In this document: positions 1-54,428 of the stretch, one piece after another
How positions within the stretch are numbered: the first letter of the stretch is position 1
Layout of the letters: each line of letters opens with the position of its first letter
IMG/VR virus record: IMGVR_UViG_3300047173_000017
Source of the DNA: a virus
Direction: 5' to 3' (one strand)
DNA: 54,428 nucleotides
Position numbers and translations under genes: made by a program
Notes under the pieces: generated by a model
What the model was told of the DNA's origin: nothing
What the model saw: the letters and a program-made list of their open reading frames with translations, nothing else
Database searches by the model: none

Positions 1-127
1 GCGCGGGCCGCATCCAACCGCTGCAATAGCTGGCGCTTCTCTAGCTCGTGGTATTCGGCTTGGCGGTCCATTGCCGCGCTTAGCGACATGGCATTGGCTT
101 TCCAGTCCGGCTCGCCGGTCGGCGCCA
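1..127. repeat. Terminal direct repeat, copy 1 (identical to 54302..54428); circular-closure overlap
   Basis: Read by eye: bases 1-127 (gcgcgggccgcatccaacc...ggtcggcgcca) recur exactly at 54302-54428. A length of 127 equals a common maximal assembler k-mer. Confidence 0.9.
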
Positions 128-148
128 GCTCGTCTTGGGTCGTGTCTG

Positions 149-358
149 TCATCGTTCTACCTCACCTTCTGGGACGCACCGCATGTGCGCGTCGAGTTTG
201 CGAACCGGCTCACCTTCGGCCGGGTGATTGAAAACGTAGTCGAGATTTTCCTTCGCGCGCTGGCACAAGGCCAGGGTCGCGAAGCGTTTTTGATTCAGCA
301 CCCAGACGCCGCTGGGGTCGTGCCAGGCGATCAACAGGACGAAGATAAGAGTGGTCAT
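149..358 (-). CDS. Hypothetical small protein (69 aa) with hydrophobic N-terminus
   Basis: ORF track. ATG at 358 lies 1 nt after the stop of the upstream gene (360-362). N-terminus is MTTLIFVLLIAW. Member of the co-oriented leftward operon. Confidence 0.55.
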   Translation of the reverse strand: MTTLIFVLLIAWHDPSGVWVLNQKRFATLALCQRAKENLDYVFNHPAEGEPVRKLDAHMRCVPEGEVER

Positions 359-359
359 G

Positions 360-605
360 TCAGCCGCGGACGGTGGTCAGTTCGACCCGGCCGTGCCAGG
401 CGTGGAGAGTCTGGACGCCGCCAAGCTCGACGTGCAAAAAATCCGCAATCTCTTCGTGGTACATGCCGACGGCGGCGCACTGGTGCACCGCGTCCTCGAT
501 CTTCTCGGCCATTATGAAATTCTCTGATTCAATCTGAAGGTCGTACTCGATCGCCTTGCCGTTGTTGACGCAGCGCGCTGCAAACCAGGTCCGGTAAAGG
601 TTCAT
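360..605 (-). CDS. Hypothetical protein (81 aa)
   Basis: ORF track. Its ATG (605-603) overlaps the TGA (604-602) of the upstream gene as ATGA. Non-repetitive composition. Confidence 0.6.
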   Translation of the reverse strand: MNLYRTWFAARCVNNGKAIEYDLQIESENFIMAEKIEDAVHQCAAVGMYHEEIADFLHVELGGVQTLHAWHGRVELTTVRG

Positions 606-1279
606 AGATCAAGGCTCCGTTGTGTGGCGTGTGGGGTCCAGGTCGTCGGGTTCTGAATCGAGTCGAGTGCTTCCGCGTTGCACGCGGCGCAACCCGTGTT
701 GCGCTTCCAGTTCTGCGCGAGGTTCGTGCTGTCCGCAGACGCCAGTGGCCACCGCTCGCCGGCCTGGCCGAGCATCCGCAGGCCGTGAATCCAGGGAAGC
801 CTGGCGTGGCGCTTCGATAGCGCATTGAACGCCTCGTCCATGCGCCGGCACCAGTCGTCGTTGCCGACCTGCCAAAATTCCGCGCTCGAGCCAAAGCAAA
901 CGCGAGGGAATTGATCGGCCAGTTCGAGCAGATAGTCGATGGGCAGGGACAGATGCCAGACCGGAGCGCCGAGGTTTCCGTAAGGCCACCGACTGACCAT
1001 CTGCCGCTGCTCGAAGGCGGACCCGCCGATCACGTCGGGGATGATCGCCCAGTGCGGGTGATGCAGGATCGGGTCGAGCCACTTGATGTAACCGGCTTCG
1101 TCGAATGGCGTGTGCTGAGTGAAGGCGCTGAAGGCGCCGCTGTCGAACATGATCGACGAGGCAATCAGCAGGCAGGTCCGAAGGTCGTCCGGCCTGGCGT
1201 AGCTGACACAGAAGTTCCGGCCGGCGAGGCGAATCAGCTGCTCGCGCGGGGTCAGCGGGGTGCCGTGGTAATGGATCAC
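602..1279 (-). CDS. tRNA-guanine-transglycosylase superfamily / DpdA-like protein (225 aa); function tentative
   Basis: GTG start at 1279. Motif IMFDSGAFSAF resembles the catalytic DSGGFQ loop of TGT-family enzymes, and a later SADSTNLAQNW follows. Size fits short phage DpdA proteins. Assignment from motif memory only. Confidence 0.6.
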   Translation of the reverse strand: MIHYHGTPLTPREQLIRLAGRNFCVSYARPDDLRTCLLIASSIMFDSGAFSAFTQHTPFDEAGYIKWLDPILHHPHWAIIPDVIGGSAFEQRQMVSRWPYGNLGAPVWHLSLPIDYLLELADQFPRVCFGSSAEFWQVGNDDWCRRMDEAFNALSKRHARLPWIHGLRMLGQAGERWPLASADSTNLAQNWKRNTGCAACNAEALDSIQNPTTWTPHATQRSLDL

Positions 1280-1306
1280 AGTGTCAGTCGTAGCAGTGGT
1301 CGAGGA

Positions 1307-1534
1307 TCATCGCGCGAGCATGTCAGGATCGGGCAGCACGGTGACGTCCAGGCCCAGTTTCTCGGCGAGCTCGAGGTCGCGTTCGGTCAGCGTCTTTACC
1401 GCGATGCGGCCGTCGGCCAGGCGCCGCTCGCCGCCGCCGCGCGCAAGCTCGGCGATGATGCGAGCTGGTTCGTTGAGCGGGTAGATTTTCTTCTGGCCGA
1501 ACACGTTTCGGTAGCAGACTTGCATTGAGATCAT
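1307..1534 (-). CDS. Hypothetical protein (75 aa)
   Basis: Internal ATG of ORF 1307..1879. ATG (1534-1532) overlaps the TGA (1533-1531) of the upstream gene. The upstream part of the long ORF is Arg/Pro-rich shadow sequence. Confidence 0.6.
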   Translation of the reverse strand: MISMQVCYRNVFGQKKIYPLNEPARIIAELARGGGERRLADGRIAVKTLTERDLELAEKLGLDVTVLPDPDMLAR

Positions 1535-2133
1535 GCTGTCACCCTGTTGGTTTTTGACAGTCGAGCGACGGCAATCAGCCAGTCGCGAAAAGGTATCGGG
1601 GTCGCGGCGCGCTCCGGTCGCGTGACTTCCGGGCGCCAGCCAGGCTCCCCTTTCTTCAGCCGACCGCCGCCATTGCGCCGGCCGGAGTTCGTTATCAGGT
1701 GGGTCGACGGGCCGATGCTCAACGGAATCACCGGCAAGTCGTTCGGCTCGACGCCGACGATGTAGATCCATGTCGGTTTGCGCGCGCGGTGGCCGACCCA
1801 GTTCTGATCTATCGGCATCGTCCAGCCACCGAAGCGGTCGCGCCCCTCGCCAGGCCGAGGCATGTTGCACGCCTTCCATAGCTTAGAAAACGCGGGATGC
1901 TCGAGCGCGCCGCCGCAGATGCGGACGCACGCGACGGCGTGGATCGCCAGGTCCTTCTCGGATTCCGGCGCGGTCGATAGGTGCGACATCGCGCCCCACA
2001 AGCGGCACGGCGGGTGCGCGACGACCGGATACCGGCCGTGGTAGTTCCTGGCGTCGCGCACCGCGTCCCACGGGTCGACGTCGGGCAGGCCGAAGTAGCA
2101 CCCGCCCGTGTTGACGTAGAGCGCAGCGATCAT
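1531..2133 (-). CDS. Miniature DNA C5-methyltransferase-like protein (200 aa); function tentative
   Basis: ATG 2133 overlaps the upstream stop (ATGA). Ordered motifs: LYVNTGG (I-like), DPWDAVRDARNY (II-like), HPPCRLWGAMS (IV-like PC), ALEHPAFS (VI, ENV-like), GHRARKPTWIYIVG (VIII, RxR-like), TRPERAATPIPFRDW (IX-like). Confidence 0.6.
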   Translation of the reverse strand: MIAALYVNTGGCYFGLPDVDPWDAVRDARNYHGRYPVVAHPPCRLWGAMSHLSTAPESEKDLAIHAVACVRICGGALEHPAFSKLWKACNMPRPGEGRDRFGGWTMPIDQNWVGHRARKPTWIYIVGVEPNDLPVIPLSIGPSTHLITNSGRRNGGGRLKKGEPGWRPEVTRPERAATPIPFRDWLIAVARLSKTNRVTA

Positions 2134-2321
2134 CGCGGCTGCAGTTCGTCGGACGTCCCGAGCGCGTCGAGCAGCCGCGCGAAGCGGTCCGAGCGGCCGA
2201 GGTCCTTGTACGGGACCAGGCCTCGAGCGGACCGCCAGACAAGCCAGCGGTGGTTGTCGCACCACACGATGACCTGCCACTGGCCCATGTGGATCTCGGA
2301 CGCTGCGCCGATGCTTACCAT
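2130..2321 (-). CDS. Hypothetical protein (63 aa)
   Basis: Internal ATG of ORF 2130..2615, overlapping the stop of the upstream gene by 7 nt. An alternative ATG lies at 2288. Confidence 0.5.
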   Translation of the reverse strand: MVSIGAASEIHMGQWQVIVWCDNHRWLVWRSARGLVPYKDLGRSDRFARLLDALGTSDELQPR

Positions 2322-2527
2322 GCTGCTGCGTCGAGGATCGCTTGCGCGAGCCTGGCGGCGTCCTGGCGGCGAACGAAGATGACGGCGCGCTGGCGGTGCT
2401 CGTTCGGCTGAACCCGGCCGCGCGTGACTTCCAGCTGGATGCACTCGGCCGTCGCCGGCATGGTCCTGATGCGCGTCGAGTCCGCGCTGAGCGCCGCGAT
2501 CTCGCGGCCGATGGTCACGGTCTGCAT
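2315..2527 (-). CDS. Hypothetical protein (70 aa)
   Basis: Internal ATG of ORF 2315..2707. TAATG overlap with the upstream gene at 2527-2529. Confidence 0.55.
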   Translation of the reverse strand: MQTVTIGREIAALSADSTRIRTMPATAECIQLEVTRGRVQPNEHRQRAVIFVRRQDAARLAQAILDAAAW

Positions 2528-2661
2528 TACTTGCCTCCGATGTGGATGGTTGGTGGGACGCCGTCGTCGGGGTCGCCCTGGTCGACGGTGATGGCGCCGG
2601 TCTGCAGGCCGGCAAGGACGAACGCGGCGCCGATCAGGGCGCAGATGAGGTAGCGGATCAT
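2527..2661 (-). CDS. Small hydrophobic protein (44 aa, MIRYLICALIGAAFVLAGL...)
   Basis: AGGAG sits 7 nt upstream of ATG 2661. ATGA overlap with the upstream micro-ORF. One signal-peptide or TM-like segment. Confidence 0.5.
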   Translation of the reverse strand: MIRYLICALIGAAFVLAGLQTGAITVDQGDPDDGVPPTIHIGGK

Positions 2662-2837
2662 TTGCCGGCTCCTGGTGCGTTGTGGGGCGCGGTGTAGTGG
2701 GCCGCATTCAGTGGCGCCGAGGGCGCGTTGCGGTTGACGTAGATCAGCGCGGCGCAATAGGCCAGCGTCACGATGATCGCGATAGCGGTCGACCGGCGGC
2801 TTCCGGTTTTGGGTACGCCGTAGCGGTCCTCGTTCAT
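2658..2837 (-). CDS. Small single-pass membrane protein (59 aa), not in the supplied ORF track
   Basis: Hand translation: MNEDRYGVPKTGSRRSTAIAIIVTLAYCAALIYVNRNAPSAPLNAAHYTAPHNAPGAGK. ATGA overlaps at both ends (2834-2837 and 2658-2661). Confidence 0.5.
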   Translation of the reverse strand: MNEDRYGVPKTGSRRSTAIAIIVTLAYCAALIYVNRNAPSAPLNAAHYTAPHNAPGAGK

Positions 2838-3004
2838 GGCCGCACCAGCCGGATGCGGCTGCAGTGCTGGCAGACGAAGGTCGGGATCGCGTCGCGCAGG
2901 TTCTTGCCGTCATCCATCCTGCCGCCGGCAAGCGACTTCGGCTGCGCGCACCGCGCGCACCGCAGCAGCAGGCCGCGGATCGAGCAAAGCGTTGGGGTCA
3001 TCAT
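2834..3004 (-). CDS. Small zinc-ribbon-like protein (56 aa), first gene of the leftward operon
   Basis: ATG ATG at 3004/3001 with GAGG 5 nt upstream. Cys pairs CARC and CQHC. Confidence 0.6.
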   Translation of the reverse strand: MMTPTLCSIRGLLLRCARCAQPKSLAGGRMDDGKNLRDAIPTFVCQHCSRIRLVRP

Positions 3005-3044
3005 TGTTGCCTCACTGGTTGTACTACTGGTTGCACCAGGGGTA

Positions 3045-3073
3045 AATGTATGCCCGCTTGCGCCGTTTGTCAA
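3045..3073 (-). promoter_or_regulatory. Candidate sigma70-type leftward early promoter
   Basis: On the minus strand: TTGACA (3073-3068), a 17-nt spacer, then TACATT (3050-3045). It lies about 40 nt upstream of the first leftward gene, in the only AT-rich gap between the divergent blocks. Confidence 0.4.
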
Positions 3074-3086
3074 ATTAATCTACAGT
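3058..3086 (+). promoter_or_regulatory. Weak candidate rightward early promoter
   Basis: TTGCGC (3058-3063), 17-nt spacer, TACAGT (3081-3086). This would give a nearly leaderless transcript for the ATG at 3093. Poor -35 match. Confidence 0.2.
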
Positions 3087-3092
3087 ATTTTC

Positions 3093-3299
3093 ATGGATGA
3101 CCTGCCGACGCTTTCTCCGGACGACCTGGTGCGCCGCTGCGGTGGCCGGCGTCGCGACGTGATTGCCGTGTTTGCCAGTTTCGACGAGCCTCTGACGCGC
3201 GCGGCGCTGTCGCACTGGTTCCGTAAGACCGGCGCCGTGCCGGCGCAGCGGGTGCGGCAGCTGCGGCGCAACCGGCCGGACATCCTCGAGGGGCTGTAA
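3093..3299 (+). CDS. Cro/YdaS-like helix-turn-helix regulator (68 aa)
   Basis: Internal ATG of ORF 2682..3299 directly after the AT-rich gap. The segment TRAALSHWFRKTGAVPAQRVRQL resembles the YdaS/Cro HTH. First rightward gene. Confidence 0.6.
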   Translation: MDDLPTLSPDDLVRRCGGRRRDVIAVFASFDEPLTRAALSHWFRKTGAVPAQRVRQLRRNRPDILEGL

Positions 3300-3496
3300 T
3301 GGGCGACGTCGGCGAGCTATTCAACGCGGTGCGCGAGCACCGGCGCGACATGCGCGCCAAGCACGGCGTGCCGTGTCCGGACTGCCAGGCGAAGCTGCCG
3401 CGCGCCAACCCGTCGATCCTGCTGCCAGGCCAGCGGTGCCGGATTCACGGCTACCGGGACCCGCGGCCTTTCGTTCACCTGGGGGATCTCAAATGA
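3299..3496 (+). CDS. Hypothetical Cys-containing protein (65 aa)
   Basis: ORF track. TAATG overlap at the start, ATGA overlap at the end. CPDC motif. Confidence 0.55.
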   Translation: MGDVGELFNAVREHRRDMRAKHGVPCPDCQAKLPRANPSILLPGQRCRIHGYRDPRPFVHLGDLK

Positions 3497-3972
3497 GTTT
3501 CGAGGACCTGACGATCCGCGAGCAGCTGCAGGCCACCGGCCTGTCCGAGCTCAAGCTGGTGCCGACCTACCTGCACGACGACGAGGACCCGCCGCGCATC
3601 GACCTGGGGTTTTGGTCGTGCGTGTTCAAGTTCCCGAACGATCGAGCGATCCAGGTCCAGATGGAAGCCCCGGTTCACCCGATGTCGCCGCGCGACGTCA
3701 TGGATGCGGTCGGCCATATTCACCATTCAGTCGTCGAGCAGGTTCACCACGGCTGGATGGGCAAGGACGGCCGGTTCGAGCCTGCGATGCCCGACATGCT
3801 GTGGCACGTCAACAATGGGCGGGTGGTCGAGTGGCTAGATCGGCATATCCGGATCTGGCTGGTGGCGCGCATCGAGGGCGCTCGCGCGCTGGCCGAGCGG
3901 CGCAGCCTCGAGGACGCGCTGGCCGAGGCCGAGTGGCGTTCGGATACCGGCGTGAAGCCGACCCTGCAGTGA
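3493..3972 (+). CDS. Hypothetical protein (159 aa)
   Basis: Internal ATG (MSFEDLTIRE...) of ORF 3373..3972, coupled to the upstream stop by ATGA. Confidence 0.7.
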   Translation: MSFEDLTIREQLQATGLSELKLVPTYLHDDEDPPRIDLGFWSCVFKFPNDRAIQVQMEAPVHPMSPRDVMDAVGHIHHSVVEQVHHGWMGKDGRFEPAMPDMLWHVNNGRVVEWLDRHIRIWLVARIEGARALAERRSLEDALAEAEWRSDTGVKPTLQ

Positions 3973-4102
3973 CTACAATGCCGGCGGTCCAGCGCAATTG
4001 CGCGCGCCGACGTGGCGCTGGCCGCGGCCCATTCATCGTGGCCGTCCGAGCCTCACCGGATGGCGCGCGCCTGGCGCGCATCGGCGTAACCAGGCTCCAA
4101 TA

Positions 4103-4696
4103 ATGCCGCGCGCGTCCCGAGTCGACCCGCGTCGCGAGACGTTCTGCCGGCTGTACCTGAAGTATTTTGGTCTGCCGGGTGCGGGCAAGCGCGCTGCCCA
4201 AGAGGCGAAGTACAGCCTGAAGAACACGGGCATCGCCGGCTACCTGCTCGCTCAGCCCTGGATTCAGAACCGAATCAACCAGCTCATGCTCGAGGGGTTC
4301 GCGCGCGATGCGATGACCCCGCAGGAGATCGTCGCGCGCATCGCCAGGCTGGCCAGGCGTGACGTCCGGGCGCTGTTCACCGCGCAGGGCGACCATATCC
4401 TGCCGCACCAGCTGGACCCGGACATCGCCGGCGCGATCGTCGGCCTGGACACAGAGCTCAACTTCGGCGCCGACGGCGCGCCACCGACCGCGGTGCGGAA
4501 GTACCGGCTGGTCAATCCATTGCCTGCGCTTCGGGCGCTGGCCGAGATCCAGGGGATGCTCGAGCCGGCATACGAGGGGCGAGGACAAGGCCTGGGCGAT
4601 CGGCTGCAGCGCGCTCGCGCCAGGATCAGGGACGCGCAGCGCGATGCTGTCGCGATCGAGGGAACCTCCAAGGAAAAGCCAGATGGAAAGCATTGA
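4103..4696 (+). CDS. terS: Terminase small subunit (Terminase_2-like)
   Basis: Starts at MPRASRVD. Pattern RRETFCRLYL...AAQEAKYS...GYLLAQPWIQNRINQLM...TPQEIVARIARLARRDVRALF...LPALRALAEIQGML follows the conserved layout of PF03592-type small terminases. Confidence 0.75.
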   Translation: MPRASRVDPRRETFCRLYLKYFGLPGAGKRAAQEAKYSLKNTGIAGYLLAQPWIQNRINQLMLEGFARDAMTPQEIVARIARLARRDVRALFTAQGDHILPHQLDPDIAGAIVGLDTELNFGADGAPPTAVRKYRLVNPLPALRALAEIQGMLEPAYEGRGQGLGDRLQRARARIRDAQRDAVAIEGTSKEKPDGKH

Positions 4697-4973
4697 AGCG
4701 GTCCAGCCTGCCAACGCGCTCGACCACGAAGAGCGCGACCGCGCCTTCACCGCCAGGCTGCGCGAGCTCATCAAGGCGCATACCGGCCGCGACGACCATT
4801 TCGTTCTGCTCTACTGGCAACCGATGCGCCACGGTCATCGGTACGTGGCCAGCTGCGACCCGCGAGAGCTCAAGGCGCTGGCGACCTGGATCTACAGCGA
4901 TCTCGCGCCCGAGCTCGAGGCGAAGATCCGGATTGGCGGCGTGATGCTGGTGCCTGACGGGACGGTGCGATGA
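4683..4973 (+). CDS. Hypothetical protein (96 aa)
   Basis: Internal ATG (MESIEAV...) of ORF 4359..4973. 14-nt overlap with terS. Confidence 0.6.
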   Translation: MESIEAVQPANALDHEERDRAFTARLRELIKAHTGRDDHFVLLYWQPMRHGHRYVASCDPRELKALATWIYSDLAPELEAKIRIGGVMLVPDGTVR

Positions 4974-5059
4974 ACGCGCTGCTGTGGCTGGTGATGATCG
5001 TTGGCGTGTTCGGCTTCATTGCTTACATTCTCGACAAGATTCTGGGGCCACCGCGATGA
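4970..5059 (+). CDS. Micro-ORF, 29-aa hydrophobic peptide (MNALLWLVMIVGVFGFIAYILDKILGPPR), not in the ORF track
   Basis: Hand translation. ATGA overlaps with both neighbours (4970-4973 and 5056-5059). Confidence 0.4.
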   Translation: MNALLWLVMIVGVFGFIAYILDKILGPPR

Positions 5060-5346
5060 CCTACGAGGTCATTCGCACGCGCGACGGCGTGATGGGCCTG
5101 GTCGACACGACCGGCAAGAATTACCCCCGCTGCACCTGTGGCGGGTTATCGACGCATGGTTGCGACTGGAATGGGTGCGAGGCGCAGCTGTGCGATTTCT
5201 GCCGGGTGCCGTTCGGCCCGGACCTGGACCTGTGTCCGCGGCATGAGCGGATTCGGGTGGAGCTATCCAATGAAGGGCAAACCGAGGGAACCAACGATGG
5301 AACGAGGGATTCTGGGCGCGGTGCTGGGCCTGGGGATGCGGCCTAG
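5056..5346 (+). CDS. Cys-rich (zinc-binding-like) small protein (96 aa)
   Basis: Internal ATG (MTYEVIRTRDG...). Cys-rich segment: CTCGGLSTHGCDWNGCEAQLCDFC...CPRH. Confidence 0.6.
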   Translation: MTYEVIRTRDGVMGLVDTTGKNYPRCTCGGLSTHGCDWNGCEAQLCDFCRVPFGPDLDLCPRHERIRVELSNEGQTEGTNDGTRDSGRGAGPGDAA

Positions 5347-5743
5347 CCTGCTGAAGCTACCGCCAGGCAATGTCGGGACGCTGCTGTGGCAGCTGCAGTC
5401 GGACGAGGTCGGGGTGCGGATCGTCGACCAGCTGTGGGAGTTCAGTGGCCAGCTTGATGAGCTGGTGCTTGACGGGGTCGTCGCCGGGCCGAATCGGGTG
5501 GACGAGGTCTGGACGATGGACGGGAATTACAATCTCGTCGACCGCTCGTTCGTGGGCGCCGGCTTCACGGTGCGGCGGTACGGCAAGGATTTCGTGCCGC
5601 GGTTCAGCCCGGCCGATCCTAAGATCCTCATCCTGCCGGCCTGCACGCGCGCCTCGATCGTCGTCAACAGTGGCCGCGCGATCCGGTTCGACATCAATGT
5701 GCGCGGGATTCAGGAACACGACTTCAGGGGGATGCGCGCATGA
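5297..5743 (+). CDS. Hypothetical protein (148 aa); start ambiguous
   Basis: ORF 5138..5743. Candidate starts at 5270 (GGAG upstream), 5297 (GAGGGA upstream) and 5336. All overlap the previous gene. Confidence 0.55.
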   Translation: MERGILGAVLGLGMRPSLLKLPPGNVGTLLWQLQSDEVGVRIVDQLWEFSGQLDELVLDGVVAGPNRVDEVWTMDGNYNLVDRSFVGAGFTVRRYGKDFVPRFSPADPKILILPACTRASIVVNSGRAIRFDINVRGIQEHDFRGMRA

Positions 5744-5937
5744 TGCCGATTCCTCTGTCCGACCTGGTCTGCGGCATCTGCAACCGCCGGTTCGAGTTCG
5801 GGGAAGAGGCGATCGTGCGCCCGGTCCTGGTTCGCACCGGCCGTGAATCCCGCCCGTGGGTCACGGAATTGACCCCGCAAGCCGACATCGTGCACTCGGA
5901 CTGCATGGGGGTGCCTCTTGCCAACATCGGGCCGTAG
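5740..5937 (+). CDS. Hypothetical small protein (65 aa) with CGIC...HSDC
   Basis: ORF track. ATGA overlap at the start. Confidence 0.55.
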   Translation: MMPIPLSDLVCGICNRRFEFGEEAIVRPVLVRTGRESRPWVTELTPQADIVHSDCMGVPLANIGP

Positions 5938-6388
5938 TCGAATCCTGCTGTCCGACCTGCCGCTCGCCGCACGGGACCAGGCACTCAGCCGCGCCGGCGC
6001 CGTGCGCGAGGCCCGGAAAATCCCGCAGCCGGTCAACCGCACGCTCGAGACGAAGTTCCGGCTGGCCTGCGTCGCGCACGGTCTGCCGGCGCCGGCCGAG
6101 CAATTCCAGGTCCACGAAAGCCGGAAGTGGCAGTGGGATTTCGCCTGGCCGTGGTTGCGGATCTGCGTGGATCTGGACGGCGGCATCTACACCGGCGGGG
6201 CGCATAGCCGCGGTGCGCGAATCGAGAAGGACCACGAAAAGCGCAACGCGGCGGCTGCTGACGGCTGGACGGTTCTTCTGTTCGGCCCGAAAGCCGTTAC
6301 CAGCGCCTCGTTCGTCGAGGTCCTGCGCCTGGCAATGACCATGCGCCGCGAAGGCCGGTTCGCTACTGGTCCAGCCAGGGGTCCCTAA
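5918..6388 (+). CDS. Vsr/DUF559-like (restriction-endonuclease-fold) nuclease
   Basis: TTG start. WQWDFAWPWLRICVDLDGGIYTGGAHSRGARIEKDHEKRNAAAADGWTVLLF matches the D...D/E-x-K core layout of DUF559/Vsr-type endonucleases. Confidence 0.65.
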   Translation: MPTSGRSRILLSDLPLAARDQALSRAGAVREARKIPQPVNRTLETKFRLACVAHGLPAPAEQFQVHESRKWQWDFAWPWLRICVDLDGGIYTGGAHSRGARIEKDHEKRNAAAADGWTVLLFGPKAVTSASFVEVLRLAMTMRREGRFATGPARGP

Positions 6389-6642
6389 TGCACTGGTCTG
6401 ACCTTAAGCCGGGGATAGTCTGGATCGCAACGATCAACAATCGGCGTCGTATCCTGCACTTCGGCGGGGGCTGGCGCGGTCGCGTCTCATACGTGACCGA
6501 AGGCGGCGCCATCCGCTACTGCAACGGCCGAACGTTCGTTCGGTGGATTGCCGAATGGCAGGCGATTCCAGCCACGCCAGCGCCAGGCAGGAAGCCAGCG
6601 GCACCAGGTTCGCGACGTACCAAAGCACCTTCAGCCAAGTGA
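6388..6642 (+). CDS. Hypothetical protein (84 aa)
   Basis: ORF track. TAATG overlap with the upstream gene. Confidence 0.6.
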   Translation: MHWSDLKPGIVWIATINNRRRILHFGGGWRGRVSYVTEGGAIRYCNGRTFVRWIAEWQAIPATPAPGRKPAAPGSRRTKAPSAK

Positions 6643-6734
6643 CCATCCACGTCTCCCGTTTGCCGGGTATCGTGGGCCATATAACGCAATGACGCTATGA
6701 TCCTTCAGGACTAGCGCAACCGAGGATTCAGAGA

Positions 6735-7586
6735 ATGGGAGTTCCCTATTTCCCGCTGTACCCCACGGATTTCCTGGCCGACGTAGGCCACCTTGGCAAC
6801 ACCGAGCTCGGCATCTACTGGCGCCTTCTGCTCGTCTACTACCGCGACCAGCGCGCCCTGCCGGCCGAGCCTGATCGAATCCGCCGCATCGCGATGTGCT
6901 TCACGCCCGAGGAAAACAAGACCCTCGAGCACGTCTTGCTCGAGTTCTTCGTCCTTGCCACAGACGACGAGGGCCGGCGCAGCTGGCGCCACAAGCGGGC
7001 CGACATCGAGATCGAAAAGGCCAGGTCGAAGATCAAGGCAATGCAGGACTCGGCAGTGCGTACCAATGCGATGCGGTGGGGGTCGAAGGGCGAATCGGTT
7101 GCCGAATCGCTACCCGAATCGCTACCCGAATCGCCTAGCGATCGCTTAGCGAGTCGCTTAGCGGTCAATAACCAGAACCAGATACAGAATCAAAAGAAGA
7201 AAGAGTCTTTACCCGAGCAGCACCTATCTAAAGCCAGTAGTGATGTATCAACTATTGGGCGATCCAAAGCCGGATCGCCCGTGGTTTACCCGCCGGGGTT
7301 CACTGCGTTTTGGGAGGCATACCCTCGAAAGCGCGGCAAGGACGACGCGTTCAAGGCGTGGCGCGTGCTCAAGCCCACGCCGGCGCTGCTCGAGCAGATG
7401 GTCGCCGCCATTGCCGTGCAGCGCGCTGGACCCGAGTGGACGCGCGAGGGTGGTCAATTCATCCCTCACCCCGCGACCTGGTTGCGTGCTGGCCGATGGA
7501 AGGACGAGGTCGAGACGGTTGCCGATGATGGCGAGCGCCTGGCGGCTATGATTCAATCCGATCCACGCTTTTCAACCCCGACGTGA
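6735..7586 (+). CDS. DUF1376 (YdaU-like) replication initiation/primosome-recruiting protein
   Basis: N-terminus MGVPYFPLYPTDFLADVGHLGNTELGIYWRLLLVYY is the hallmark DUF1376 opening. GAGGA lies 8 nt upstream. The central linker is encoded by iterons plus AT-rich DNA. Confidence 0.75.
   Translation: MGVPYFPLYPTDFLADVGHLGNTELGIYWRLLLVYYRDQRALPAEPDRIRRIAMCFTPEENKTLEHVLLEFFVLATDDEGRRSWRHKRADIEIEKARSKIKAMQDSAVRTNAMRWGSKGESVAESLPESLPESPSDRLASRLAVNNQNQIQNQKKKESLPEQHLSKASSDVSTIGRSKAGSPVVYPPGFTAFWEAYPRKRGKDDAFKAWRVLKPTPALLEQMVAAIAVQRAGPEWTREGGQFIPHPATWLRAGRWKDEVETVADDGERLAAMIQSDPRFSTPT
7091..7162. repeat. Six tandem 12-bp iteron-like units inside the DUF1376 gene (candidate origin iterons)
   Basis: Units: cgaatcggttgc / cgaatcgctacc / cgaatcgctacc / cgaatcgcctag / cgatcgcttagc / gagtcgcttagc, read directly. 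12-bp phase. Confidence 0.6.
7163..7262. other. AT-rich stretch adjoining the iterons (candidate DNA-unwinding element)
   Basis: My hand count gives about 42 G+C in 100 nt (ggtcaataaccagaaccagatacagaatcaaaagaagaaagag...), against a visibly >60% G+C background. Confidence 0.5.
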
Positions 7587-7592
7587 GGCACC

Positions 7593-8060
7593 GTGAACCC
7601 TTCCGACCTATCCATTTTCAAGGCCAGGCTGACCGAGCTTGCCGAGGCGTTGCAGGCCAAGCCACCGACCGACATCGCCATGAAAGCCTGGTTCCTGGCG
7701 CTGCGCGACATTCCCCTCACGACGTGCGTCGATGCGCTCGACGAGTGGACCTGCACGAAGCCGCGCTACCCGTCGCCTTCGGACGTGCGCCAGCTCGCGT
7801 CGGCGAAGATCAGCGCCCGGATCGAGGAACAGGCCAAGGTCGATCGGTCCAGCGCCGGGACGCTTGAGTCGGTGATGCGCACGGCGCCGGCGCGGCTGCG
7901 CGATCTCAGCCCAGAGGACCAGGCGGTTTGCCGCAAGGCGATCGAGGCGTGCTGGCTGGCGCTCAAGCGAGCGCCGCTGGTCAAGCGCGTACCGCTTTCC
8001 GATGACGAGGTCGAGGCTCGGATGGAGCGCGAGGCGATCCAGGCCGAAGGTAGGGCATGA
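7593..8060 (+). CDS. Hypothetical replication-module protein (155 aa)
   Basis: GTG start with GAGG 4 nt upstream. Sits directly after the initiator gene. A helicase-loader-type role is only positional inference. Confidence 0.6.
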   Translation: MNPSDLSIFKARLTELAEALQAKPPTDIAMKAWFLALRDIPLTTCVDALDEWTCTKPRYPSPSDVRQLASAKISARIEEQAKVDRSSAGTLESVMRTAPARLRDLSPEDQAVCRKAIEACWLALKRAPLVKRVPLSDDEVEARMEREAIQAEGRA

Positions 8061-8108
8061 TGGCGCCTGACTCAGCCCTTCGGCTGAGCGCAACTGCGGG
8101 AGCACGAC

Positions 8109-8339
8109 ATGGGTTCAGGAATCCTCTCAACGATCATCTGGCTGCTGGTCATCTGCCTGGTGATCGGCCTGGCGTACATCATCATCAAAAACCTCATCAT
8201 GCCGGCGATACCCGCGCCGATGCAGGTCTGGGTCTGGGCGATCATCGGCATCCTGCTGCTGCTGGTGCTGGCCGGGGTCATCCTGCAGTGGGGGCCGATG
8301 CACCTGGCATCGAGCGGGCCGCTTCTGCGCTCACCTTGA
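8109..8339 (+). CDS. Small membrane protein (76 aa, two hydrophobic helices)
   Basis: GGGAG 6 nt upstream. Hydrophobic helices ILSTIIWLLVICLVIGLAYIII and VWVWAIIGILLLLVLAGVIL. Confidence 0.65.
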   Translation: MGSGILSTIIWLLVICLVIGLAYIIIKNLIMPAIPAPMQVWVWAIIGILLLLVLAGVILQWGPMHLASSGPLLRSP

Positions 8340-8346
8340 GGTCGTG

Positions 8347-8658
8347 ATGGACGAGGCCAATGGAGCGTTGCACGTGGAACATGCCGAGGTACTGCGCCTC
8401 GAGCCGGACGCCTTGTTCGCGCTGCGCCGGATGCTCCAATCCGTGCGCCTCGAGGCGACGCAGGACGACGTGGCGTTCGTCGCGGTGGTCGTGGGGTATA
8501 GAGACAAGCCATGCCAGCTGCAGATGACGTGCGTCCCGCACGCCAACGTGCTGAACATCGCCCGGCAGCTGGCCAACTCCGGCAAGGCGCTCGACATCCA
8601 GGCGCGAGCGAAGATGGCCGAGCTCGGTCAGGACGCGGCGCCGCCGCCGATCCAATGA
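8347..8658 (+). CDS. Hypothetical protein (103 aa)
   Basis: ORF 8344..8658. ATG 8347 lies 6 nt after GAGG. Confidence 0.6.
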   Translation: MDEANGALHVEHAEVLRLEPDALFALRRMLQSVRLEATQDDVAFVAVVVGYRDKPCQLQMTCVPHANVLNIARQLANSGKALDIQARAKMAELGQDAAPPPIQ

Positions 8659-8852
8659 CGCACTCGGCCGGCGAGGTCGTTTTGGCATCGACGATCGTCG
8701 GCCTGGTCATCGGCATCGGGGTGTACTGGCTGGCCAGGCAGGTCGCCGAGGTCGTCCGGGTCTGGCGCATCGCCTACCGGATCGCCGGGCGGCTGCGGGA
8801 CGTAGACGCGGATACCGCCAGGCGCTACAGTCGCGACGTTCAATCCCGCTAA
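8655..8852 (+). CDS. Small membrane protein (65 aa)
   Basis: Internal ATG with ATGA overlap. Hydrophobic VVLASTIVGLVIGIGVYWL. Confidence 0.55.
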   Translation: MTHSAGEVVLASTIVGLVIGIGVYWLARQVAEVVRVWRIAYRIAGRLRDVDADTARRYSRDVQSR

Positions 8853-8871
8853 ACCGTCACCTGGGGGCGCC

Positions 8872-9153
8872 ATGTCCGCTTTAGGCACGCTGGTCCATAC
8901 CGACCTGATCAAGATCGAGGCGAACGCGACGCACCTTCTGCGAACCTGGGAGACGGATCTTCAGACCGGGGTCACGAAGCTGCTGTCCGCGGTGCACGTC
9001 AACGCCGACGCGGCGCTGGCCAGTCTGGCATCGAAGGCCGAGGCGTTCGGCTACAAACTGGTGCAGATGAGCAGCGACGAGCTCGCGGCGCTCAAGCAAC
9101 GCGTGACCGCGGCGCAAGCCGCAGCGCAGACGGCGTCGCCGGCGGCGACCTGA
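8872..9153 (+). CDS. Hypothetical protein (93 aa)
   Basis: ORF track; co-oriented; non-shadow composition. Confidence 0.6.
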   Translation: MSALGTLVHTDLIKIEANATHLLRTWETDLQTGVTKLLSAVHVNADAALASLASKAEAFGYKLVQMSSDELAALKQRVTAAQAAAQTASPAAT

Positions 9154-9425
9154 TGCACTCGTTTGCCACGCTCGAGGTATCGCCAGTGGCGTACGACGAG
9201 GTCGCGCGGAAGCTACGAGCGGCCGGTTATCACGACGCCTTCTGCGACACGGCGCTGGGCAAGGTCATCGACATGCACGGCGTCGGCCTGGTGCGCGGCG
9301 CCGGTCCAGCGGTGGACCTGGAACGCGTGCGCCGGCTGCGCGAGCGCAGTGACCAGCAGCTAGCCGATCTGCATCGCATCTACGCCGACGATCGCCTCGA
9401 CGTGGACACGCCGCTGCGCCCATGA
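9153..9425 (+). CDS. Hypothetical protein (90 aa)
   Basis: ORF track. TGATG overlap at the start, ATGA at the end. Confidence 0.6.
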   Translation: MHSFATLEVSPVAYDEVARKLRAAGYHDAFCDTALGKVIDMHGVGLVRGAGPAVDLERVRRLRERSDQQLADLHRIYADDRLDVDTPLRP

Positions 9426-9988
9426 GTCGCGACCTGGTGCCTGCCACGCCGATGCTGCCGGACGCGCCGGCGAGCATCGTTGAAAAGACGCAGGTCGGCG
9501 GGGTGCACTGGCAGCGCGGTCAGCTGCAGCAGGCCGCGAAGCGCCTCGACGCGATCGCGATGCGAGCTGGTGCCCATCAGATCGCGAGGATGCGGAACCT
9601 GAAGGCATCGGACCCGGCCGAGTACGCGCGCCGGTTCGGCGACTTCCGCAGCGTCAAGCCAGAGGACCTACCGCCGTTCCCGGACGTCGAGACGCCGGAG
9701 GGTCGCGTGCGCGCGATCGACATGGCCGATGCGCCTGGCTGGCGGGACGCGCCGCGGCCGGCGGATGCTGTGATCAAGCCGCTGACGGCGCGCACGATCG
9801 ACGACGTGATGATCACCGCCAGGCCGAAGGTCGCCTACATCGAGGCCTACGGCGAGTCGCCGCAGGAGGCGCGGAACAAACTGGTCGAAGCACTGGTCGA
9901 GCAGGGCGGGCGCGTCGAGAATGGCGTGCTGACCATCACCCGCGCGCCGGACTGGCTGCAGTATCACGCGACATGGGTCGCTAACTAA
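9422..9988 (+). CDS. Hypothetical protein (188 aa)
   Basis: ORF track; ATGA-coupled. Confidence 0.65.
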   Translation: MSRDLVPATPMLPDAPASIVEKTQVGGVHWQRGQLQQAAKRLDAIAMRAGAHQIARMRNLKASDPAEYARRFGDFRSVKPEDLPPFPDVETPEGRVRAIDMADAPGWRDAPRPADAVIKPLTARTIDDVMITARPKVAYIEAYGESPQEARNKLVEALVEQGGRVENGVLTITRAPDWLQYHATWVAN

Positions 9989-10003
9989 CCGAGGGGAACG
10001 ACG

Positions 10004-10945
10004 ATGGAGAATTGGATTGGACCGGACATGCCGGCGACGATCACCGGACTCGGCGCGCCAGCACGCATCGGCAACACGGTCGCGCAGCAGATCCACGTCA
10101 CGATGCGCGCGCGCAAGTTCGCCACACTTCAAGCCGAGCGCGACGCGCTGAAGGCCGAGGTCGAGTACCTGCGCGGCGAGCTTCACAACGCCCACGCCAC
10201 GGTGCTCGCGCTGAAGGTCGAGGTCGAGTACCTGCACGGCGAGCTTCACAAGGTCGACGCGAAGCTCGAGCTGTCGACCGATGAGCGCAACGCGCTGCAA
10301 CAGGAAGTCGGGCGCCTCGAGGCCGAGCGCAAGCGGCTGGCCGGAGTCGCGCTGCGATTTGCCGCGGTGATTCCGGCGCCGTCAATGATGATCGCGGTCG
10401 ACCCGGCAGCGCCTGGCGCAGACCAGTCGGTCGTTGCCGAGCAATGCGCGTTTCCGCGCGACTACCAGGTCGCGTTTCCGCGCGACTACCAGGCGCCTCT
10501 CGGCGAGCGCAACCATCAGGTCGTGGTTCGCCATCCTCAGCCGCCGTGCGGCGGCGCCGTTGGATCGGCTGTCGTCGGCAAGCTCGACCGCTGGGGCGAG
10601 GACAAGAGCACGATGGACGTGCTGAAGCACGCGGTCGACCAGTTCCAGCGCCAGGTCCTCGAGCCGACGCAGCGCATGTTGTACGGCGCAATGCACGACA
10701 TCAGCCAGCAGCAAGCGCGCGGTCTGCCAGCTCCGGCCGCGTTCGACCCGACGCACGACTACGGGGAGGACGTGCACGTTCGCCACCGCATCGGCGACCA
10801 GGTTCAAACCACCTACCACGGCGCGCCGGTTCTGTGGACGAAGGTCTACAGCACGTCGCACGACCGCGTGCGCTGGCAGGCCGCGCACCCGACGCGGCCT
10901 AATGAGTTCCTGTTCTGCGACGCCGAAGAACCCTACACCGTGTAA
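10004..10945 (+). CDS. Coiled-coil protein (313 aa) with internal in-frame duplications
   Basis: ORF track. A 41-nt segment is repeated 63 nt apart (10148-10188 and 10211-10251). A 24-bp unit is tandemly doubled at 10447-10494 (AFPRDYQV/AFPRDYQA). Confidence 0.7.
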   Translation: MENWIGPDMPATITGLGAPARIGNTVAQQIHVTMRARKFATLQAERDALKAEVEYLRGELHNAHATVLALKVEVEYLHGELHKVDAKLELSTDERNALQQEVGRLEAERKRLAGVALRFAAVIPAPSMMIAVDPAAPGADQSVVAEQCAFPRDYQVAFPRDYQAPLGERNHQVVVRHPQPPCGGAVGSAVVGKLDRWGEDKSTMDVLKHAVDQFQRQVLEPTQRMLYGAMHDISQQQARGLPAPAAFDPTHDYGEDVHVRHRIGDQVQTTYHGAPVLWTKVYSTSHDRVRWQAAHPTRPNEFLFCDAEEPYTV

Positions 10946-10953
10946 GGAAAGCC

Positions 10954-11151
10954 ATGCCACAAGACATCGACCTGACCGACGCGAAGCCCGGCTACCTGCC
11001 GGCGCTCGCACCTGAGACGCGGGCGGACCTGAAGTCGCACGCCGGATCGACGTGGTACGCCACGCCGTACAGGCGCACCAGGCCGCTGCCGAAGCGCCGG
11101 CCTCTCATCCCCTATCACGTTGCCAAGGCGCGCGCCGCCAAGGGGGCGTGA
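10954..11151 (+). CDS. Hypothetical basic protein (65 aa)
   Basis: ORF track; stop overlaps the next start (TGATG). Confidence 0.5.
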   Translation: MPQDIDLTDAKPGYLPALAPETRADLKSHAGSTWYATPYRRTRPLPKRRPLIPYHVAKARAAKGA

Positions 11152-11447
11152 TGGGATCGCCGATCGCCCCAACCGTCGGCCGGGTCGTGTGGTTCACGCC
11201 GTCCGACCCTGGCCAGCAGAACGATGCGTCGCAGCCGCTCGCCGGCATGGTCGCGACGGTCAGGACGAACGACGTCGTCAATCTCGGCGTGCTGATGCAG
11301 GGAGGGTCACACTTCGCCGCGACCGACGTTCCTTACGCCGATCCGCCCGTGCCGTACTCCTGGCGCTGGATGCCGTACCAGCTTGGCCAGGCGCAGGTCA
11401 CGAGCACGCCGAACACGACGCCACCGACGAACAAGGCCGGGGGCTGA
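11151..11447 (+). CDS. Hypothetical protein (98 aa)
   Basis: Internal ATG (MGSPIAPTVGRVVWF...) of ORF 11052..11447. Confidence 0.65.
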   Translation: MGSPIAPTVGRVVWFTPSDPGQQNDASQPLAGMVATVRTNDVVNLGVLMQGGSHFAATDVPYADPPVPYSWRWMPYQLGQAQVTSTPNTTPPTNKAGG

Positions 11448-11448
11448 C

Positions 11449-11898
11449 ATGGACTACACGAAAAAGGACGGCGGCACGCGCATCCACGACCCGCTGGTGC
11501 ACCGCAGCCTGATGACCGGCGTTGGCCAGACGGTGCACTCGAACCGATCCAGCGGCTCGAAGCGCGCGATGGACGTGCTCGAGAAGGTGCCACCGGAGGC
11601 CAAGCACGCGATCAGCGACCCGGCGCTGGCCGAGGCGCACCGCCAGGGAACCGAGGAAGTGCATACGCCGTTCGGCACCGCCGGCGTGGCGCAAGCGTTC
11701 CCGCTGCGCGGGTCGGCGCCGCACGCCTCGAGCCAGTCGCACATGGCGCTGGCCAAGAACCCGCAGCCGCAGGCGCAGTCGCTCGACGACGCCGTATCGC
11801 CTTCGGCGCGCCAGCCAGGGCCGCGGCGCATCATGCGCGTGCCAGGCGCAGTGCAAGGTGGACCTGCCAGCATCCCGGCGAAGAACAGCGTGCGCTGA
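11449..11898 (+). CDS. Hypothetical protein (149 aa)
   Basis: Internal ATG (MDYTKKDGG...) 1 nt after the upstream stop. Confidence 0.6.
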   Translation: MDYTKKDGGTRIHDPLVHRSLMTGVGQTVHSNRSSGSKRAMDVLEKVPPEAKHAISDPALAEAHRQGTEEVHTPFGTAGVAQAFPLRGSAPHASSQSHMALAKNPQPQAQSLDDAVSPSARQPGPRRIMRVPGAVQGGPASIPAKNSVR

Positions 11899-12272
11899 TG
11901 GCGCGCCTCTTCCACTTCGTTACTGCTCACTCGGACGGATCGGAAGAGGGCTATAAGTTTTGGTGCCCGTCGTGCGACGAAATGCACCGCTTCAGGACGA
12001 AGGCGCCGAACGTCCTTCGCTCCGACAACAAGCCATGGCCGGTCTGGAAGTTCGACGGCAACATGGAGTTCCCGACCTTCACGCCGTCACTGCGCTCGTT
12101 CTACACCGAGCCGGATTCCGGCGTGATGGTCACGCTGTGCCACCTGACGCTGACCGCCGGCAAGATCACCTACCACGGCGACCAGCCGAAGGACCGCAAG
12201 GGCCTGGCGTGGGCCGGCCGCGTCGTCGACCTGCCGACTCCCACCGCTGAGCAGATCCTTTCCTGGCTATGA
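11898..12272 (+). CDS. Hypothetical CxxC protein (124 aa) immediately upstream of terL
   Basis: ORF track. YKFWCPSCDEMH...LCHLTLTAGKITYHGD. TGATG and ATGA coupling on both sides. Confidence 0.65.
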   Translation: MARLFHFVTAHSDGSEEGYKFWCPSCDEMHRFRTKAPNVLRSDNKPWPVWKFDGNMEFPTFTPSLRSFYTEPDSGVMVTLCHLTLTAGKITYHGDQPKDRKGLAWAGRVVDLPTPTAEQILSWL

Positions 12273-13801
12273 GCGCGGTCGTCGCACAGACGCAGGGCGA
12301 CGCGTTCGTCGATGAGCTGGCCTACCGGCTGGCCGCGTTCGAGAATGACCCGGAAGGGTTCGTCGACTGGGCGTTCCCGTGGGGCGAGGTCGACACGCAG
12401 CTCGAGCACGAAGAGGGGCCCGACGCCTGGCAGCGCGAGCTCCTGGGTCGGATCGGCAACCAACTACGCGCCGGCGGCGATAGCGGTGCGCTGATCCTCG
12501 AGGCGATCCGCTCCGGCCACGGGGTCGGCAAGAGCGCGATGACGTCGTGGCTGACCATCTGGGCGCTGACCACGCGCAAGTTCACCCGTGGTGTAGTCAC
12601 CGCCATGTCGGACACGCAGCTGCGGACCAAGACGTGGGCCGAGGTCGCGAAGTGGTATGCCTTGTTCATTGGCAAGGATTTCTTCGAGTTCCAGGCGACC
12701 GCGCTGCTGCCGGACGGCGTGGAACCGGAAGAGTCGCGCGGCTGGCGGATCGACTGTGTTCCGTGGTCGGTTCATAACACGTCGGCCTTCGCCGGGTTGC
12801 ACAACAAGGGCGTGCGCCTGCTCCTGTTGTTCGACGAGGCGAGCGAGATCCACGATCAAATCTGGGAGATCGCCCGCGGCGCGCTGACCGACGCGAACAC
12901 GCAGATCATGTGGATCGTGTTCGGCAACCCGACACAGACCACCGGCGAGTTCTTCCAGTGCTTCAGCACCCGCACGCGCGAGTGGCACGGCACGACGGTC
13001 GACTCGCGCAACTCCCGCTTCAGCAACAAGGCGCTCATTGCAACCTGGATCGAGACGTATGGCGAGGACTCGGATTTCGTTAGGGTACGCGTGCGCGGCC
13101 TTCCGCCACGCTCAGGCATCAGTAACTTCATTTCAGTCGATGCGGTACAGGCTGCACGACGGCGGAATCTGGCGGCGCGTGACTACCTGCAGTATCCGAA
13201 GCGCATGGCCGTCGACCCCGCCCGCTTCGGTGACGATCAATCCGTGGTTACAGTCCGCCAGGGCCCGAAGGTCTGGCCGCAGTGGAAGTACAGCGGGCTC
13301 GACGGGCCGGATCTCTCGTCGCGGATCGTCACCGAAATCTGGCCTCATCACATGGACATCACCGGGTGCGCCGTGGACGCAATCGGTATTGGCGCAAGCT
13401 GTGCTGATGCGCTGGCCCGAGTTAAGCGCAACGATGCGAAGTTCCCGGTCCTAGAGGTCAACGTCGCGATGCCGGCGTGGCTGGATGATGAGTACAGCAA
13501 CCTGCGGGCCGAGCTTTGGGGCCGGATGCGGACCGGACTCGACCAGGCGCAGCTGCCCGACGACGACGAGCTCGAACAGCACCTAACGTGCGTGAAGTAC
13601 GGGTTCGACGGCAAGTCGAGGGTCCAGCTGGAATCGAAGCAGGACATCAAGCGGCGCGGCGATCCGTCGCCGGACTGCGGCGACTCGCTCAGCATGACGT
13701 ACTACGAGGACACGATCGTCAAGGCGGTCGCGGTGCGCGCGCGCGTCATTCCACGCAAGGCGCCGCGGGTCGTGCTGTGGCGCGGACAGCAGGTTAGCTA
13801 A
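12269..13801 (+). CDS. terL: Terminase large subunit
   Basis: 510 aa. Walker A SGHGVGKSAM and Walker B LLLFDEASEI, followed by a C-terminal nuclease-sized domain. Directly precedes the portal gene. Confidence 0.9.
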   Translation: MSAVVAQTQGDAFVDELAYRLAAFENDPEGFVDWAFPWGEVDTQLEHEEGPDAWQRELLGRIGNQLRAGGDSGALILEAIRSGHGVGKSAMTSWLTIWALTTRKFTRGVVTAMSDTQLRTKTWAEVAKWYALFIGKDFFEFQATALLPDGVEPEESRGWRIDCVPWSVHNTSAFAGLHNKGVRLLLLFDEASEIHDQIWEIARGALTDANTQIMWIVFGNPTQTTGEFFQCFSTRTREWHGTTVDSRNSRFSNKALIATWIETYGEDSDFVRVRVRGLPPRSGISNFISVDAVQAARRRNLAARDYLQYPKRMAVDPARFGDDQSVVTVRQGPKVWPQWKYSGLDGPDLSSRIVTEIWPHHMDITGCAVDAIGIGASCADALARVKRNDAKFPVLEVNVAMPAWLDDEYSNLRAELWGRMRTGLDQAQLPDDDELEQHLTCVKYGFDGKSRVQLESKQDIKRRGDPSPDCGDSLSMTYYEDTIVKAVAVRARVIPRKAPRVVLWRGQQVS

Positions 13802-16077
13802 TGGCCAGCAAGACACCCGCGGTCGGCGGCAGGATCACCCTGAAGGGTGGAGCGGCCGGTATCAACATGCAGCCGTTCGTCACCTTCAGCGGGCCGACGC
13901 AAACCGATGCGATCGGCAGCGACGGCGAAGATACGCTGCAGGTCAACTACGGCACCGAGTCGGCGCTGGCCGGGCATATCCGGTATCACTGGCAGCGCAA
14001 CAAACTGTTCAAGGAAAAGATCCAGCTCGAGCTGCTGCGCGACCTGCGCGCCAGGCGCGGCGTGTATTCCGCCGCACAGATGCAGCAGATGCAGGCCAAC
14101 GGCAACCGCAATTACGTGTGGGTCGACATCACCGAGACGAAGTGCCGCGCTGGATCGGCGTGGGTGCGCGAGGTCCTGATGCCGGTGGGCGATCGAGCTT
14201 GGCAGCTCACACCTTCACCGCTGCCGGAGCTGCCGGCCGAGTTCACGAAGATGATTACCGAGAAGGCTGCTGCGAAGGCCAGGGACGTCATGCAGCAGTC
14301 CTACCAGGCCGGGGTCAAGCCGCCGAGCCTCGAAGAGTTCCATCAGATGACGTGGGAAATCGCCGGCCAGATCAAGGACGAGGTCATGGACCGCGCGAAG
14401 AACGCGGCATCCGACGCGGCCGAGCGGATGGAAAAGCAGATCGAAGAGGACATGGACCTGGGTTCGTGGGACGTGGCGCTCGACGGTTGCATCGAAGACT
14501 TCCTGACGTTCAAGGCTTGCTTCATGATCGGGCCGGTCTACAAGCAAGTCTCGACGATGAAATGGTTGCCCGGCTTCAAGGTCAGCGTCGAGAAAAAGCC
14601 GCGCAAGACGTGGGAGCGCCTGGACCCGTTCGACGCCTTCCCTGCGCCCTACGGTGAGACGTGCCAGGTTGGCGACTTCATCGCGCGCCGTCGGTTTCGC
14701 CGCGATCAGCTGTACGACCTGATCGGCGTCGAGGGCTACAACGAACCGGCGATCCGCCAGGTTCTCGAGCACTACAGCAACGGCCACCTTGAGGCGTGGC
14801 TATGGACCGAGGCCGAGCGGCAGCGGCTGCAGCAAGAGACGATGTACACGTTCCTCAGCCCGTGGGGGATCATCGACGCCCTGTGGTACTGGGGCTCGGT
14901 GCCGGGCTGGAAGCTGATGGAGTGGGGGATGCTCGACGTCGCCGACCCCGTGCGCGAGTACGAGGTCGAGGCGATGCTGGTGGGCAAGTACGTCATCATG
15001 TGCCGGCTGAATCCGGACCCGTTGAAGCGCCGGCCGTTCTGGAACGCGTCCTATGACAAGATACCCGGCGCACTGTGGGGCCGCTCGGTGCCGGAGCTCG
15101 CCGAGACATCGCAGCGCATGTGCAACGCCGCGGCGTGCGCGATGGCCGACAACCTGGGGTTCGCATCGGGAGTGATGCTTTGGGTCCACAACGATCGCCT
15201 GGCCGAAGGCGAGGACCCGACCGATATCTACCCGTGGCGCATGTTCCAGCTCAAGTCAGACTCGAGCCAGGGCGTGAACCCCGGCATCGGCGTGCTGCAA
15301 ATCCCGGACATGAGTGCCAACCTTCAAGCACTCGTCGAGAAGTGGGACCAGCGCAGCGACGACGTGACGGGCATCCCGCGCTACACCTACGGCAACGAGC
15401 AGGTCGGGGGTGCCGCTGACACCTACGCCGGCCTGTCGATGCTCATGAATAACGCAGCCAAGGGGTTGCGCCGCGCGATCGCATCGATCGACCTAGGGAT
15501 CATCCAGCCGTCGCTGCAGATGACCTACGAGTACGAAATGATCTACGGCGACAACCTGGCCGCGAAGGGCGACTGCTACATCGAGGCTCGAGGCGCTGCC
15601 GCGATCCTGGTCAAAGAGGCGATGCGCCAGGCCTATCAGCAGATCCTTCAGGCCAGCGCGAACCCGATGGATCAACCGATCTTCGGCGTGACCGGCCGGG
15701 CCGAGGTCTGGCGGCATGTGCTCAAGGGCTCGAACATCCCGACCGACAACATCATTCCGCCGGACGAGACGCTGCGGAAGGATCAGCAGGACCAGCAGCA
15801 GCAGATGCTGGCCGCGCAGCAAACCCAGTTTCAGAACATGGCGCAGCAGCACCAGGGCGATCAGCAGTTCCAGATGCAGCTGCAGCAACAGAAGCTCGAC
15901 GCCGAGGAACGGATGCACGGTGCCAAGATCGGTGCGGACGTGGAGAAGGAACGCATCAAGCACGCGCAACCCGACGGCATCGAGTTCGACCACGACGAGC
16001 AGGGCAACATCAAGTCTGCCAGGCCGGTCAAGGGCAAGAACACCCAGCCGACTGAGAAAACGGGGATTCAGACGTGA
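13801..16077 (+). CDS. Portal protein (758 aa)
   Basis: Large ORF immediately after terL (TAATG overlap). Size and Gln-rich C-terminal tail are typical of portals. Call is positional plus size-based. Confidence 0.8.
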   Translation: MASKTPAVGGRITLKGGAAGINMQPFVTFSGPTQTDAIGSDGEDTLQVNYGTESALAGHIRYHWQRNKLFKEKIQLELLRDLRARRGVYSAAQMQQMQANGNRNYVWVDITETKCRAGSAWVREVLMPVGDRAWQLTPSPLPELPAEFTKMITEKAAAKARDVMQQSYQAGVKPPSLEEFHQMTWEIAGQIKDEVMDRAKNAASDAAERMEKQIEEDMDLGSWDVALDGCIEDFLTFKACFMIGPVYKQVSTMKWLPGFKVSVEKKPRKTWERLDPFDAFPAPYGETCQVGDFIARRRFRRDQLYDLIGVEGYNEPAIRQVLEHYSNGHLEAWLWTEAERQRLQQETMYTFLSPWGIIDALWYWGSVPGWKLMEWGMLDVADPVREYEVEAMLVGKYVIMCRLNPDPLKRRPFWNASYDKIPGALWGRSVPELAETSQRMCNAAACAMADNLGFASGVMLWVHNDRLAEGEDPTDIYPWRMFQLKSDSSQGVNPGIGVLQIPDMSANLQALVEKWDQRSDDVTGIPRYTYGNEQVGGAADTYAGLSMLMNNAAKGLRRAIASIDLGIIQPSLQMTYEYEMIYGDNLAAKGDCYIEARGAAAILVKEAMRQAYQQILQASANPMDQPIFGVTGRAEVWRHVLKGSNIPTDNIIPPDETLRKDQQDQQQQMLAAQQTQFQNMAQQHQGDQQFQMQLQQQKLDAEERMHGAKIGADVEKERIKHAQPDGIEFDHDEQGNIKSARPVKGKNTQPTEKTGIQT

Positions 16078-16601
16078 CGAGACGCATGTCGCCGAACGGG
16101 GTGCAGCTGCTGTCCGCGTGGGAGGCCTCGAGGCCGCAGGCCTACCAGGACATCGCCGGGGTCTGGACGATCGGGTGCGGGCATGTGATGACGCCTTACG
16201 AGATCGCCAGCGGGGTCATCGTCATCGACGGGCGCGCGTGCAACTGGCACGACGGCCTGACGCAGCCGCAGATATGCGCCCTGCTGGCCGCTCAGCTGAT
16301 CGAGTATGAGGGTCCGGTCGACATGATGGTCACCGACGACGTGAACCAAAACCAGTTCGACGCGCTCGTCTCGTTCGCCTACAACGAGGGCGTGCGCGCG
16401 CTGCAGGGTTCCCATCTGCTGTCGGTCGTGAACGCGGCGCAGTGGGACCAGGTGGAAAACGCGTTCAATGAGTGGATCTACGTGCACCAGGGCAATCAGC
16501 TGGTGCGATCGCAGGGCCTGGTGAATCGCCGGGCCAATGAATACGCCTTGTTCTCCGCGCCGGTTGGCGCGCCGCCGGCCGCCGCGCCGGTCAACTACTG
16601 A
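16074..16601 (+). CDS. GH24 (T4-type) lysozyme/muramidase
   Basis: LLSAWEASRPQAYQDIAGVWTIGCGH...FDALVSFAYNEGVRAL...GLVNRRANE is the E/D/T lysozyme layout. GTG 16074 overlaps the portal stop; an alternative ATG lies at 16086. Confidence 0.85.
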   Translation: MTRRMSPNGVQLLSAWEASRPQAYQDIAGVWTIGCGHVMTPYEIASGVIVIDGRACNWHDGLTQPQICALLAAQLIEYEGPVDMMVTDDVNQNQFDALVSFAYNEGVRALQGSHLLSVVNAAQWDQVENAFNEWIYVHQGNQLVRSQGLVNRRANEYALFSAPVGAPPAAAPVNY

Positions 16602-16665
16602 GCACCGGGCTGCGCCAGCCCAGCGGTTAGACCAGGCGAACCCTACAACCATCCGGAGTTCAACC

Positions 16666-17166
16666 ATGATTATCTATGACTGCATCCGCGAAAACGCGGC
16701 GCTGTCGACGACGGTCGATTTCATCCAGATCATCAGCGGCGCAACCCGCTCCTGCCTGGTGCTCGAGCTCGACTTTGAAGGCGACGGCACCGCTTCAGCC
16801 TACGACGAGGTCGGCGTGTATCGCGTCACCACGCAAGGCACCGGCACCGCGCCGACGGCCACCACGCCGGCGACGCGTGATTCGCCGAACCTGACCGGCA
16901 CCACGCCGGCGCTCGCATTTTCCGGTCTGTTCTACGGCGGCACCGGCTACGGCACGACTCAGCCGACGCTGGCCACGCAGCCGATGCACAACATTCCGGT
17001 CAATGCCAACGGGCAGAGGTACTTCTGGCGCGCGAACCCGAACCTGAACAACGCCATCGTGATTCCCGGCGCTGTGACGGCAGGGGCCGCGGCCGGTTCG
17101 CTTTCCTTCCGCTCGCAGTCCGGCACTGGCAACACGTCGGGCCGCGTTCAAATCGCCGAGCTGTAA
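16666..17166 (+). CDS. Virion structural protein candidate (166 aa)
   Basis: Internal ATG with GGAG 8 nt upstream. Thr/Gly-rich. Role inferred from position only. Confidence 0.6.
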   Translation: MIIYDCIRENAALSTTVDFIQIISGATRSCLVLELDFEGDGTASAYDEVGVYRVTTQGTGTAPTATTPATRDSPNLTGTTPALAFSGLFYGGTGYGTTQPTLATQPMHNIPVNANGQRYFWRANPNLNNAIVIPGAVTAGAAAGSLSFRSQSGTGNTSGRVQIAEL

Positions 17167-17184
17167 TCAAACAGGAGCATTGCA

Positions 17185-18087
17185 ATGACGAACACTGCGG
17201 GTCAGAACGCGCCTGTCGTGATGTACTTCGACGACGCGGGTATTCCCCTGGGGGCGGTGGCAGGCGTTGGCCTGCTGGCCAGTGCGGCGCAAGCTGCGCT
17301 GCAGTCCTCGATTCCAACGGTCGGAACCTACGGCCAGACCCTGCCGAAGCAAGGTGCAGGGCCGGGCCTGAAGTTCAACCAGTTCTCGAGCGCCGTGCCT
17401 CACGGCATCGCACCGAGTGGGACGGTCGCAACCAACGGGACGTACACGTCGGGCACCGCGTTGCCGCAGATTTACGGCGCGGCGGCGCTGCCGGCGGCAT
17501 CGTTCTCGTCTCCGGTCAGTGGCAACGCCGGCGGCGGCGCGTACCTGTACTACCCGGCCACGGCGTTCGCGACGCTGCCGGCCGGGTTCTACTGGACGGT
17601 GTTCAGCTCGACCACGGTCGGGCAGGTCTACTCTGCCGGGCCTGGGTCGGGGCTGGTCACTGGGTCGAACGCGGGCTTCACGGGTGCGACAACGGCGGTG
17701 GCCGCGGTCACGCTCAACATGCCGGCGAACGGCATGGGTGGGCCGAACGGCACCGGACGCCTGAAGGTCAATGCCTCGACGAACAACTCGGCGGGCGCAA
17801 AGACGGTCAGCGCGACCTTCGGTGGGCAGACCCTGTTCAGCCAGGCCGTTACCACGTCGCTCGGATTCAAGGGCGAGGCCTATGTCAAGAACCGCGGCAC
17901 GACTGGCGCGCAGCTGGTCAGCCCGAACGTCGCGGGTCTTGCCAACGGCGCGCAGGCAACTGCCGATTCGCAGCTGAACATCGACACGACGGCGATCGTC
18001 GCAATCGTCATCAGCCTGCAGATCGCGGTGGCGACCGACGTGCTGATCCTTGACAGCTACGAGTGGGCTATCGAGCAAGCGTTGTAA
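17185..18087 (+). CDS. Virion structural protein candidate (300 aa)
   Basis: AGGAG upstream. Ala/Gly/Thr-rich beta-type composition. Positional inference. Confidence 0.65.
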   Translation: MTNTAGQNAPVVMYFDDAGIPLGAVAGVGLLASAAQAALQSSIPTVGTYGQTLPKQGAGPGLKFNQFSSAVPHGIAPSGTVATNGTYTSGTALPQIYGAAALPAASFSSPVSGNAGGGAYLYYPATAFATLPAGFYWTVFSSTTVGQVYSAGPGSGLVTGSNAGFTGATTAVAAVTLNMPANGMGGPNGTGRLKVNASTNNSAGAKTVSATFGGQTLFSQAVTTSLGFKGEAYVKNRGTTGAQLVSPNVAGLANGAQATADSQLNIDTTAIVAIVISLQIAVATDVLILDSYEWAIEQAL

Positions 18088-18094
18088 CGTGACC

Positions 18095-18116
18095 GGGCGG
18101 GCCTTCGGGTCCGCCC
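18095..18116 (+). terminator. Strong hairpin with UUCG tetraloop (no U-tract): attenuator or RNA-stability element
   Basis: gggcgggcc-ttcg-ggtccgccc, 9 bp including one G-U pair, 8 nt after the stop at 18087. Confidence 0.3.
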
Positions 18117-18131
18117 CACTGAGAGGCTGAC

Positions 18132-18464
18132 GTGGCCCTTCAATCTCCGGCTCTGCCGGTCGTGCAAGCGTTCGATGCAAACGGCAACCCGATCGGACAG
18201 TACGCCGGCACGCTGTCGCTCGGCGCTGGCAGCATCCAGATCACGGCGGCGCAGCTGGCATCGCCGCCAGCGTGGCTGTTTAACTTCTTGGCCGATGGAG
18301 GCGTCGCGCTTTACAACGGCTCTCGCTACGTCGTCAATGCGGCGGGAACGGGGCTGAATCAGATACTCGATTCCGGCGGTAGCTGGGCCGCCAACCTGCC
18401 GACAACCCTTCCCGCAACCTCCGGAGTTCTCTGGAACAACGGCGGCGTGCTCTCAATCTCGTAA
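18132..18464 (+). CDS. Tail-fibre-associated small protein (110 aa)
   Basis: GTG start with GAGAGG upstream. The C-terminal ...LPATSGVLWNNGGVLSIS motif is seen at ends of phage fibre proteins. Confidence 0.6.
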   Translation: MALQSPALPVVQAFDANGNPIGQYAGTLSLGAGSIQITAAQLASPPAWLFNFLADGGVALYNGSRYVVNAAGTGLNQILDSGGSWAANLPTTLPATSGVLWNNGGVLSIS

Positions 18465-18472
18465 GGCTCCCC

Positions 18473-19846
18473 ATGAAGCGCATCCTCGCACTACTCCTGC
18501 TCTTGCCGATGCTGGCGTGGGGGCAGAGCTATCCGTCGCCGCGCGTAAAGTCGTTGCTGGCAACGGATGGAACGACGCTGATTACTGCGCCCGCATCCGA
18601 CACCACGACGGTGGCGGCAGGCAATTTGTCACTGAATGCCTATACCAGCATCGGCTCGCCTCCAATCGGCACCGGCATGGCGATGGTGTCTATCGGCTAC
18701 GGAGCAATGCAGTACGTCACTACGCATTCATGCTCGTACTCGCTTTTTGATATTTACTCGGTGGCAATTGGAGAGTATTCACAACAATACGCCGCTGGGT
18801 GTGAGAATGTCTCAATTGGCATTAATACTTTAGAAAATGCGTCGTTTACTGGTTCATTCAATATTGCCCTTGGCAATGATGCTCTCGGCCAAGTAACGAG
18901 CGGAAACGAAAATATCGGAATCGGACACGGCGCGTGCGGTGGGGGAGTCAATACCCTTGCGGTGACGGGAAGTTTCAATGTCTGCGATGGTAGTGGCGCT
19001 GGGGACTATTTGAACGGCGCCGCCAATTACAATCTTTTTGAGGGCTATCTCGCGGGAGCGGGAGCGGCGGCCAATCCGAACAGCGGCTCACTCAATGTAG
19101 CTGAGGGGGCGTTTGCGCTTCAGAACATCAGTACGTCGAGCAGAAATGTCGCTATTGGTTATGGTGCGATGACAGGCTCTGCGTCTGCGCCATTGACCAG
19201 CGGATTTGCTTACAACACCGCGGTAGGATACGATGCCGGTTTAGTAATGCAGGGCGCCGCTAGCGCCAATACAGTAGTTGGTGCAGAAGCCGGCTATGCG
19301 ATTACAACCGCAAATGCTGATGTTATGGTCGGCGTTCAGGCCGGCGTGGCGGCCACGAGTTCAGGTAATACGCTAGTTGGTGCCTATGCCGGGAACAAAA
19401 TAGTTGGGGGTGGCAATAACACCGTGTTCGGTGCTGCTGTTGCGACTGCCACTCTTGTGAGCGGCAGCAACAATATTCTAATTGGCACATCTTCTGGCGT
19501 AGATACTGTTGCATCATCGACGTCGAACGAAATAAATATAGGCGGAGCACTGATTGGATTTTCAATTGCGCCGACGCTGACTAGCGGATGGGGAACAAGC
19601 CCGACGGCGCCGGCAGAAACGTCAACTTTCAGTTTCCATGCAACCGTTGGCGCAACCGGATCGCCAAGCACGACCGGCGTCATTGGCCTGCCGACCGCGC
19701 CGACGTCATGGAACTGCCGCGCCAATGACCTAACAAGCAACGTGACCGCGCGCATGACGGCACAGAGCGCGTCGAGTGTGACGTTCACATGGTCGAGCGC
19801 TCCGAGCAATTCGGACGTTATCTGGTTTGCCTGCAACGCGAACTAG
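18473..19846 (+). CDS. Adhesin/tail-fibre-like repeat protein (457 aa) with Sec-type signal peptide; low-GC gene
   Basis: N-terminus MKRILALLLLLPMLAWG/QSYP (n-h-c regions, AxG site). Repeats of the type NVSIGINTL, NIALGNDAL, NVAIGYGAM, NTAVGYDAG, NTVVGAEAG and NTLVGAYAG resemble YadA-head/fibre repeats. The DNA is visibly AT-richer than the flanks. Confidence 0.7.
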   Translation: MKRILALLLLLPMLAWGQSYPSPRVKSLLATDGTTLITAPASDTTTVAAGNLSLNAYTSIGSPPIGTGMAMVSIGYGAMQYVTTHSCSYSLFDIYSVAIGEYSQQYAAGCENVSIGINTLENASFTGSFNIALGNDALGQVTSGNENIGIGHGACGGGVNTLAVTGSFNVCDGSGAGDYLNGAANYNLFEGYLAGAGAAANPNSGSLNVAEGAFALQNISTSSRNVAIGYGAMTGSASAPLTSGFAYNTAVGYDAGLVMQGAASANTVVGAEAGYAITTANADVMVGVQAGVAATSSGNTLVGAYAGNKIVGGGNNTVFGAAVATATLVSGSNNILIGTSSGVDTVASSTSNEINIGGALIGFSIAPTLTSGWGTSPTAPAETSTFSFHATVGATGSPSTTGVIGLPTAPTSWNCRANDLTSNVTARMTAQSASSVTFTWSSAPSNSDVIWFACNAN

Positions 19847-19847
19847 C

Positions 19848-20066
19848 ATGAACGTCGCACATTTCTTGGTGGACGGCACCGGCTCCCCATCCTCCATGCG
19901 CCTTGTGATGATCGTATGGACGATTGGGCTGCTAGGAATTTGGGCGTCGCTGTGCGTCATCCGCAAGGAAATGGTCGATATCCCGAGCGGTGTCGTGACG
20001 GTTCACGGGCTGGTGATCGGAGGCAAGATGCTTCAGAGCTTTAGCCCTGGGGACCAGGCGAAGTAA
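19848..20066 (+). CDS. Small membrane protein (72 aa)
   Basis: ATG 2 nt after the upstream stop. Hydrophobic MRLVMIVWTIGLLGIWASLCVI and VVTVHGLVIGG. Confidence 0.55.
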   Translation: MNVAHFLVDGTGSPSSMRLVMIVWTIGLLGIWASLCVIRKEMVDIPSGVVTVHGLVIGGKMLQSFSPGDQAK

Positions 20067-20127
20067 TGCCCACGATGCCAACCCTAATCACCCAGTCGAA
20101 TGCGACGCTTGTGCTAGGACTCCGCTG

Positions 20128-20403
20128 ATGTTCTACGACGAGCTCGGTTACTGCGAAACGGCGCTGCCGCCGACGGCAGTGACCGCGCTCGCCACGCGCG
20201 ACGACTGGATCGAGCCGCCGCGCGTGATTCCTTCGGCGCGCTGCACGAAGCACCAGGTGCGCCCCACCGCGTTCCCTCTCTGTCTCCCCACTCCCGCGCG
20301 GTGGGTTTCGACCTGGTGGCAGCGCGCCCCTCCCGCTGACGTTGCCCATACCGTATTCCTTTCAGGAAGGGCGCCGCGTGCGCCCTTTTCGTTGAATGGC
20401 TGA
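20128..20403 (+). CDS. Doubtful ORF (91 aa) spanning a structured region
   Basis: AGGA 8 nt upstream. The first ~55 codons are GC3-rich, but the 3' half runs through a long hairpin and a terminator-like stem. Confidence 0.3.
   Translation: MFYDELGYCETALPPTAVTALATRDDWIEPPRVIPSARCTKHQVRPTAFPLCLPTPARWVSTWWQRAPPADVAHTVFLSGRAPRAPFSLNG
20251..20318 (+). other. Extended imperfect hairpin with a 25-nt pyrimidine-rich loop (possible structured RNA)
   Basis: Outer stem caccaggt (20251-20258) pairs with acctggtg (20311-20318). Inner stem cccaccgcg (20263-20271) pairs with cgcggtggg (20297-20305). Loop: ttccctctctgtctccccactcccg. Confidence 0.3.
20367..20394 (+). terminator. Rho-independent terminator candidate
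   Basis: aagggcgc-cgcgt-gcgccctt (8-bp stem, 5-nt loop) running into ttttcgtt. It ends 2 nt before ATG 20396. Confidence 0.5.
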
Positions 20404-22927
20404 TCCGATCCAGTCGAACAGCGGGCAGGCCAGCGGCACGGCGAACAACGTTCGCACGCTGTCGGGTGTTGCGGCCGGCGACACGCTGGTCGCCTGCTAC
20501 ATCAGCGATACCTCGACGACGCAGCCGTCGGTTCCGACCGACTCGTCCGGGCAGACCTGGACGCTGGGCCAGTTCATCGGCGGCAACAGCGTCGGCGTCA
20601 GCATCTGGTACTTGCTGAACGCGAACAGCGGGACGCACACGCTGACGTTTACCGCGCCAGCAAGCACCACCAGCAGCAGCGCGTGCCTGTCCGAGTTCGG
20701 TCCGGCGACCGCGACCGACGTCATCCCGGCCGGCTACAACGGCAACAGCCAGGCATCGCCATACGCCGGCCTGTCGATCACGCCGACGCAGGCCGGCGAC
20801 ATCGTCGTCTACGCGCTGGGCGGGTACGTGGGCGCCACGATCACCTGGACGCCGGCCACGGGGTACACGACCTGCGGCAGCTTCAGCACCGGCTCCAGCG
20901 ACCCGCCGTTCATCATGGCGGTGAAGGACGTCAGCGGCACCGCGGCCGAGACGCCGTCGACGAGCTGGACCGGCGGGTCGATCTCCGGCTTCGGCGCCGT
21001 GATGATGTCGTTCAAGACGGCCGCCGCCGCCGCACCGCAGCCGTGGACCGATCCGTGGGACTGGCACCCGGACGAGGTCGAGGACGACCTTTGGCAGCAG
21101 CAGCTTGATGCGCCGGTCGGCGCCGGCGTCATTCCGCCGCCGATCTACGACGACCCGTGGCCGTGGCGGGACGACGAAGGCGCACCCGACGATCAGCCGG
21201 AGTGGCAGGACGGCTCGGCGCCGGTCAGTACCTTTGTTGCGCTCGCACCGCCGGACGATCCGTGGCAGCACTGGGACGACGAGGCCAGCGACGACCAGGC
21301 GGTCGACGACGCGCCGATCGCCGCCGAGTCGGTGCTGGTCCAGCCCGCCGACGACTGGGCCTGGGACGAGGACGTCGGCGACGATCTCGCCGACCAGCTG
21401 CCGTCGGACGCCACCAGCTCAGACACGAACCCGATCGTCGCGCCGCTCGAGCTCGACTGGCCGTGGGACGAGGACCACGAAGATCGGTGGGAGGACTGGC
21501 AGGCCGATAGCACCGCGGTCGCCGAATCGCCGCTGACGCCGCCGGACGTCGACTGGGACTGGTCCGAGGACCAGGCCGACGAGGTCGAGGCCTGGCAGGC
21601 CGACTCGACGCCGGCCGCCGAGTCGCCCATCACGCCGGCCGACGTCGATTGGGATTGGAACGAGGACCAGGCCGACGAACAGGAGTCGTGGCAGTCCGAC
21701 GCGATGCCGGTCGGCGCCAACCTGCCAGTCACGACGCCTGGACCTGATGACCAGTGGGACCACGTCGACGAGGTCCCGGACGACTGGATCGAGTGGCCGG
21801 AACCCTCGAGCGCGCCGGTCGTGGCCGACGTCATCCCGCCGCCGGCAGACGTCGACTGGAATTGGGACGAGGACGTCGCCGACGAGGTCCCGGTCGACGA
21901 CCAGGCGATCGCCGCTGAATCGGTGCTCGAGGCGCCTACCGACGAGTGGGACTGGTATGGCGACGACGCAGCGCACGACGATGCACCCGAATGGCAGGAC
22001 GACGCGACGCCGGTTGGCACGTTCATTGCCGGCCCGGCGATTCCTGATGAGTGGCCGCACGACGACGACGATGCCGACGACTGGTGGCACCAGGGGGAGC
22101 CAACCTCTCAGCCGACCCCGCCGGATGTTGCCGGCTACCCGGTCGACGACGCCTGGCCGTGGCAGGACGACGAAGGGGCACCCGACGATCAGCCGGAGTG
22201 GCAGGACGATTCGCAGAGCATCCCGGCCAGCGTGCCGCCGAACCCGGCGCTCAACCTCGAGGACGCCTGGGACTGGTCGGACGCCGACAACCTCGTCGAC
22301 GATTGGGAGTCGTGGGAGGATCAGAGCGAGCCGGTAGGCCTGCCAGGGCCGACCCCGCCAGCGCCCGCTCCGGCTGGCCTGAACCCGCTCGACCCGCTGC
22401 TGGCCGCGCGCCGGCAGTGGGCGAACCTGGGCGTCAAGTGGGGCAGCAAGCCGGACCTGGTGCTGCAGGCCAAGACGAAGGCCGAGGTCCTTCGCCTGGC
22501 GCCGGTCGCGCGCGCGCTCAACGTTGCGCTCGAGCTCGGCCCGCTGCCGGGGCCGGTCGTGGCCAGGATCGCGCCGGACCCGTGGCGAATCTCGATCACC
22601 CTGCCGACGGTCGTCGCGCCCGCGAAGCCAGAGGAAAAACCGGAAGCGCCGCGCTGGACGCCGCCGCCGGAGCCGGAACCGCCGCCGCCACCGCCGCCAG
22701 AGGACCCGCAGGTCGCAGCACTGCGCCGGGAGATCGCCAGCCTCAAGCAGATGGTCGTGGAGGCGCAGCGGCGAGCCGCGATCAAGGCGGCGGAAGCCGA
22801 GCTCGCGCGGGACATCGCGCGGGCGGACGGCGACGCGGCGCTCGAGCGCGTGCAGGAAGAACGCCGAAAGCGCAACCAGCGCATCGCGGCCGAGCTAGCA
22901 GCAAGGCTTTATTTCCGCAAGCCGTGA
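20396..22927 (+). CDS. 843-aa protein: beta-rich N-domain, ~430-aa acidic Trp-rich repeat array, Pro-rich linker, C-terminal coiled coil
   Basis: ORF track. Repeats such as DVDWDWSEDQADEVEAWQADS. Linker PEEKPEAPRWTPPPEPEPPPPPPPEDP. The tail is rich in heptad-like A/E/R/K. Confidence 0.8.
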   Translation: MADPIQSNSGQASGTANNVRTLSGVAAGDTLVACYISDTSTTQPSVPTDSSGQTWTLGQFIGGNSVGVSIWYLLNANSGTHTLTFTAPASTTSSSACLSEFGPATATDVIPAGYNGNSQASPYAGLSITPTQAGDIVVYALGGYVGATITWTPATGYTTCGSFSTGSSDPPFIMAVKDVSGTAAETPSTSWTGGSISGFGAVMMSFKTAAAAAPQPWTDPWDWHPDEVEDDLWQQQLDAPVGAGVIPPPIYDDPWPWRDDEGAPDDQPEWQDGSAPVSTFVALAPPDDPWQHWDDEASDDQAVDDAPIAAESVLVQPADDWAWDEDVGDDLADQLPSDATSSDTNPIVAPLELDWPWDEDHEDRWEDWQADSTAVAESPLTPPDVDWDWSEDQADEVEAWQADSTPAAESPITPADVDWDWNEDQADEQESWQSDAMPVGANLPVTTPGPDDQWDHVDEVPDDWIEWPEPSSAPVVADVIPPPADVDWNWDEDVADEVPVDDQAIAAESVLEAPTDEWDWYGDDAAHDDAPEWQDDATPVGTFIAGPAIPDEWPHDDDDADDWWHQGEPTSQPTPPDVAGYPVDDAWPWQDDEGAPDDQPEWQDDSQSIPASVPPNPALNLEDAWDWSDADNLVDDWESWEDQSEPVGLPGPTPPAPAPAGLNPLDPLLAARRQWANLGVKWGSKPDLVLQAKTKAEVLRLAPVARALNVALELGPLPGPVVARIAPDPWRISITLPTVVAPAKPEEKPEAPRWTPPPEPEPPPPPPPEDPQVAALRREIASLKQMVVEAQRRAAIKAAEAELARDIARADGDAALERVQEERRKRNQRIAAELAARLYFRKP
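21443..21721 (+). repeat. Three consecutive in-frame repeat units (87/96/96 nt) within the acidic Trp-rich array
   Basis: PLELDWPWDEDHEDRWEDWQADSTAVAES / PLTPPDVDWDWSEDQADEVEAWQADSTPAAES / PITPADVDWDWNEDQADEQESWQSDAMPVGAN. Also a 54-nt copy pair at 21158-21211 and 22154-22207 with 2 mismatches. Confidence 0.85.
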
Positions 22928-22963
22928 TGCTATGGTGCGGCGTGTTTACGTGAGTGGAACGGC

Positions 22964-23245
22964 GTGAAGCAACTTGTGCTCGAACCGATCGAATTGCAGA
23001 CCCTTGCCGCCATTGCCGGCGGGCCCGTCGGGCAAACGATCATCGGCATGTTGCAACGCCACCAGGCATCACTGGAAGCCGAGGCGCGGACACTCGATGC
23101 CCCCGCGGTCTTTCGCAATCTAGGAGCGGTGACGGTCTTGGTCGAGATCGCCGCCGCCATCCGGAGCGCGCACGACACCCTCGAGGAAGTACGCCGGAAG
23201 CAGCAAGCCCATGCTATCCGCACCCGGTCCGCGACCCCGGTCTAA
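22964..23245 (+). CDS. Hypothetical protein (93 aa)
   Basis: GTG start; ORF track. Confidence 0.55.
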   Translation: MKQLVLEPIELQTLAAIAGGPVGQTIIGMLQRHQASLEAEARTLDAPAVFRNLGAVTVLVEIAAAIRSAHDTLEEVRRKQQAHAIRTRSATPV

Positions 23246-23299
23246 TGGTCGCCCCATGACGCCGTCCGTAAGCCTGACCCGCTGAAAGCGAATCCTGGT

Positions 23300-24325
23300 A
23301 TGTCATCCGTTCCGAGCGTTTCTCCCACCAGTTTGCGAATCCCGAAGCAGGTCGCAGCGCGAGCGGCGCGAGCCGATGCACTGCTGGCCGAACGGGCGCA
23401 GGCTGCAGATCCACCGCCGTCGGTCGATCCATCAGCCGCGGCAGCACCGAACCCAGCACCGCCAGCCCCAAGCATCGAATCCCTGTTGCAAGCACCGTCT
23501 CCCGAGAAGGATGCCGACATTGCCTACTGGCGCGCGCGAGCGAACGCGGTAGAAGGTATCCGGCGCGCGGAGGCGACGAAAGCTGCCGCACAGGTCCAGA
23601 CGCTACGGGCGGAAGTCCAGGCACTCGCATCGCAGATCGCCGAGCTGCAAACGAAGCCAGCGGCAGCAGCCGCACCGGCCGACCAGCTGCCGACGATCAA
23701 GGTCGCCGACCTGATCTCACCCGAACAGCTCGAGGATATTGGCGAGGATCGTGCAGTCGCGATCATCAACGCCACCATGAAGGCGCTCCTTCCTGCGGTT
23801 CAAGCGCAGGTCCAGGCGGCGACGAAACCTCTTGCCGACGATGTCGCGCGCCGCGCGAAAAAGGATCAGGAGGAAGCCGCAGATGCAGCGGCACGCAAGC
23901 AGACCGCGTTCATCGACGCACTGACTGCCGCACTGCCTAACTGGTTGAAGATCAACGAGGACCCGCAGTTCGTGGCCTACTGCCGCACCATCGACCCTAA
24001 TACCGGCACTGAACGGCAACAGGAGTTGGCGCGGTACGACGCAGCGAAGAACGCGACCGGCGCGATCAATTTCTTCCAGAATTTCCTGAAGGCATCGGGA
24101 GCACTCCCGACGCCGGCGGCACCGCCAACGACGCCGACATCGCAGCCGACGTCGAGCGGTTCAGCGCCACCAGCCCCACCAGGCCAGCGGATCTCGGACG
24201 CGGAAGTTCGCGAGGGATTTAAGGCGATCAACACGGGGATTTGGAAGCCCGGCCGGGACGACGCGAAAATCGCGGAGTTCCACCAGCGGGTCGCGCAGCG
24301 CATGGGACCAGGTCTGCCGAGGTAA
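23300..24325 (+). CDS. Scaffolding protein candidate (341 aa)
   Basis: Immediately upstream of the coat gene. Ala/Gln/Pro-rich with long helical/coiled-coil stretches. Positional inference. Confidence 0.55.
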   Translation: MSSVPSVSPTSLRIPKQVAARAARADALLAERAQAADPPPSVDPSAAAAPNPAPPAPSIESLLQAPSPEKDADIAYWRARANAVEGIRRAEATKAAAQVQTLRAEVQALASQIAELQTKPAAAAAPADQLPTIKVADLISPEQLEDIGEDRAVAIINATMKALLPAVQAQVQAATKPLADDVARRAKKDQEEAADAAARKQTAFIDALTAALPNWLKINEDPQFVAYCRTIDPNTGTERQQELARYDAAKNATGAINFFQNFLKASGALPTPAAPPTTPTSQPTSSGSAPPAPPGQRISDAEVREGFKAINTGIWKPGRDDAKIAEFHQRVAQRMGPGLPR

Positions 24326-24403
24326 CGAAGGACTCAACGACTCAGGAGGGAGGGAGCAACGCGCGGAGATTCCTATGACGCCTAATTCGATCAGGAGATC
24401 AGC

Positions 24404-25363
24404 ATGGCAGGCGTACCGCGCGCAGCAGGAGTTCCCGACTACACCCCGAGCGGTGTGGTCAATTTCGACCCGGAGATTTATTCGGGCAAGCTCGTCGAGA
24501 AGTTCTACAAGACGACCGTGTTCGGCGAGATCGCGACCACGGATTACGAAGGCGACATCGTCGGCTTCGGGGCACAGGTTCGCATCCGCACCGTGCCGGA
24601 CATCACCGTCTCGCCCTACATCATCGGCGCTGGGCTGACGGCGCAGTATCCCTCGAGCAACGCCGTGGTCCTGGCGATCAACCAGGCCTACTCGTTCAAC
24701 GTCGCACTGAGCATGGTCGACGCGCGCCAGTCGGATCTCGACCTGGCCGACGTGTTCGCCAACGACGGCTCGATTCAGCTGAAGATCCAGGCCGACCTGG
24801 ACATGCTGACCACCATCCCGACGCAGGTCGCCTCGTTCAACACCGGCGCCACTGCCGGCCAGGACAGCGGCAACCTGAACCTGGGATCGGTGGGCACGTC
24901 GGTGCAGCTGGTGCCGACGGGCGCGACGGGCGCGCAGGAAAACGTCGTCGATTTCATCACCTACTGCGGGCAGGCGCTGGACGAGACGAACGTCTCGGAC
25001 GAGGGCCGCTGGCTGGTCGCGACGCCGTGGTTCATCAACCTGGTGAAGCGTTCCAACCTGCAGATCGCCTCGTTGGCTGGTGATGGCGTCTCGATCCTGC
25101 GGAACGGGAAGGTCGGGATGATCGACCGCTTCAACCTGTTCCAGTCGCGCAACGTCCAGAAGAACGTGCCTGGCGGCGCGACCGCGACGAGCTGGTCCGT
25201 GATGTTCGGCCACCCGGCCGGTCTGGCGTTCGCAGCGCAGATCGTCGAGGCGCAGATGATCGACAACCCGAGCGACTTCGGCTGGCTGATCCGGGGGCTG
25301 ATGGTATTCGGCTTCCAGACGATCCAGTCGACGTACCTTGGCACGGGCTACGTTCACCCGTAA
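24404..25363 (+). CDS. Major capsid protein (P22-coat-like family)
   Basis: 319 aa. N-terminal FDPEIYSGKLVEKFYKTTVFGEIATTDYEGDIVGFGAQVRIRTVP matches the conserved opening of P22-type coat proteins. AGGAG upstream; a hairpin follows. Confidence 0.85.
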   Translation: MAGVPRAAGVPDYTPSGVVNFDPEIYSGKLVEKFYKTTVFGEIATTDYEGDIVGFGAQVRIRTVPDITVSPYIIGAGLTAQYPSSNAVVLAINQAYSFNVALSMVDARQSDLDLADVFANDGSIQLKIQADLDMLTTIPTQVASFNTGATAGQDSGNLNLGSVGTSVQLVPTGATGAQENVVDFITYCGQALDETNVSDEGRWLVATPWFINLVKRSNLQIASLAGDGVSILRNGKVGMIDRFNLFQSRNVQKNVPGGATATSWSVMFGHPAGLAFAAQIVEAQMIDNPSDFGWLIRGLMVFGFQTIQSTYLGTGYVHP

Positions 25364-25375
25364 CCTCTGAAGCAC

Positions 25376-25399
25376 CGCACCGGCCAGCTGGTCGGTGCG
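25376..25399 (+). terminator. Hairpin after the coat gene (attenuator/stabiliser candidate, no U-tract)
   Basis: ccgcaccggcc-agct-ggtcggtgcg, about a 10-bp stem with one G-U pair, 13 nt after the stop. Confidence 0.3.
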
Positions 25400-25423
25400 T
25401 CTCCCACCAGGAAGGAATCAACC

Positions 25424-25789
25424 ATGAAGCACAACGTAGCGGACGCTGGGGGCAAGCCCGGCATCCCCAAGGTCTACGACCAGGACGACCCGCAGCTTGG
25501 CGAAGGGGTGCTGCACCGGCCCGTGATGCCGCCCACCACGATCGAGCGCCAGATGAAGCTCGCGTCGGGCAAGGCGAAGATGCGGTTCATTTACCAGCCG
25601 CAGATGGCCGACAAGCACACCGCCGGCCCGGACTCCGGTCAGCCGGACCCGAAGGACGTCGGTTCGGACCGCGAGGGCGGCGCCGACCAGGCGCTGCACG
25701 CCAGCGGCGGCGGTGGCGGCAAGAAAGGCCGGATCAAGCACCGATCGACCGGCGGGTCCAGCATCACCGGGATTCCATCGGGCGCCTAA
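25424..25789 (+). CDS. Hypothetical head-region protein (121 aa)
   Basis: ORF track. GGAAGGA upstream. Gly-rich C-terminus. Confidence 0.6.
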   Translation: MKHNVADAGGKPGIPKVYDQDDPQLGEGVLHRPVMPPTTIERQMKLASGKAKMRFIYQPQMADKHTAGPDSGQPDPKDVGSDREGGADQALHASGGGGGKKGRIKHRSTGGSSITGIPSGA

Positions 25790-25813
25790 TTCTGGCGGGT
25801 GCGTTACAACCGA

Positions 25814-25840
25814 GGGGCGGCGGATTCCGCCCCACCTTTC
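25814..25840 (+). terminator. Terminator-like hairpin
   Basis: ggggcgg-cggatt-ccgcccc (7-bp GC stem) followed by acctttcc. Confidence 0.4.
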
Positions 25841-25855
25841 CAATGAGGCACCGCA

Positions 25856-26287
25856 ATGCAGCTATCAGGCCAACAACGCGACCCGCAGGGGTCGGGGAGG
25901 CAACGAGTGCAAATCCTCTGCATCAGAGACGACGGCTATGTTTGCATGGCCAACGACATCGGCATTCTCCAATCGCAGGGGAAGCTGCGGCCGTACCACG
26001 GCAAGATCGACGCGACGCTCGAGGAGCGCCTGGCCTACTTGCGCGGCGTGATGATTACGCCGAACGCGCCCGAGGCCACCTTCGACCTGTCGACCGCCGA
26101 CAAGGCCGCGGTCATTGAGTACATCAGCGACGAGTACGGCAAGACGATCGACAAGCGTCTGCCGGTCGAGCGGGTGCGCGAGGTCGCGCTGGGCATCATC
26201 GCTGAGCAGAAGGCGAACAGCATGGCCGCGCAGCAGCAGCAAACCAAGCAAGCCGCGGCCGGCCTGAACGTGAAGAAGGCCGCGTAA
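25856..26287 (+). CDS. Hypothetical head-region protein (143 aa)
   Basis: GAGG 7 nt upstream; ORF track. Confidence 0.6.
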   Translation: MQLSGQQRDPQGSGRQRVQILCIRDDGYVCMANDIGILQSQGKLRPYHGKIDATLEERLAYLRGVMITPNAPEATFDLSTADKAAVIEYISDEYGKTIDKRLPVERVREVALGIIAEQKANSMAAQQQQTKQAAAGLNVKKAA

Positions 26288-26950
26288 GTGTCGCTCACCG
26301 CCGGGACTGTGATCGGCGACGTGCGAAACACGTTGCTCGATCCTGAACCCGGCGTTGCCTGGTCCGACGCTGAGCTGTACGGCTATCTGACTTCCGGCCT
26401 GCTGGCTGCGGCGATGCTCAAGCGGGACATCAACCCGATCGTCGGGTCGATACCGCTGGTCGCCGGCACGATTCAAACCTTGCCGTCATCGAACCCGCAG
26501 GGCCTGCAGCTGCTCGACGTTTACTTCAACACGGCGTCCGGCTACGCCGTGACGAAGGGCGTGCTTCGCCTGCTCGATCAGATGGTCCCGACCTGGCGCG
26601 CAGCGACCGCAACCGTCGACGTCACCGAGGCAATGTTCGATCTTCGGTCGCCGCTGATCTTCCACGTTACGCCACCGAACACCGGGACCGGCGCTGTCAC
26701 CGCGCTCTTCGGTGCGGTGCCGAACGCGGTCGCCGGGTCGGGCGATCTATGCCAGGTTCCGGACGTGTACCGCGCCGCCTTGTGGGCATACGTCTGTGCC
26801 GAGGCTTACGCGAAAAATTCCAGGCGCCAGGATCTCGTCAAGTCGTCCCAGCTGTACTCAGCGTTCGAGCGGTGGGTTGGCATGGGTGGAACGAACCAGG
26901 CGCAGCTGGCCGCAATGCAGGAAGTCGCAACCGCGGCGAGCGAAAAGTAA
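26288..26950 (+). CDS. Head-tail adaptor-like structural protein (220 aa)
   Basis: GTG start abutting the upstream stop. The opening VIGDVRNTLLDPEPGVAWSDAELYGYL resembles phage adaptor/connector families. Tentative. Confidence 0.55.
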   Translation: MSLTAGTVIGDVRNTLLDPEPGVAWSDAELYGYLTSGLLAAAMLKRDINPIVGSIPLVAGTIQTLPSSNPQGLQLLDVYFNTASGYAVTKGVLRLLDQMVPTWRAATATVDVTEAMFDLRSPLIFHVTPPNTGTGAVTALFGAVPNAVAGSGDLCQVPDVYRAALWAYVCAEAYAKNSRRQDLVKSSQLYSAFERWVGMGGTNQAQLAAMQEVATAASEK

Positions 26951-27688
26951 ATGGCCAACTTTGCAATCTCATCCGCCGCGGTCGCGCCGCAACCGCCGAT
27001 CAGCCAGACGCTTGCGCCGATCGTCAACTACGTGCCGCACGTTTCTTCAATCCTGAAGTCGGTTCCGGACCTGGTACATGAGCAAGCGTTGCTGCGCGCC
27101 GCGATCGACTTTATGCGCCGCAGCAGGTGGTTTCGCGATCAGATCAATATGTCGACCGCGGTCATCACGCCGAGCCCGACGGTCAATGTCGGGATCTACA
27201 CCCTGACCGAGACGAACGCGCAGTTCGAGATCATCGACCTGAACGGCGCGGCGATCCAGCAGCCGAACAGCATCAGCGCATCGCAGCCACAGGGGGCATG
27301 GACTCCGATCGGCTACACGGCACCCGAGTACATCGACCAGAACCGCGCGCCGTCCATGCCGAGCAACGTGTTCTACGTGCCGGAAGGGCAGATCGGTTTT
27401 TACCCGATACCCGATAAGGTCTATGCGGTGCAGATCGGCGTGGTCCTCGAGCTCACGACGACGGCCACACAGCTGCCGGTCGCGCTGATGACGAAGTGGA
27501 AGAGGTTTATCGAATCGGGTGCGCTTGCCTATCTGTACGGCGCGAAGGAAGAGGACTGGTTCGACCCGCGGGAGCGCGACTGGCACGCGCAGATTTTCGA
27601 GGACGGCCTTGCCAACGCGCGCGCCGATGTTGCCCGCAGCAACCAGCGCGGCAGCGTGCGAGCGCGCGGGCGCGCGTTTGCCATCTGA
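26951..27688 (+). CDS. Structural protein (245 aa), adaptor/tubular-A-like
   Basis: Starts 1 nt after the upstream stop. Positional inference. Confidence 0.6.
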   Translation: MANFAISSAAVAPQPPISQTLAPIVNYVPHVSSILKSVPDLVHEQALLRAAIDFMRRSRWFRDQINMSTAVITPSPTVNVGIYTLTETNAQFEIIDLNGAAIQQPNSISASQPQGAWTPIGYTAPEYIDQNRAPSMPSNVFYVPEGQIGFYPIPDKVYAVQIGVVLELTTTATQLPVALMTKWKRFIESGALAYLYGAKEEDWFDPRERDWHAQIFEDGLANARADVARSNQRGSVRARGRAFAI

Positions 27689-27694
27689 GGTCAT

Positions 27695-30600
27695 GTGGCA
27701 ATCAACATCATGGAGTTCAAGGGTGAGGCGCCACGCCTTACCCCGGATCAACTGCCTGACGGCATGTCGCAGTCCGCGGTCAACGCGCGGCTGCTGTCAG
27801 GGGCGCTCGAGGCCTGGCAGGATTTCGTCGCGACGCATAGCGGCGACACGTCGGCACCCGTCTCGATCTACCTGCTCGCCGAGTCCTACTGGCTAGAGTG
27901 GGCTGCGTCGGCGCTCGGTGCGTATGCCACCGAGGTCGACGTCGCGCAGTGCGCGGTCGCCGGCGATACCAGCAACCGGGTCATCTTCTGCGGCACCGAC
28001 GCGCCGCGGTTCACCGACATCGGCCTGGCGACTGGCCTGGTCGACGGCAGCGGCAATCCAATCACCGGAAGCTCGACGCCTGGTCCAGCGACGACCGGCC
28101 TGCCGGTCTACTCACGCAAGCTCGGCGTTCCTAATCCCGGCAGCAACGATCCGATCGTTCTCGCGACCACCAGTTCCGAGACGACGATCGAGGCGCAGCT
28201 GGGCTACTACCAGCCGACCACGTTCGTGTCTGTGGATACCAACGCGGCCGGAAGCCCAGTGTCGATCACCGACACGTTCGACGGTGGAGCGAACAACGGC
28301 TGGACGCTGAGCACGAACACGGGCACGCCGTTTACCAACTTCTCCGAGGCGCAAATCATCGCGACCGGCGGCGATGCCGGGACCGGCAACGGTTGCCTGG
28401 ACCTGCAATCGAACAATGCCAACGCGTCGGCGATGCGGCAGTTCGGGGTCGAGACAAGTGCGGCGATCACCTTTCAGGTCGATTTCAACGTTATCTCACT
28501 TCCAAACTACGACTACGCTTTTGGCTTCCACTGCGGCCGCGACGCGGCGGACCTTGAGGGCGTCCTGTTTTACTGGGATTTCCAGTCGCCGGGTTACTCC
28601 TGGTGGAAAGCAAACTACAGTTCCTCCCTGGTGTTGAGTTCCGGCAACTTCGGCGGAAGCATTGAGTTCCCACTTAATACCTGGCTTACCTTCAAGTGCA
28701 CGATCACGCCTAGCGGCTCGGCTGTCGCCGATTACTCATTCCAGGTGTTCAACGGCGCAACACTGCTGGCCAGCTTCACGCTGAGCGGGTATCCCATCGT
28801 CGGGAACAATTTTGGCTTCAACGCCTACGGCGGCGGCAACAACGGCAATTCGGGCGTGCTGCATGTCCAGTATGACAACGTGCAGATCAATGCGTCGTCG
28901 ACCGGGTCGACCGAGAATCCGCCGGTTGCAGTGTCCTACGTCTACACGCTGTCGAACGATCTCGGCCAGGAGTCGGGGCCGAGCTCGCCGAGCTACCCGC
29001 CGATCACCAGGTCCGACGGCACCGCGGTGACGGTCGGCCTGCCGACGACGCTCGACTGGGGCCAGTTCACCGGCGGCTTGCACGTCGAACCGACGGCCGC
29101 GAATCCAGCGATCGGCCCGACGACGGCGACCGGCGGCGGCGGCGGGTATGCCGGGGTGGACCCGACCTACTTCGAGATCGGCACCTACACGCCGATCGCG
29201 CTGCTGAAGATCAACCTGTACCGGACCGTCACGACCGACAACGGCACGTCGTTCCTGTTCGTCACCAGCCAGCCATTCGGCACCGCGTTCTACGTCGATT
29301 CCCTCGAGGACGCGGCACTGTCCAATGCGCTGAACACGTCGGACTGGGCGCCACCGCCAACGAACATGCAGGGCATCCTGGCGCTGCCGAACGGGATCTA
29401 TGCCGGGTTCTTCGGCAACCAGCTCGCGCTGAGCGCACAAGGGGTGCAGCACAGTTACCCGGTTTCCTACCGGCTCACCTTCGATACCGCGGTCGTGGCG
29501 ATCGGCAACGTCGACACGATGGTCGTGGTCGCGACGAAGAGCTTTCCTTACATCGCCTACGGCACGACGCCGGACAGCTACAGCGAGTCGAAGATCGAGG
29601 CGCCGCATCCGTGCCAGAGCAAGCGCAGCCTGGCCTACTTGCGCGGGGTCGGCGTGGCGTACTCGACCGCCGATGGCCTGGTCGCGATCGCCGGGCCTGG
29701 TCGCGCGAACCTCGTCACGCAGGGGCTATTCACAGACCGCGAGTGGAAGGCGCTGAACCCGTCGTCGCATATCAGCGCGGTGAAGGATGATCGGTACTTC
29801 TGCTGGTATCAGACATCGAACGCCAGCGGCGGCACTACGACGCCGACGGTGCTGCAGAGCACCGACCAGGTGGTCAACCAGACCTACGGTGGCGTGTACA
29901 CCGCGCAGCTGATCCTGAATGGCGTGCAGTCCGGCAGCACGATCGTCGTCGGGTTCGCGGGTGCGAGCCTGGTCCAATCGGTTGCGGACGGCCAGGGGAC
30001 CTACCAAGCGGCGGCACTCGACGGCGCGCTCGGCGTCAGCGCGGACGTCGGCATCTTCGTGCTGACCGGAGCGGTTGCCGGCACTCACACGATCACGCTG
30101 ACGAGCCAACCTGCAGACGGTCCGACGATCGCCGCAGTGGCCTATGAGGTAACGGCCAGCACCGTGCAGGACGTGGGCACGTCGGTCCAGCTGCAGAGTG
30201 TCGCAGCTAACGCCGTGTTCGACGGCGCGATCACCACGACCGGCAACAATCGGCTGGTCATCGGGTTTGTCGCGTCGGAAATCAATTTCACTCAGCCGCT
30301 CGCCCTGGCGCCGCTCACACTCGCTCCGAACCCGAGCAGCGAGGTATACCCTTCTGTCGCGATGGCCTGGGTTGCCGAGGCATCGGCGGGCGCGGTGACG
30401 CTGCCGTTCCAGAACAATTCACTGGTGGCCGTGGACGATTTCTCGTTCGTCGCGATTTCCCTGGGTTCCGGCGGCGTGACGAAGGGCGGCTTCGTTCTCG
30501 ACTTGCGCGAGGCGGGTGCTGGCAAGATGAGTCTCGCGTTCCACGCGACCGCGCGCTATGACGATCCGCAGGCCGACAAACTCTACGTCGTCATGGACTA

Positions 30601-30958
30601 CAACACGCCGCCGTTCTCGCCGGCGGGCTACACGCCGGTCGCCGCGGACAATCAGACGATCTACCAGTTCGACGCGAACGCATCGCAGCGTCTGCCCTAC
30701 GCCTGGACGTCGAAGGAATTTCAGGGCCGGCCGGTTGCCTACCTGCTCGCGCAGGTCCGCGCCTACGACTACTCTGCCTGCCAGCTGCAGGTCTATGCCG
30801 ACGGCGTGCTGTACTCGACCACCACGGTGACGGGTCCGGAGTTCACGCTTCCGCAGCCGGTCAGCGGGGTCGCGCAACGCTACGCTCACCTGACGCTGTC
30901 GGGCACCAGCAAGGTGTCGCAGGTCATCCTGGCCGAAGGCGCGGATGAGCTGCAATGA
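27695..30958 (+). CDS. Large tail (nozzle/tubular-B-like) protein, 1,087 aa, with inserted lectin-like domain and a C-terminal domain paralogous to the 843-aa protein N-domain
   Basis: GTG start. VSYVYTLSNDLGQESGPSSPS-type blade motif. The insertion FDGGANNGWTLSTN...NTWLTFKCTITPSG looks ConA/LamG-like. Confidence 0.75.
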   Translation: MAINIMEFKGEAPRLTPDQLPDGMSQSAVNARLLSGALEAWQDFVATHSGDTSAPVSIYLLAESYWLEWAASALGAYATEVDVAQCAVAGDTSNRVIFCGTDAPRFTDIGLATGLVDGSGNPITGSSTPGPATTGLPVYSRKLGVPNPGSNDPIVLATTSSETTIEAQLGYYQPTTFVSVDTNAAGSPVSITDTFDGGANNGWTLSTNTGTPFTNFSEAQIIATGGDAGTGNGCLDLQSNNANASAMRQFGVETSAAITFQVDFNVISLPNYDYAFGFHCGRDAADLEGVLFYWDFQSPGYSWWKANYSSSLVLSSGNFGGSIEFPLNTWLTFKCTITPSGSAVADYSFQVFNGATLLASFTLSGYPIVGNNFGFNAYGGGNNGNSGVLHVQYDNVQINASSTGSTENPPVAVSYVYTLSNDLGQESGPSSPSYPPITRSDGTAVTVGLPTTLDWGQFTGGLHVEPTAANPAIGPTTATGGGGGYAGVDPTYFEIGTYTPIALLKINLYRTVTTDNGTSFLFVTSQPFGTAFYVDSLEDAALSNALNTSDWAPPPTNMQGILALPNGIYAGFFGNQLALSAQGVQHSYPVSYRLTFDTAVVAIGNVDTMVVVATKSFPYIAYGTTPDSYSESKIEAPHPCQSKRSLAYLRGVGVAYSTADGLVAIAGPGRANLVTQGLFTDREWKALNPSSHISAVKDDRYFCWYQTSNASGGTTTPTVLQSTDQVVNQTYGGVYTAQLILNGVQSGSTIVVGFAGASLVQSVADGQGTYQAAALDGALGVSADVGIFVLTGAVAGTHTITLTSQPADGPTIAAVAYEVTASTVQDVGTSVQLQSVAANAVFDGAITTTGNNRLVIGFVASEINFTQPLALAPLTLAPNPSSEVYPSVAMAWVAEASAGAVTLPFQNNSLVAVDDFSFVAISLGSGGVTKGGFVLDLREAGAGKMSLAFHATARYDDPQADKLYVVMDYNTPPFSPAGYTPVAADNQTIYQFDANASQRLPYAWTSKEFQGRPVAYLLAQVRAYDYSACQLQVYADGVLYSTTTVTGPEFTLPQPVSGVAQRYAHLTLSGTSKVSQVILAEGADELQ

Positions 30959-32145
30959 GTCTTTCCGGCAAGCCGCCGATCGCTCAGCCTCGAGGCGTTG
31001 CCAATGACCTGACGCTGGCAATCGGCAACATCCGCCAGCGGCTCGAGGCGATCGAGACTGCGGTCAACACCGCAGCCGCGACGACCCCGACGAACACCAG
31101 CATCACCGCGCAGGTCAAGCTGCTGCAGACGCAGCTGAACACCCTGGCCGCTGATGTCGCCGCGCTGAGCTCGACCAGTACCACCGGCACGACGGTCGTC
31201 GCCGTCTCGAACAGCGTTTCCCTTGCCGCTGCCGAGACGCTGACCGGATTCCAGGCGGTCTATCAATCGCAGCCTGGCGGGGTTAGCTTCGTCGACCCGA
31301 GCGTTCCGGCGCGCGCGCGGCGCCCGCTCGGCGTGACGACGACCGCGGCCGGCGCCGGCGTGAACGTGCCGGTCCAGATCAGCGGCGCGCTGTCGGTGGG
31401 CGCGTCGATCTTCACGCCTGGTGGCCTGGTGTACGCCGGCGCCGGCGGCGCGCTGACGCAGACCGCGCCGGCCGCTGGCACCGCGATTGTGGTCGGCCTG
31501 GCCGTCACCGCGACGACGCTGGTCGTTGCGCCGCAGGACCCCGTGCTCATCACTGCAGGCGCTTTCAACCCGGCAACCGATGGGCTGATGGCCGCGTCGC
31601 GCGCTGCGGTCGCCGCCGCTGCTGCGGTCATCTGGCAGGTCCGCGGGGTGCAGATCGGCCAGCAGTCGACGGTCGACTTCGAGGCGGGATCAGGCCTCTA
31701 CTGGACGGCCTATAACGACGCGGGCAGCAACCGCGTTGTTCTGACGATCAACCTAGGCACGCCGCCGGCGCCGGCGACGATCATCACGCAAGAGGACCCG
31801 TGGCCGCACGACGACTGGCCCGAGGATTCGTGGCCCGAATGGCAGGACGACGCGGTGCCGCGCGGCGCGAACAATCCGGTCCCGCCGCCGTTCGACCCGA
31901 GCGTTCTGTTCGAGGACGATCATCCCGACCAGTGGGAGCTGTGGCAGGAGGACTCGAGGGCGAATCCCGGCTTCGTCGGGGCGCCACCGACCGACCCGAC
32001 GCCGTGGTTCGAGGACGACCACGGGGATCAGTGGGAGGCGGATCTTCCGGCGCAGGTATCGAAGGATCAGCCGAACCCGCCGCCGGCGGACCAGCCGTTC
32101 CCGGACGACGAAGTGGGCGACCCGTGGGAGGATTCGTGGCAGTAA
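30955..32145 (+). CDS. Tail-fibre-like protein (396 aa) ending in an acidic Trp-rich module
   Basis: ATGA-coupled. N-terminal coiled coil, then an Ala/Gly/Thr beta region. C-terminus: EDPWPHDDWPEDSWPEWQDD...DPWEDSWQ. Confidence 0.75.
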   Translation: MSLSGKPPIAQPRGVANDLTLAIGNIRQRLEAIETAVNTAAATTPTNTSITAQVKLLQTQLNTLAADVAALSSTSTTGTTVVAVSNSVSLAAAETLTGFQAVYQSQPGGVSFVDPSVPARARRPLGVTTTAAGAGVNVPVQISGALSVGASIFTPGGLVYAGAGGALTQTAPAAGTAIVVGLAVTATTLVVAPQDPVLITAGAFNPATDGLMAASRAAVAAAAAVIWQVRGVQIGQQSTVDFEAGSGLYWTAYNDAGSNRVVLTINLGTPPAPATIITQEDPWPHDDWPEDSWPEWQDDAVPRGANNPVPPPFDPSVLFEDDHPDQWELWQEDSRANPGFVGAPPTDPTPWFEDDHGDQWEADLPAQVSKDQPNPPPADQPFPDDEVGDPWEDSWQ

Positions 32146-32540
32146 TGTGGCCTGCGGATCTCGACTTCCTGTGGCCGTCGATCCGCACGCGCGCCGAGCG
32201 GTGGATGAGGGACGAGCCCGGCGGGGCGGAAGCACTATTCGACGAGTGCCGCGAGCGCAAGGCTTTTGCCTTCTGTTCCCATGATGGCGCTATGGTGCTA
32301 TCTTTGGTTCCGTCTCCGGGTGGCTGGACTCTGTTCGTGCGGCTCGCGGTGTCCTTCGATGGGCAAGCGATCGACCAGGCCCGCTATGAGGGCTTCCTTG
32401 ACAAGATAGCCCGCGATCTCGGCGCGACGCGGATAGCATTCAGGACCCGGCGCCGCGGCTGGGCGCGGAACCTCTCACCGGCCTGGCGTATGCAACACGT
32501 CGGCAATCGCGTCGAACACTTCCGCGATGTCCAGCCCTAG
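32145..32540 (+). CDS. Hypothetical protein (131 aa)
   Basis: Internal ATG (MWPADLDFLW...) with TAATG overlap. The upstream part of ORF 31800.. is Arg/Gly shadow. Confidence 0.6.
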   Translation: MWPADLDFLWPSIRTRAERWMRDEPGGAEALFDECRERKAFAFCSHDGAMVLSLVPSPGGWTLFVRLAVSFDGQAIDQARYEGFLDKIARDLGATRIAFRTRRRGWARNLSPAWRMQHVGNRVEHFRDVQP

Positions 32541-33294
32541 CTCCGGGACCATCCCCCCGACGCCTGCCGAGACGGCGCTGGCGCAGATCGGCGCGAACAG
32601 GTTTCAGGATTACGTCGAGCGGTGGGAACCCCTGCAGATGCACCTGGCCAGCCAGGTCGAAAGCATGGGCGGGGCGGACTCCTGGCAACGCCAGGAAGCC
32701 GAGGGCAAGGCGAAGGCCGAGGTCGGCCAGCAATTCAGCACTGCCGAGAATCAGACCGCGTCCAAGCAGCTGTCGGCCGGGGTCAACGCGGGGTCCGAGA
32801 AGTTCGGGCTGGCGCAGGCGGAAATGACCAGCGACCAGGCGCGCTCCGGCGGCGAGCGCACCAACGAAGCGAACGAAGCTGTCACCAGCCAGTACCTGTC
32901 CGGCCTCACCGCGCTGACCGCGATCGGCCGCGGGCAGTCGAGCACCGCGTCGCAGGGCATGGGCATCGCGACCGACATCGGCACGCGCACCGCGATCAGC
33001 GACGCGGCGGCGAGCTCGGCGGCGCGGTCCGGCAACGAACAGATGCTCGGCTACGGCATCGGGATGGCCGGCGCTGCGGGGGCGTCTTACGCGTCGTCAC
33101 TGGGCGGCGGCTACACGAACCTTGGCAATTACGAGGGCGTCGGGCTGACTGGCTACTCCGGCAGCAGTCCGACGGTTGGAGACAGTTCGGGCTATACGCC
33201 TGGCGCAAGTCTCGGCGCGGGCTACGGCATCAGCAACTTCAGCTCCGTGCCGATGGGTCCACCGAACGCGGGTTCCGGCCTGTCGTACCGCTGA
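32527..33294 (+). CDS. Internal-virion/ejection-type protein candidate (255 aa, Gly/Ser/Ala-rich)
   Basis: ORF track. Composition and position just upstream of the giant gene. Confidence 0.6.
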   Translation: MSSPSSGTIPPTPAETALAQIGANRFQDYVERWEPLQMHLASQVESMGGADSWQRQEAEGKAKAEVGQQFSTAENQTASKQLSAGVNAGSEKFGLAQAEMTSDQARSGGERTNEANEAVTSQYLSGLTALTAIGRGQSSTASQGMGIATDIGTRTAISDAAASSAARSGNEQMLGYGIGMAGAAGASYASSLGGGYTNLGNYEGVGLTGYSGSSPTVGDSSGYTPGASLGAGYGISNFSSVPMGPPNAGSGLSYR

Positions 33295-33295
33295 C

Positions 33296-33751
33296 ATGGC
33301 CGACGCGACCACTGCTGGTCTGACGTCGCCGGCGGGCATCGGCTCGAGCGCGGCGCAGGGTGTCAGCTACGGCACTGGCGGCGCTTTCAGCGGCGATGCG
33401 AACAGCCTGTACCAGCAGGTCACGCAAAGCGAGTGGCAAAACTACATGCAAAATTTCGTGCCGATCGAGAATCAGCTAATCAAGTTCGCGAGCGACACGA
33501 CGCAGCCGGCACAAGCAATGGCGACCGCGCAGACGAACATGAATGCCGCCGAGGCGCAGCAACCGCAGATCCAGCAGAACCGGCTTGACCAGTACGGCAT
33601 CAAGCTCGACCAGGCCGGCAAGCAAGCGGCCGGGATGGATCAGAACCTCAACGCCGCGCTCGGCAGCGTTGACGCGCAGAACCAAGCCAAGGACACGACG
33701 ATCCAGCAGCAGGAGTCGATCCTTGGCGCACCGATGACGGGGCTGACGTAA
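33296..33751 (+). CDS. Internal-virion-type protein candidate (151 aa, Gln-rich)
   Basis: Internal ATG (MADATTAGL...) 1 nt after the upstream stop. Confidence 0.6.
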   Translation: MADATTAGLTSPAGIGSSAAQGVSYGTGGAFSGDANSLYQQVTQSEWQNYMQNFVPIENQLIKFASDTTQPAQAMATAQTNMNAAEAQQPQIQQNRLDQYGIKLDQAGKQAAGMDQNLNAALGSVDAQNQAKDTTIQQQESILGAPMTGLT

Positions 33752-34083
33752 TGCCACTTCCCTACAGCGTTGGCGCAAGGCAGACCGGCGCGGCCGATCC
33801 GTCACTCGACACTGGCGGTGGCCTGGCGAACATGGGCACGTCGGTGCAGAGCGAGGCGAACACCGACCTGCAATTCGCCGCCGCGTCCGAGTCGAACCGC
33901 AACTACGAGAATCAGCAGATCGAGATCAAGAACAAGCAGGGCAACGAGCAGCTGGGCGGCGCGGTCGGCGGCGCTGCGGGCGGCGCTGCGGCCGCCGCCG
34001 AGTGGGGTTCGGCTGCTGGCCCATACGGCGCGGCGGTGGGCGGCATCCTTGGCCTGCTGGCTGGTGGCCTGTTCAACAAGTGA
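33751..34083 (+). CDS. Gly-rich protein with C-terminal hydrophobic segment (110 aa)
   Basis: ORF track. The C-terminal stretch ...GGAVGGAAGGAAAAAEWGSAAGPYGAAVGGILGLLAGGLF is Gly/Ala-rich and ends in a hydrophobic segment. Confidence 0.6.
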   Translation: MPLPYSVGARQTGAADPSLDTGGGLANMGTSVQSEANTDLQFAAASESNRNYENQQIEIKNKQGNEQLGGAVGGAAGGAAAAAEWGSAAGPYGAAVGGILGLLAGGLFNK

Positions 34084-34090
34084 GTGCCTG

Positions 34091-35869
34091 ATGCCTTACG
34101 GGATGATGGGCGGTCTTGGAGGTTCGGGCTATCAATCGCCTGGTGCGTCTGTGCTCAGCGGCATGGAAGCCGGAGCGAATTTCATCTGGCAAGCGCAGGA
34201 CCGGCTTCAGCGCGCGCAGGATATCCAGTACGAACACGATCGCCAGAATCGGCTCGACGCGATGCGGCAGTCAGAGTTCGACATGCAGCAGCAAGCGATG
34301 CAGGACAAGCAGCAGCAAGCGCACGCGGAAATGGCGCTGCAAGCAGTCCATTCGCAGCAGGACGAGCTGAGCAAGAACATGGTTGCCGATACCGCCAACT
34401 GGGGCGGCGATGGCGTCAGCGCGTCGTCGATCGCCGATCCGATCCAGCAACAGGCGTGGGTGAAAAAGTGGGCGCCGCAGGTCGGCGACATCAACCAGCA
34501 GCTGCAGGGGATTCGGCAGGCCGCGTTCGCGCCGTACATGCGAGATCAACAGAAGTGGGCCGCGGAGTACGGGAACAAGACGCTGAACAGCGGCAACCTG
34601 GATCTGTCGCAGCCTGGCGCCGCGCAGGATTTCAACAGGTACGTCGGGCTGACTACGCACCTGGACCCGCACCTATTCTTGCGCGAAGCAGACGGAACCT
34701 CCGAGGTCGGCCGCGCCATTGACGATGTCACCTACGCGATCAAGAACCCGAACGAGCCCGACGCAAAATCCAGGTACGCGAGCGGCTGGCAGACCCTTGC
34801 CGGCCCGCAAGCGAACACCGGCCTGGGACAGACGACGGCGGGCGGCGCGATAAAGACCGGCCAGGCAATCGACCAGGACAAGCCCGTGGTCCCGACGGCC
34901 GACGGGCAGGCCGCGCACCCGGTCGTCACCGTCAACGCGATGGACCCGAACACGGGCGAAGAGCATGTGCACGGCGCGCAGCCGATGCTTCAGGACGGGT
35001 TCCTGCACCCGGACAACCAGGGCCTGGTGGCGGTAACTCCCGACAAGCAGGCCGACACGCTGCAGCGGTTGAAAGCACTTGAGCTGGCGGCGAACGCAAA
35101 CCCGCAGGTTCGCAAGGCGCTGGCTGACGCAGCGCAGACGCAGGACCCGGCGCTGTGGAATTATCAGGCGATGGTCGGGTATCTCGGCGTGCCCAAGCGC
35201 GACGACCAGGATCAGACCGTGTTCAAGGAACTCGCCGATCCGGCCAACCCTGGCAAGAACGTCGTCAAGATGTTCACGTACAACCGGCAGGGCGTGCTGG
35301 TGCGAGAGCCTGTTCCGGTCGGGGCGCCGGCGACGAAGCGCACTGCGCTGCAGGAAGAGCTCGACGACATCAATACCAACGTATCGGCCGGCCTTTACAC
35401 GCCAGAGCAGGGCAAGGCAATGACGGCCGTGGCGATCTCGAAGGGGTGGAAGAACGCCGCCTACGGGCTGAGCGGCGGCGCCGCACCGGCCGGCGGTGCT
35501 GGCGGCAAGGTCAAAGAGGCAAGTGAAGCGGAGATTAAGGCGGCGCAGGCCGCGGCGGTGGAAGAAGCCGAAGTGCAGGCCGGCATCGGCCACCGCAAGG
35601 TCACGTCGACCGACGCCGATGGCAACCAGGTCATTCAGGACCAGCCCTATCACAAGAGCACCGGGATCGCGCTGACCGGCGACGAGCAGGTCGAGCAGGA
35701 CCGGGCGAACCTGGCGGCGAAGAAATCCGTCGTCGAGCAGGCGCGGCCGGCCGGTATCGCGCCGCACGCGGCTGGTGCTGGCGCGAAGCCGGCGCCGAAG
35801 CTCGGCGCGCCGCCAGCCGCACCGGCCGCTGGACAGCCGCCGCCTCCTGCCGGCTACAAGCCGCTGTAA
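34091..35869 (+). CDS. Internal-virion/ejection-type protein candidate (592 aa)
   Basis: Internal ATG (MPYGMMGGLGG...) of ORF 33770..35869. Gln-rich coiled coil near the N-terminus. Confidence 0.7.
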   Translation: MPYGMMGGLGGSGYQSPGASVLSGMEAGANFIWQAQDRLQRAQDIQYEHDRQNRLDAMRQSEFDMQQQAMQDKQQQAHAEMALQAVHSQQDELSKNMVADTANWGGDGVSASSIADPIQQQAWVKKWAPQVGDINQQLQGIRQAAFAPYMRDQQKWAAEYGNKTLNSGNLDLSQPGAAQDFNRYVGLTTHLDPHLFLREADGTSEVGRAIDDVTYAIKNPNEPDAKSRYASGWQTLAGPQANTGLGQTTAGGAIKTGQAIDQDKPVVPTADGQAAHPVVTVNAMDPNTGEEHVHGAQPMLQDGFLHPDNQGLVAVTPDKQADTLQRLKALELAANANPQVRKALADAAQTQDPALWNYQAMVGYLGVPKRDDQDQTVFKELADPANPGKNVVKMFTYNRQGVLVREPVPVGAPATKRTALQEELDDINTNVSAGLYTPEQGKAMTAVAISKGWKNAAYGLSGGAAPAGGAGGKVKEASEAEIKAAQAAAVEEAEVQAGIGHRKVTSTDADGNQVIQDQPYHKSTGIALTGDEQVEQDRANLAAKKSVVEQARPAGIAPHAAGAGAKPAPKLGAPPAAPAAGQPPPPAGYKPL

Positions 35870-35872
35870 GCC

Positions 35873-38800
35873 GTGGCCGACTGGCAGCGCGTCGACCAGG
35901 TCGCGAAGAACGACGCCGGTCAATACATGGCGCTGGTCGGCGGGCAGTGGCAGCCGGCCGAGGGTGGAGCGAAGAACGACGCCGGGCAGTACATGGCGCT
36001 GCTGTCCGGCGGCGGGATCGACCAGTCCGTGCAGGACCCGCGCGACGCGCAGGCGCAGGGCAAGGCGGGCATCCAGCTGCCGCCGGAGCAGCAGGGCCCC
36101 ACCGAGCAGCCGCAGGGCGCGGTGGGCCTGCAGAACACGCAGCCTGGCTACTTCATGGGCGAGGGCAGCAAGGCGCTTGCCCGCGGCCTGCTCGACGTGA
36201 AGCAGATGCCGCAGGCGATCAAGGTGTTTGCCTCGTCCGAAAACGTTAAGATCGCGCGCGACAAACTGGCCGCGTGGAACCAAATCGACGACGGCACCAC
36301 GCCGCCGCCGGCGCAGCCGCAGCCTGGCGACCCGGAGATCCAAGGAACCGAGGGCCGCACGCAGTCCTGGGAATACGCGCAGGCCACGCCGCAGCAGCGC
36401 ATCGACATGCGCGCGAAGGTCCTCAAGTCCATTTCTGATAACCAGGACGACCAGCGCGCGGCGATCAAGGTCTGGCAGGAGTTCGCCGCCCAGAAGCAGA
36501 AGCTCACCGGCCGGGTTCCGAGCCTGACCGACGTCCACGACGCAACCGACTTTCGGGACTACCTGACGTCGAGCTTGGGCGAAGGTGCGCTGCCGCTGGC
36601 CGCGATGGTCACGGCGTCCGCTATCCCACGGGTGGGGTTCGGCCTGGTGTCGGCGATCATGGCCGGGACGTCTGTTGCCGGCGGCACGGGTGCCGCGCTC
36701 GAGTCGGCACAGACGCCGGCGATGGGTGGGCAGCACGTCGAGGGGCGGTGGGTTCCAGGCCAGGCGGCGACCATCCAGCCGAACGACGCGCAGGCCGTGA
36801 TGGATCAGCGCCGGGCCGGCATCGGCCTTGCCGCCGGCGCCGAGACGGCGATGGGCGCCCTAAGCCCGACGCAGGCCGTGGGGCGCGACGCGCTGGGCGC
36901 GGCGGTGCAGGGCATCAAAAGCACCGTCGGGCGCGTGGCCGCGAAGGCGGGCCTGGGCGCTGCCGACATGGGCGTGCAGAACGTGGCGCAGTACGGGATG
37001 GACACGGCGGCGCAGGGCGAAACTCCGACCCTTGGCGGCGCTGCTGACGCGCTGACGACCGGCATCATCACGGGCGCTGCGATCGCCGGAGCGCACGGCG
37101 CGATGCACGCGCGCAAGGAAAACGCCGCCAGGGTCGCGGCGGACCAGGACGCGCAGATCCGCGCCGCGGCGCAGACCGTCGCCGACCAGGGCGCGGCGCC
37201 GGCGGATCAGATGCGCGCCGCGGCGGGGATGCAGCCAGGGGAAATGCCGGGTGGTCCCGGCGAGCCTCCGGCGCCAGCCGCGCCTGGCGCGCCCGAGGTC
37301 GTCGGTTCCGGCGGGGCGCCTACTGACAAAACCGCCGAAAGCCCTTCCGGCAGTTCTGGCAGTACCCCTCCCGCCCATGTTGACCCTGCGGTGGCGCAGC
37401 TGGAACAGGCGCGCGACCTGGCCAAGAACAGTCCGAGCGAGACGGTGCGCGCCGCGGCGCAGAAGATCATCGACGCGGACGAGCAGCGCAAGGCGGCGTC
37501 GACCGAGGCCGAGCGCCTGGCCGGCGAGGTCGGCCACACGATCGACGCGCTGCGGGACGCGCGCGACGCCGGCAACGAACCGCTGGCCACCGAGCTCGAG
37601 ACGGCGCTGGCCAAGCTGCAGAAGCAGGCCGCGAAGGCGCGCGAGGCGGCGGGCGAGGCGCCACCGAAGGGCGGCATCGAGGTCAAGGAAGGGACGGTCG
37701 AGCATATCGAGGTCCCGCCGGTCGACGAGGAAAAGGTCGGCAACGAGCGCGCCGCAGCGGCGGCGGCAGAGGACAAGGACGAGCGCGAGACGTACTACGG
37801 CACCGACCAGCCGAAGGACGCGCTGACCGGGTCGGACGCCGACCGAGCGGCGTCGCGCGGCCGGTCGCCGCTGCTCAAGGGGTTGCGGGACGCCGGCGGC
37901 ATCCGGACAGACCAGCTCAGCGAGATCGGCCTGGACCGCAAGCGGGCCGACGGCAAGCGGCAGTCCTGGTCGATCGGCCAGGGTCAACCCCTGTTCCACA
38001 AGCAGGGCGCGCTGGCCGACGATTCCCTGGCCGAGCACCTTCACCAGCACGGGTATCTGGCCGACGAGTCGGACGTCGACGGCGCGCATGAAATGGTCCG
38101 GCAGGAGTGGGAGAATCCCGGATCGGTCAAGCCGCTGCGCGAGCGCGACCGCCAGGCCGAGGACGCGCTGGCCGCGCGCTACGACCGGGAGCGCGACCAG
38201 GAGCTTGCCGAAGAGGCTCGAGCCATCGGCATCGACCCGACTGGCCGAACGTCCGAGGATTTGCAGAACGCCGTCATCGCGGCGCATCATGCGGACTGGA
38301 CTCACCTGGCGCAGCACGGTCTGACGCCAGACCACGCTGCCGATTGGGCTGAGGTTCACCGGGCCGCGCACCGCGACCTGGCGGCGACCGAAGAGGCAGG
38401 ACGCCAGTACCCCGCGCATGGCGACGACTTCATGCGGGCAATCAGGGAGATCAACGGTGGGCTGGACTCCGAGCGCGAATCTAATCAGGGCGGCGATCAA
38501 CACCAGTCCGGACCAGGCGGCGAGGCTGGCAAACCAGCAGTACGTGGCGAGTCTGCGGAAGCCGCCGGCGCAGATCGCGGCACCGGGCAAGAGCCAGCAG
38601 ATCGGGCCGGCAATGGTCAACAAGGCCGTGATGCCGGCGAACCCGGCGGCAACGCTCAGGCCGGACCCGAGGTTCCTGACGGGGGGGCTGAACGCCGAAC
38701 AGCGACCGCAGCCCAAGGGCGAGGACCTTTAGACGAAGCGGGCATCCGGCGCTTCGCGCGCGCCGCGCAGGCCGCAGCACAGAAGGCCGGCTTCGATCTC

Positions 38801-41800
38801 AAAGAGTTGTTCCGGAAGGGTTACGTCCGGATCGTCGATTCAAGCAACGCGTCACACCCGCTCGCGTCACACCCTGGGGTGTCGGCGCTTTACGTTCCTC
38901 CGATCCGCGGCGCCGACGGCAAGATGGAGCGCCGCGGCTACGTCGAGATTTACGCCGACCGCGCGGACCCGCAGCGCATCCCTGAATTGATCTTGCATGA
39001 GGTCGGCGACCACCTTGGCCTGCTGGGCCTGGGCCGGGACGGCTACGACAAACTGCTCAACGAGATCCTGGACAACCGCAACGCGCCGGACGTTCAACGA
39101 ACCTGGCGCGAGGTCGCGCAGAATTACCCGGATCTACCCGAGGGCGGCCGCGCGTTCTTGCGCGAGGTATCGGCGCACCTGGCCGAGACGGGCGCGGACC
39201 GCGGCACCACCAGGAAGCTGCTCGACCACGCGCAGGCGATGGCCTACAAGACGCTCGGCATCCGGCTCGGCCGCACCGGCGACCTGGTGCGAGGCCTGGC
39301 CGCGGCGATGGCACGCTCGATCCAGAACAGCCGGTTCGACATCGCGAAGGAACGCATGGCCATTCCCGAGAGGGAAGGCGAGAGCATTCGGATCGCGCGC
39401 GAGGCGAGCGCTGCCGGCCGGGCGGCGTGGGCAGCGGCGAACGGCGGCGCGGCGGCGAAGCAGACCGAAGCCAAGCTGCGCGGCCCGCTGTCGGCCGACC
39501 AGGCTCGAGCGCACCCGAGCATCGGACCCGTGATGGCCGCTGCCGATTCGCTCGGCCTGTCGGCGCTGCACGAAGCGACCGACTTCAACGTGCAAGAGGC
39601 GCACCACGGCGACGATGCGGCGACGGTCCATATCGGCACCGACGGCCGCGTGAAGATCACTCTTTGGGGCGCGCATAACGAGCTGGTGGATTCCGGCGAC
39701 CCGCGCGACCTGTCGCAAGCGCAACGCCTGGTCTATCACGAACTAATGCACGTCATGGATGCGGCGAACCGCGGCGGCATCTACTCGGCGCACCCGGATC
39801 TGTGGATTGATCACAACCGCGCCGGCGACATCGTCGGGATCGGCGACGCGGCGCGCGAGCTCATCCAGCTGTACCGCAACAACGACCTGCTGAACAAGAT
39901 GCTGCACTACCCGCTGCACACCGACTACTCCGGCATGGGACCGACCGAGCTGCCGAAGGAATTGTTCGCTCAAGCACAGACCGCGTATCTCGCGAAAACC
40001 GCCAGGGAGATTATCGAACGTGAAGCACCGAACGCAGCAAGGTATCTCAGGATTGCCCTCGAGCAAGCGCGTGGCGCCAAAGCCCCGCTTACAGAATCCG
40101 ACCGCCAGATTGCCAGGACCGCCTTCGCAGCCGCAACCCGACGCGGAACAGATGAGCGATCCGCAACAGCTGCCGATTCTGGCCGACCCGGCGGCGGCGG
40201 GGATGCCGGGGGTCGACCTGGGTTTGACGGAATAGCAGCGTCGCAGCGCACCGAGCGCGAGCGCGATCCGATCCTCGACGTGCGGCCGGCGCCAATCTGG
40301 AAGTCCGCGCTGCACGACGCTGTCGCGTCGATGCCGGACAAGAAAATGCCGGGCTCGTCCTGGCTGGCCGAGATCAAGGGCCTGGTCAACAAGGGCAAGG
40401 TCAAGGCCGAAGAGCTGCGCTGGGTCGGACTGGACGACGCGTTGAAGGCTGCGCCTGGGAAGCTGTCGCGCGACGACGTGGCGAAGTGGATCGCCGACAA
40501 CGGCGTGAGGCTCGACGAGGTTCGGTACGGCGACACTAGAAGAGAGCAGCGCGATGCCCTCAAGGCTGCTCGCAACCGCGTGCTGGATGTTTTGAAGGAA
40601 GCGCGCGGCTTCATGGAATCCGGCGGCGTCGACCCCGACGAAATGGCGTCCGCGATCGACGCATTGCAGAACCATAAGCCGCAGTCCGGCGTCGACGATC
40701 CGCAGCTGACGAAAGCATACGAGCTTCTTCGCGAGCACGCGCCGCCCGGCTACGACTTCAACACGATCAACGACGCGCACGACGCTCACGCGCGGGCAAT
40801 CGAGGATTGGGACGCCGCGAGGATCGCCGACAGCTCGCAATCGGCCACGCGACACGCTAAGTACACGCTACCAGGCGGCGAGAATTACCGCGAGACGGTG
40901 CTGACGCTGCCGTCGAGAAATGGAGAGGCCATCGCGCGGTTAACACAACAACGTCGCGCTGAGTCGGAAAAAATCCGGGAGGCGCTTATTGCGGTTCGTA
41001 GAAGCAACATCACTCCCAACGAATATGCGGAGATCAAGTTGGCCGCTACCGGCCGGATAGACGAGATTGACCGCAATCTGATCGAGCTCGCGAAGGAATC
41101 GGTCCGTCGTGCAGAACCACACTTCGAGCACAACGGTCACTGGCCGGGCGTCGAGAATCCTGTTGCCCACCTTCGCACGACCGACCGCGTCGACGCCGAA
41201 GGCAAGCGCAACCTGCACGTCGAGGAATTTCAATCTGACTGGGGCGAGCAGGGTCGCAGCAAGGGATTCTCTGACAAGAGCAAGGTCGCCGACGCCGAGC
41301 GCCGCCTTGAAGCGTTTGATGCCGAGACAGAATCCTTGAGGGGCGCGATCCTCGATCAAATGAAAGAGCTTGCGAAGAACGGCCAGCGCGATATCCTTAC
41401 AATGTCTGAGGAAGATAGTCAGCGGTGGCATGACCTGGACAGACAGCAAGCGCACATCACTGACGAGCGGTGGGCGCAGCGCGCACCATTGAATGATGAG
41501 TTGAGTCGCGCCAGAAGCGGCCTTCCGCTCGCCCCGTTCGTCGGGAACACTCAGCACTGGGTCGCGCTGCTGATAAAGCGGGCGATCCGGATGGCCGCAG
41601 AAGGTGGCTACGACCGCGTCACCTGGTCGCGCGGCGATCAGATCAACAACGTCCTTTCTATTTCGAGAGTCGTCAGGAAAATCTCCTGGGACGCTGAACC
41701 GAAGCGCAATCTGCGGCGCGTCGTCATGGACCTGACCCAGTACCGCGATCCGATGGAGCTCGTCGTCGACAACAGGAACGGCGAGATTGCACAGGTCAGC

Positions 41801-44800
41801 GACGATTCTCAAAGTGCCTGGGTCGGCAAAAATCTCAGCGAGGTCGTCGGCAAGGAAATGGCCGACAAGATCATGAGCGACAAGGTCGAATACGGCTCGC
41901 TCGAGGGCGACGGTCTGAAGGTCGGCGGCGAGGGCAACCGCAAGTTCTACGACCAGGTCGTGCCGAACGTCGCGAACGACGTTCTAAAAAAATTCGGCGG
42001 CGGCCGGGTCCGCGATGTCGACTATGGCAACGGGCCGGCGTCGGTCGAGCGGTACAGGGTGTTCTTCGACGATGACGCAGTGAACAACGGCGAGCGCGGC
42101 GGCTGGTATATCGAGGACGAAAACGGACCGCGGGAAAGTAGATTCGTTACCCGCGAAGAGGCGCAGGCACAAGCGAACGAGTACAACGCGGACGAGGACC
42201 AGTCGACGGCGATCGGTCGGCAGCAAGGCTTCGACATCACGCCGGAAATGCGCGCGCAGGCCAGCGAGGCAATGCCGATGTTCTCGAAGCGCGAAGCCCC
42301 TCGAGCGCGCGATCCGATTCTCGACACGCGGCCCGGCACCGACGAGCGAGATCAGAATTTCCGCCGCTGGTCGAACGACGCGCCGATGGTTCGTTCTGCT
42401 GACGCAGACAACTACCCGTTCAAGTCTGGGCAGAAGTTCGTCGCCGAGGCGTTCCACGGAACCAAGCGGCCCGACCGCGTCGGGTCCCGGTTTCGCAAGT
42501 CCCGCGCAACATCCGGGCCGATGTCGTTCTTCACCAGCGACCCGCAGCTCGCGTCCGGCTACGCGGCGAGCAAGAACGACACGTCGTTGCAGCGCGAGGA
42601 CCAGGGTTACGAGACATGGTTTCGCTACAAGCCGAAGGGCGCGCGCACCGCTGTCAACATCGACCGGGCCTGGTATCACCTGGACCGCGAGACGCAGGAC
42701 AAGATCGCGCGGATCGCGCCGACGCTGCATGAGGACGACGACGGCAACCTCGTCTCGACGCCTGGCAAAACGTCGGGCAACGGCGGCTACGACCAGGCGC
42801 TTGCCGAGACGCAACGCGGCTGGGACAAGCGCGGCAACCCGCTGAAGGCGCTGGTCGAGGCGTGGCTAAATTCCGGTTCGATGTTCGACCGCGAGGAAGA
42901 TTTCGGCAAGCTGCTCGAGGCTGCGGGGATGCCGAAGGGCAGCGTGGAAATGCACGACCCGCACGCTCAGTACCCCGCGGTCTACAAGACGTTCGTTCAC
43001 ATGGACCGGCCGCTGGTCACGACCGACATTCCGCCCGAGGTCCGCGATGCGCTGAACACTGCGGCGAAGCGCGACCGATCCAGTCCAGTGCAGGGTGCGA
43101 CCGGGTGGGACAAGGACTCGCAGACCCTGCGCGACTGGGTCCGAGACTTCAACAGCGGCGACGACGCGGCGCGCTACCTCTGGACGTTGATACCGGAAAA
43201 GGTGACGAAGGTCCTGCGCTCGCTCGGCTACGATGGCATCGTCGACCGCAGCGGCAAGGGCGGCGGACCGGAGCATCCGGTCTATATCCCGTTCGACGAG
43301 AATCAGGTCAAGTCCGCGCTCGGCAACAAGGGTACGTTCGACCGCGACTCGTCTGACATCGCAGCGTCGCAGCGCACGCCGAAGGACGACATCGGGCTGA
43401 CCTACCCCGGCGCGAAGATGCCTGGCGGCGGTGGCACGCCACCGCGCCGGCCTGGCGCGCCAGGTCCAGCTGCGACGCCGCCGGGTGGCACGCCACCGCT
43501 CGCGCAGCGCAACCCGTTCTACCGGCGCATCTGGGATTCGCCTTTCTTGCAGAAGGCGCGCGACCTTGCCGGCAATATCTTCCGCGACATCCAATCGAAA
43601 ACTTCGCCGATGACCGCCACGTCGACGAAGGAATTTCAGGCGATGGCCAAGGACTACGCCAACGCGATGCGCCAGGGCCGGCAGAAGTTCGCCGAGTGGT
43701 TCGACATCCTCAACCGGAATTACAACGCCGACCAGCTCAGGAGAATGTGGGAAGCCGGCGACGAAGAAAACGACATGCGCCGCGAGCAGCGGCTGAACGG
43801 CACGCCACTCGATCCGAGCAAGGGCCTGGCGTCGTTGCCGAAGGACCAGCGCGACGTGATGGATTTCATGTCGGCCTACGGCACGAAGCTGCTGGCCGAG
43901 GCGAAAGCACTCGGCATGTACGAAGGCGAGGGCGTCGACTACTGGGTCCCGCGCACCGCGGCGCGCATCGGCGCTGACGGCGACTACGAACCTCTGCTGC
44001 CCGGAGCTCGAGGCGAGGGTGGCGGATCGCCGCGCACGAAGTCCAAGAACCTGACCGGCCGCAATTGGGACACGACGGCCGAGGCGGAAGCCGCGCTGCA
44101 GGGACGCGAGGGCACGGGGGCGAAGTTCATTCGGGACATCCGCACGATGCCGCTGGCCATGCGCCGCCTCGAGGAAGCAATCGCCGGCCGGCGCCTGGTC
44201 GATAGGGTGCTCGAGGAATCGCAGAAGATGGCGCTTGACCCTGCCGCGTTCGTGCCGGCGAGCGACCATCCGGCGTTCAAGGTCTACCAGGCGGACATCA
44301 ACGACCCGACCGCGCCGTGGAAGGTCACGACGATGCGGATTCCCAAGGAAGCGAAGGGCCCGCTCGACGCCGTGCTGTCGAAGGCGCCAGGGGATGCCTA
44401 CAAGGGGCTGCTGGCCCTGAAGAATTGGGGCGTGGGCAACATCATGTTCAGCCCATTCATCCACTTGGGCGTCGAGCTGGGTCGTGCTGCGCCGGTCATG
44501 CGCGGCAAGATGCTGACGCTCGGTTTCTGGAAGGACGGTGCCGCGATGCTGCGGAACCCGGACCTGCTGCGCCAGGCGATCGGCGAGGGGTACGTGAAGA
44601 TCGGCCGGCAGAACCTGTCCGAAGATATGTCCTCGATGGAGCGCGAACCGGAGCTGCATCCAGGCCGAGGTCTGACGGCGCAAGTCGCCGGCCTGGCCGC
44701 TCGGCCGTTCGGCAAGAACGCGCGCCAGGCCGCGATGCGCGGGGTCGACCGGATCGGCGACTTCGTGCACGGCACGTTGCTGTGGGACCGGATCGCCCAG

Positions 44801-46189
44801 CTGCAGGCCGGCATTTACCTGACGACCCGCAAGGCGGCGATCGCGAAGGGGATGCAGCCTCGAGTCGCCGGGATCGTCGCGGCGCATATCGCCAACCGCT
44901 ACGCGGGCGCGCTGCCGCCGGAGTCGATCAGCAGCGCCGGCCGCAAGGTGGCGAACCTGCTGCTCTTCTCGAGGTCGTTCACTTTGGGCAACCTGGGCGT
45001 CATGAAGGACGCGCTGACCGGCTTGCCGCAGGACGTGCGCGCGCAGATCGAGACAGAGTTCGGCCAGGCGCAGCTGGTGAAAGCGACGTCCTACTCCCGT
45101 CGCAAGGCGTTCGCCGGGGTGATCGCGGACGTGGGGATGATGGCCGCGCTCAACGCGGTGGCGCAGTCCGGAATCAGCGCGCTGAACAAGCAGCAACAAG
45201 ATCCGGAGTGGGACAAGCAGCTGCTGTCGAAGCTCAAGTTCTTGGGCGCCGAGGGCGTGGGTGGCGTCGTCGGCATGGGAGCGCTCGGCGTGCCTGGCAT
45301 GGTCGCCGGCGCGCTCGGCGCTGGATGGCTGGCCGACCAAAAAGCTGCCGTCGCGCAGTCGCACGACCTGGTGGACTCGATGGTCCGGGGCATGAAGTCC
45401 GCCGCGATGGACCCGGTCCACGCGGTGCTGCATCCGTTCGACACGCTCGAGTCGATGTCGCCGACCTACCGCAACGAGCCTGGCAAGGGCGACCGCATCC
45501 TGGTCGGCCACGAGCCGGACGGTACGGCAATCTACGTGCGGTTGCCGTTCGGCAAGGTGGCCGAGGAAATCAAGGGATGGGCCACGCGCCCGGCGTGGCG
45601 GGGGCCGGATGGAACGCCGTCGATGCTCGAGCAGAAGAGCTCGACGCTGGTGCACCCGCTGCAGTACGCCTACACGAACGACACGGGGTTCGGCCGCAAG
45701 CTCTACAAGGACAACGACGACGTACTGGTCAAGGGCGGGAAGATTGCCGGCGAATTGATGAAGGAACAGGTGCCGGCCGATTCGATCGCTTCCGCCTATC
45801 GGATGCTACAAGGCAAGGGGCAACCGATGGACCCCGAAAAATTCCTGGGGCCGCTCCTGGGGTTGACGTTCTCGAAGGGGGCGCCTGGCGGGGAAGCGTC
45901 CGGCGAGCTCTTCCGCGAGGAAAGCCGGCACAAGGCCGACGTCGCCGACGCGGCGCCGGACATCAAGCAGGCGATCAAGGACGGCGACCAGGCCACCGCC
46001 AAGCGGCTGATGGACGCGGCAGGCATGACGGCCGAGGAACGCCGGTCGATGATTAAGCACACGCTGCACCCGGAGACATACGTCAGCGCGAGGGCGCTGC
46101 GGCAGTTCCAGCAAACGGCTACACCCGAAGAAAAGGCCAGGATGGCCAGCGCGCGCGCGGCGCGCCAGCCCGCGCAACCGGAGCAATAA
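35873..46189 (+). CDS. Giant 3,438-aa multidomain (polyvalent-type) virion protein candidate
   Basis: Uninterrupted ORF from a GTG start. HELMH at 39737-39751. ART-like FHGT...FFTSD...YIPFDENQVKSALGN module. HVEEFQSDWGEQGR module. Repeated RDPILD-x-RP and IAASQRT linkers. Hydrophobic Gly-rich C-terminal third. Confidence 0.9.
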   Translation: MADWQRVDQVAKNDAGQYMALVGGQWQPAEGGAKNDAGQYMALLSGGGIDQSVQDPRDAQAQGKAGIQLPPEQQGPTEQPQGAVGLQNTQPGYFMGEGSKALARGLLDVKQMPQAIKVFASSENVKIARDKLAAWNQIDDGTTPPPAQPQPGDPEIQGTEGRTQSWEYAQATPQQRIDMRAKVLKSISDNQDDQRAAIKVWQEFAAQKQKLTGRVPSLTDVHDATDFRDYLTSSLGEGALPLAAMVTASAIPRVGFGLVSAIMAGTSVAGGTGAALESAQTPAMGGQHVEGRWVPGQAATIQPNDAQAVMDQRRAGIGLAAGAETAMGALSPTQAVGRDALGAAVQGIKSTVGRVAAKAGLGAADMGVQNVAQYGMDTAAQGETPTLGGAADALTTGIITGAAIAGAHGAMHARKENAARVAADQDAQIRAAAQTVADQGAAPADQMRAAAGMQPGEMPGGPGEPPAPAAPGAPEVVGSGGAPTDKTAESPSGSSGSTPPAHVDPAVAQLEQARDLAKNSPSETVRAAAQKIIDADEQRKAASTEAERLAGEVGHTIDALRDARDAGNEPLATELETALAKLQKQAAKAREAAGEAPPKGGIEVKEGTVEHIEVPPVDEEKVGNERAAAAAAEDKDERETYYGTDQPKDALTGSDADRAASRGRSPLLKGLRDAGGIRTDQLSEIGLDRKRADGKRQSWSIGQGQPLFHKQGALADDSLAEHLHQHGYLADESDVDGAHEMVRQEWENPGSVKPLRERDRQAEDALAARYDRERDQELAEEARAIGIDPTGRTSEDLQNAVIAAHHADWTHLAQHGLTPDHAADWAEVHRAAHRDLAATEEAGRQYPAHGDDFMRAIREINGGLDSERESNQGGDQHQSGPGGEAGKPAVRGESAEAAGADRGTGQEPADRAGNGQQGRDAGEPGGNAQAGPEVPDGGAERRTATAAQGRGPLDEAGIRRFARAAQAAAQKAGFDLKELFRKGYVRIVDSSNASHPLASHPGVSALYVPPIRGADGKMERRGYVEIYADRADPQRIPELILHEVGDHLGLLGLGRDGYDKLLNEILDNRNAPDVQRTWREVAQNYPDLPEGGRAFLREVSAHLAETGADRGTTRKLLDHAQAMAYKTLGIRLGRTGDLVRGLAAAMARSIQNSRFDIAKERMAIPEREGESIRIAREASAAGRAAWAAANGGAAAKQTEAKLRGPLSADQARAHPSIGPVMAAADSLGLSALHEATDFNVQEAHHGDDAATVHIGTDGRVKITLWGAHNELVDSGDPRDLSQAQRLVYHELMHVMDAANRGGIYSAHPDLWIDHNRAGDIVGIGDAARELIQLYRNNDLLNKMLHYPLHTDYSGMGPTELPKELFAQAQTAYLAKTAREIIEREAPNAARYLRIALEQARGAKAPLTESDRQIARTAFAAATRRGTDERSATAADSGRPGGGGDAGGRPGFDGIAASQRTERERDPILDVRPAPIWKSALHDAVASMPDKKMPGSSWLAEIKGLVNKGKVKAEELRWVGLDDALKAAPGKLSRDDVAKWIADNGVRLDEVRYGDTRREQRDALKAARNRVLDVLKEARGFMESGGVDPDEMASAIDALQNHKPQSGVDDPQLTKAYELLREHAPPGYDFNTINDAHDAHARAIEDWDAARIADSSQSATRHAKYTLPGGENYRETVLTLPSRNGEAIARLTQQRRAESEKIREALIAVRRSNITPNEYAEIKLAATGRIDEIDRNLIELAKESVRRAEPHFEHNGHWPGVENPVAHLRTTDRVDAEGKRNLHVEEFQSDWGEQGRSKGFSDKSKVADAERRLEAFDAETESLRGAILDQMKELAKNGQRDILTMSEEDSQRWHDLDRQQAHITDERWAQRAPLNDELSRARSGLPLAPFVGNTQHWVALLIKRAIRMAAEGGYDRVTWSRGDQINNVLSISRVVRKISWDAEPKRNLRRVVMDLTQYRDPMELVVDNRNGEIAQVSDDSQSAWVGKNLSEVVGKEMADKIMSDKVEYGSLEGDGLKVGGEGNRKFYDQVVPNVANDVLKKFGGGRVRDVDYGNGPASVERYRVFFDDDAVNNGERGGWYIEDENGPRESRFVTREEAQAQANEYNADEDQSTAIGRQQGFDITPEMRAQASEAMPMFSKREAPRARDPILDTRPGTDERDQNFRRWSNDAPMVRSADADNYPFKSGQKFVAEAFHGTKRPDRVGSRFRKSRATSGPMSFFTSDPQLASGYAASKNDTSLQREDQGYETWFRYKPKGARTAVNIDRAWYHLDRETQDKIARIAPTLHEDDDGNLVSTPGKTSGNGGYDQALAETQRGWDKRGNPLKALVEAWLNSGSMFDREEDFGKLLEAAGMPKGSVEMHDPHAQYPAVYKTFVHMDRPLVTTDIPPEVRDALNTAAKRDRSSPVQGATGWDKDSQTLRDWVRDFNSGDDAARYLWTLIPEKVTKVLRSLGYDGIVDRSGKGGGPEHPVYIPFDENQVKSALGNKGTFDRDSSDIAASQRTPKDDIGLTYPGAKMPGGGGTPPRRPGAPGPAATPPGGTPPLAQRNPFYRRIWDSPFLQKARDLAGNIFRDIQSKTSPMTATSTKEFQAMAKDYANAMRQGRQKFAEWFDILNRNYNADQLRRMWEAGDEENDMRREQRLNGTPLDPSKGLASLPKDQRDVMDFMSAYGTKLLAEAKALGMYEGEGVDYWVPRTAARIGADGDYEPLLPGARGEGGGSPRTKSKNLTGRNWDTTAEAEAALQGREGTGAKFIRDIRTMPLAMRRLEEAIAGRRLVDRVLEESQKMALDPAAFVPASDHPAFKVYQADINDPTAPWKVTTMRIPKEAKGPLDAVLSKAPGDAYKGLLALKNWGVGNIMFSPFIHLGVELGRAAPVMRGKMLTLGFWKDGAAMLRNPDLLRQAIGEGYVKIGRQNLSEDMSSMEREPELHPGRGLTAQVAGLAARPFGKNARQAAMRGVDRIGDFVHGTLLWDRIAQLQAGIYLTTRKAAIAKGMQPRVAGIVAAHIANRYAGALPPESISSAGRKVANLLLFSRSFTLGNLGVMKDALTGLPQDVRAQIETEFGQAQLVKATSYSRRKAFAGVIADVGMMAALNAVAQSGISALNKQQQDPEWDKQLLSKLKFLGAEGVGGVVGMGALGVPGMVAGALGAGWLADQKAAVAQSHDLVDSMVRGMKSAAMDPVHAVLHPFDTLESMSPTYRNEPGKGDRILVGHEPDGTAIYVRLPFGKVAEEIKGWATRPAWRGPDGTPSMLEQKSSTLVHPLQYAYTNDTGFGRKLYKDNDDVLVKGGKIAGELMKEQVPADSIASAYRMLQGKGQPMDPEKFLGPLLGLTFSKGAPGGEASGELFREESRHKADVADAAPDIKQAIKDGDQATAKRLMDAAGMTAEERRSMIKHTLHPETYVSARALRQFQQTATPEEKARMASARAARQPAQPEQ

Positions 46190-46190
46190 G

Positions 46191-46538
46191 ATGACCGACG
46201 ACAAGTGGCAGGCGCTCAAGCAAGCCGAGATCGGCACCGGCATTGGCCTGGTTGCTGCCGTATTCAGGCTAGTGATCTTCGGCCAGGCAGGCGGGTTTCT
46301 GGCGTGGCTGTCGATCGCCAGTGCGGCTATCCTGGTCGGCATCGTCTGCAGCCTGGCGCTGGCGCATACCACGATCAACGGGGTGACGCTGTCGACCGGG
46401 GTGCAGTGGGCGACGAGCCTGGTCGTTACCTTCATCGCACGGGACCTGCTGACCGGCCTGCGCGGTGTCGGCGACCAGTTTGCCAGCGACCCGCTCGCGA
46501 TCGCGATGCGGGTCTGGAACGCGATTCGAGGACGTTGA
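46191..46538 (+). CDS. Holin candidate (115 aa, three hydrophobic helices)
   Basis: Starts 1 nt after the giant gene. Helices IGLVAAVFRLVIF, FLAWLSIASAAILVGIVCSLALA and WATSLVVTFIA. First gene of the lysis cassette. Confidence 0.7.
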   Translation: MTDDKWQALKQAEIGTGIGLVAAVFRLVIFGQAGGFLAWLSIASAAILVGIVCSLALAHTTINGVTLSTGVQWATSLVVTFIARDLLTGLRGVGDQFASDPLAIAMRVWNAIRGR

Positions 46539-46539
46539 A

Positions 46540-46863
46540 ATGAACCCCGTAGAAATCTTCCAGTTTTTCGTCATTGCCGTGTGCTTGATTGCCGCGATCA
46601 TTTCCTTTGCCGCGTACCGCAGCTCGAGCGTTGGCGGTCCGGAGTCGATCAACGCCGGCCGGCTGGTCAAGGCAGTGGTCTACCTGGTGATTGCCGGCTG
46701 GGTCATCGACCTGATCTCGCGGGCCGACCCGCAACAGCACGCGCTGCTCATCCCGATCTTTCTGCTGGCGCTGGTGGATCTCGGCCAGGGGCTGTCGCGG
46801 ATCGCGGACTCGGTCGGTGTCGGCCCGTGGCTGACTGCCAGGCACGCGCGACACGATAGCTAG
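46540..46863 (+). CDS. Second holin/antiholin-like membrane protein (107 aa, three hydrophobic helices)
   Basis: Internal ATG 1 nt after the upstream stop. Helices FFVIAVCLIAAIISFAAY, AVVYLVIAGWVIDLI and LLIPIFLLALVDL. Confidence 0.65.
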   Translation: MNPVEIFQFFVIAVCLIAAIISFAAYRSSSVGGPESINAGRLVKAVVYLVIAGWVIDLISRADPQQHALLIPIFLLALVDLGQGLSRIADSVGVGPWLTARHARHDS

Positions 46864-46872
46864 ACGACCGGA

Positions 46873-47151
46873 TTGGCGGTACGATCCTTCCTGCAACGGG
46901 AGGGATCGGTGGAACCGAAGGTCAGCCAGGTCGTCGACCCGACGATCGACATCAATCTCGACGAGCCCATCAGCCCGCTCGCCGCCCCTGTCAAGGTCAC
47001 GCCGCCGCCGCCGCGCAAGCCCGCGCCGCCGCCGCCCCGATCGGTGCGCGGCGCGATCTACGCCTTCCTGCTGATCGTCCTGGCTGTCGCGATGATCCTG
47101 AACAACAGGGGTCTGCTCATCCCGGTGCTCACGCGAGCGCATCTGCTTTGA
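46873..47151 (+). CDS. Pro-rich, C-terminally anchored membrane protein (up to 92 aa); start uncertain
   Basis: TTG at 46873, or GTG at 46909 after GGGAGGGA. Contains PPPPRKPAPPPPR followed by the TM segment AIYAFLLIVLAVAMIL. Confidence 0.5.
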   Translation: MAVRSFLQREGSVEPKVSQVVDPTIDINLDEPISPLAAPVKVTPPPPRKPAPPPPRSVRGAIYAFLLIVLAVAMILNNRGLLIPVLTRAHLL

Positions 47152-47654
47152 ATCCGCTCTCGATCATTGAGCTGGTGGTCATGGTCGGGATCGTCGCCGG
47201 CGCGGCGTGGCTGGGTGGCGACGTGGAAAAGGCGCACCTGAACGCGGAGTTCGACAAGGAACGTGCGGCGATCCGTGCCGAGGTCGACGCGCAGCGCGGC
47301 CGTGCGGACCGCGCCGAGGCGCTTGCAAACGGCAAAGACCAGGAGGTTCTAAATGCTCAGAGCACTGCTGCGAAACAGCGCGCGACTGACGCTGCTGCTA
47401 TGGCTGATTCTCTTGCCCGCTTGCACCAGCGTCTGTCCGATCTCACCGCCAGCGTCGGGACTGGTGCTGCCGCCGTTCCCGTATCAAAGGGCGAATCCTG
47501 CGCCGCCGCAGTCACCCGACTCGCCGACGGCGTCGGCAAGCTGGCGGGTGCTGGTGGACTCCTTGCAGCAACCTACGACGCCTGCTCCGACCAGCGCCGC
47601 GCCTGCGAGCGGTGGGCCGACATCGTCGAAGAGCAAGTGAAGGCGTCGCGTTAG
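47148..47654 (+). CDS. Rz: i-spanin (Rz-like)
   Basis: TTG start overlapping the upstream stop. N-terminal TM IIELVVMVGIVAGAAWL, then a charged coiled coil. Contains an embedded lipoprotein ORF. Confidence 0.75.
   Translation: MNPLSIIELVVMVGIVAGAAWLGGDVEKAHLNAEFDKERAAIRAEVDAQRGRADRAEALANGKDQEVLNAQSTAAKQRATDAAAMADSLARLHQRLSDLTASVGTGAAAVPVSKGESCAAAVTRLADGVGKLAGAGGLLAATYDACSDQRRACERWADIVEEQVKASR
47353..47640 (+). CDS. Rz1: o-spanin (Rz1-like lipoprotein) embedded in the +1 frame of Rz
   Basis: Signal peptide plus lipobox LLLWLILLPAC, with a Pro-rich mature part. Lies entirely inside 47148..47654. Confidence 0.75.
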   Translation: MLRALLRNSARLTLLLWLILLPACTSVCPISPPASGLVLPPFPYQRANPAPPQSPDSPTASASWRVLVDSLQQPTTPAPTSAAPASGGPTSSKSK

Positions 47655-47863
47655 CTGATCTTGCGGTGCTGGAATTGGCCGCGGACGTGCGTGCCGAAGT
47701 GCTTGCCGACTGACGGCGCGCTGATGAGCGCCTGGTGCTGCGCCGGCTCGACGCCGGCGTATTCGTACAGACCGCCGTTCGTAAATTCAACGTGCATCGT
47801 CTTGCTGTCGGGGTCGTAACCGACCGACTTGATGTTGCTGCTGATGACCGGCTTTCGTTCCAT
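47651..47863 (-). CDS. KTSC-domain protein (70 aa), last gene of the leftward block
   Basis: ISSNIKSVGYDPDSKTMHVEFTNGGLYEYAGVEPAQHQALISAPSVGKHF matches the KTSC-domain pattern. Its stop (47651-47653) overlaps the Rz stop (47652-47654). Confidence 0.7.
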   Translation of the reverse strand: MERKPVISSNIKSVGYDPDSKTMHVEFTNGGLYEYAGVEPAQHQALISAPSVGKHFGTHVRGQFQHRKIS

Positions 47864-47865
47864 CC

Positions 47866-48060
47866 TTACCCCGCGAAGTGTTTGTTGTAGATCCGCTCGA
47901 TGATGGCGACCTGCTTCTCGCTCATCCAGCTGGTGCTGCCGCCGCGGCCCTGCACCTTCTCCTGAAGTCCGGCAAGGAACCCTCGTTCCCATTCGGTCAG
48001 GTCCTTGTCTGGCAAGCCGCATACCCGCTCGATCTGTCCTTGCAAGCTGACTACTGCCAT
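47866..48060 (-). CDS. Hypothetical protein (64 aa)
   Basis: Internal ATG (MAVVSLQGQ...). LTEWERGFLAGL...SEKQVAIIERI is a recurrent small phage-protein pattern of unknown function. Confidence 0.6.
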   Translation of the reverse strand: MAVVSLQGQIERVCGLPDKDLTEWERGFLAGLQEKVQGRGGSTSWMSEKQVAIIERIYNKHFAG

Positions 48061-48524
48061 TGCTTCACCCTCAGTGGCGTGTTCTTCAGAAGTGAGTCTG
48101 CCGCCAGGCCGACGTTGTACACGATGTGCTGCAGCAGGTAGCACCCGACTTCGTTCTTGAACCCGCCGTCCTCGCCGATAAACTCGGCGATCATTTCGCA
48201 CGCGTGCTGGGATTCGTGGGCCATCACGCCGGCCGCGGCATACCAGTTGCACCCGGCAAGGTGCTCGCGCTCGAACGTGATAACCACGGTCTTAGCCGGA
48301 CGGAAGCCCCAGCAGTAACCGCCGTTCGGGTTTGCCCATCGGTCGTTCTCGGAGTACGCGGGTCCAGCTGCTTCGGCGAAGGCTTCGCGGCTGAAGGCGA
48401 CGCCGAGGCGCACCGATGTGAGGAACCCCAGTTCGATCCAGACCGGGTGTTTGATCCAAGCCTGCTCAGGCTTTTTTCTTGCCACCGTGGTTCCACTTTC
48501 TCGCGTTCTCGGCGAACACGGCAC
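48051..48524 (-). CDS. HExxH-motif protein (putative metallopeptidase-like); start uncertain
   Basis: MAHESQHACEMIAEF. ATG 48524 or GTG 48485; both overlap the upstream gene. Confidence 0.5.
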   Translation of the reverse strand: MPCSPRTRESGTTVARKKPEQAWIKHPVWIELGFLTSVRLGVAFSREAFAEAAGPAYSENDRWANPNGGYCWGFRPAKTVVITFEREHLAGCNWYAAAGVMAHESQHACEMIAEFIGEDGGFKNEVGCYLLQHIVYNVGLAADSLLKNTPLRVKQWQ

Positions 48525-48651
48525 GCTTCGCCTGGACGCCGCCCTTCGCCTTTTCCTTCGCGATGTCGGCCTGGGTGATCGGGGCGCCGGGTTTCTTCCC
48601 GAGATCCTTGTGCATCGCCCCTTTTTTGATGGGTCCGATTTTATTTGCCAC
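48466..48651 (-). CDS. Small Lys-rich protein (61 aa)
   Basis: ORF track. The Lys-rich sequence reads MANKIGPIKKGAMHKDLGKKPGAP...GGKKKA. Confidence 0.55.
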   Translation of the reverse strand: MANKIGPIKKGAMHKDLGKKPGAPITQADIAKEKAKGGVQAKRAVFAENARKWNHGGKKKA

Positions 48652-49117
48652 GCGATCCTCCCTTTGGAAGTGTCACGGCATCTTCCGGAGCCATGCCGCG
48701 GGCGATCCTGTTGTTGATCGCCGATTGTTTGATGCCGAGCCTCAGCGCCCAGTCAGACGCCAGCAGCGTCTCGTTGTTCGCCGTGATCCATCTGTTGTCT
48801 GTGCGGTTGCGCTGCTGATCTTTCGCAGACAACCATCGGCAATTTTCAGGACAGTAATTGCCGCGAGGGTCGATACGGTCTATCTGAAGTTGGCCGGGAC
48901 GCTCGCCCATGTCGGCGAGAAAATTCGCGTAGTCGTGCCACCGCTCGCAAACCGAAATGCCCTTGCCGCCGTACTTGTGGAAGCATGGGTGGTTCGGATT
49001 GGAGCAGCGTGCCTTCATGCCGGCCCAAATCCGATATGTCGGACTCTGGACGCAACGGTTGCCATCGCGCAGATAGCCACCGTGTTTGAAAGCGTGGTGC
49101 ATCGCCGCCCCGGCCAC
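48641..49117 (-). CDS. HNH/AP2-type (homing-endonuclease-like) DNA-binding protein
   Basis: YRIWAGMKARCSNPNHPCFHKYGGKGISVCERWHDYANFLADMGERP...IDRIDPRGNYCPENCRWLSAKDQQRN is a widespread phage HNH/AP2-like pattern. The C-terminus is HTH-like. Lower-GC patch. Confidence 0.7.
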   Translation of the reverse strand: MAGAAMHHAFKHGGYLRDGNRCVQSPTYRIWAGMKARCSNPNHPCFHKYGGKGISVCERWHDYANFLADMGERPGQLQIDRIDPRGNYCPENCRWLSAKDQQRNRTDNRWITANNETLLASDWALRLGIKQSAINNRIARGMAPEDAVTLPKGGSRGK

Positions 49118-49119
49118 GG

Positions 49120-49227
49120 CTACTTCTTTTCGTGGCGCTTCGACTTCTTCTCCATTTCCTCCTTCTTTTTCTTCTCGGACATTTTCCCCTTCTTCTCGTC
49201 CTTCTTCATCATTTCCTTGCGTGCCAT
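49120..49227 (-). CDS. Micro-ORF, 35 aa, extreme Lys/Glu content (MARKEMMKKDEKKGKMSEKKKKEEMEKKSKRHEKK), not in the ORF track
   Basis: Hand translation, checked codon by codon. GGGAG 6 nt upstream. Stop lies 2 nt before the HNH gene start. Confidence 0.4.
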   Translation of the reverse strand: MARKEMMKKDEKKGKMSEKKKKEEMEKKSKRHEKK

Positions 49228-49290
49228 GATCGACTCCCGGTAGGTGGATAGGTGCTGCGATCCGGACTGTGCGGTGCGCGCGCAGTCACG

Positions 49291-49485
49291 TCAAGCGCGG
49301 TTGCGCTCGAGCTTGGCCAGCCGGCGACGTTCCTCGCGGCTGAGGGTTGCGGAGTGCGGCGGGTGTTCGATCGTCAGGTCGATCTGCAACCAGCCTGGCG
49401 GCGACTCGTCGACCAGGTGCGTGTACACGCGGCCTGGCTGGTCCGGCACGGTGATCGGTCCGAAGTACCACGCGGGCCAGACCAT
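49291..49485 (-). CDS. Hypothetical protein (64 aa)
   Basis: Internal ATG (MVWPAWYFGPITV...) overlapping the upstream stop by 1 nt. Confidence 0.5.
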   Translation of the reverse strand: MVWPAWYFGPITVPDQPGRVYTHLVDESPPGWLQIDLTIEHPPHSATLSREERRRLAKLERNRA

Positions 49486-49907
49486 CACAGTTCCAGGCTG
49501 CGCTGCGAGCTCTCGACCTTGGTCGCGTCGCCGGGGTCGAGATACCGCTGGCCGTCCTCGATGACCATGAGGACTGACCGGCCGGCGACCGAGGCGAGCG
49601 CGTGCGCCTCTTCGCTCACCGGCATTTCCAGGGCGATCTTCACGCCGTCCGCTTTGAACGTGGCCTGGGCGACCTGGACCTGGAAGCTGACGCGGTAGTC
49701 CGAGGCGATCGTCGTCACCGCGCGCGTCACCGCGGCGCGCACGTCGGATTCGACTTCGGTCAGCAGCGTCTTTTGCGACGCCTCCGACATCAGCTGCCAC
49801 GGCATCGCGGCCGACTTCAGCTGCTTGGTCGCGGCCTTGATGACGTCTCCGAGCAGGAACAGGTGGGCGGCGTCGGTGCCGGTATAGAAGCGGTCAGGCT
49901 TGTTCAT
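49485..49907 (-). CDS. Hypothetical recombination-module protein (140 aa)
   Basis: Internal ATG (MNKPDRFYTG...) with ATGA overlap. Confidence 0.65.
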   Translation of the reverse strand: MNKPDRFYTGTDAAHLFLLGDVIKAATKQLKSAAMPWQLMSEASQKTLLTEVESDVRAAVTRAVTTIASDYRVSFQVQVAQATFKADGVKIALEMPVSEEAHALASVAGRSVLMVIEDGQRYLDPGDATKVESSQRSLEL

Positions 49908-50704
49908 CGAATGGCCCTCGTTGCGTTCGACTCGTCTTCCCATGCCAGCAGGCCGGGGAACAGGATCTCGGTGCGGTCTTTCAGCATCCCGGCCAGGCGC
50001 TTCAGGCCGGCCGGCTTGACGTCGACCAGCTCAGCCGGGTCGATCATGTCCTGGGCGGCGAGCGCGGCGAGGAACGTCTTGAGGTTCTTCGGCGACGGTC
50101 CGACCTTGGCCGTCCAGGTCTTGCGGGTGCTGCTGCCGGCGAGCTTGGTTGGCGCGACCAGCGGGGCGACGACGGTCGAGGCGATCGCTTCCTTGGCGCT
50201 GGCAAGGCGCTCAGCGTTTGCCAGAACGGCCGCTGCGCGCTCGACGTTGCCGGCCGCCTCGAGTGCCGCGGCTTTCTCGGCGGCGGCTTCCCGCGCCTTC
50301 CTGGCCTGTTCCTCGAGGCGCGCGCGCTCGAGCGCCGCGACGCGGTTCGCCTCTGCCTGCTCGGCCTCGATCCGCAGCCGCTCCGATTGCTTGAACAGGA
50401 GGATCGCCTTGTTCAAGGTCGACTCGGCCTGCTCCATGATCGCGACCGCCGGCTTCCAGCGTTCGGTGATCGCCGCAAGCGCCGCGTTCAGCGGGTCGCG
50501 CTCGGCCTTCACCGCAGCCTTCAGGTCCTGCGCCAGCCCTTTGACGCGCGCCAGCTGGTCGTTCGCCCACCGCGCCTCTTCCGGCCCGGCGACCTTGTAG
50601 TCCGGCACGATCTTCAGTTCGCCGACGCGCCTCTTGAATACCTCTACCGCATCCGGCGGTGCTTCGGGTGGCACTCCATCGTCCATCGTTTCCTCCGTTG
50701 TCAT
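49904..50704 (-). CDS. Coiled-coil protein (266 aa) in the recombination module
   Basis: ATG 50704 overlaps the exonuclease stop (ATGA). A second ATG 18 nt downstream has a strong GGAGGA. Long Ala/Glu/Arg helices. Confidence 0.65.
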   Translation of the reverse strand: MTTEETMDDGVPPEAPPDAVEVFKRRVGELKIVPDYKVAGPEEARWANDQLARVKGLAQDLKAAVKAERDPLNAALAAITERWKPAVAIMEQAESTLNKAILLFKQSERLRIEAEQAEANRVAALERARLEEQARKAREAAAEKAAALEAAGNVERAAAVLANAERLASAKEAIASTVVAPLVAPTKLAGSSTRKTWTAKVGPSPKNLKTFLAALAAQDMIDPAELVDVKPAGLKRLAGMLKDRTEILFPGLLAWEDESNATRAIR

Positions 50705-51321
50705 AGGTCGTTGCGCTGCTTGAATCGGTACACCGCGAGTGTCGAGGCGAACCGGGAAAAGTCGTCGGTATCTTCGTGCGCCGTCAAATAAAAGCGGCCG
50801 GTCGGTTTCAGGTAGCAGCACAGTCGCCGGCTGGACGCCGGCTTGCCGGTCATTTCGATGCGCGCCTGCTCGTAGGCGGCGGTCTGCATCCCGTGGGTCG
50901 GCCTGGTGGTGCCGGATTTGATGTCGACCTGGACGCTGAGGCTGCGCCCGTGCCGGCCCATCTTCATGATTCCCCACCGATCCGCCGTGCCCACGTAGTC
51001 GAACCGCTTGCTGTAAACCCGTTCCTCGATCGCGGTCGGCTCGAAGTCGTGGGTCTGCCTGAACAGAATCCAGGCGTCGAGGTACGGCTTGACGATCGGG
51101 TCGACTGTGGTCCAGTCCAGCGTGCCGCGGTCGAACAGTTCGCACGCCAGGTGCACGTCGGTGCCGAGCTCGCCTGCGGCTTTCAGGACCACGGGGTCGA
51201 CCGACCAGGGGTAGACGGCGTCGAGGACGGTCGTGACGCTGGGCGGGTGCCGCACCAGGTCGCCGATCCGCACCGTGTAGCGGTGCGTCGGGACGTCGAG
51301 CTCAATGACCGGATCGGTCAT
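50701..51321 (-). CDS. PD-(D/E)xK exonuclease (YqaJ/RecB-like partner of RecT)
   Basis: GTDVH...YVGTADRWG...LSVQVDIKSG...Y gives the D...D/E-x-K layout. Adjacent to recT. Confidence 0.75.
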   Translation of the reverse strand: MTDPVIELDVPTHRYTVRIGDLVRHPPSVTTVLDAVYPWSVDPVVLKAAGELGTDVHLACELFDRGTLDWTTVDPIVKPYLDAWILFRQTHDFEPTAIEERVYSKRFDYVGTADRWGIMKMGRHGRSLSVQVDIKSGTTRPTHGMQTAAYEQARIEMTGKPASSRRLCCYLKPTGRFYLTAHEDTDDFSRFASTLAVYRFKQRNDL

Positions 51322-51454
51322 GCAGCTGCTCCCGTGCGTGGCGGATGATGGCGCGCAGCCGCAGCGCGTGCGAGATCCGCCAGCGGCGCAGCTGCTCGCG
51401 GATCTCGGCCTGGTGGCGCGCCACCGCGTAGTCGATCAAGGCCTCGAGGCTCAC
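51302..51454 (-). CDS. Doubtful small ORF (50 aa) between recT and the exonuclease gene
   Basis: GTG start overlapping the recT stop (GTGA). 20-nt overlap with the exonuclease gene. Confidence 0.35.
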   Translation of the reverse strand: MSLEALIDYAVARHQAEIREQLRRWRISHALRLRAIIRHAREQLHDRSGH

Positions 51455-52389
51455 GCCTTGGCCTGCAGTTCGATGATCTTCTCGCGCAGCGCCGTGAATT
51501 GGTCGACGCTCAGTTTGTCGATCGCCGGCGCCACCGAGAATCCGGCTTCCTTGGCGACAGCCTCGAGGGTCATCTTCAGGCCGGCCAGTTTCGACTCGAT
51601 CCACTTGCGCTCGCCGGCGCCGACGATCTCTTCGGTCGCGACGGTTTCCGGCCGCGGCGCGGGGGCGGGCGCGGCGGCGGCGGGCGCGGAGGCGGGCGCG
51701 GCGACGCGCGGCGCCGGCGTGCGGCGCAGCGACTCGGCGTGTTCGACCGCGTCGTCGATGCCGATGGTCTTGCCCTCGAGCTCTTCAGCGGTCTGGGCGG
51801 CGCCGACTTCGGGAAAAGCCCGGCGCAGTGCTTGCGCTTCGGCGCACTTGCTCAGCTGGCCGTAGGCTCGCTTGCGCCACATGGTATTCGGCACGGTGCT
51901 GTCGCGGCTGACGGTGGCATAGTTCTCCGTCCAGCGTTCGATCGCGGAGAATTGCGCCATGGTTCCGTCGGCCAGGCGCCGGATGACGGTCACGCGGCAC
52001 CATTCCGGGTAGACCAGCTCGTTGTCGTCGCCCCACCGCATCACCTTGTCGGGCCCGTACTCCGGCTCCGACGTCCCGGCGTGCTGCTTCGTGCGCGCGG
52101 CCGTGGTCCGGTAAGACGAGACGCCAGGCATGATGACGTCGCGGTACTCATATTTGTCCTTGCCGTTCTGATCCTTCTGGCCGGCGACCTTCACCGACAT
52201 CGGGACGATATGCACCGGCTTCTGAAGCGGGTCCAGGTTCTGCGCGCGGCAGTAACCGACGACCAGGGCGATCGAGTCTCGCTTCGCTCCGGGGTAGACC
52301 GACGATTCAAGGACGCGGTACAGCTGCTCTTCGTCCATCGCCAGCGCGGGAATGCCGTGCGGCGACGGTGCTGCCAGGTCATTTGCCAT
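51451..52389 (-). CDS. recT: RecT/Bet-family single-strand annealing recombinase
   Basis: LVVGYCRAQNLDPLQKPVHIVPM...WRKRAYGQLSKCAEAQALRRAFPE is the conserved RecT-family core. Strong AGGAGGA RBS. Confidence 0.85.
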   Translation of the reverse strand: MANDLAAPSPHGIPALAMDEEQLYRVLESSVYPGAKRDSIALVVGYCRAQNLDPLQKPVHIVPMSVKVAGQKDQNGKDKYEYRDVIMPGVSSYRTTAARTKQHAGTSEPEYGPDKVMRWGDDNELVYPEWCRVTVIRRLADGTMAQFSAIERWTENYATVSRDSTVPNTMWRKRAYGQLSKCAEAQALRRAFPEVGAAQTAEELEGKTIGIDDAVEHAESLRRTPAPRVAAPASAPAAAAPAPAPRPETVATEEIVGAGERKWIESKLAGLKMTLEAVAKEAGFSVAPAIDKLSVDQFTALREKIIELQAKA

Positions 52390-52416
52390 TGGTTCCTCCT
52401 GTGGGGTATGTAAAAT
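52389..52416 (+). promoter_or_regulatory. Candidate promoter for the opposite-strand gene in a 66-bp AT-rich gap
   Basis: TTGGTT (52389-52394), 16-nt spacer, TAAAAT (52411-52416). On the other strand TTGACT-N17-TAATCT could serve recT. Confidence 0.3.
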
Positions 52417-52455
52417 AGATTACCAAATCCAGGTCAAACAGTCAAAAAGGTAAAC

Positions 52456-52782
52456 ATGCCGGCCTATCCCAAATCGCCGCACTACGAAAGCCGGCCGCTG
52501 CGCCAGCTGATCGCGACCCTCGAGTGCGTGCGCTGCGGGATCGAGGGGTACACGCAGTGCGCGCACATGGGTGGTGTGGCGCAAGGTAAGGGGCTGGGCT
52601 ACAAAGTCAGCGACTCGCGTTGTGCCGCGCTGTGCGGGCCGCACCCGAACGCCGAGGGGGAGATCGTCGTCGGGTGCCACGCCGAGGTCGGGGAGGGGCA
52701 CGGCGACCACGGGCTCGAGTGGATCGCCCGCACCTTCATCCTGCTGGTCGAGCGCGGGTTGCTGGTGGTCAAGCGGCGCTAG
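52456..52782 (+). CDS. YbcO/DUF1364-like zinc nuclease-type protein (108 aa), opposite strand to its neighbours
   Basis: LECVRCGIEGYTQCAHMGGV...GKGLGYKVSDSRCAALCGPH...GCH parallels the Cys/His pattern of lambdoid YbcO. GC3-rich codons. The long minus-strand ORF here is Arg/Gly shadow. Confidence 0.65.
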   Translation: MPAYPKSPHYESRPLRQLIATLECVRCGIEGYTQCAHMGGVAQGKGLGYKVSDSRCAALCGPHPNAEGEIVVGCHAEVGEGHGDHGLEWIARTFILLVERGLLVVKRR

Positions 52783-53234
52783 CCGACCCAGCGCCATTTC
52801 CCACCGACCAGGTCGTCGCCCACCGGCAGCACCATCCGGTCCGGCCGGCTGTGCCACCAGCGCGCCGGCCCACCGCTGTCCTGCTTGTCGAGCGTGAAGC
52901 CGGCCGCACGCAAGCTGGCGCCGCCTTCCTCCGGCAGCGTGTAGGTGTAGACCGGCCCGTGGCCAAGCGCCATCGCCGCGCGCCTGGCCGCGCCGTAGAG
53001 CATTGAGCACGCATTGCGCGTGCCGTCGGTGCAGAGGCGGGTGATCTCGACGGCGCGGCCGTCGTCCAGGTGCGGGGCGACCGGCCGGCCGACGATTGCC
53101 ACGCCGACCAGGCGCCCGTCAAGCTCGACGCCGACGCTGAATTTATGCCCGGCCGGCACGCGGTTGTGGCGGTGGTGCTGCCGGACAAAATCGCGGGCCT
53201 GCGCCAGCGTGACGGGTGCTAGCTTCAGGCTCAA
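52779..53234 (-). CDS. GNAT-fold acyltransferase-like protein (151 aa)
   Basis: TTG start in a TTGA overlap. ARDFVRQHHRHNRVPAGHKFSVGVELDGRLVGVAIVGRPVAPHLDDGRAVEITRLCTDGTRNACSMLYGAARRAA is a recurrent phage GNAT-like pattern. Confidence 0.7.
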   Translation of the reverse strand: MSLKLAPVTLAQARDFVRQHHRHNRVPAGHKFSVGVELDGRLVGVAIVGRPVAPHLDDGRAVEITRLCTDGTRNACSMLYGAARRAAMALGHGPVYTYTLPEEGGASLRAAGFTLDKQDSGGPARWWHSRPDRMVLPVGDDLVGGKWRWVG

Positions 53235-53908
53235 GCGTCGATCGTCCAGTTGAGCTCGAGCCTGGATTCCGGGTTCGTCCGATGCAGGTAGGCCAGCTGC
53301 GCGACGATGTTCGCGCGGTGGTGGCCGACGGCGTCGGCGTAGGCCGGACTGCGGCTGTAATTGCCGGCGTGCGACGTCCACTCGTATCCAACGAACGGTA
53401 GCTTCACCGCGCCGCCGCGCAGCGCCGCCGCGGCTTTGAGGAACCAATCCGCCCCCCACGGCAGAGACTTCGCGAACATGGCGTCATCGTCCAGCAGCGC
53501 GTCGGCCCGGATCAGCGCGAAGTGGTGGATCGCGCCGCGGTTGTAGACGCACTCGATCAGCTGTGAAGGTCCTTCGTGGCGGGTAAGGAACCCTCGCCTC
53601 TCGTCGACGTGCTCTTCGTGCGTGAACGCGACCGCGGCTGTCGTCGCCTCGAGCGCGCGGATGCAGCGCGCCACGGTGTTGTCGAGGGTCAGCATGTCGT
53701 CGTCGTCGACGAACCCGAAACAGTCGCCCCAATGAACATGCTCGAGGCAGCGTTGCGTCGCCTCCCCTTCGGTCGCGCCGTAGACGATCGTGTGCGCGAG
53801 CTGGTATCCCGGCGGCATCTTCTGCCGGCCGACCGAGTTGCAAGCGTTTACGAAAGCGGAGGCGCGGGTCAGGTGCGCTGGATTGTGGCGCGTAAAAATT
53901 CGGATCAT
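53231..53908 (-). CDS. GT-A (family-2-like) glycosyltransferase (225 aa)
   Basis: ATGA-coupled start (MIRIFTRHNP...). FGFVDDDDML provides the DxD motif in the usual position after an N-terminal Rossmann-like strand. Confidence 0.65.
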   Translation of the reverse strand: MIRIFTRHNPAHLTRASAFVNACNSVGRQKMPPGYQLAHTIVYGATEGEATQRCLEHVHWGDCFGFVDDDDMLTLDNTVARCIRALEATTAAVAFTHEEHVDERRGFLTRHEGPSQLIECVYNRGAIHHFALIRADALLDDDAMFAKSLPWGADWFLKAAAALRGGAVKLPFVGYEWTSHAGNYSRSPAYADAVGHHRANIVAQLAYLHRTNPESRLELNWTIDA

Positions 53909-54390
53909 CTGGATTGCTCCTTGAGGTAGGCGTCTACGCAGTGGTTCCATCCGTCAACGAACATGCGCTGCTCTATCGAGTCCAGGGGGTATGTCCGCAT
54001 CTTTGCCGGCACCTCGACGGGGCTGCCCCCCGAATGCGGGTGAAACCACCTGAACTTCCGCCCGCAACCACAACGCCCGTGATATTCAACCGCATCGATG
54101 CTGCGGCCCGATCCGCGGCAGGTTGGGCAAGCGTCTACGCCACCAGGCACTGCTGGTGCGGCGTAGATCAGATCGAGGCATTTCAAGTAGTCGGCATATT
54201 CTGAGTCGGCAAGCGTGTTGCGAAGATAGTTGTCGACTGCGTCATAAGCCGCACTACGCGCAGGATCATCCTTCGGCTCCGGCGCTCCCTTGGCGAGCAG
54301 GGCGCGGGCCGCATCCAACCGCTGCAATAGCTGGCGCTTCTCTAGCTCGTGGTATTCGGCTTGGCGGTCCATTGCCGCGCTTAGCGACAT
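53905..54390 (-). CDS. Hypothetical zinc-ribbon protein (161 aa)
   Basis: ORF track. CPTCRGSG...CGCGRKF. Its 5' end lies inside the 127-bp terminal repeat. Confidence 0.65.
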   Translation of the reverse strand: MSLSAAMDRQAEYHELEKRQLLQRLDAARALLAKGAPEPKDDPARSAAYDAVDNYLRNTLADSEYADYLKCLDLIYAAPAVPGGVDACPTCRGSGRSIDAVEYHGRCGCGRKFRWFHPHSGGSPVEVPAKMRTYPLDSIEQRMFVDGWNHCVDAYLKEQSR

Positions 54391-54428
54391 GGCATTGGCT
54401 TTCCAGTCCGGCTCGCCGGTCGGCGCCA
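54302..54428. repeat. Terminal direct repeat, copy 2 (identical to 1..127)
   Basis: See copy 1. Confidence 0.9.

Follow-up and report, generated by a model that had tools for sequence, protein, structure and literature searches.

A 3,438-residue viral protein with the anatomy of a phage-type polyvalent protein: variable N-terminal modules joined to a conserved C-terminal core

What kind of protein is encoded by a single gene that fills almost one-fifth of a viral genome, and what might it do at infection? In the window analyzed here (the whole 54,428-nt stretch of DNA from IMG/VR record IMGVR_UViG_3300047173_000017), an uninterrupted open reading frame (ORF) at 35873-46189 on the positive strand occupies 18.96% of the sequence, which agrees with the 19% given in a sequence-only reading of the same DNA. 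It consists of 3,438 codons and a stop (10,317 nt) and starts with GTG. Because its GC3 (0.83) contrasts with its GC2 (0.48) in frame and because it has hundreds of homologues, the ORF is a genuine gene, and we attribute the long ORFs on the opposite strand to high GC. Translation from the GTG begins M-A-D-W-Q-R-V, matching the DW-type motifs at the N termini of the family, and a near-identical protein, P0041, was called with the same start. We estimate a probability of about 0.7 that the gene encodes a phage-type polyvalent protein, in which a helical C-terminal core stands behind exchangeable effector modules and which is packaged, ejected and acts on the host. Its features are as follows.

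35873..46189, +, whole gene, 3,438-aa polyvalent-type protein (GTG start, stop included)
35876..36007, +, N-terminal tandem repeat, 2 x 22 aa, ADWQRVDQVAKNDAGQYMALVG / GQWQPAEGGAKNDAGQYMALLS (sequence repeat)
36560..37162, +, Ala/Gly-rich region, aa 230-430 (Kyte-Doolittle scan, composition)
36605-36700, +, candidate membrane segment, aa 245-276 (Kyte-Doolittle scan)
38165..38737, +, conserved module with no Pfam match, aa ~765-955 (homologous stretches in relatives)
38735..39442, +, HExxxH...E zincin-like module, aa 955-1190 (invariant H, E, H, E)
39440..40231, +, HExxH...E lethal-factor-like zincin module, aa 1190-1453 (alignment A4 invariants, PDB profile match)
40232..40288, +, junction 1, IAASQRT-ERE-RDPILDVRP (repeated motifs)
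40289..42295, +, EExQSDW module, aa 1473-2141 (33 homologues, invariant polar residues)
42275..42334, +, junction 2, PMFSKRE-APRA-RDPILDTRP (repeated motif, conserved module end)
42359..43348, +, ART-PolyVal cassette, aa 2163-2492 (PF18760; absent from contig L006)
43349..43378, +, junction 3, SSDIAASQRT, ART-PolyVal-type tail (kept in ART-less relative)
43379..43549, +, Pro/Gly-rich spacer, aa 2503-2559 (Pro 24%, Gly 17%)
43550..46186, +, conserved C-terminal core, aa 2560-3438, mostly helical, LPD38-type-related (family conservation, AF2, Foldseek)
45239..45334, +, glycine-zipper hydrophobic insertion in the core, aa 3123-3154 (alignment, hydrophobicity)

Every motif named in the sequence-only reading was found at the coordinates it gave. 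AKNDAGQYMAL occurs at aa 11-21 and 33-43 (nt 35903-35935 and 35969-36001), HELMH at aa 1289-1293, HVEEFQSDWGEQGR at aa 1782-1795, IAASQRT at aa 1454 and 2496 (nt 40232 and 43358, with the 17-nt identical DNA stretch confirmed), RDPILD at aa 1464 and 2146 (nt 40262 and 42308) and PMFSKRE once, at aa 2135; both hydrophobic strings were also in place. Since shuffled sequences contained only 0.06 repeated 7-mers and 0.75 repeated 6-mers, the N-terminal duplication, IAASQRT and RDPILDxRP exceed chance, while the repeated 6-mers KDALTG, GADRGT and DALKAA could be compositional. Short tandem repeats are found at the N terminus of 49 of 142 family members, as opposed to 5 of 142 internal control windows, and the 2 x 22-aa repeat may serve in assembly or targeting, possibly as the packaging signal. 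The Ala/Gly-rich region that follows resembles the N-terminal regions of two relatives (P0071 and P0043), and the conserved module at aa ~765-955 has homologous stretches in six (P0044, P0045, P0042, P0066, P0169 and P0059). Searches of the phage collection with the N-terminal half by megablast and tblastn returned no match. Where the sequence-only reading had listed long coiled coils, the AlphaFold2 (AF2) models contain many long helices.

Two neighboring modules are zincin-like. The first is built around H1042, E1043 and H1047 (HEVGDH, nt 38996-39013) together with E1098 and is found in 27 family members. Across 16 aligned sequences that share 18-39% identity with this module of the window, no columns other than H, E, H and E were invariant, the last Glu lying in an EExxAE-like helix (consensus EEVLAE) about 50 aa downstream. 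We take this pattern to resemble M49 / DPP III-like zincins; a comparison with PDB chains gave no sequence match. The HEVGDH module had not been listed in the sequence-only reading.

The second zincin-like module contains HELMH (39737-39751), D1296 and E1363, the latter within ELFAQA. H1289, E1290, H1293 and E1363 are invariant in the alignment of its homologues (alignment A4), of which only three close ones are known. A profile of the module matched anthrax lethal factor (1pwu, E = 1.4e-4) through an ExFAxA...EAP motif, over a span of only ~40 residues. The module did not reach the Pfam thresholds for ATLF or MPTase-PolyVal (best hit, PhageMetallopep, E = 0.23), and relatives gave sub-threshold hits to ATLF (E = 0.017-0.023) and SprT (E = 0.047). 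Like the lethal factor/ATLF zincins (M34), it combines HExxH with a downstream Glu in an E-x-F-A-x-A helix and an (E/N)AP motif. The earlier description of HELMH as a metallopeptidase-type module is thus supported by profile comparison in the form of a lethal-factor-like zincin. Homologues of both modules emerged only on local search of the core-family proteins; a k-mer-seeded search with aa 960-1453 found none. On sequence grounds, the HExxxH module is the better candidate protease, because in relatives it is positionally coupled to the junction motif and the core.

The EExQSDW module belongs to no Pfam family. Its 33 homologues share invariant polar residues, and it ends in ITPEMR...MPMFSKRE, an end motif conserved among them. 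The AF2 model (pLDDT 83.5, pTM 0.75) had no significant Foldseek match in the PDB, and a profile of the module found nothing among PDB sequences. The conserved polar residues suggest that the module is probably enzymatic. A PD-(D/E)xK-like active site, formed by D...E-x-Q on adjacent strands and without fold support, is our guess. Searches of the phage collection with the C-terminal half (megablast, tblastn) gave only two weak matches, to part of this module. A PHROGs search with the whole protein likewise gave a lone weak match here, to a 2,564-position "endolysin" profile (E = 0.0019), which we did not accept as evidence that the protein is a lysin.

The module previously called ART-like scored above the Pfam threshold for ART-PolyVal (PF18760; E = 8.4e-11, 43.2 bits for the segment and 35.9 bits for the whole protein, cut-off 31.2). 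It keeps AFHGT, SFFTS and the tail NQVKSALGNKGTFD, corresponding to the HG[T], [F/Y]F[S/T] and QIKSA-GN-G-FD motifs of the family, and is interrupted by two large insertions, one of ~150 aa and one of ~50 aa. The catalytic acidic residue is expected on the last strand; PEHPVYIPF contains a Glu, but the alignment there is ambiguous. P0041 is encoded on contig L006, from a metagenomic phage that is ~97-99% identical; scanned in steps of 50 aa, it shares 96-100% identity with the window's protein everywhere except in two regions. One is a clean in-frame indel of 330 codons that removes aa 2163-2492; the other lies within the EExQSDW module, the only further place where the two proteins diverge. 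Because this near-identical relative lacks exactly the ART module, the module is a cassette. Recombination between the IAASQRT copies was considered as the origin of the indel and rejected, as the breakpoints lie elsewhere, with microhomology of ≤2 nt. Two near-identical phages that differ by one ART cassette and one locally replaced segment offer a tractable natural experiment.

The C-terminal third had been described as hydrophobic and Gly-rich. This does not hold in general (Ala 13%, Gly 10%); the region is instead a conserved helical core of ~880 aa. Its family comprises 590 cluster representatives at E ≤ 1e-3 and 436 at E ≤ 1e-30. The best 150 of the 590 relatives are 841-4,395 aa long and all end in the core, which follows N-terminal extensions that vary widely in length. 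A comparison of module content among relatives had been proposed as a check; the relatives differ in the length of these extensions and in the presence of the ART module. The AF2 model of the core (pLDDT 81, pTM 0.79) had 29 Foldseek matches in BFVD at E ≤ 1e-3 (best 2.8e-11), at probability 1.00 over the full model length, the best of them with TM-scores of 0.35-0.47. They include C-terminal chunks of giant proteins labeled "Large polyvalent protein associated domain", among them those of Ralstonia phage Alix, Escherichia phage PTXU04 and Cellulophaga phage phi19:3. Foldseek against the PDB, where the solved set includes the T7 and P22 ejection proteins, gave no significant match. The LPD38 Pfam model (PF18857) did not match the window's protein, and in relatives it scored below the cut-off (E = 0.0063 and 0.0013).

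Because the core sequence has no match in 50,697 phage records, it points to a large group of podophages and prophages unsampled by isolates, mostly of Proteobacteria (for example, Bradyrhizobium, Azospirillum, Xanthobacteraceae, Gallionellaceae and Nevskia). From its position and conservation, the core is presumed to be a virion or ejection anchor, and such a constant part could anchor the delivery of engineered cargo. It is interrupted by a ~30-aa glycine-zipper insertion (GVGG...GAGWL), a low-pLDDT loop that is absent from the aligned relatives P0001-P0007 and present in P0041; by this alignment, the insertion appears specific to the window's lineage.

The gene lies among late and virion structural genes, a phage-type setting, with the following recognizable neighbors.

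27695..30958, +, 1,087-aa internal virion protein, upstream (phrog_511, E = 5e-87)
33751..34083, +, 110-aa protein, weakly P22-gp7-like, with Gly-zipper, upstream (phrog_594; Pfam P22_gp7)
47148..47654, +, Rz-like spanin with an embedded Rz1-like lipoprotein ORF, downstream (phrog_312, E = 2e-11)

Four internal-virion-type genes had been proposed upstream. PHROGs bore this out for the 1,087-aa protein, which is homologous to BcepIL02 gp63, and assigned the others as "unknown" or "virion structural"; the 110-aa protein matched P22_gp7 at E = 0.002 (18.4 bits, cut-off 28). Of the lysis cassette proposed downstream, the Rz-like spanin was the sole component recognized, its Rz1-like ORF having a lipobox (LLPAC) in the +1 frame of the spanin gene. 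The same slot, after a phrog_511-type protein and small virion proteins and before lysis genes, is held by the "DarB-like" giants of Lessievirus (Bcep22 gp75, BcepIL02 gp70 and JC1 gp69), which the window's protein also resembles in size; BcepIL02 gp70 has 4,667 aa. JC1 gp69, the counterpart of BcepIL02 gp70, was identified by mass spectrometry through 51 unique peptides in virions purified on CsCl (PMC9144972). The proteomics of this analogue, together with synteny and fold similarity, lead us to infer that the giant protein is packaged and ejected.

The polyvalent class was described by Iyer, Burroughs, Anand, de Souza and Aravind (2017, J Bacteriol, PMC5512222). As in the class, many disparate domains are joined in one polypeptide encoded beside virion genes, domain content is mosaic, and ART-PolyVal, a class-specific domain scoring above its curated threshold, occurs together with zincin-like peptidase modules. 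Relatives of the modules and core carry ddrB-ParB, MuF_C, InPase, PBECR5, SLT, GNAT, GGDEF and DUF7178. These findings agree with the sequence-only reading, which had called the protein polyvalent. The protein differs from the described class in that ~85% of it has no Pfam polyvalent-protein match, and no such model extends to the HExxxH or EExQSDW module or to the ~880-aa core. It belongs to a known class, in a branch without a sequenced phage isolate and with several features not described before.

A different role for a protein of this kind would be that of a structural tail or ejection-conduit protein, equivalent to P22 gp16 or T7 gp16, with the enzyme modules as decayed passengers. P22 and T7 ejection proteins leave the capsid with the DNA, and the window shares with the P22 gp7/gp20/gp16 and T7 gp14/gp15/gp16 sets a gene run at the end of the virion module, a weakly gp7-like protein whose gene is the third before the giant gene, and hydrophobic and glycine-zipper segments. 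One BFVD match is labeled "Tail protein" and another "Structural protein", and some relatives contain SLT, as does T7 gp16. We nevertheless regard a conduit as improbable. The zincin metal ligands and the EExQSDW polar residues are invariant in diverse relatives, which argues for maintained module activity; the protein is far larger than the P22 and T7 proteins and has enzymatic cargo; and its core matches them neither in sequence nor, among the solved structures of gp16, gp15 and the P22 ejection proteins, in fold. It is hardly credible that the protein is a virion RNA polymerase of the N4 type or an antirestriction methylase-helicase of the DarB type. Size is the only feature that speaks for either, apart from the DarB annotation of the BcepIL02 positional analogue. 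N4 vRNAP structures are in the PDB, and a search of PDB sequences with the whole protein was empty at E ≤ 1; Pfam revealed no RNA polymerase, methylase or helicase domain, so that the check for an N4-type polymerase proposed earlier found no similarity. NCBIfam gave nothing useful. The SLT, Eco57I methylase, SNF2/helicase and LPD3 domains of BcepIL02 gp70 are absent from the window's protein, which instead has ART-PolyVal, two zincin-like modules and EExQSDW. BLASTP, hmmsearch and hhalign detected no significant similarity between the two proteins, the best signal being a 35-aa LPD38-like stretch (hhalign E = 0.007, 5% probability), and a common LPD38-type C-terminal region is supported by fold and weakly by sequence.

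Are the recurring linkers processing sites? They are real, but they are not private to this protein. IAASQRT corresponds, in degenerate form, to the way in which an ART-PolyVal-type tail terminates, GxFD...DI[R/A][F/A]S[R/Q]R, and PMFSKRE to the conserved terminus of the EExQSDW module; the linkers are variants, in this lineage, of a motif that closes modules throughout the family, Phi-x-[F/Y/A]-S-[R/K/Q]. FS[RK] was observed 76 times across the family compared with 29.5 ± 6.2 expected (2.6-fold enrichment). The general pattern enriched is [FY]S[RK], and [FYA]S[RKQ]R is not enriched (ratio 1.03). In the passages of PMC5512222 that were searched, the word "linker" is absent, as are the junction motif and N-terminal tandem repeats.

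In one explanation, to which we give close to an even chance, the chain stays uncut: the motifs are conserved structural module ends or recombination scars, and the zincins are effectors on host proteins. Consistent with this, IAASQRT aligns with the canonical ART-PolyVal tail NPDIRFQRR and is still present in the ART-less P0041, and PMFSKRE aligns with the ITPxMR...GxPhF end of EExQSDW modules, also where the protein stops soon after. Unprocessed giant virion proteins such as N4 vRNAP provide a precedent (PMC5512222). What an uncut chain leaves unexplained is why Ser-Arg/Lys follows an aromatic residue specifically at internal junctions and why the HExxxH module is so often immediately before the motif and core; and the 17-nt identity of the IAASQRT copies, which a scar might have used, did not mediate the ART indel. 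Alternatively, in a refined form of the hypothesis given in the sequence-only reading, an embedded zincin may act on the ~370-kDa chain, either in maturation or following ejection, and cut it at Phi-x-[F/Y/A]-S-[R/K/Q] junctions such as IAASQRT and PMFSKRE, so that the effector modules are freed from the core. Processing of this kind was put forward in general terms by Iyer et al., and P1 DdrB is processed (PMC5512222). In addition to the family-wide enrichment at module ends, the FS[R/K]-type EExQSDW ends inspected each precede another module or the core, while FA-x-GG-type ends are often close to the protein terminus. The HExxxH module lies ≤62 aa from the core in 13 of the 27 proteins carrying it, and the gap usually contains the motif (VRFSRK, LAFSKG, PLFSKS). 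An HExxH or HExxxH motif is present in 60 of 77 long N-terminal extensions, and motif and zincin modules co-occur with an odds ratio of 4.5 (p = 9e-4), a value confounded by protein length. Against cutting, the other 17 extensions have no zincin motif, and no junction motif follows the HExxxH module in the window's own protein. The Pro-Leu-Phe part of the motif may be structural, because it is also kept near the C terminus of single-module proteins, and N4 vRNAP, ArdC and TraC1 have MPTase domains yet travel unprocessed (PMC5512222). Cleavage at the junctions is plausible, and we consider this model of it less likely than not. A more specific version, in which a dedicated HExxxH...E zincin cleaves Phi-x-F-S-R/K junctions and releases cassettes from the ejection core after entry, with the N-terminal tandem DDWxPV, DPWG and FDDIP as docking motifs for a virion or a colicin-like host periplasmic partner, seems unlikely.

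As a polyvalent protein, the gene product would be built into the podophage particle with the neighboring internal-virion and ejection proteins. The core would be the constant part contacting the virion or ejection machinery, and the N-terminal repeat a second possible signal. At infection, the protein would leave through the tail together with the DNA. The ART-PolyVal module would then ADP-ribosylate host targets, EExQSDW would act as a further enzyme, and the targets of the two zincin-like modules would be either the conserved module ends of the polyprotein itself or proteins of the host. Conflict between host and phage would drive the gain, loss and replacement of modules as cassettes. In T4, Alt is by analogy a packaged ART delivered with DNA to reprogram the host (PMC5512222). 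The window's ART and Alt belong to different ART families, and Alt, at ~75 kDa, is a stand-alone protein with a capsid-targeting sequence, whereas the window's ART is one module within a giant chain.

Polyvalent virion proteins are believed to face host defenses before any other phage protein does, and almost none has been dissected. This locus provides several handles: a junction motif, a constant core, an N-terminal tandem motif and two candidate proteases whose metal ligands are identified. The EExQSDW and HExxxH modules are candidate new enzyme families of early infection. Among family members, the HExxxH zincin often stands immediately before the core, and DDWxPV, DPWG and FDDIP are lineage-specific acidic/aromatic motifs.

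The giant protein belongs to a known class, the phage-type polyvalent virion proteins. Its gene is an uninterrupted reading frame at 35873-46189 on the plus strand, comprising 3,438 codons and 18.96% of the window, as the sequence-only reading had described it. Since GC3 in this frame is 0.83 as opposed to 0.48 for GC2, and the product has hundreds of homologues, the ORF is a genuine gene; long ORFs on the opposite strand are read as by-products of high GC content. All motifs quoted in that reading were found at their coordinates, and its 17-nt identical DNA stretch was present. Shuffled sequences yielded 0.06 repeated 7-mers. Thus, the N-terminal duplication and the paired copies of IAASQRT and RDPILDxRP are not due to chance. 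Two descriptions were overstated: the C-terminal third, called hydrophobic and Gly-rich, is unremarkable in composition and contains a few hydrophobic stretches, and only one of the four upstream genes called internal-virion-type belongs to an annotated internal-virion family (phrog_511).

Modules of the giant protein (plus strand, amino acid positions)
2-45 (window 35876-36007): two 22-aa repeat units
230-430: Ala/Gly-rich region with one candidate membrane segment
~765-955: module common to a few relatives
955-1190: HExxxH module (H1042, E1043, H1047, E1098)
1190-1453: HExxH module (H1289, E1290, H1293, D1296, E1363)
1454-1472: Junction 1
1473-2141: EExQSDW module
2135-2154: Junction 2
2163-2492: ART-PolyVal (PF18760), 43.2 bits on the segment against a cut-off of 31.2
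2493-2502: Junction 3
2503-2559: Pro/Gly-rich spacer
2560-3438: C-terminal core

Two of these modules, HExxxH...E and EExQSDW, are new and unmodelled. The HExxxH module is present in 27 members of the family that shares the core; across 16 sequences, 18-39% identical to the module in the window, H1042, E1043, H1047 and E1098 are the sole invariant columns. In the HExxH module, all five residues listed are invariant in the homologue alignment. Its profile matches anthrax lethal factor via an ExFAxA...EAP motif (E = 1.4e-4), and relatives gave sub-threshold matches to ATLF and SprT. The EExQSDW module has 33 homologues with numerous invariant polar residues and is without a Pfam family. Its AlphaFold2 model was confident (pLDDT 83.5, pTM 0.75) and had no match among solved folds. 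In other proteins the module is accompanied by ART-PolyVal, MuF_C, InPase or DUF6321. Among the homologue ends covered (P0016, P0021, P0032, P0033 and P0038), many stand-alone EExQSDW proteins close with repeats of GGxV (e.g., KDGGSVNLAEGGIV...) in place of FS[R/K], a second kind of module tail.

The core defines a large family without representation among isolates, which is new. The family has 590 representatives in an exhaustive HMMER search, of which 436 reach E <= 1e-30. The 150 best listed of these are proteins of 841 to 4,395 aa with the core at their C terminus. No sequence match to it was present in a collection of 50,697 phage records, and neither Pfam nor PHROGs models it. The AlphaFold2 model of the core was mostly helical (pLDDT 81, pTM 0.79) and matched nothing in the PDB. 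In Foldseek, it matched over its full length the C-terminal chunks of many phage giants annotated as "Large polyvalent protein associated domain" (E from 2.8e-11 to 1e-3, probability 1.00), including those of Ralstonia phage Alix, Escherichia phage PTXU04 and Cellulophaga phage phi19:3. Sequence signals between the core and LPD38 were weak and not significant, and agree with the fold matches. Genome-encoded relatives, some of which may be prophages, came mostly from Proteobacteria (Bradyrhizobium, Azospirillum, Xanthobacteraceae, Gallionellaceae and Nevskia), with one in Terracidiphilus; they include the prophage of Bradyrhizobium sp. STM 3557 and the Azospirillum element pTA1.3.

A glycine-zipper hydrophobic insertion, GVGG...GAGWL (window 45239-45334, aa 3123-3154), falls in a loop that the core model predicts with low confidence. 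It is lineage-specific: the window phage and its relative P0041 have it, and in the alignment it is missing from P0001-P0007. Approximately 100 aa from the C terminus lies GLTFSKGAPGG (window 45860-45892, aa 3330-3340), most positions of which are invariant in 43 sequences. It resembles the FS[R/K] junction motif and could be a further processing or docking site.

By analogy with Burkholderia phages, we infer that the giant protein is packaged in the virion and ejected. Its gene follows one whose product, of phrog_511, is a homologue of BcepIL02 gp63, and it occupies the same genomic slot as BcepIL02 gp70 (4,667 aa), whose counterpart JC1 gp69 was represented by 51 unique peptides in purified virions (PMC9144972). 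However, no significant sequence similarity was found between the giant protein and gp70, and the SLT, methylase-helicase and LPD3 domains of gp70 are missing from it. Nor did sequence searches relate it to an N4-type polymerase. A 110-aa upstream protein (window 33751-34083) has a Gly/Ala-rich C terminus; its matches, to P22 ejection protein gp7 (E = 0.002) and a Gly-zipper family, both fell below threshold. Downstream, the proposed lysis cassette (window 46191-47654) encodes small membrane proteins of 115, 107 and 80 aa followed by an Rz-like spanin, within whose gene an Rz1-like ORF (lipobox LLPAC) lies in the +1 frame. Neither Pfam nor PHROGs identified an endolysin in the cassette.

The recurring linkers proved to be genuine motifs, with a wider distribution than first described. 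IAASQRT aligns to the canonical ART-PolyVal tail (e.g., NPDIRFQRR, NPDIRYASQR), PMFSKRE forms the conserved terminus of the EExQSDW module (ITPxMR...GxP-h-F-S), and VRFSRK, PLFSRT or LAFSKG occurs upstream of the core in many relatives. In 140 N-terminal extensions, FS[RK] occurred 76 times versus 29.5 +/- 6.2 expected, whereas permuted controls gave ratios of 0.8-1.4 and the related pattern [LI]S[RK] gave 1.7. Thus, the junction motifs generally characterise module ends, and a family-wide junction motif is new.

The sequence-only reading proposed that the linkers may be sites at which an embedded metallopeptidase cuts the giant protein. We consider such polyprotein processing rather unlikely, even though each FS[R/K]-type ending among the EExQSDW ends inspected is followed by another module or the core, and the HExxxH module lies within 62 aa of the core in 13 of its 27 carriers, with the gap usually holding the motif. 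Zincin modules (HExxxH and HExxH) and the junction motif also co-occur, with an odds ratio of 4.5 that is confounded by protein length. Against cleavage, 17 long N-terminal extensions are devoid of any zincin motif, and N4 vRNAP and others are described as delivered unprocessed (PMC5512222). If processing does take place, the HExxxH module would be the favoured candidate protease.

The N-terminal duplication is shared more widely. Tandem duplication of a short motif near the N terminus (window 35876-36007; N termini of relatives P0042-P0187) is a hallmark of the family, and this family-wide habit is new. In 49 of the 142 core-family proteins, the first ~90 aa contain an 8-mer that recurs with 6 or more of its 8 residues identical, as opposed to 5 in an internal window and 3 after shuffling. 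The motifs vary by lineage (DDWxPV, DPWG, NPFDxFD, AGYSxxEI, FDDIP), and some resemble the acidic/aromatic motifs of colicin Tol boxes or SSB tails.

Comparison with L006 (contig Ga0494735_0000119), the 54,042-bp metagenomic phage contig encoding P0041, shows the modules to be cassettes. The two DNAs are 93-99% identical where aligned, the two phage genomes being ~97-99% identical apart from the module difference, and P0041 is the giant protein without aa 2163-2492, the ART-PolyVal module. Window nucleotides ~42358-43347 are missing at L006 position 16461, a clean, in-frame indel of 330 codons whose breakpoint shows no more than 2 nt of microhomology. This natural presence/absence polymorphism of a cassette is new. 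P0041 otherwise diverges only within the EExQSDW module, dropping to 20-56% identity at aa 1651-1750. Other cargo, namely ddrB-ParB, SLT, GGDEF, PBECR5, GNAT and DUF7178, is found in shorter core-family members and close relatives. Window segments 34288-35478, 40913-41134 and 52779-53230 had no blastn alignment to L006. The first spans most of the 596-aa gene directly upstream of the giant gene and the second falls within the EExQSDW module; these two look like local replacement hot spots adjoining or within the giant gene.
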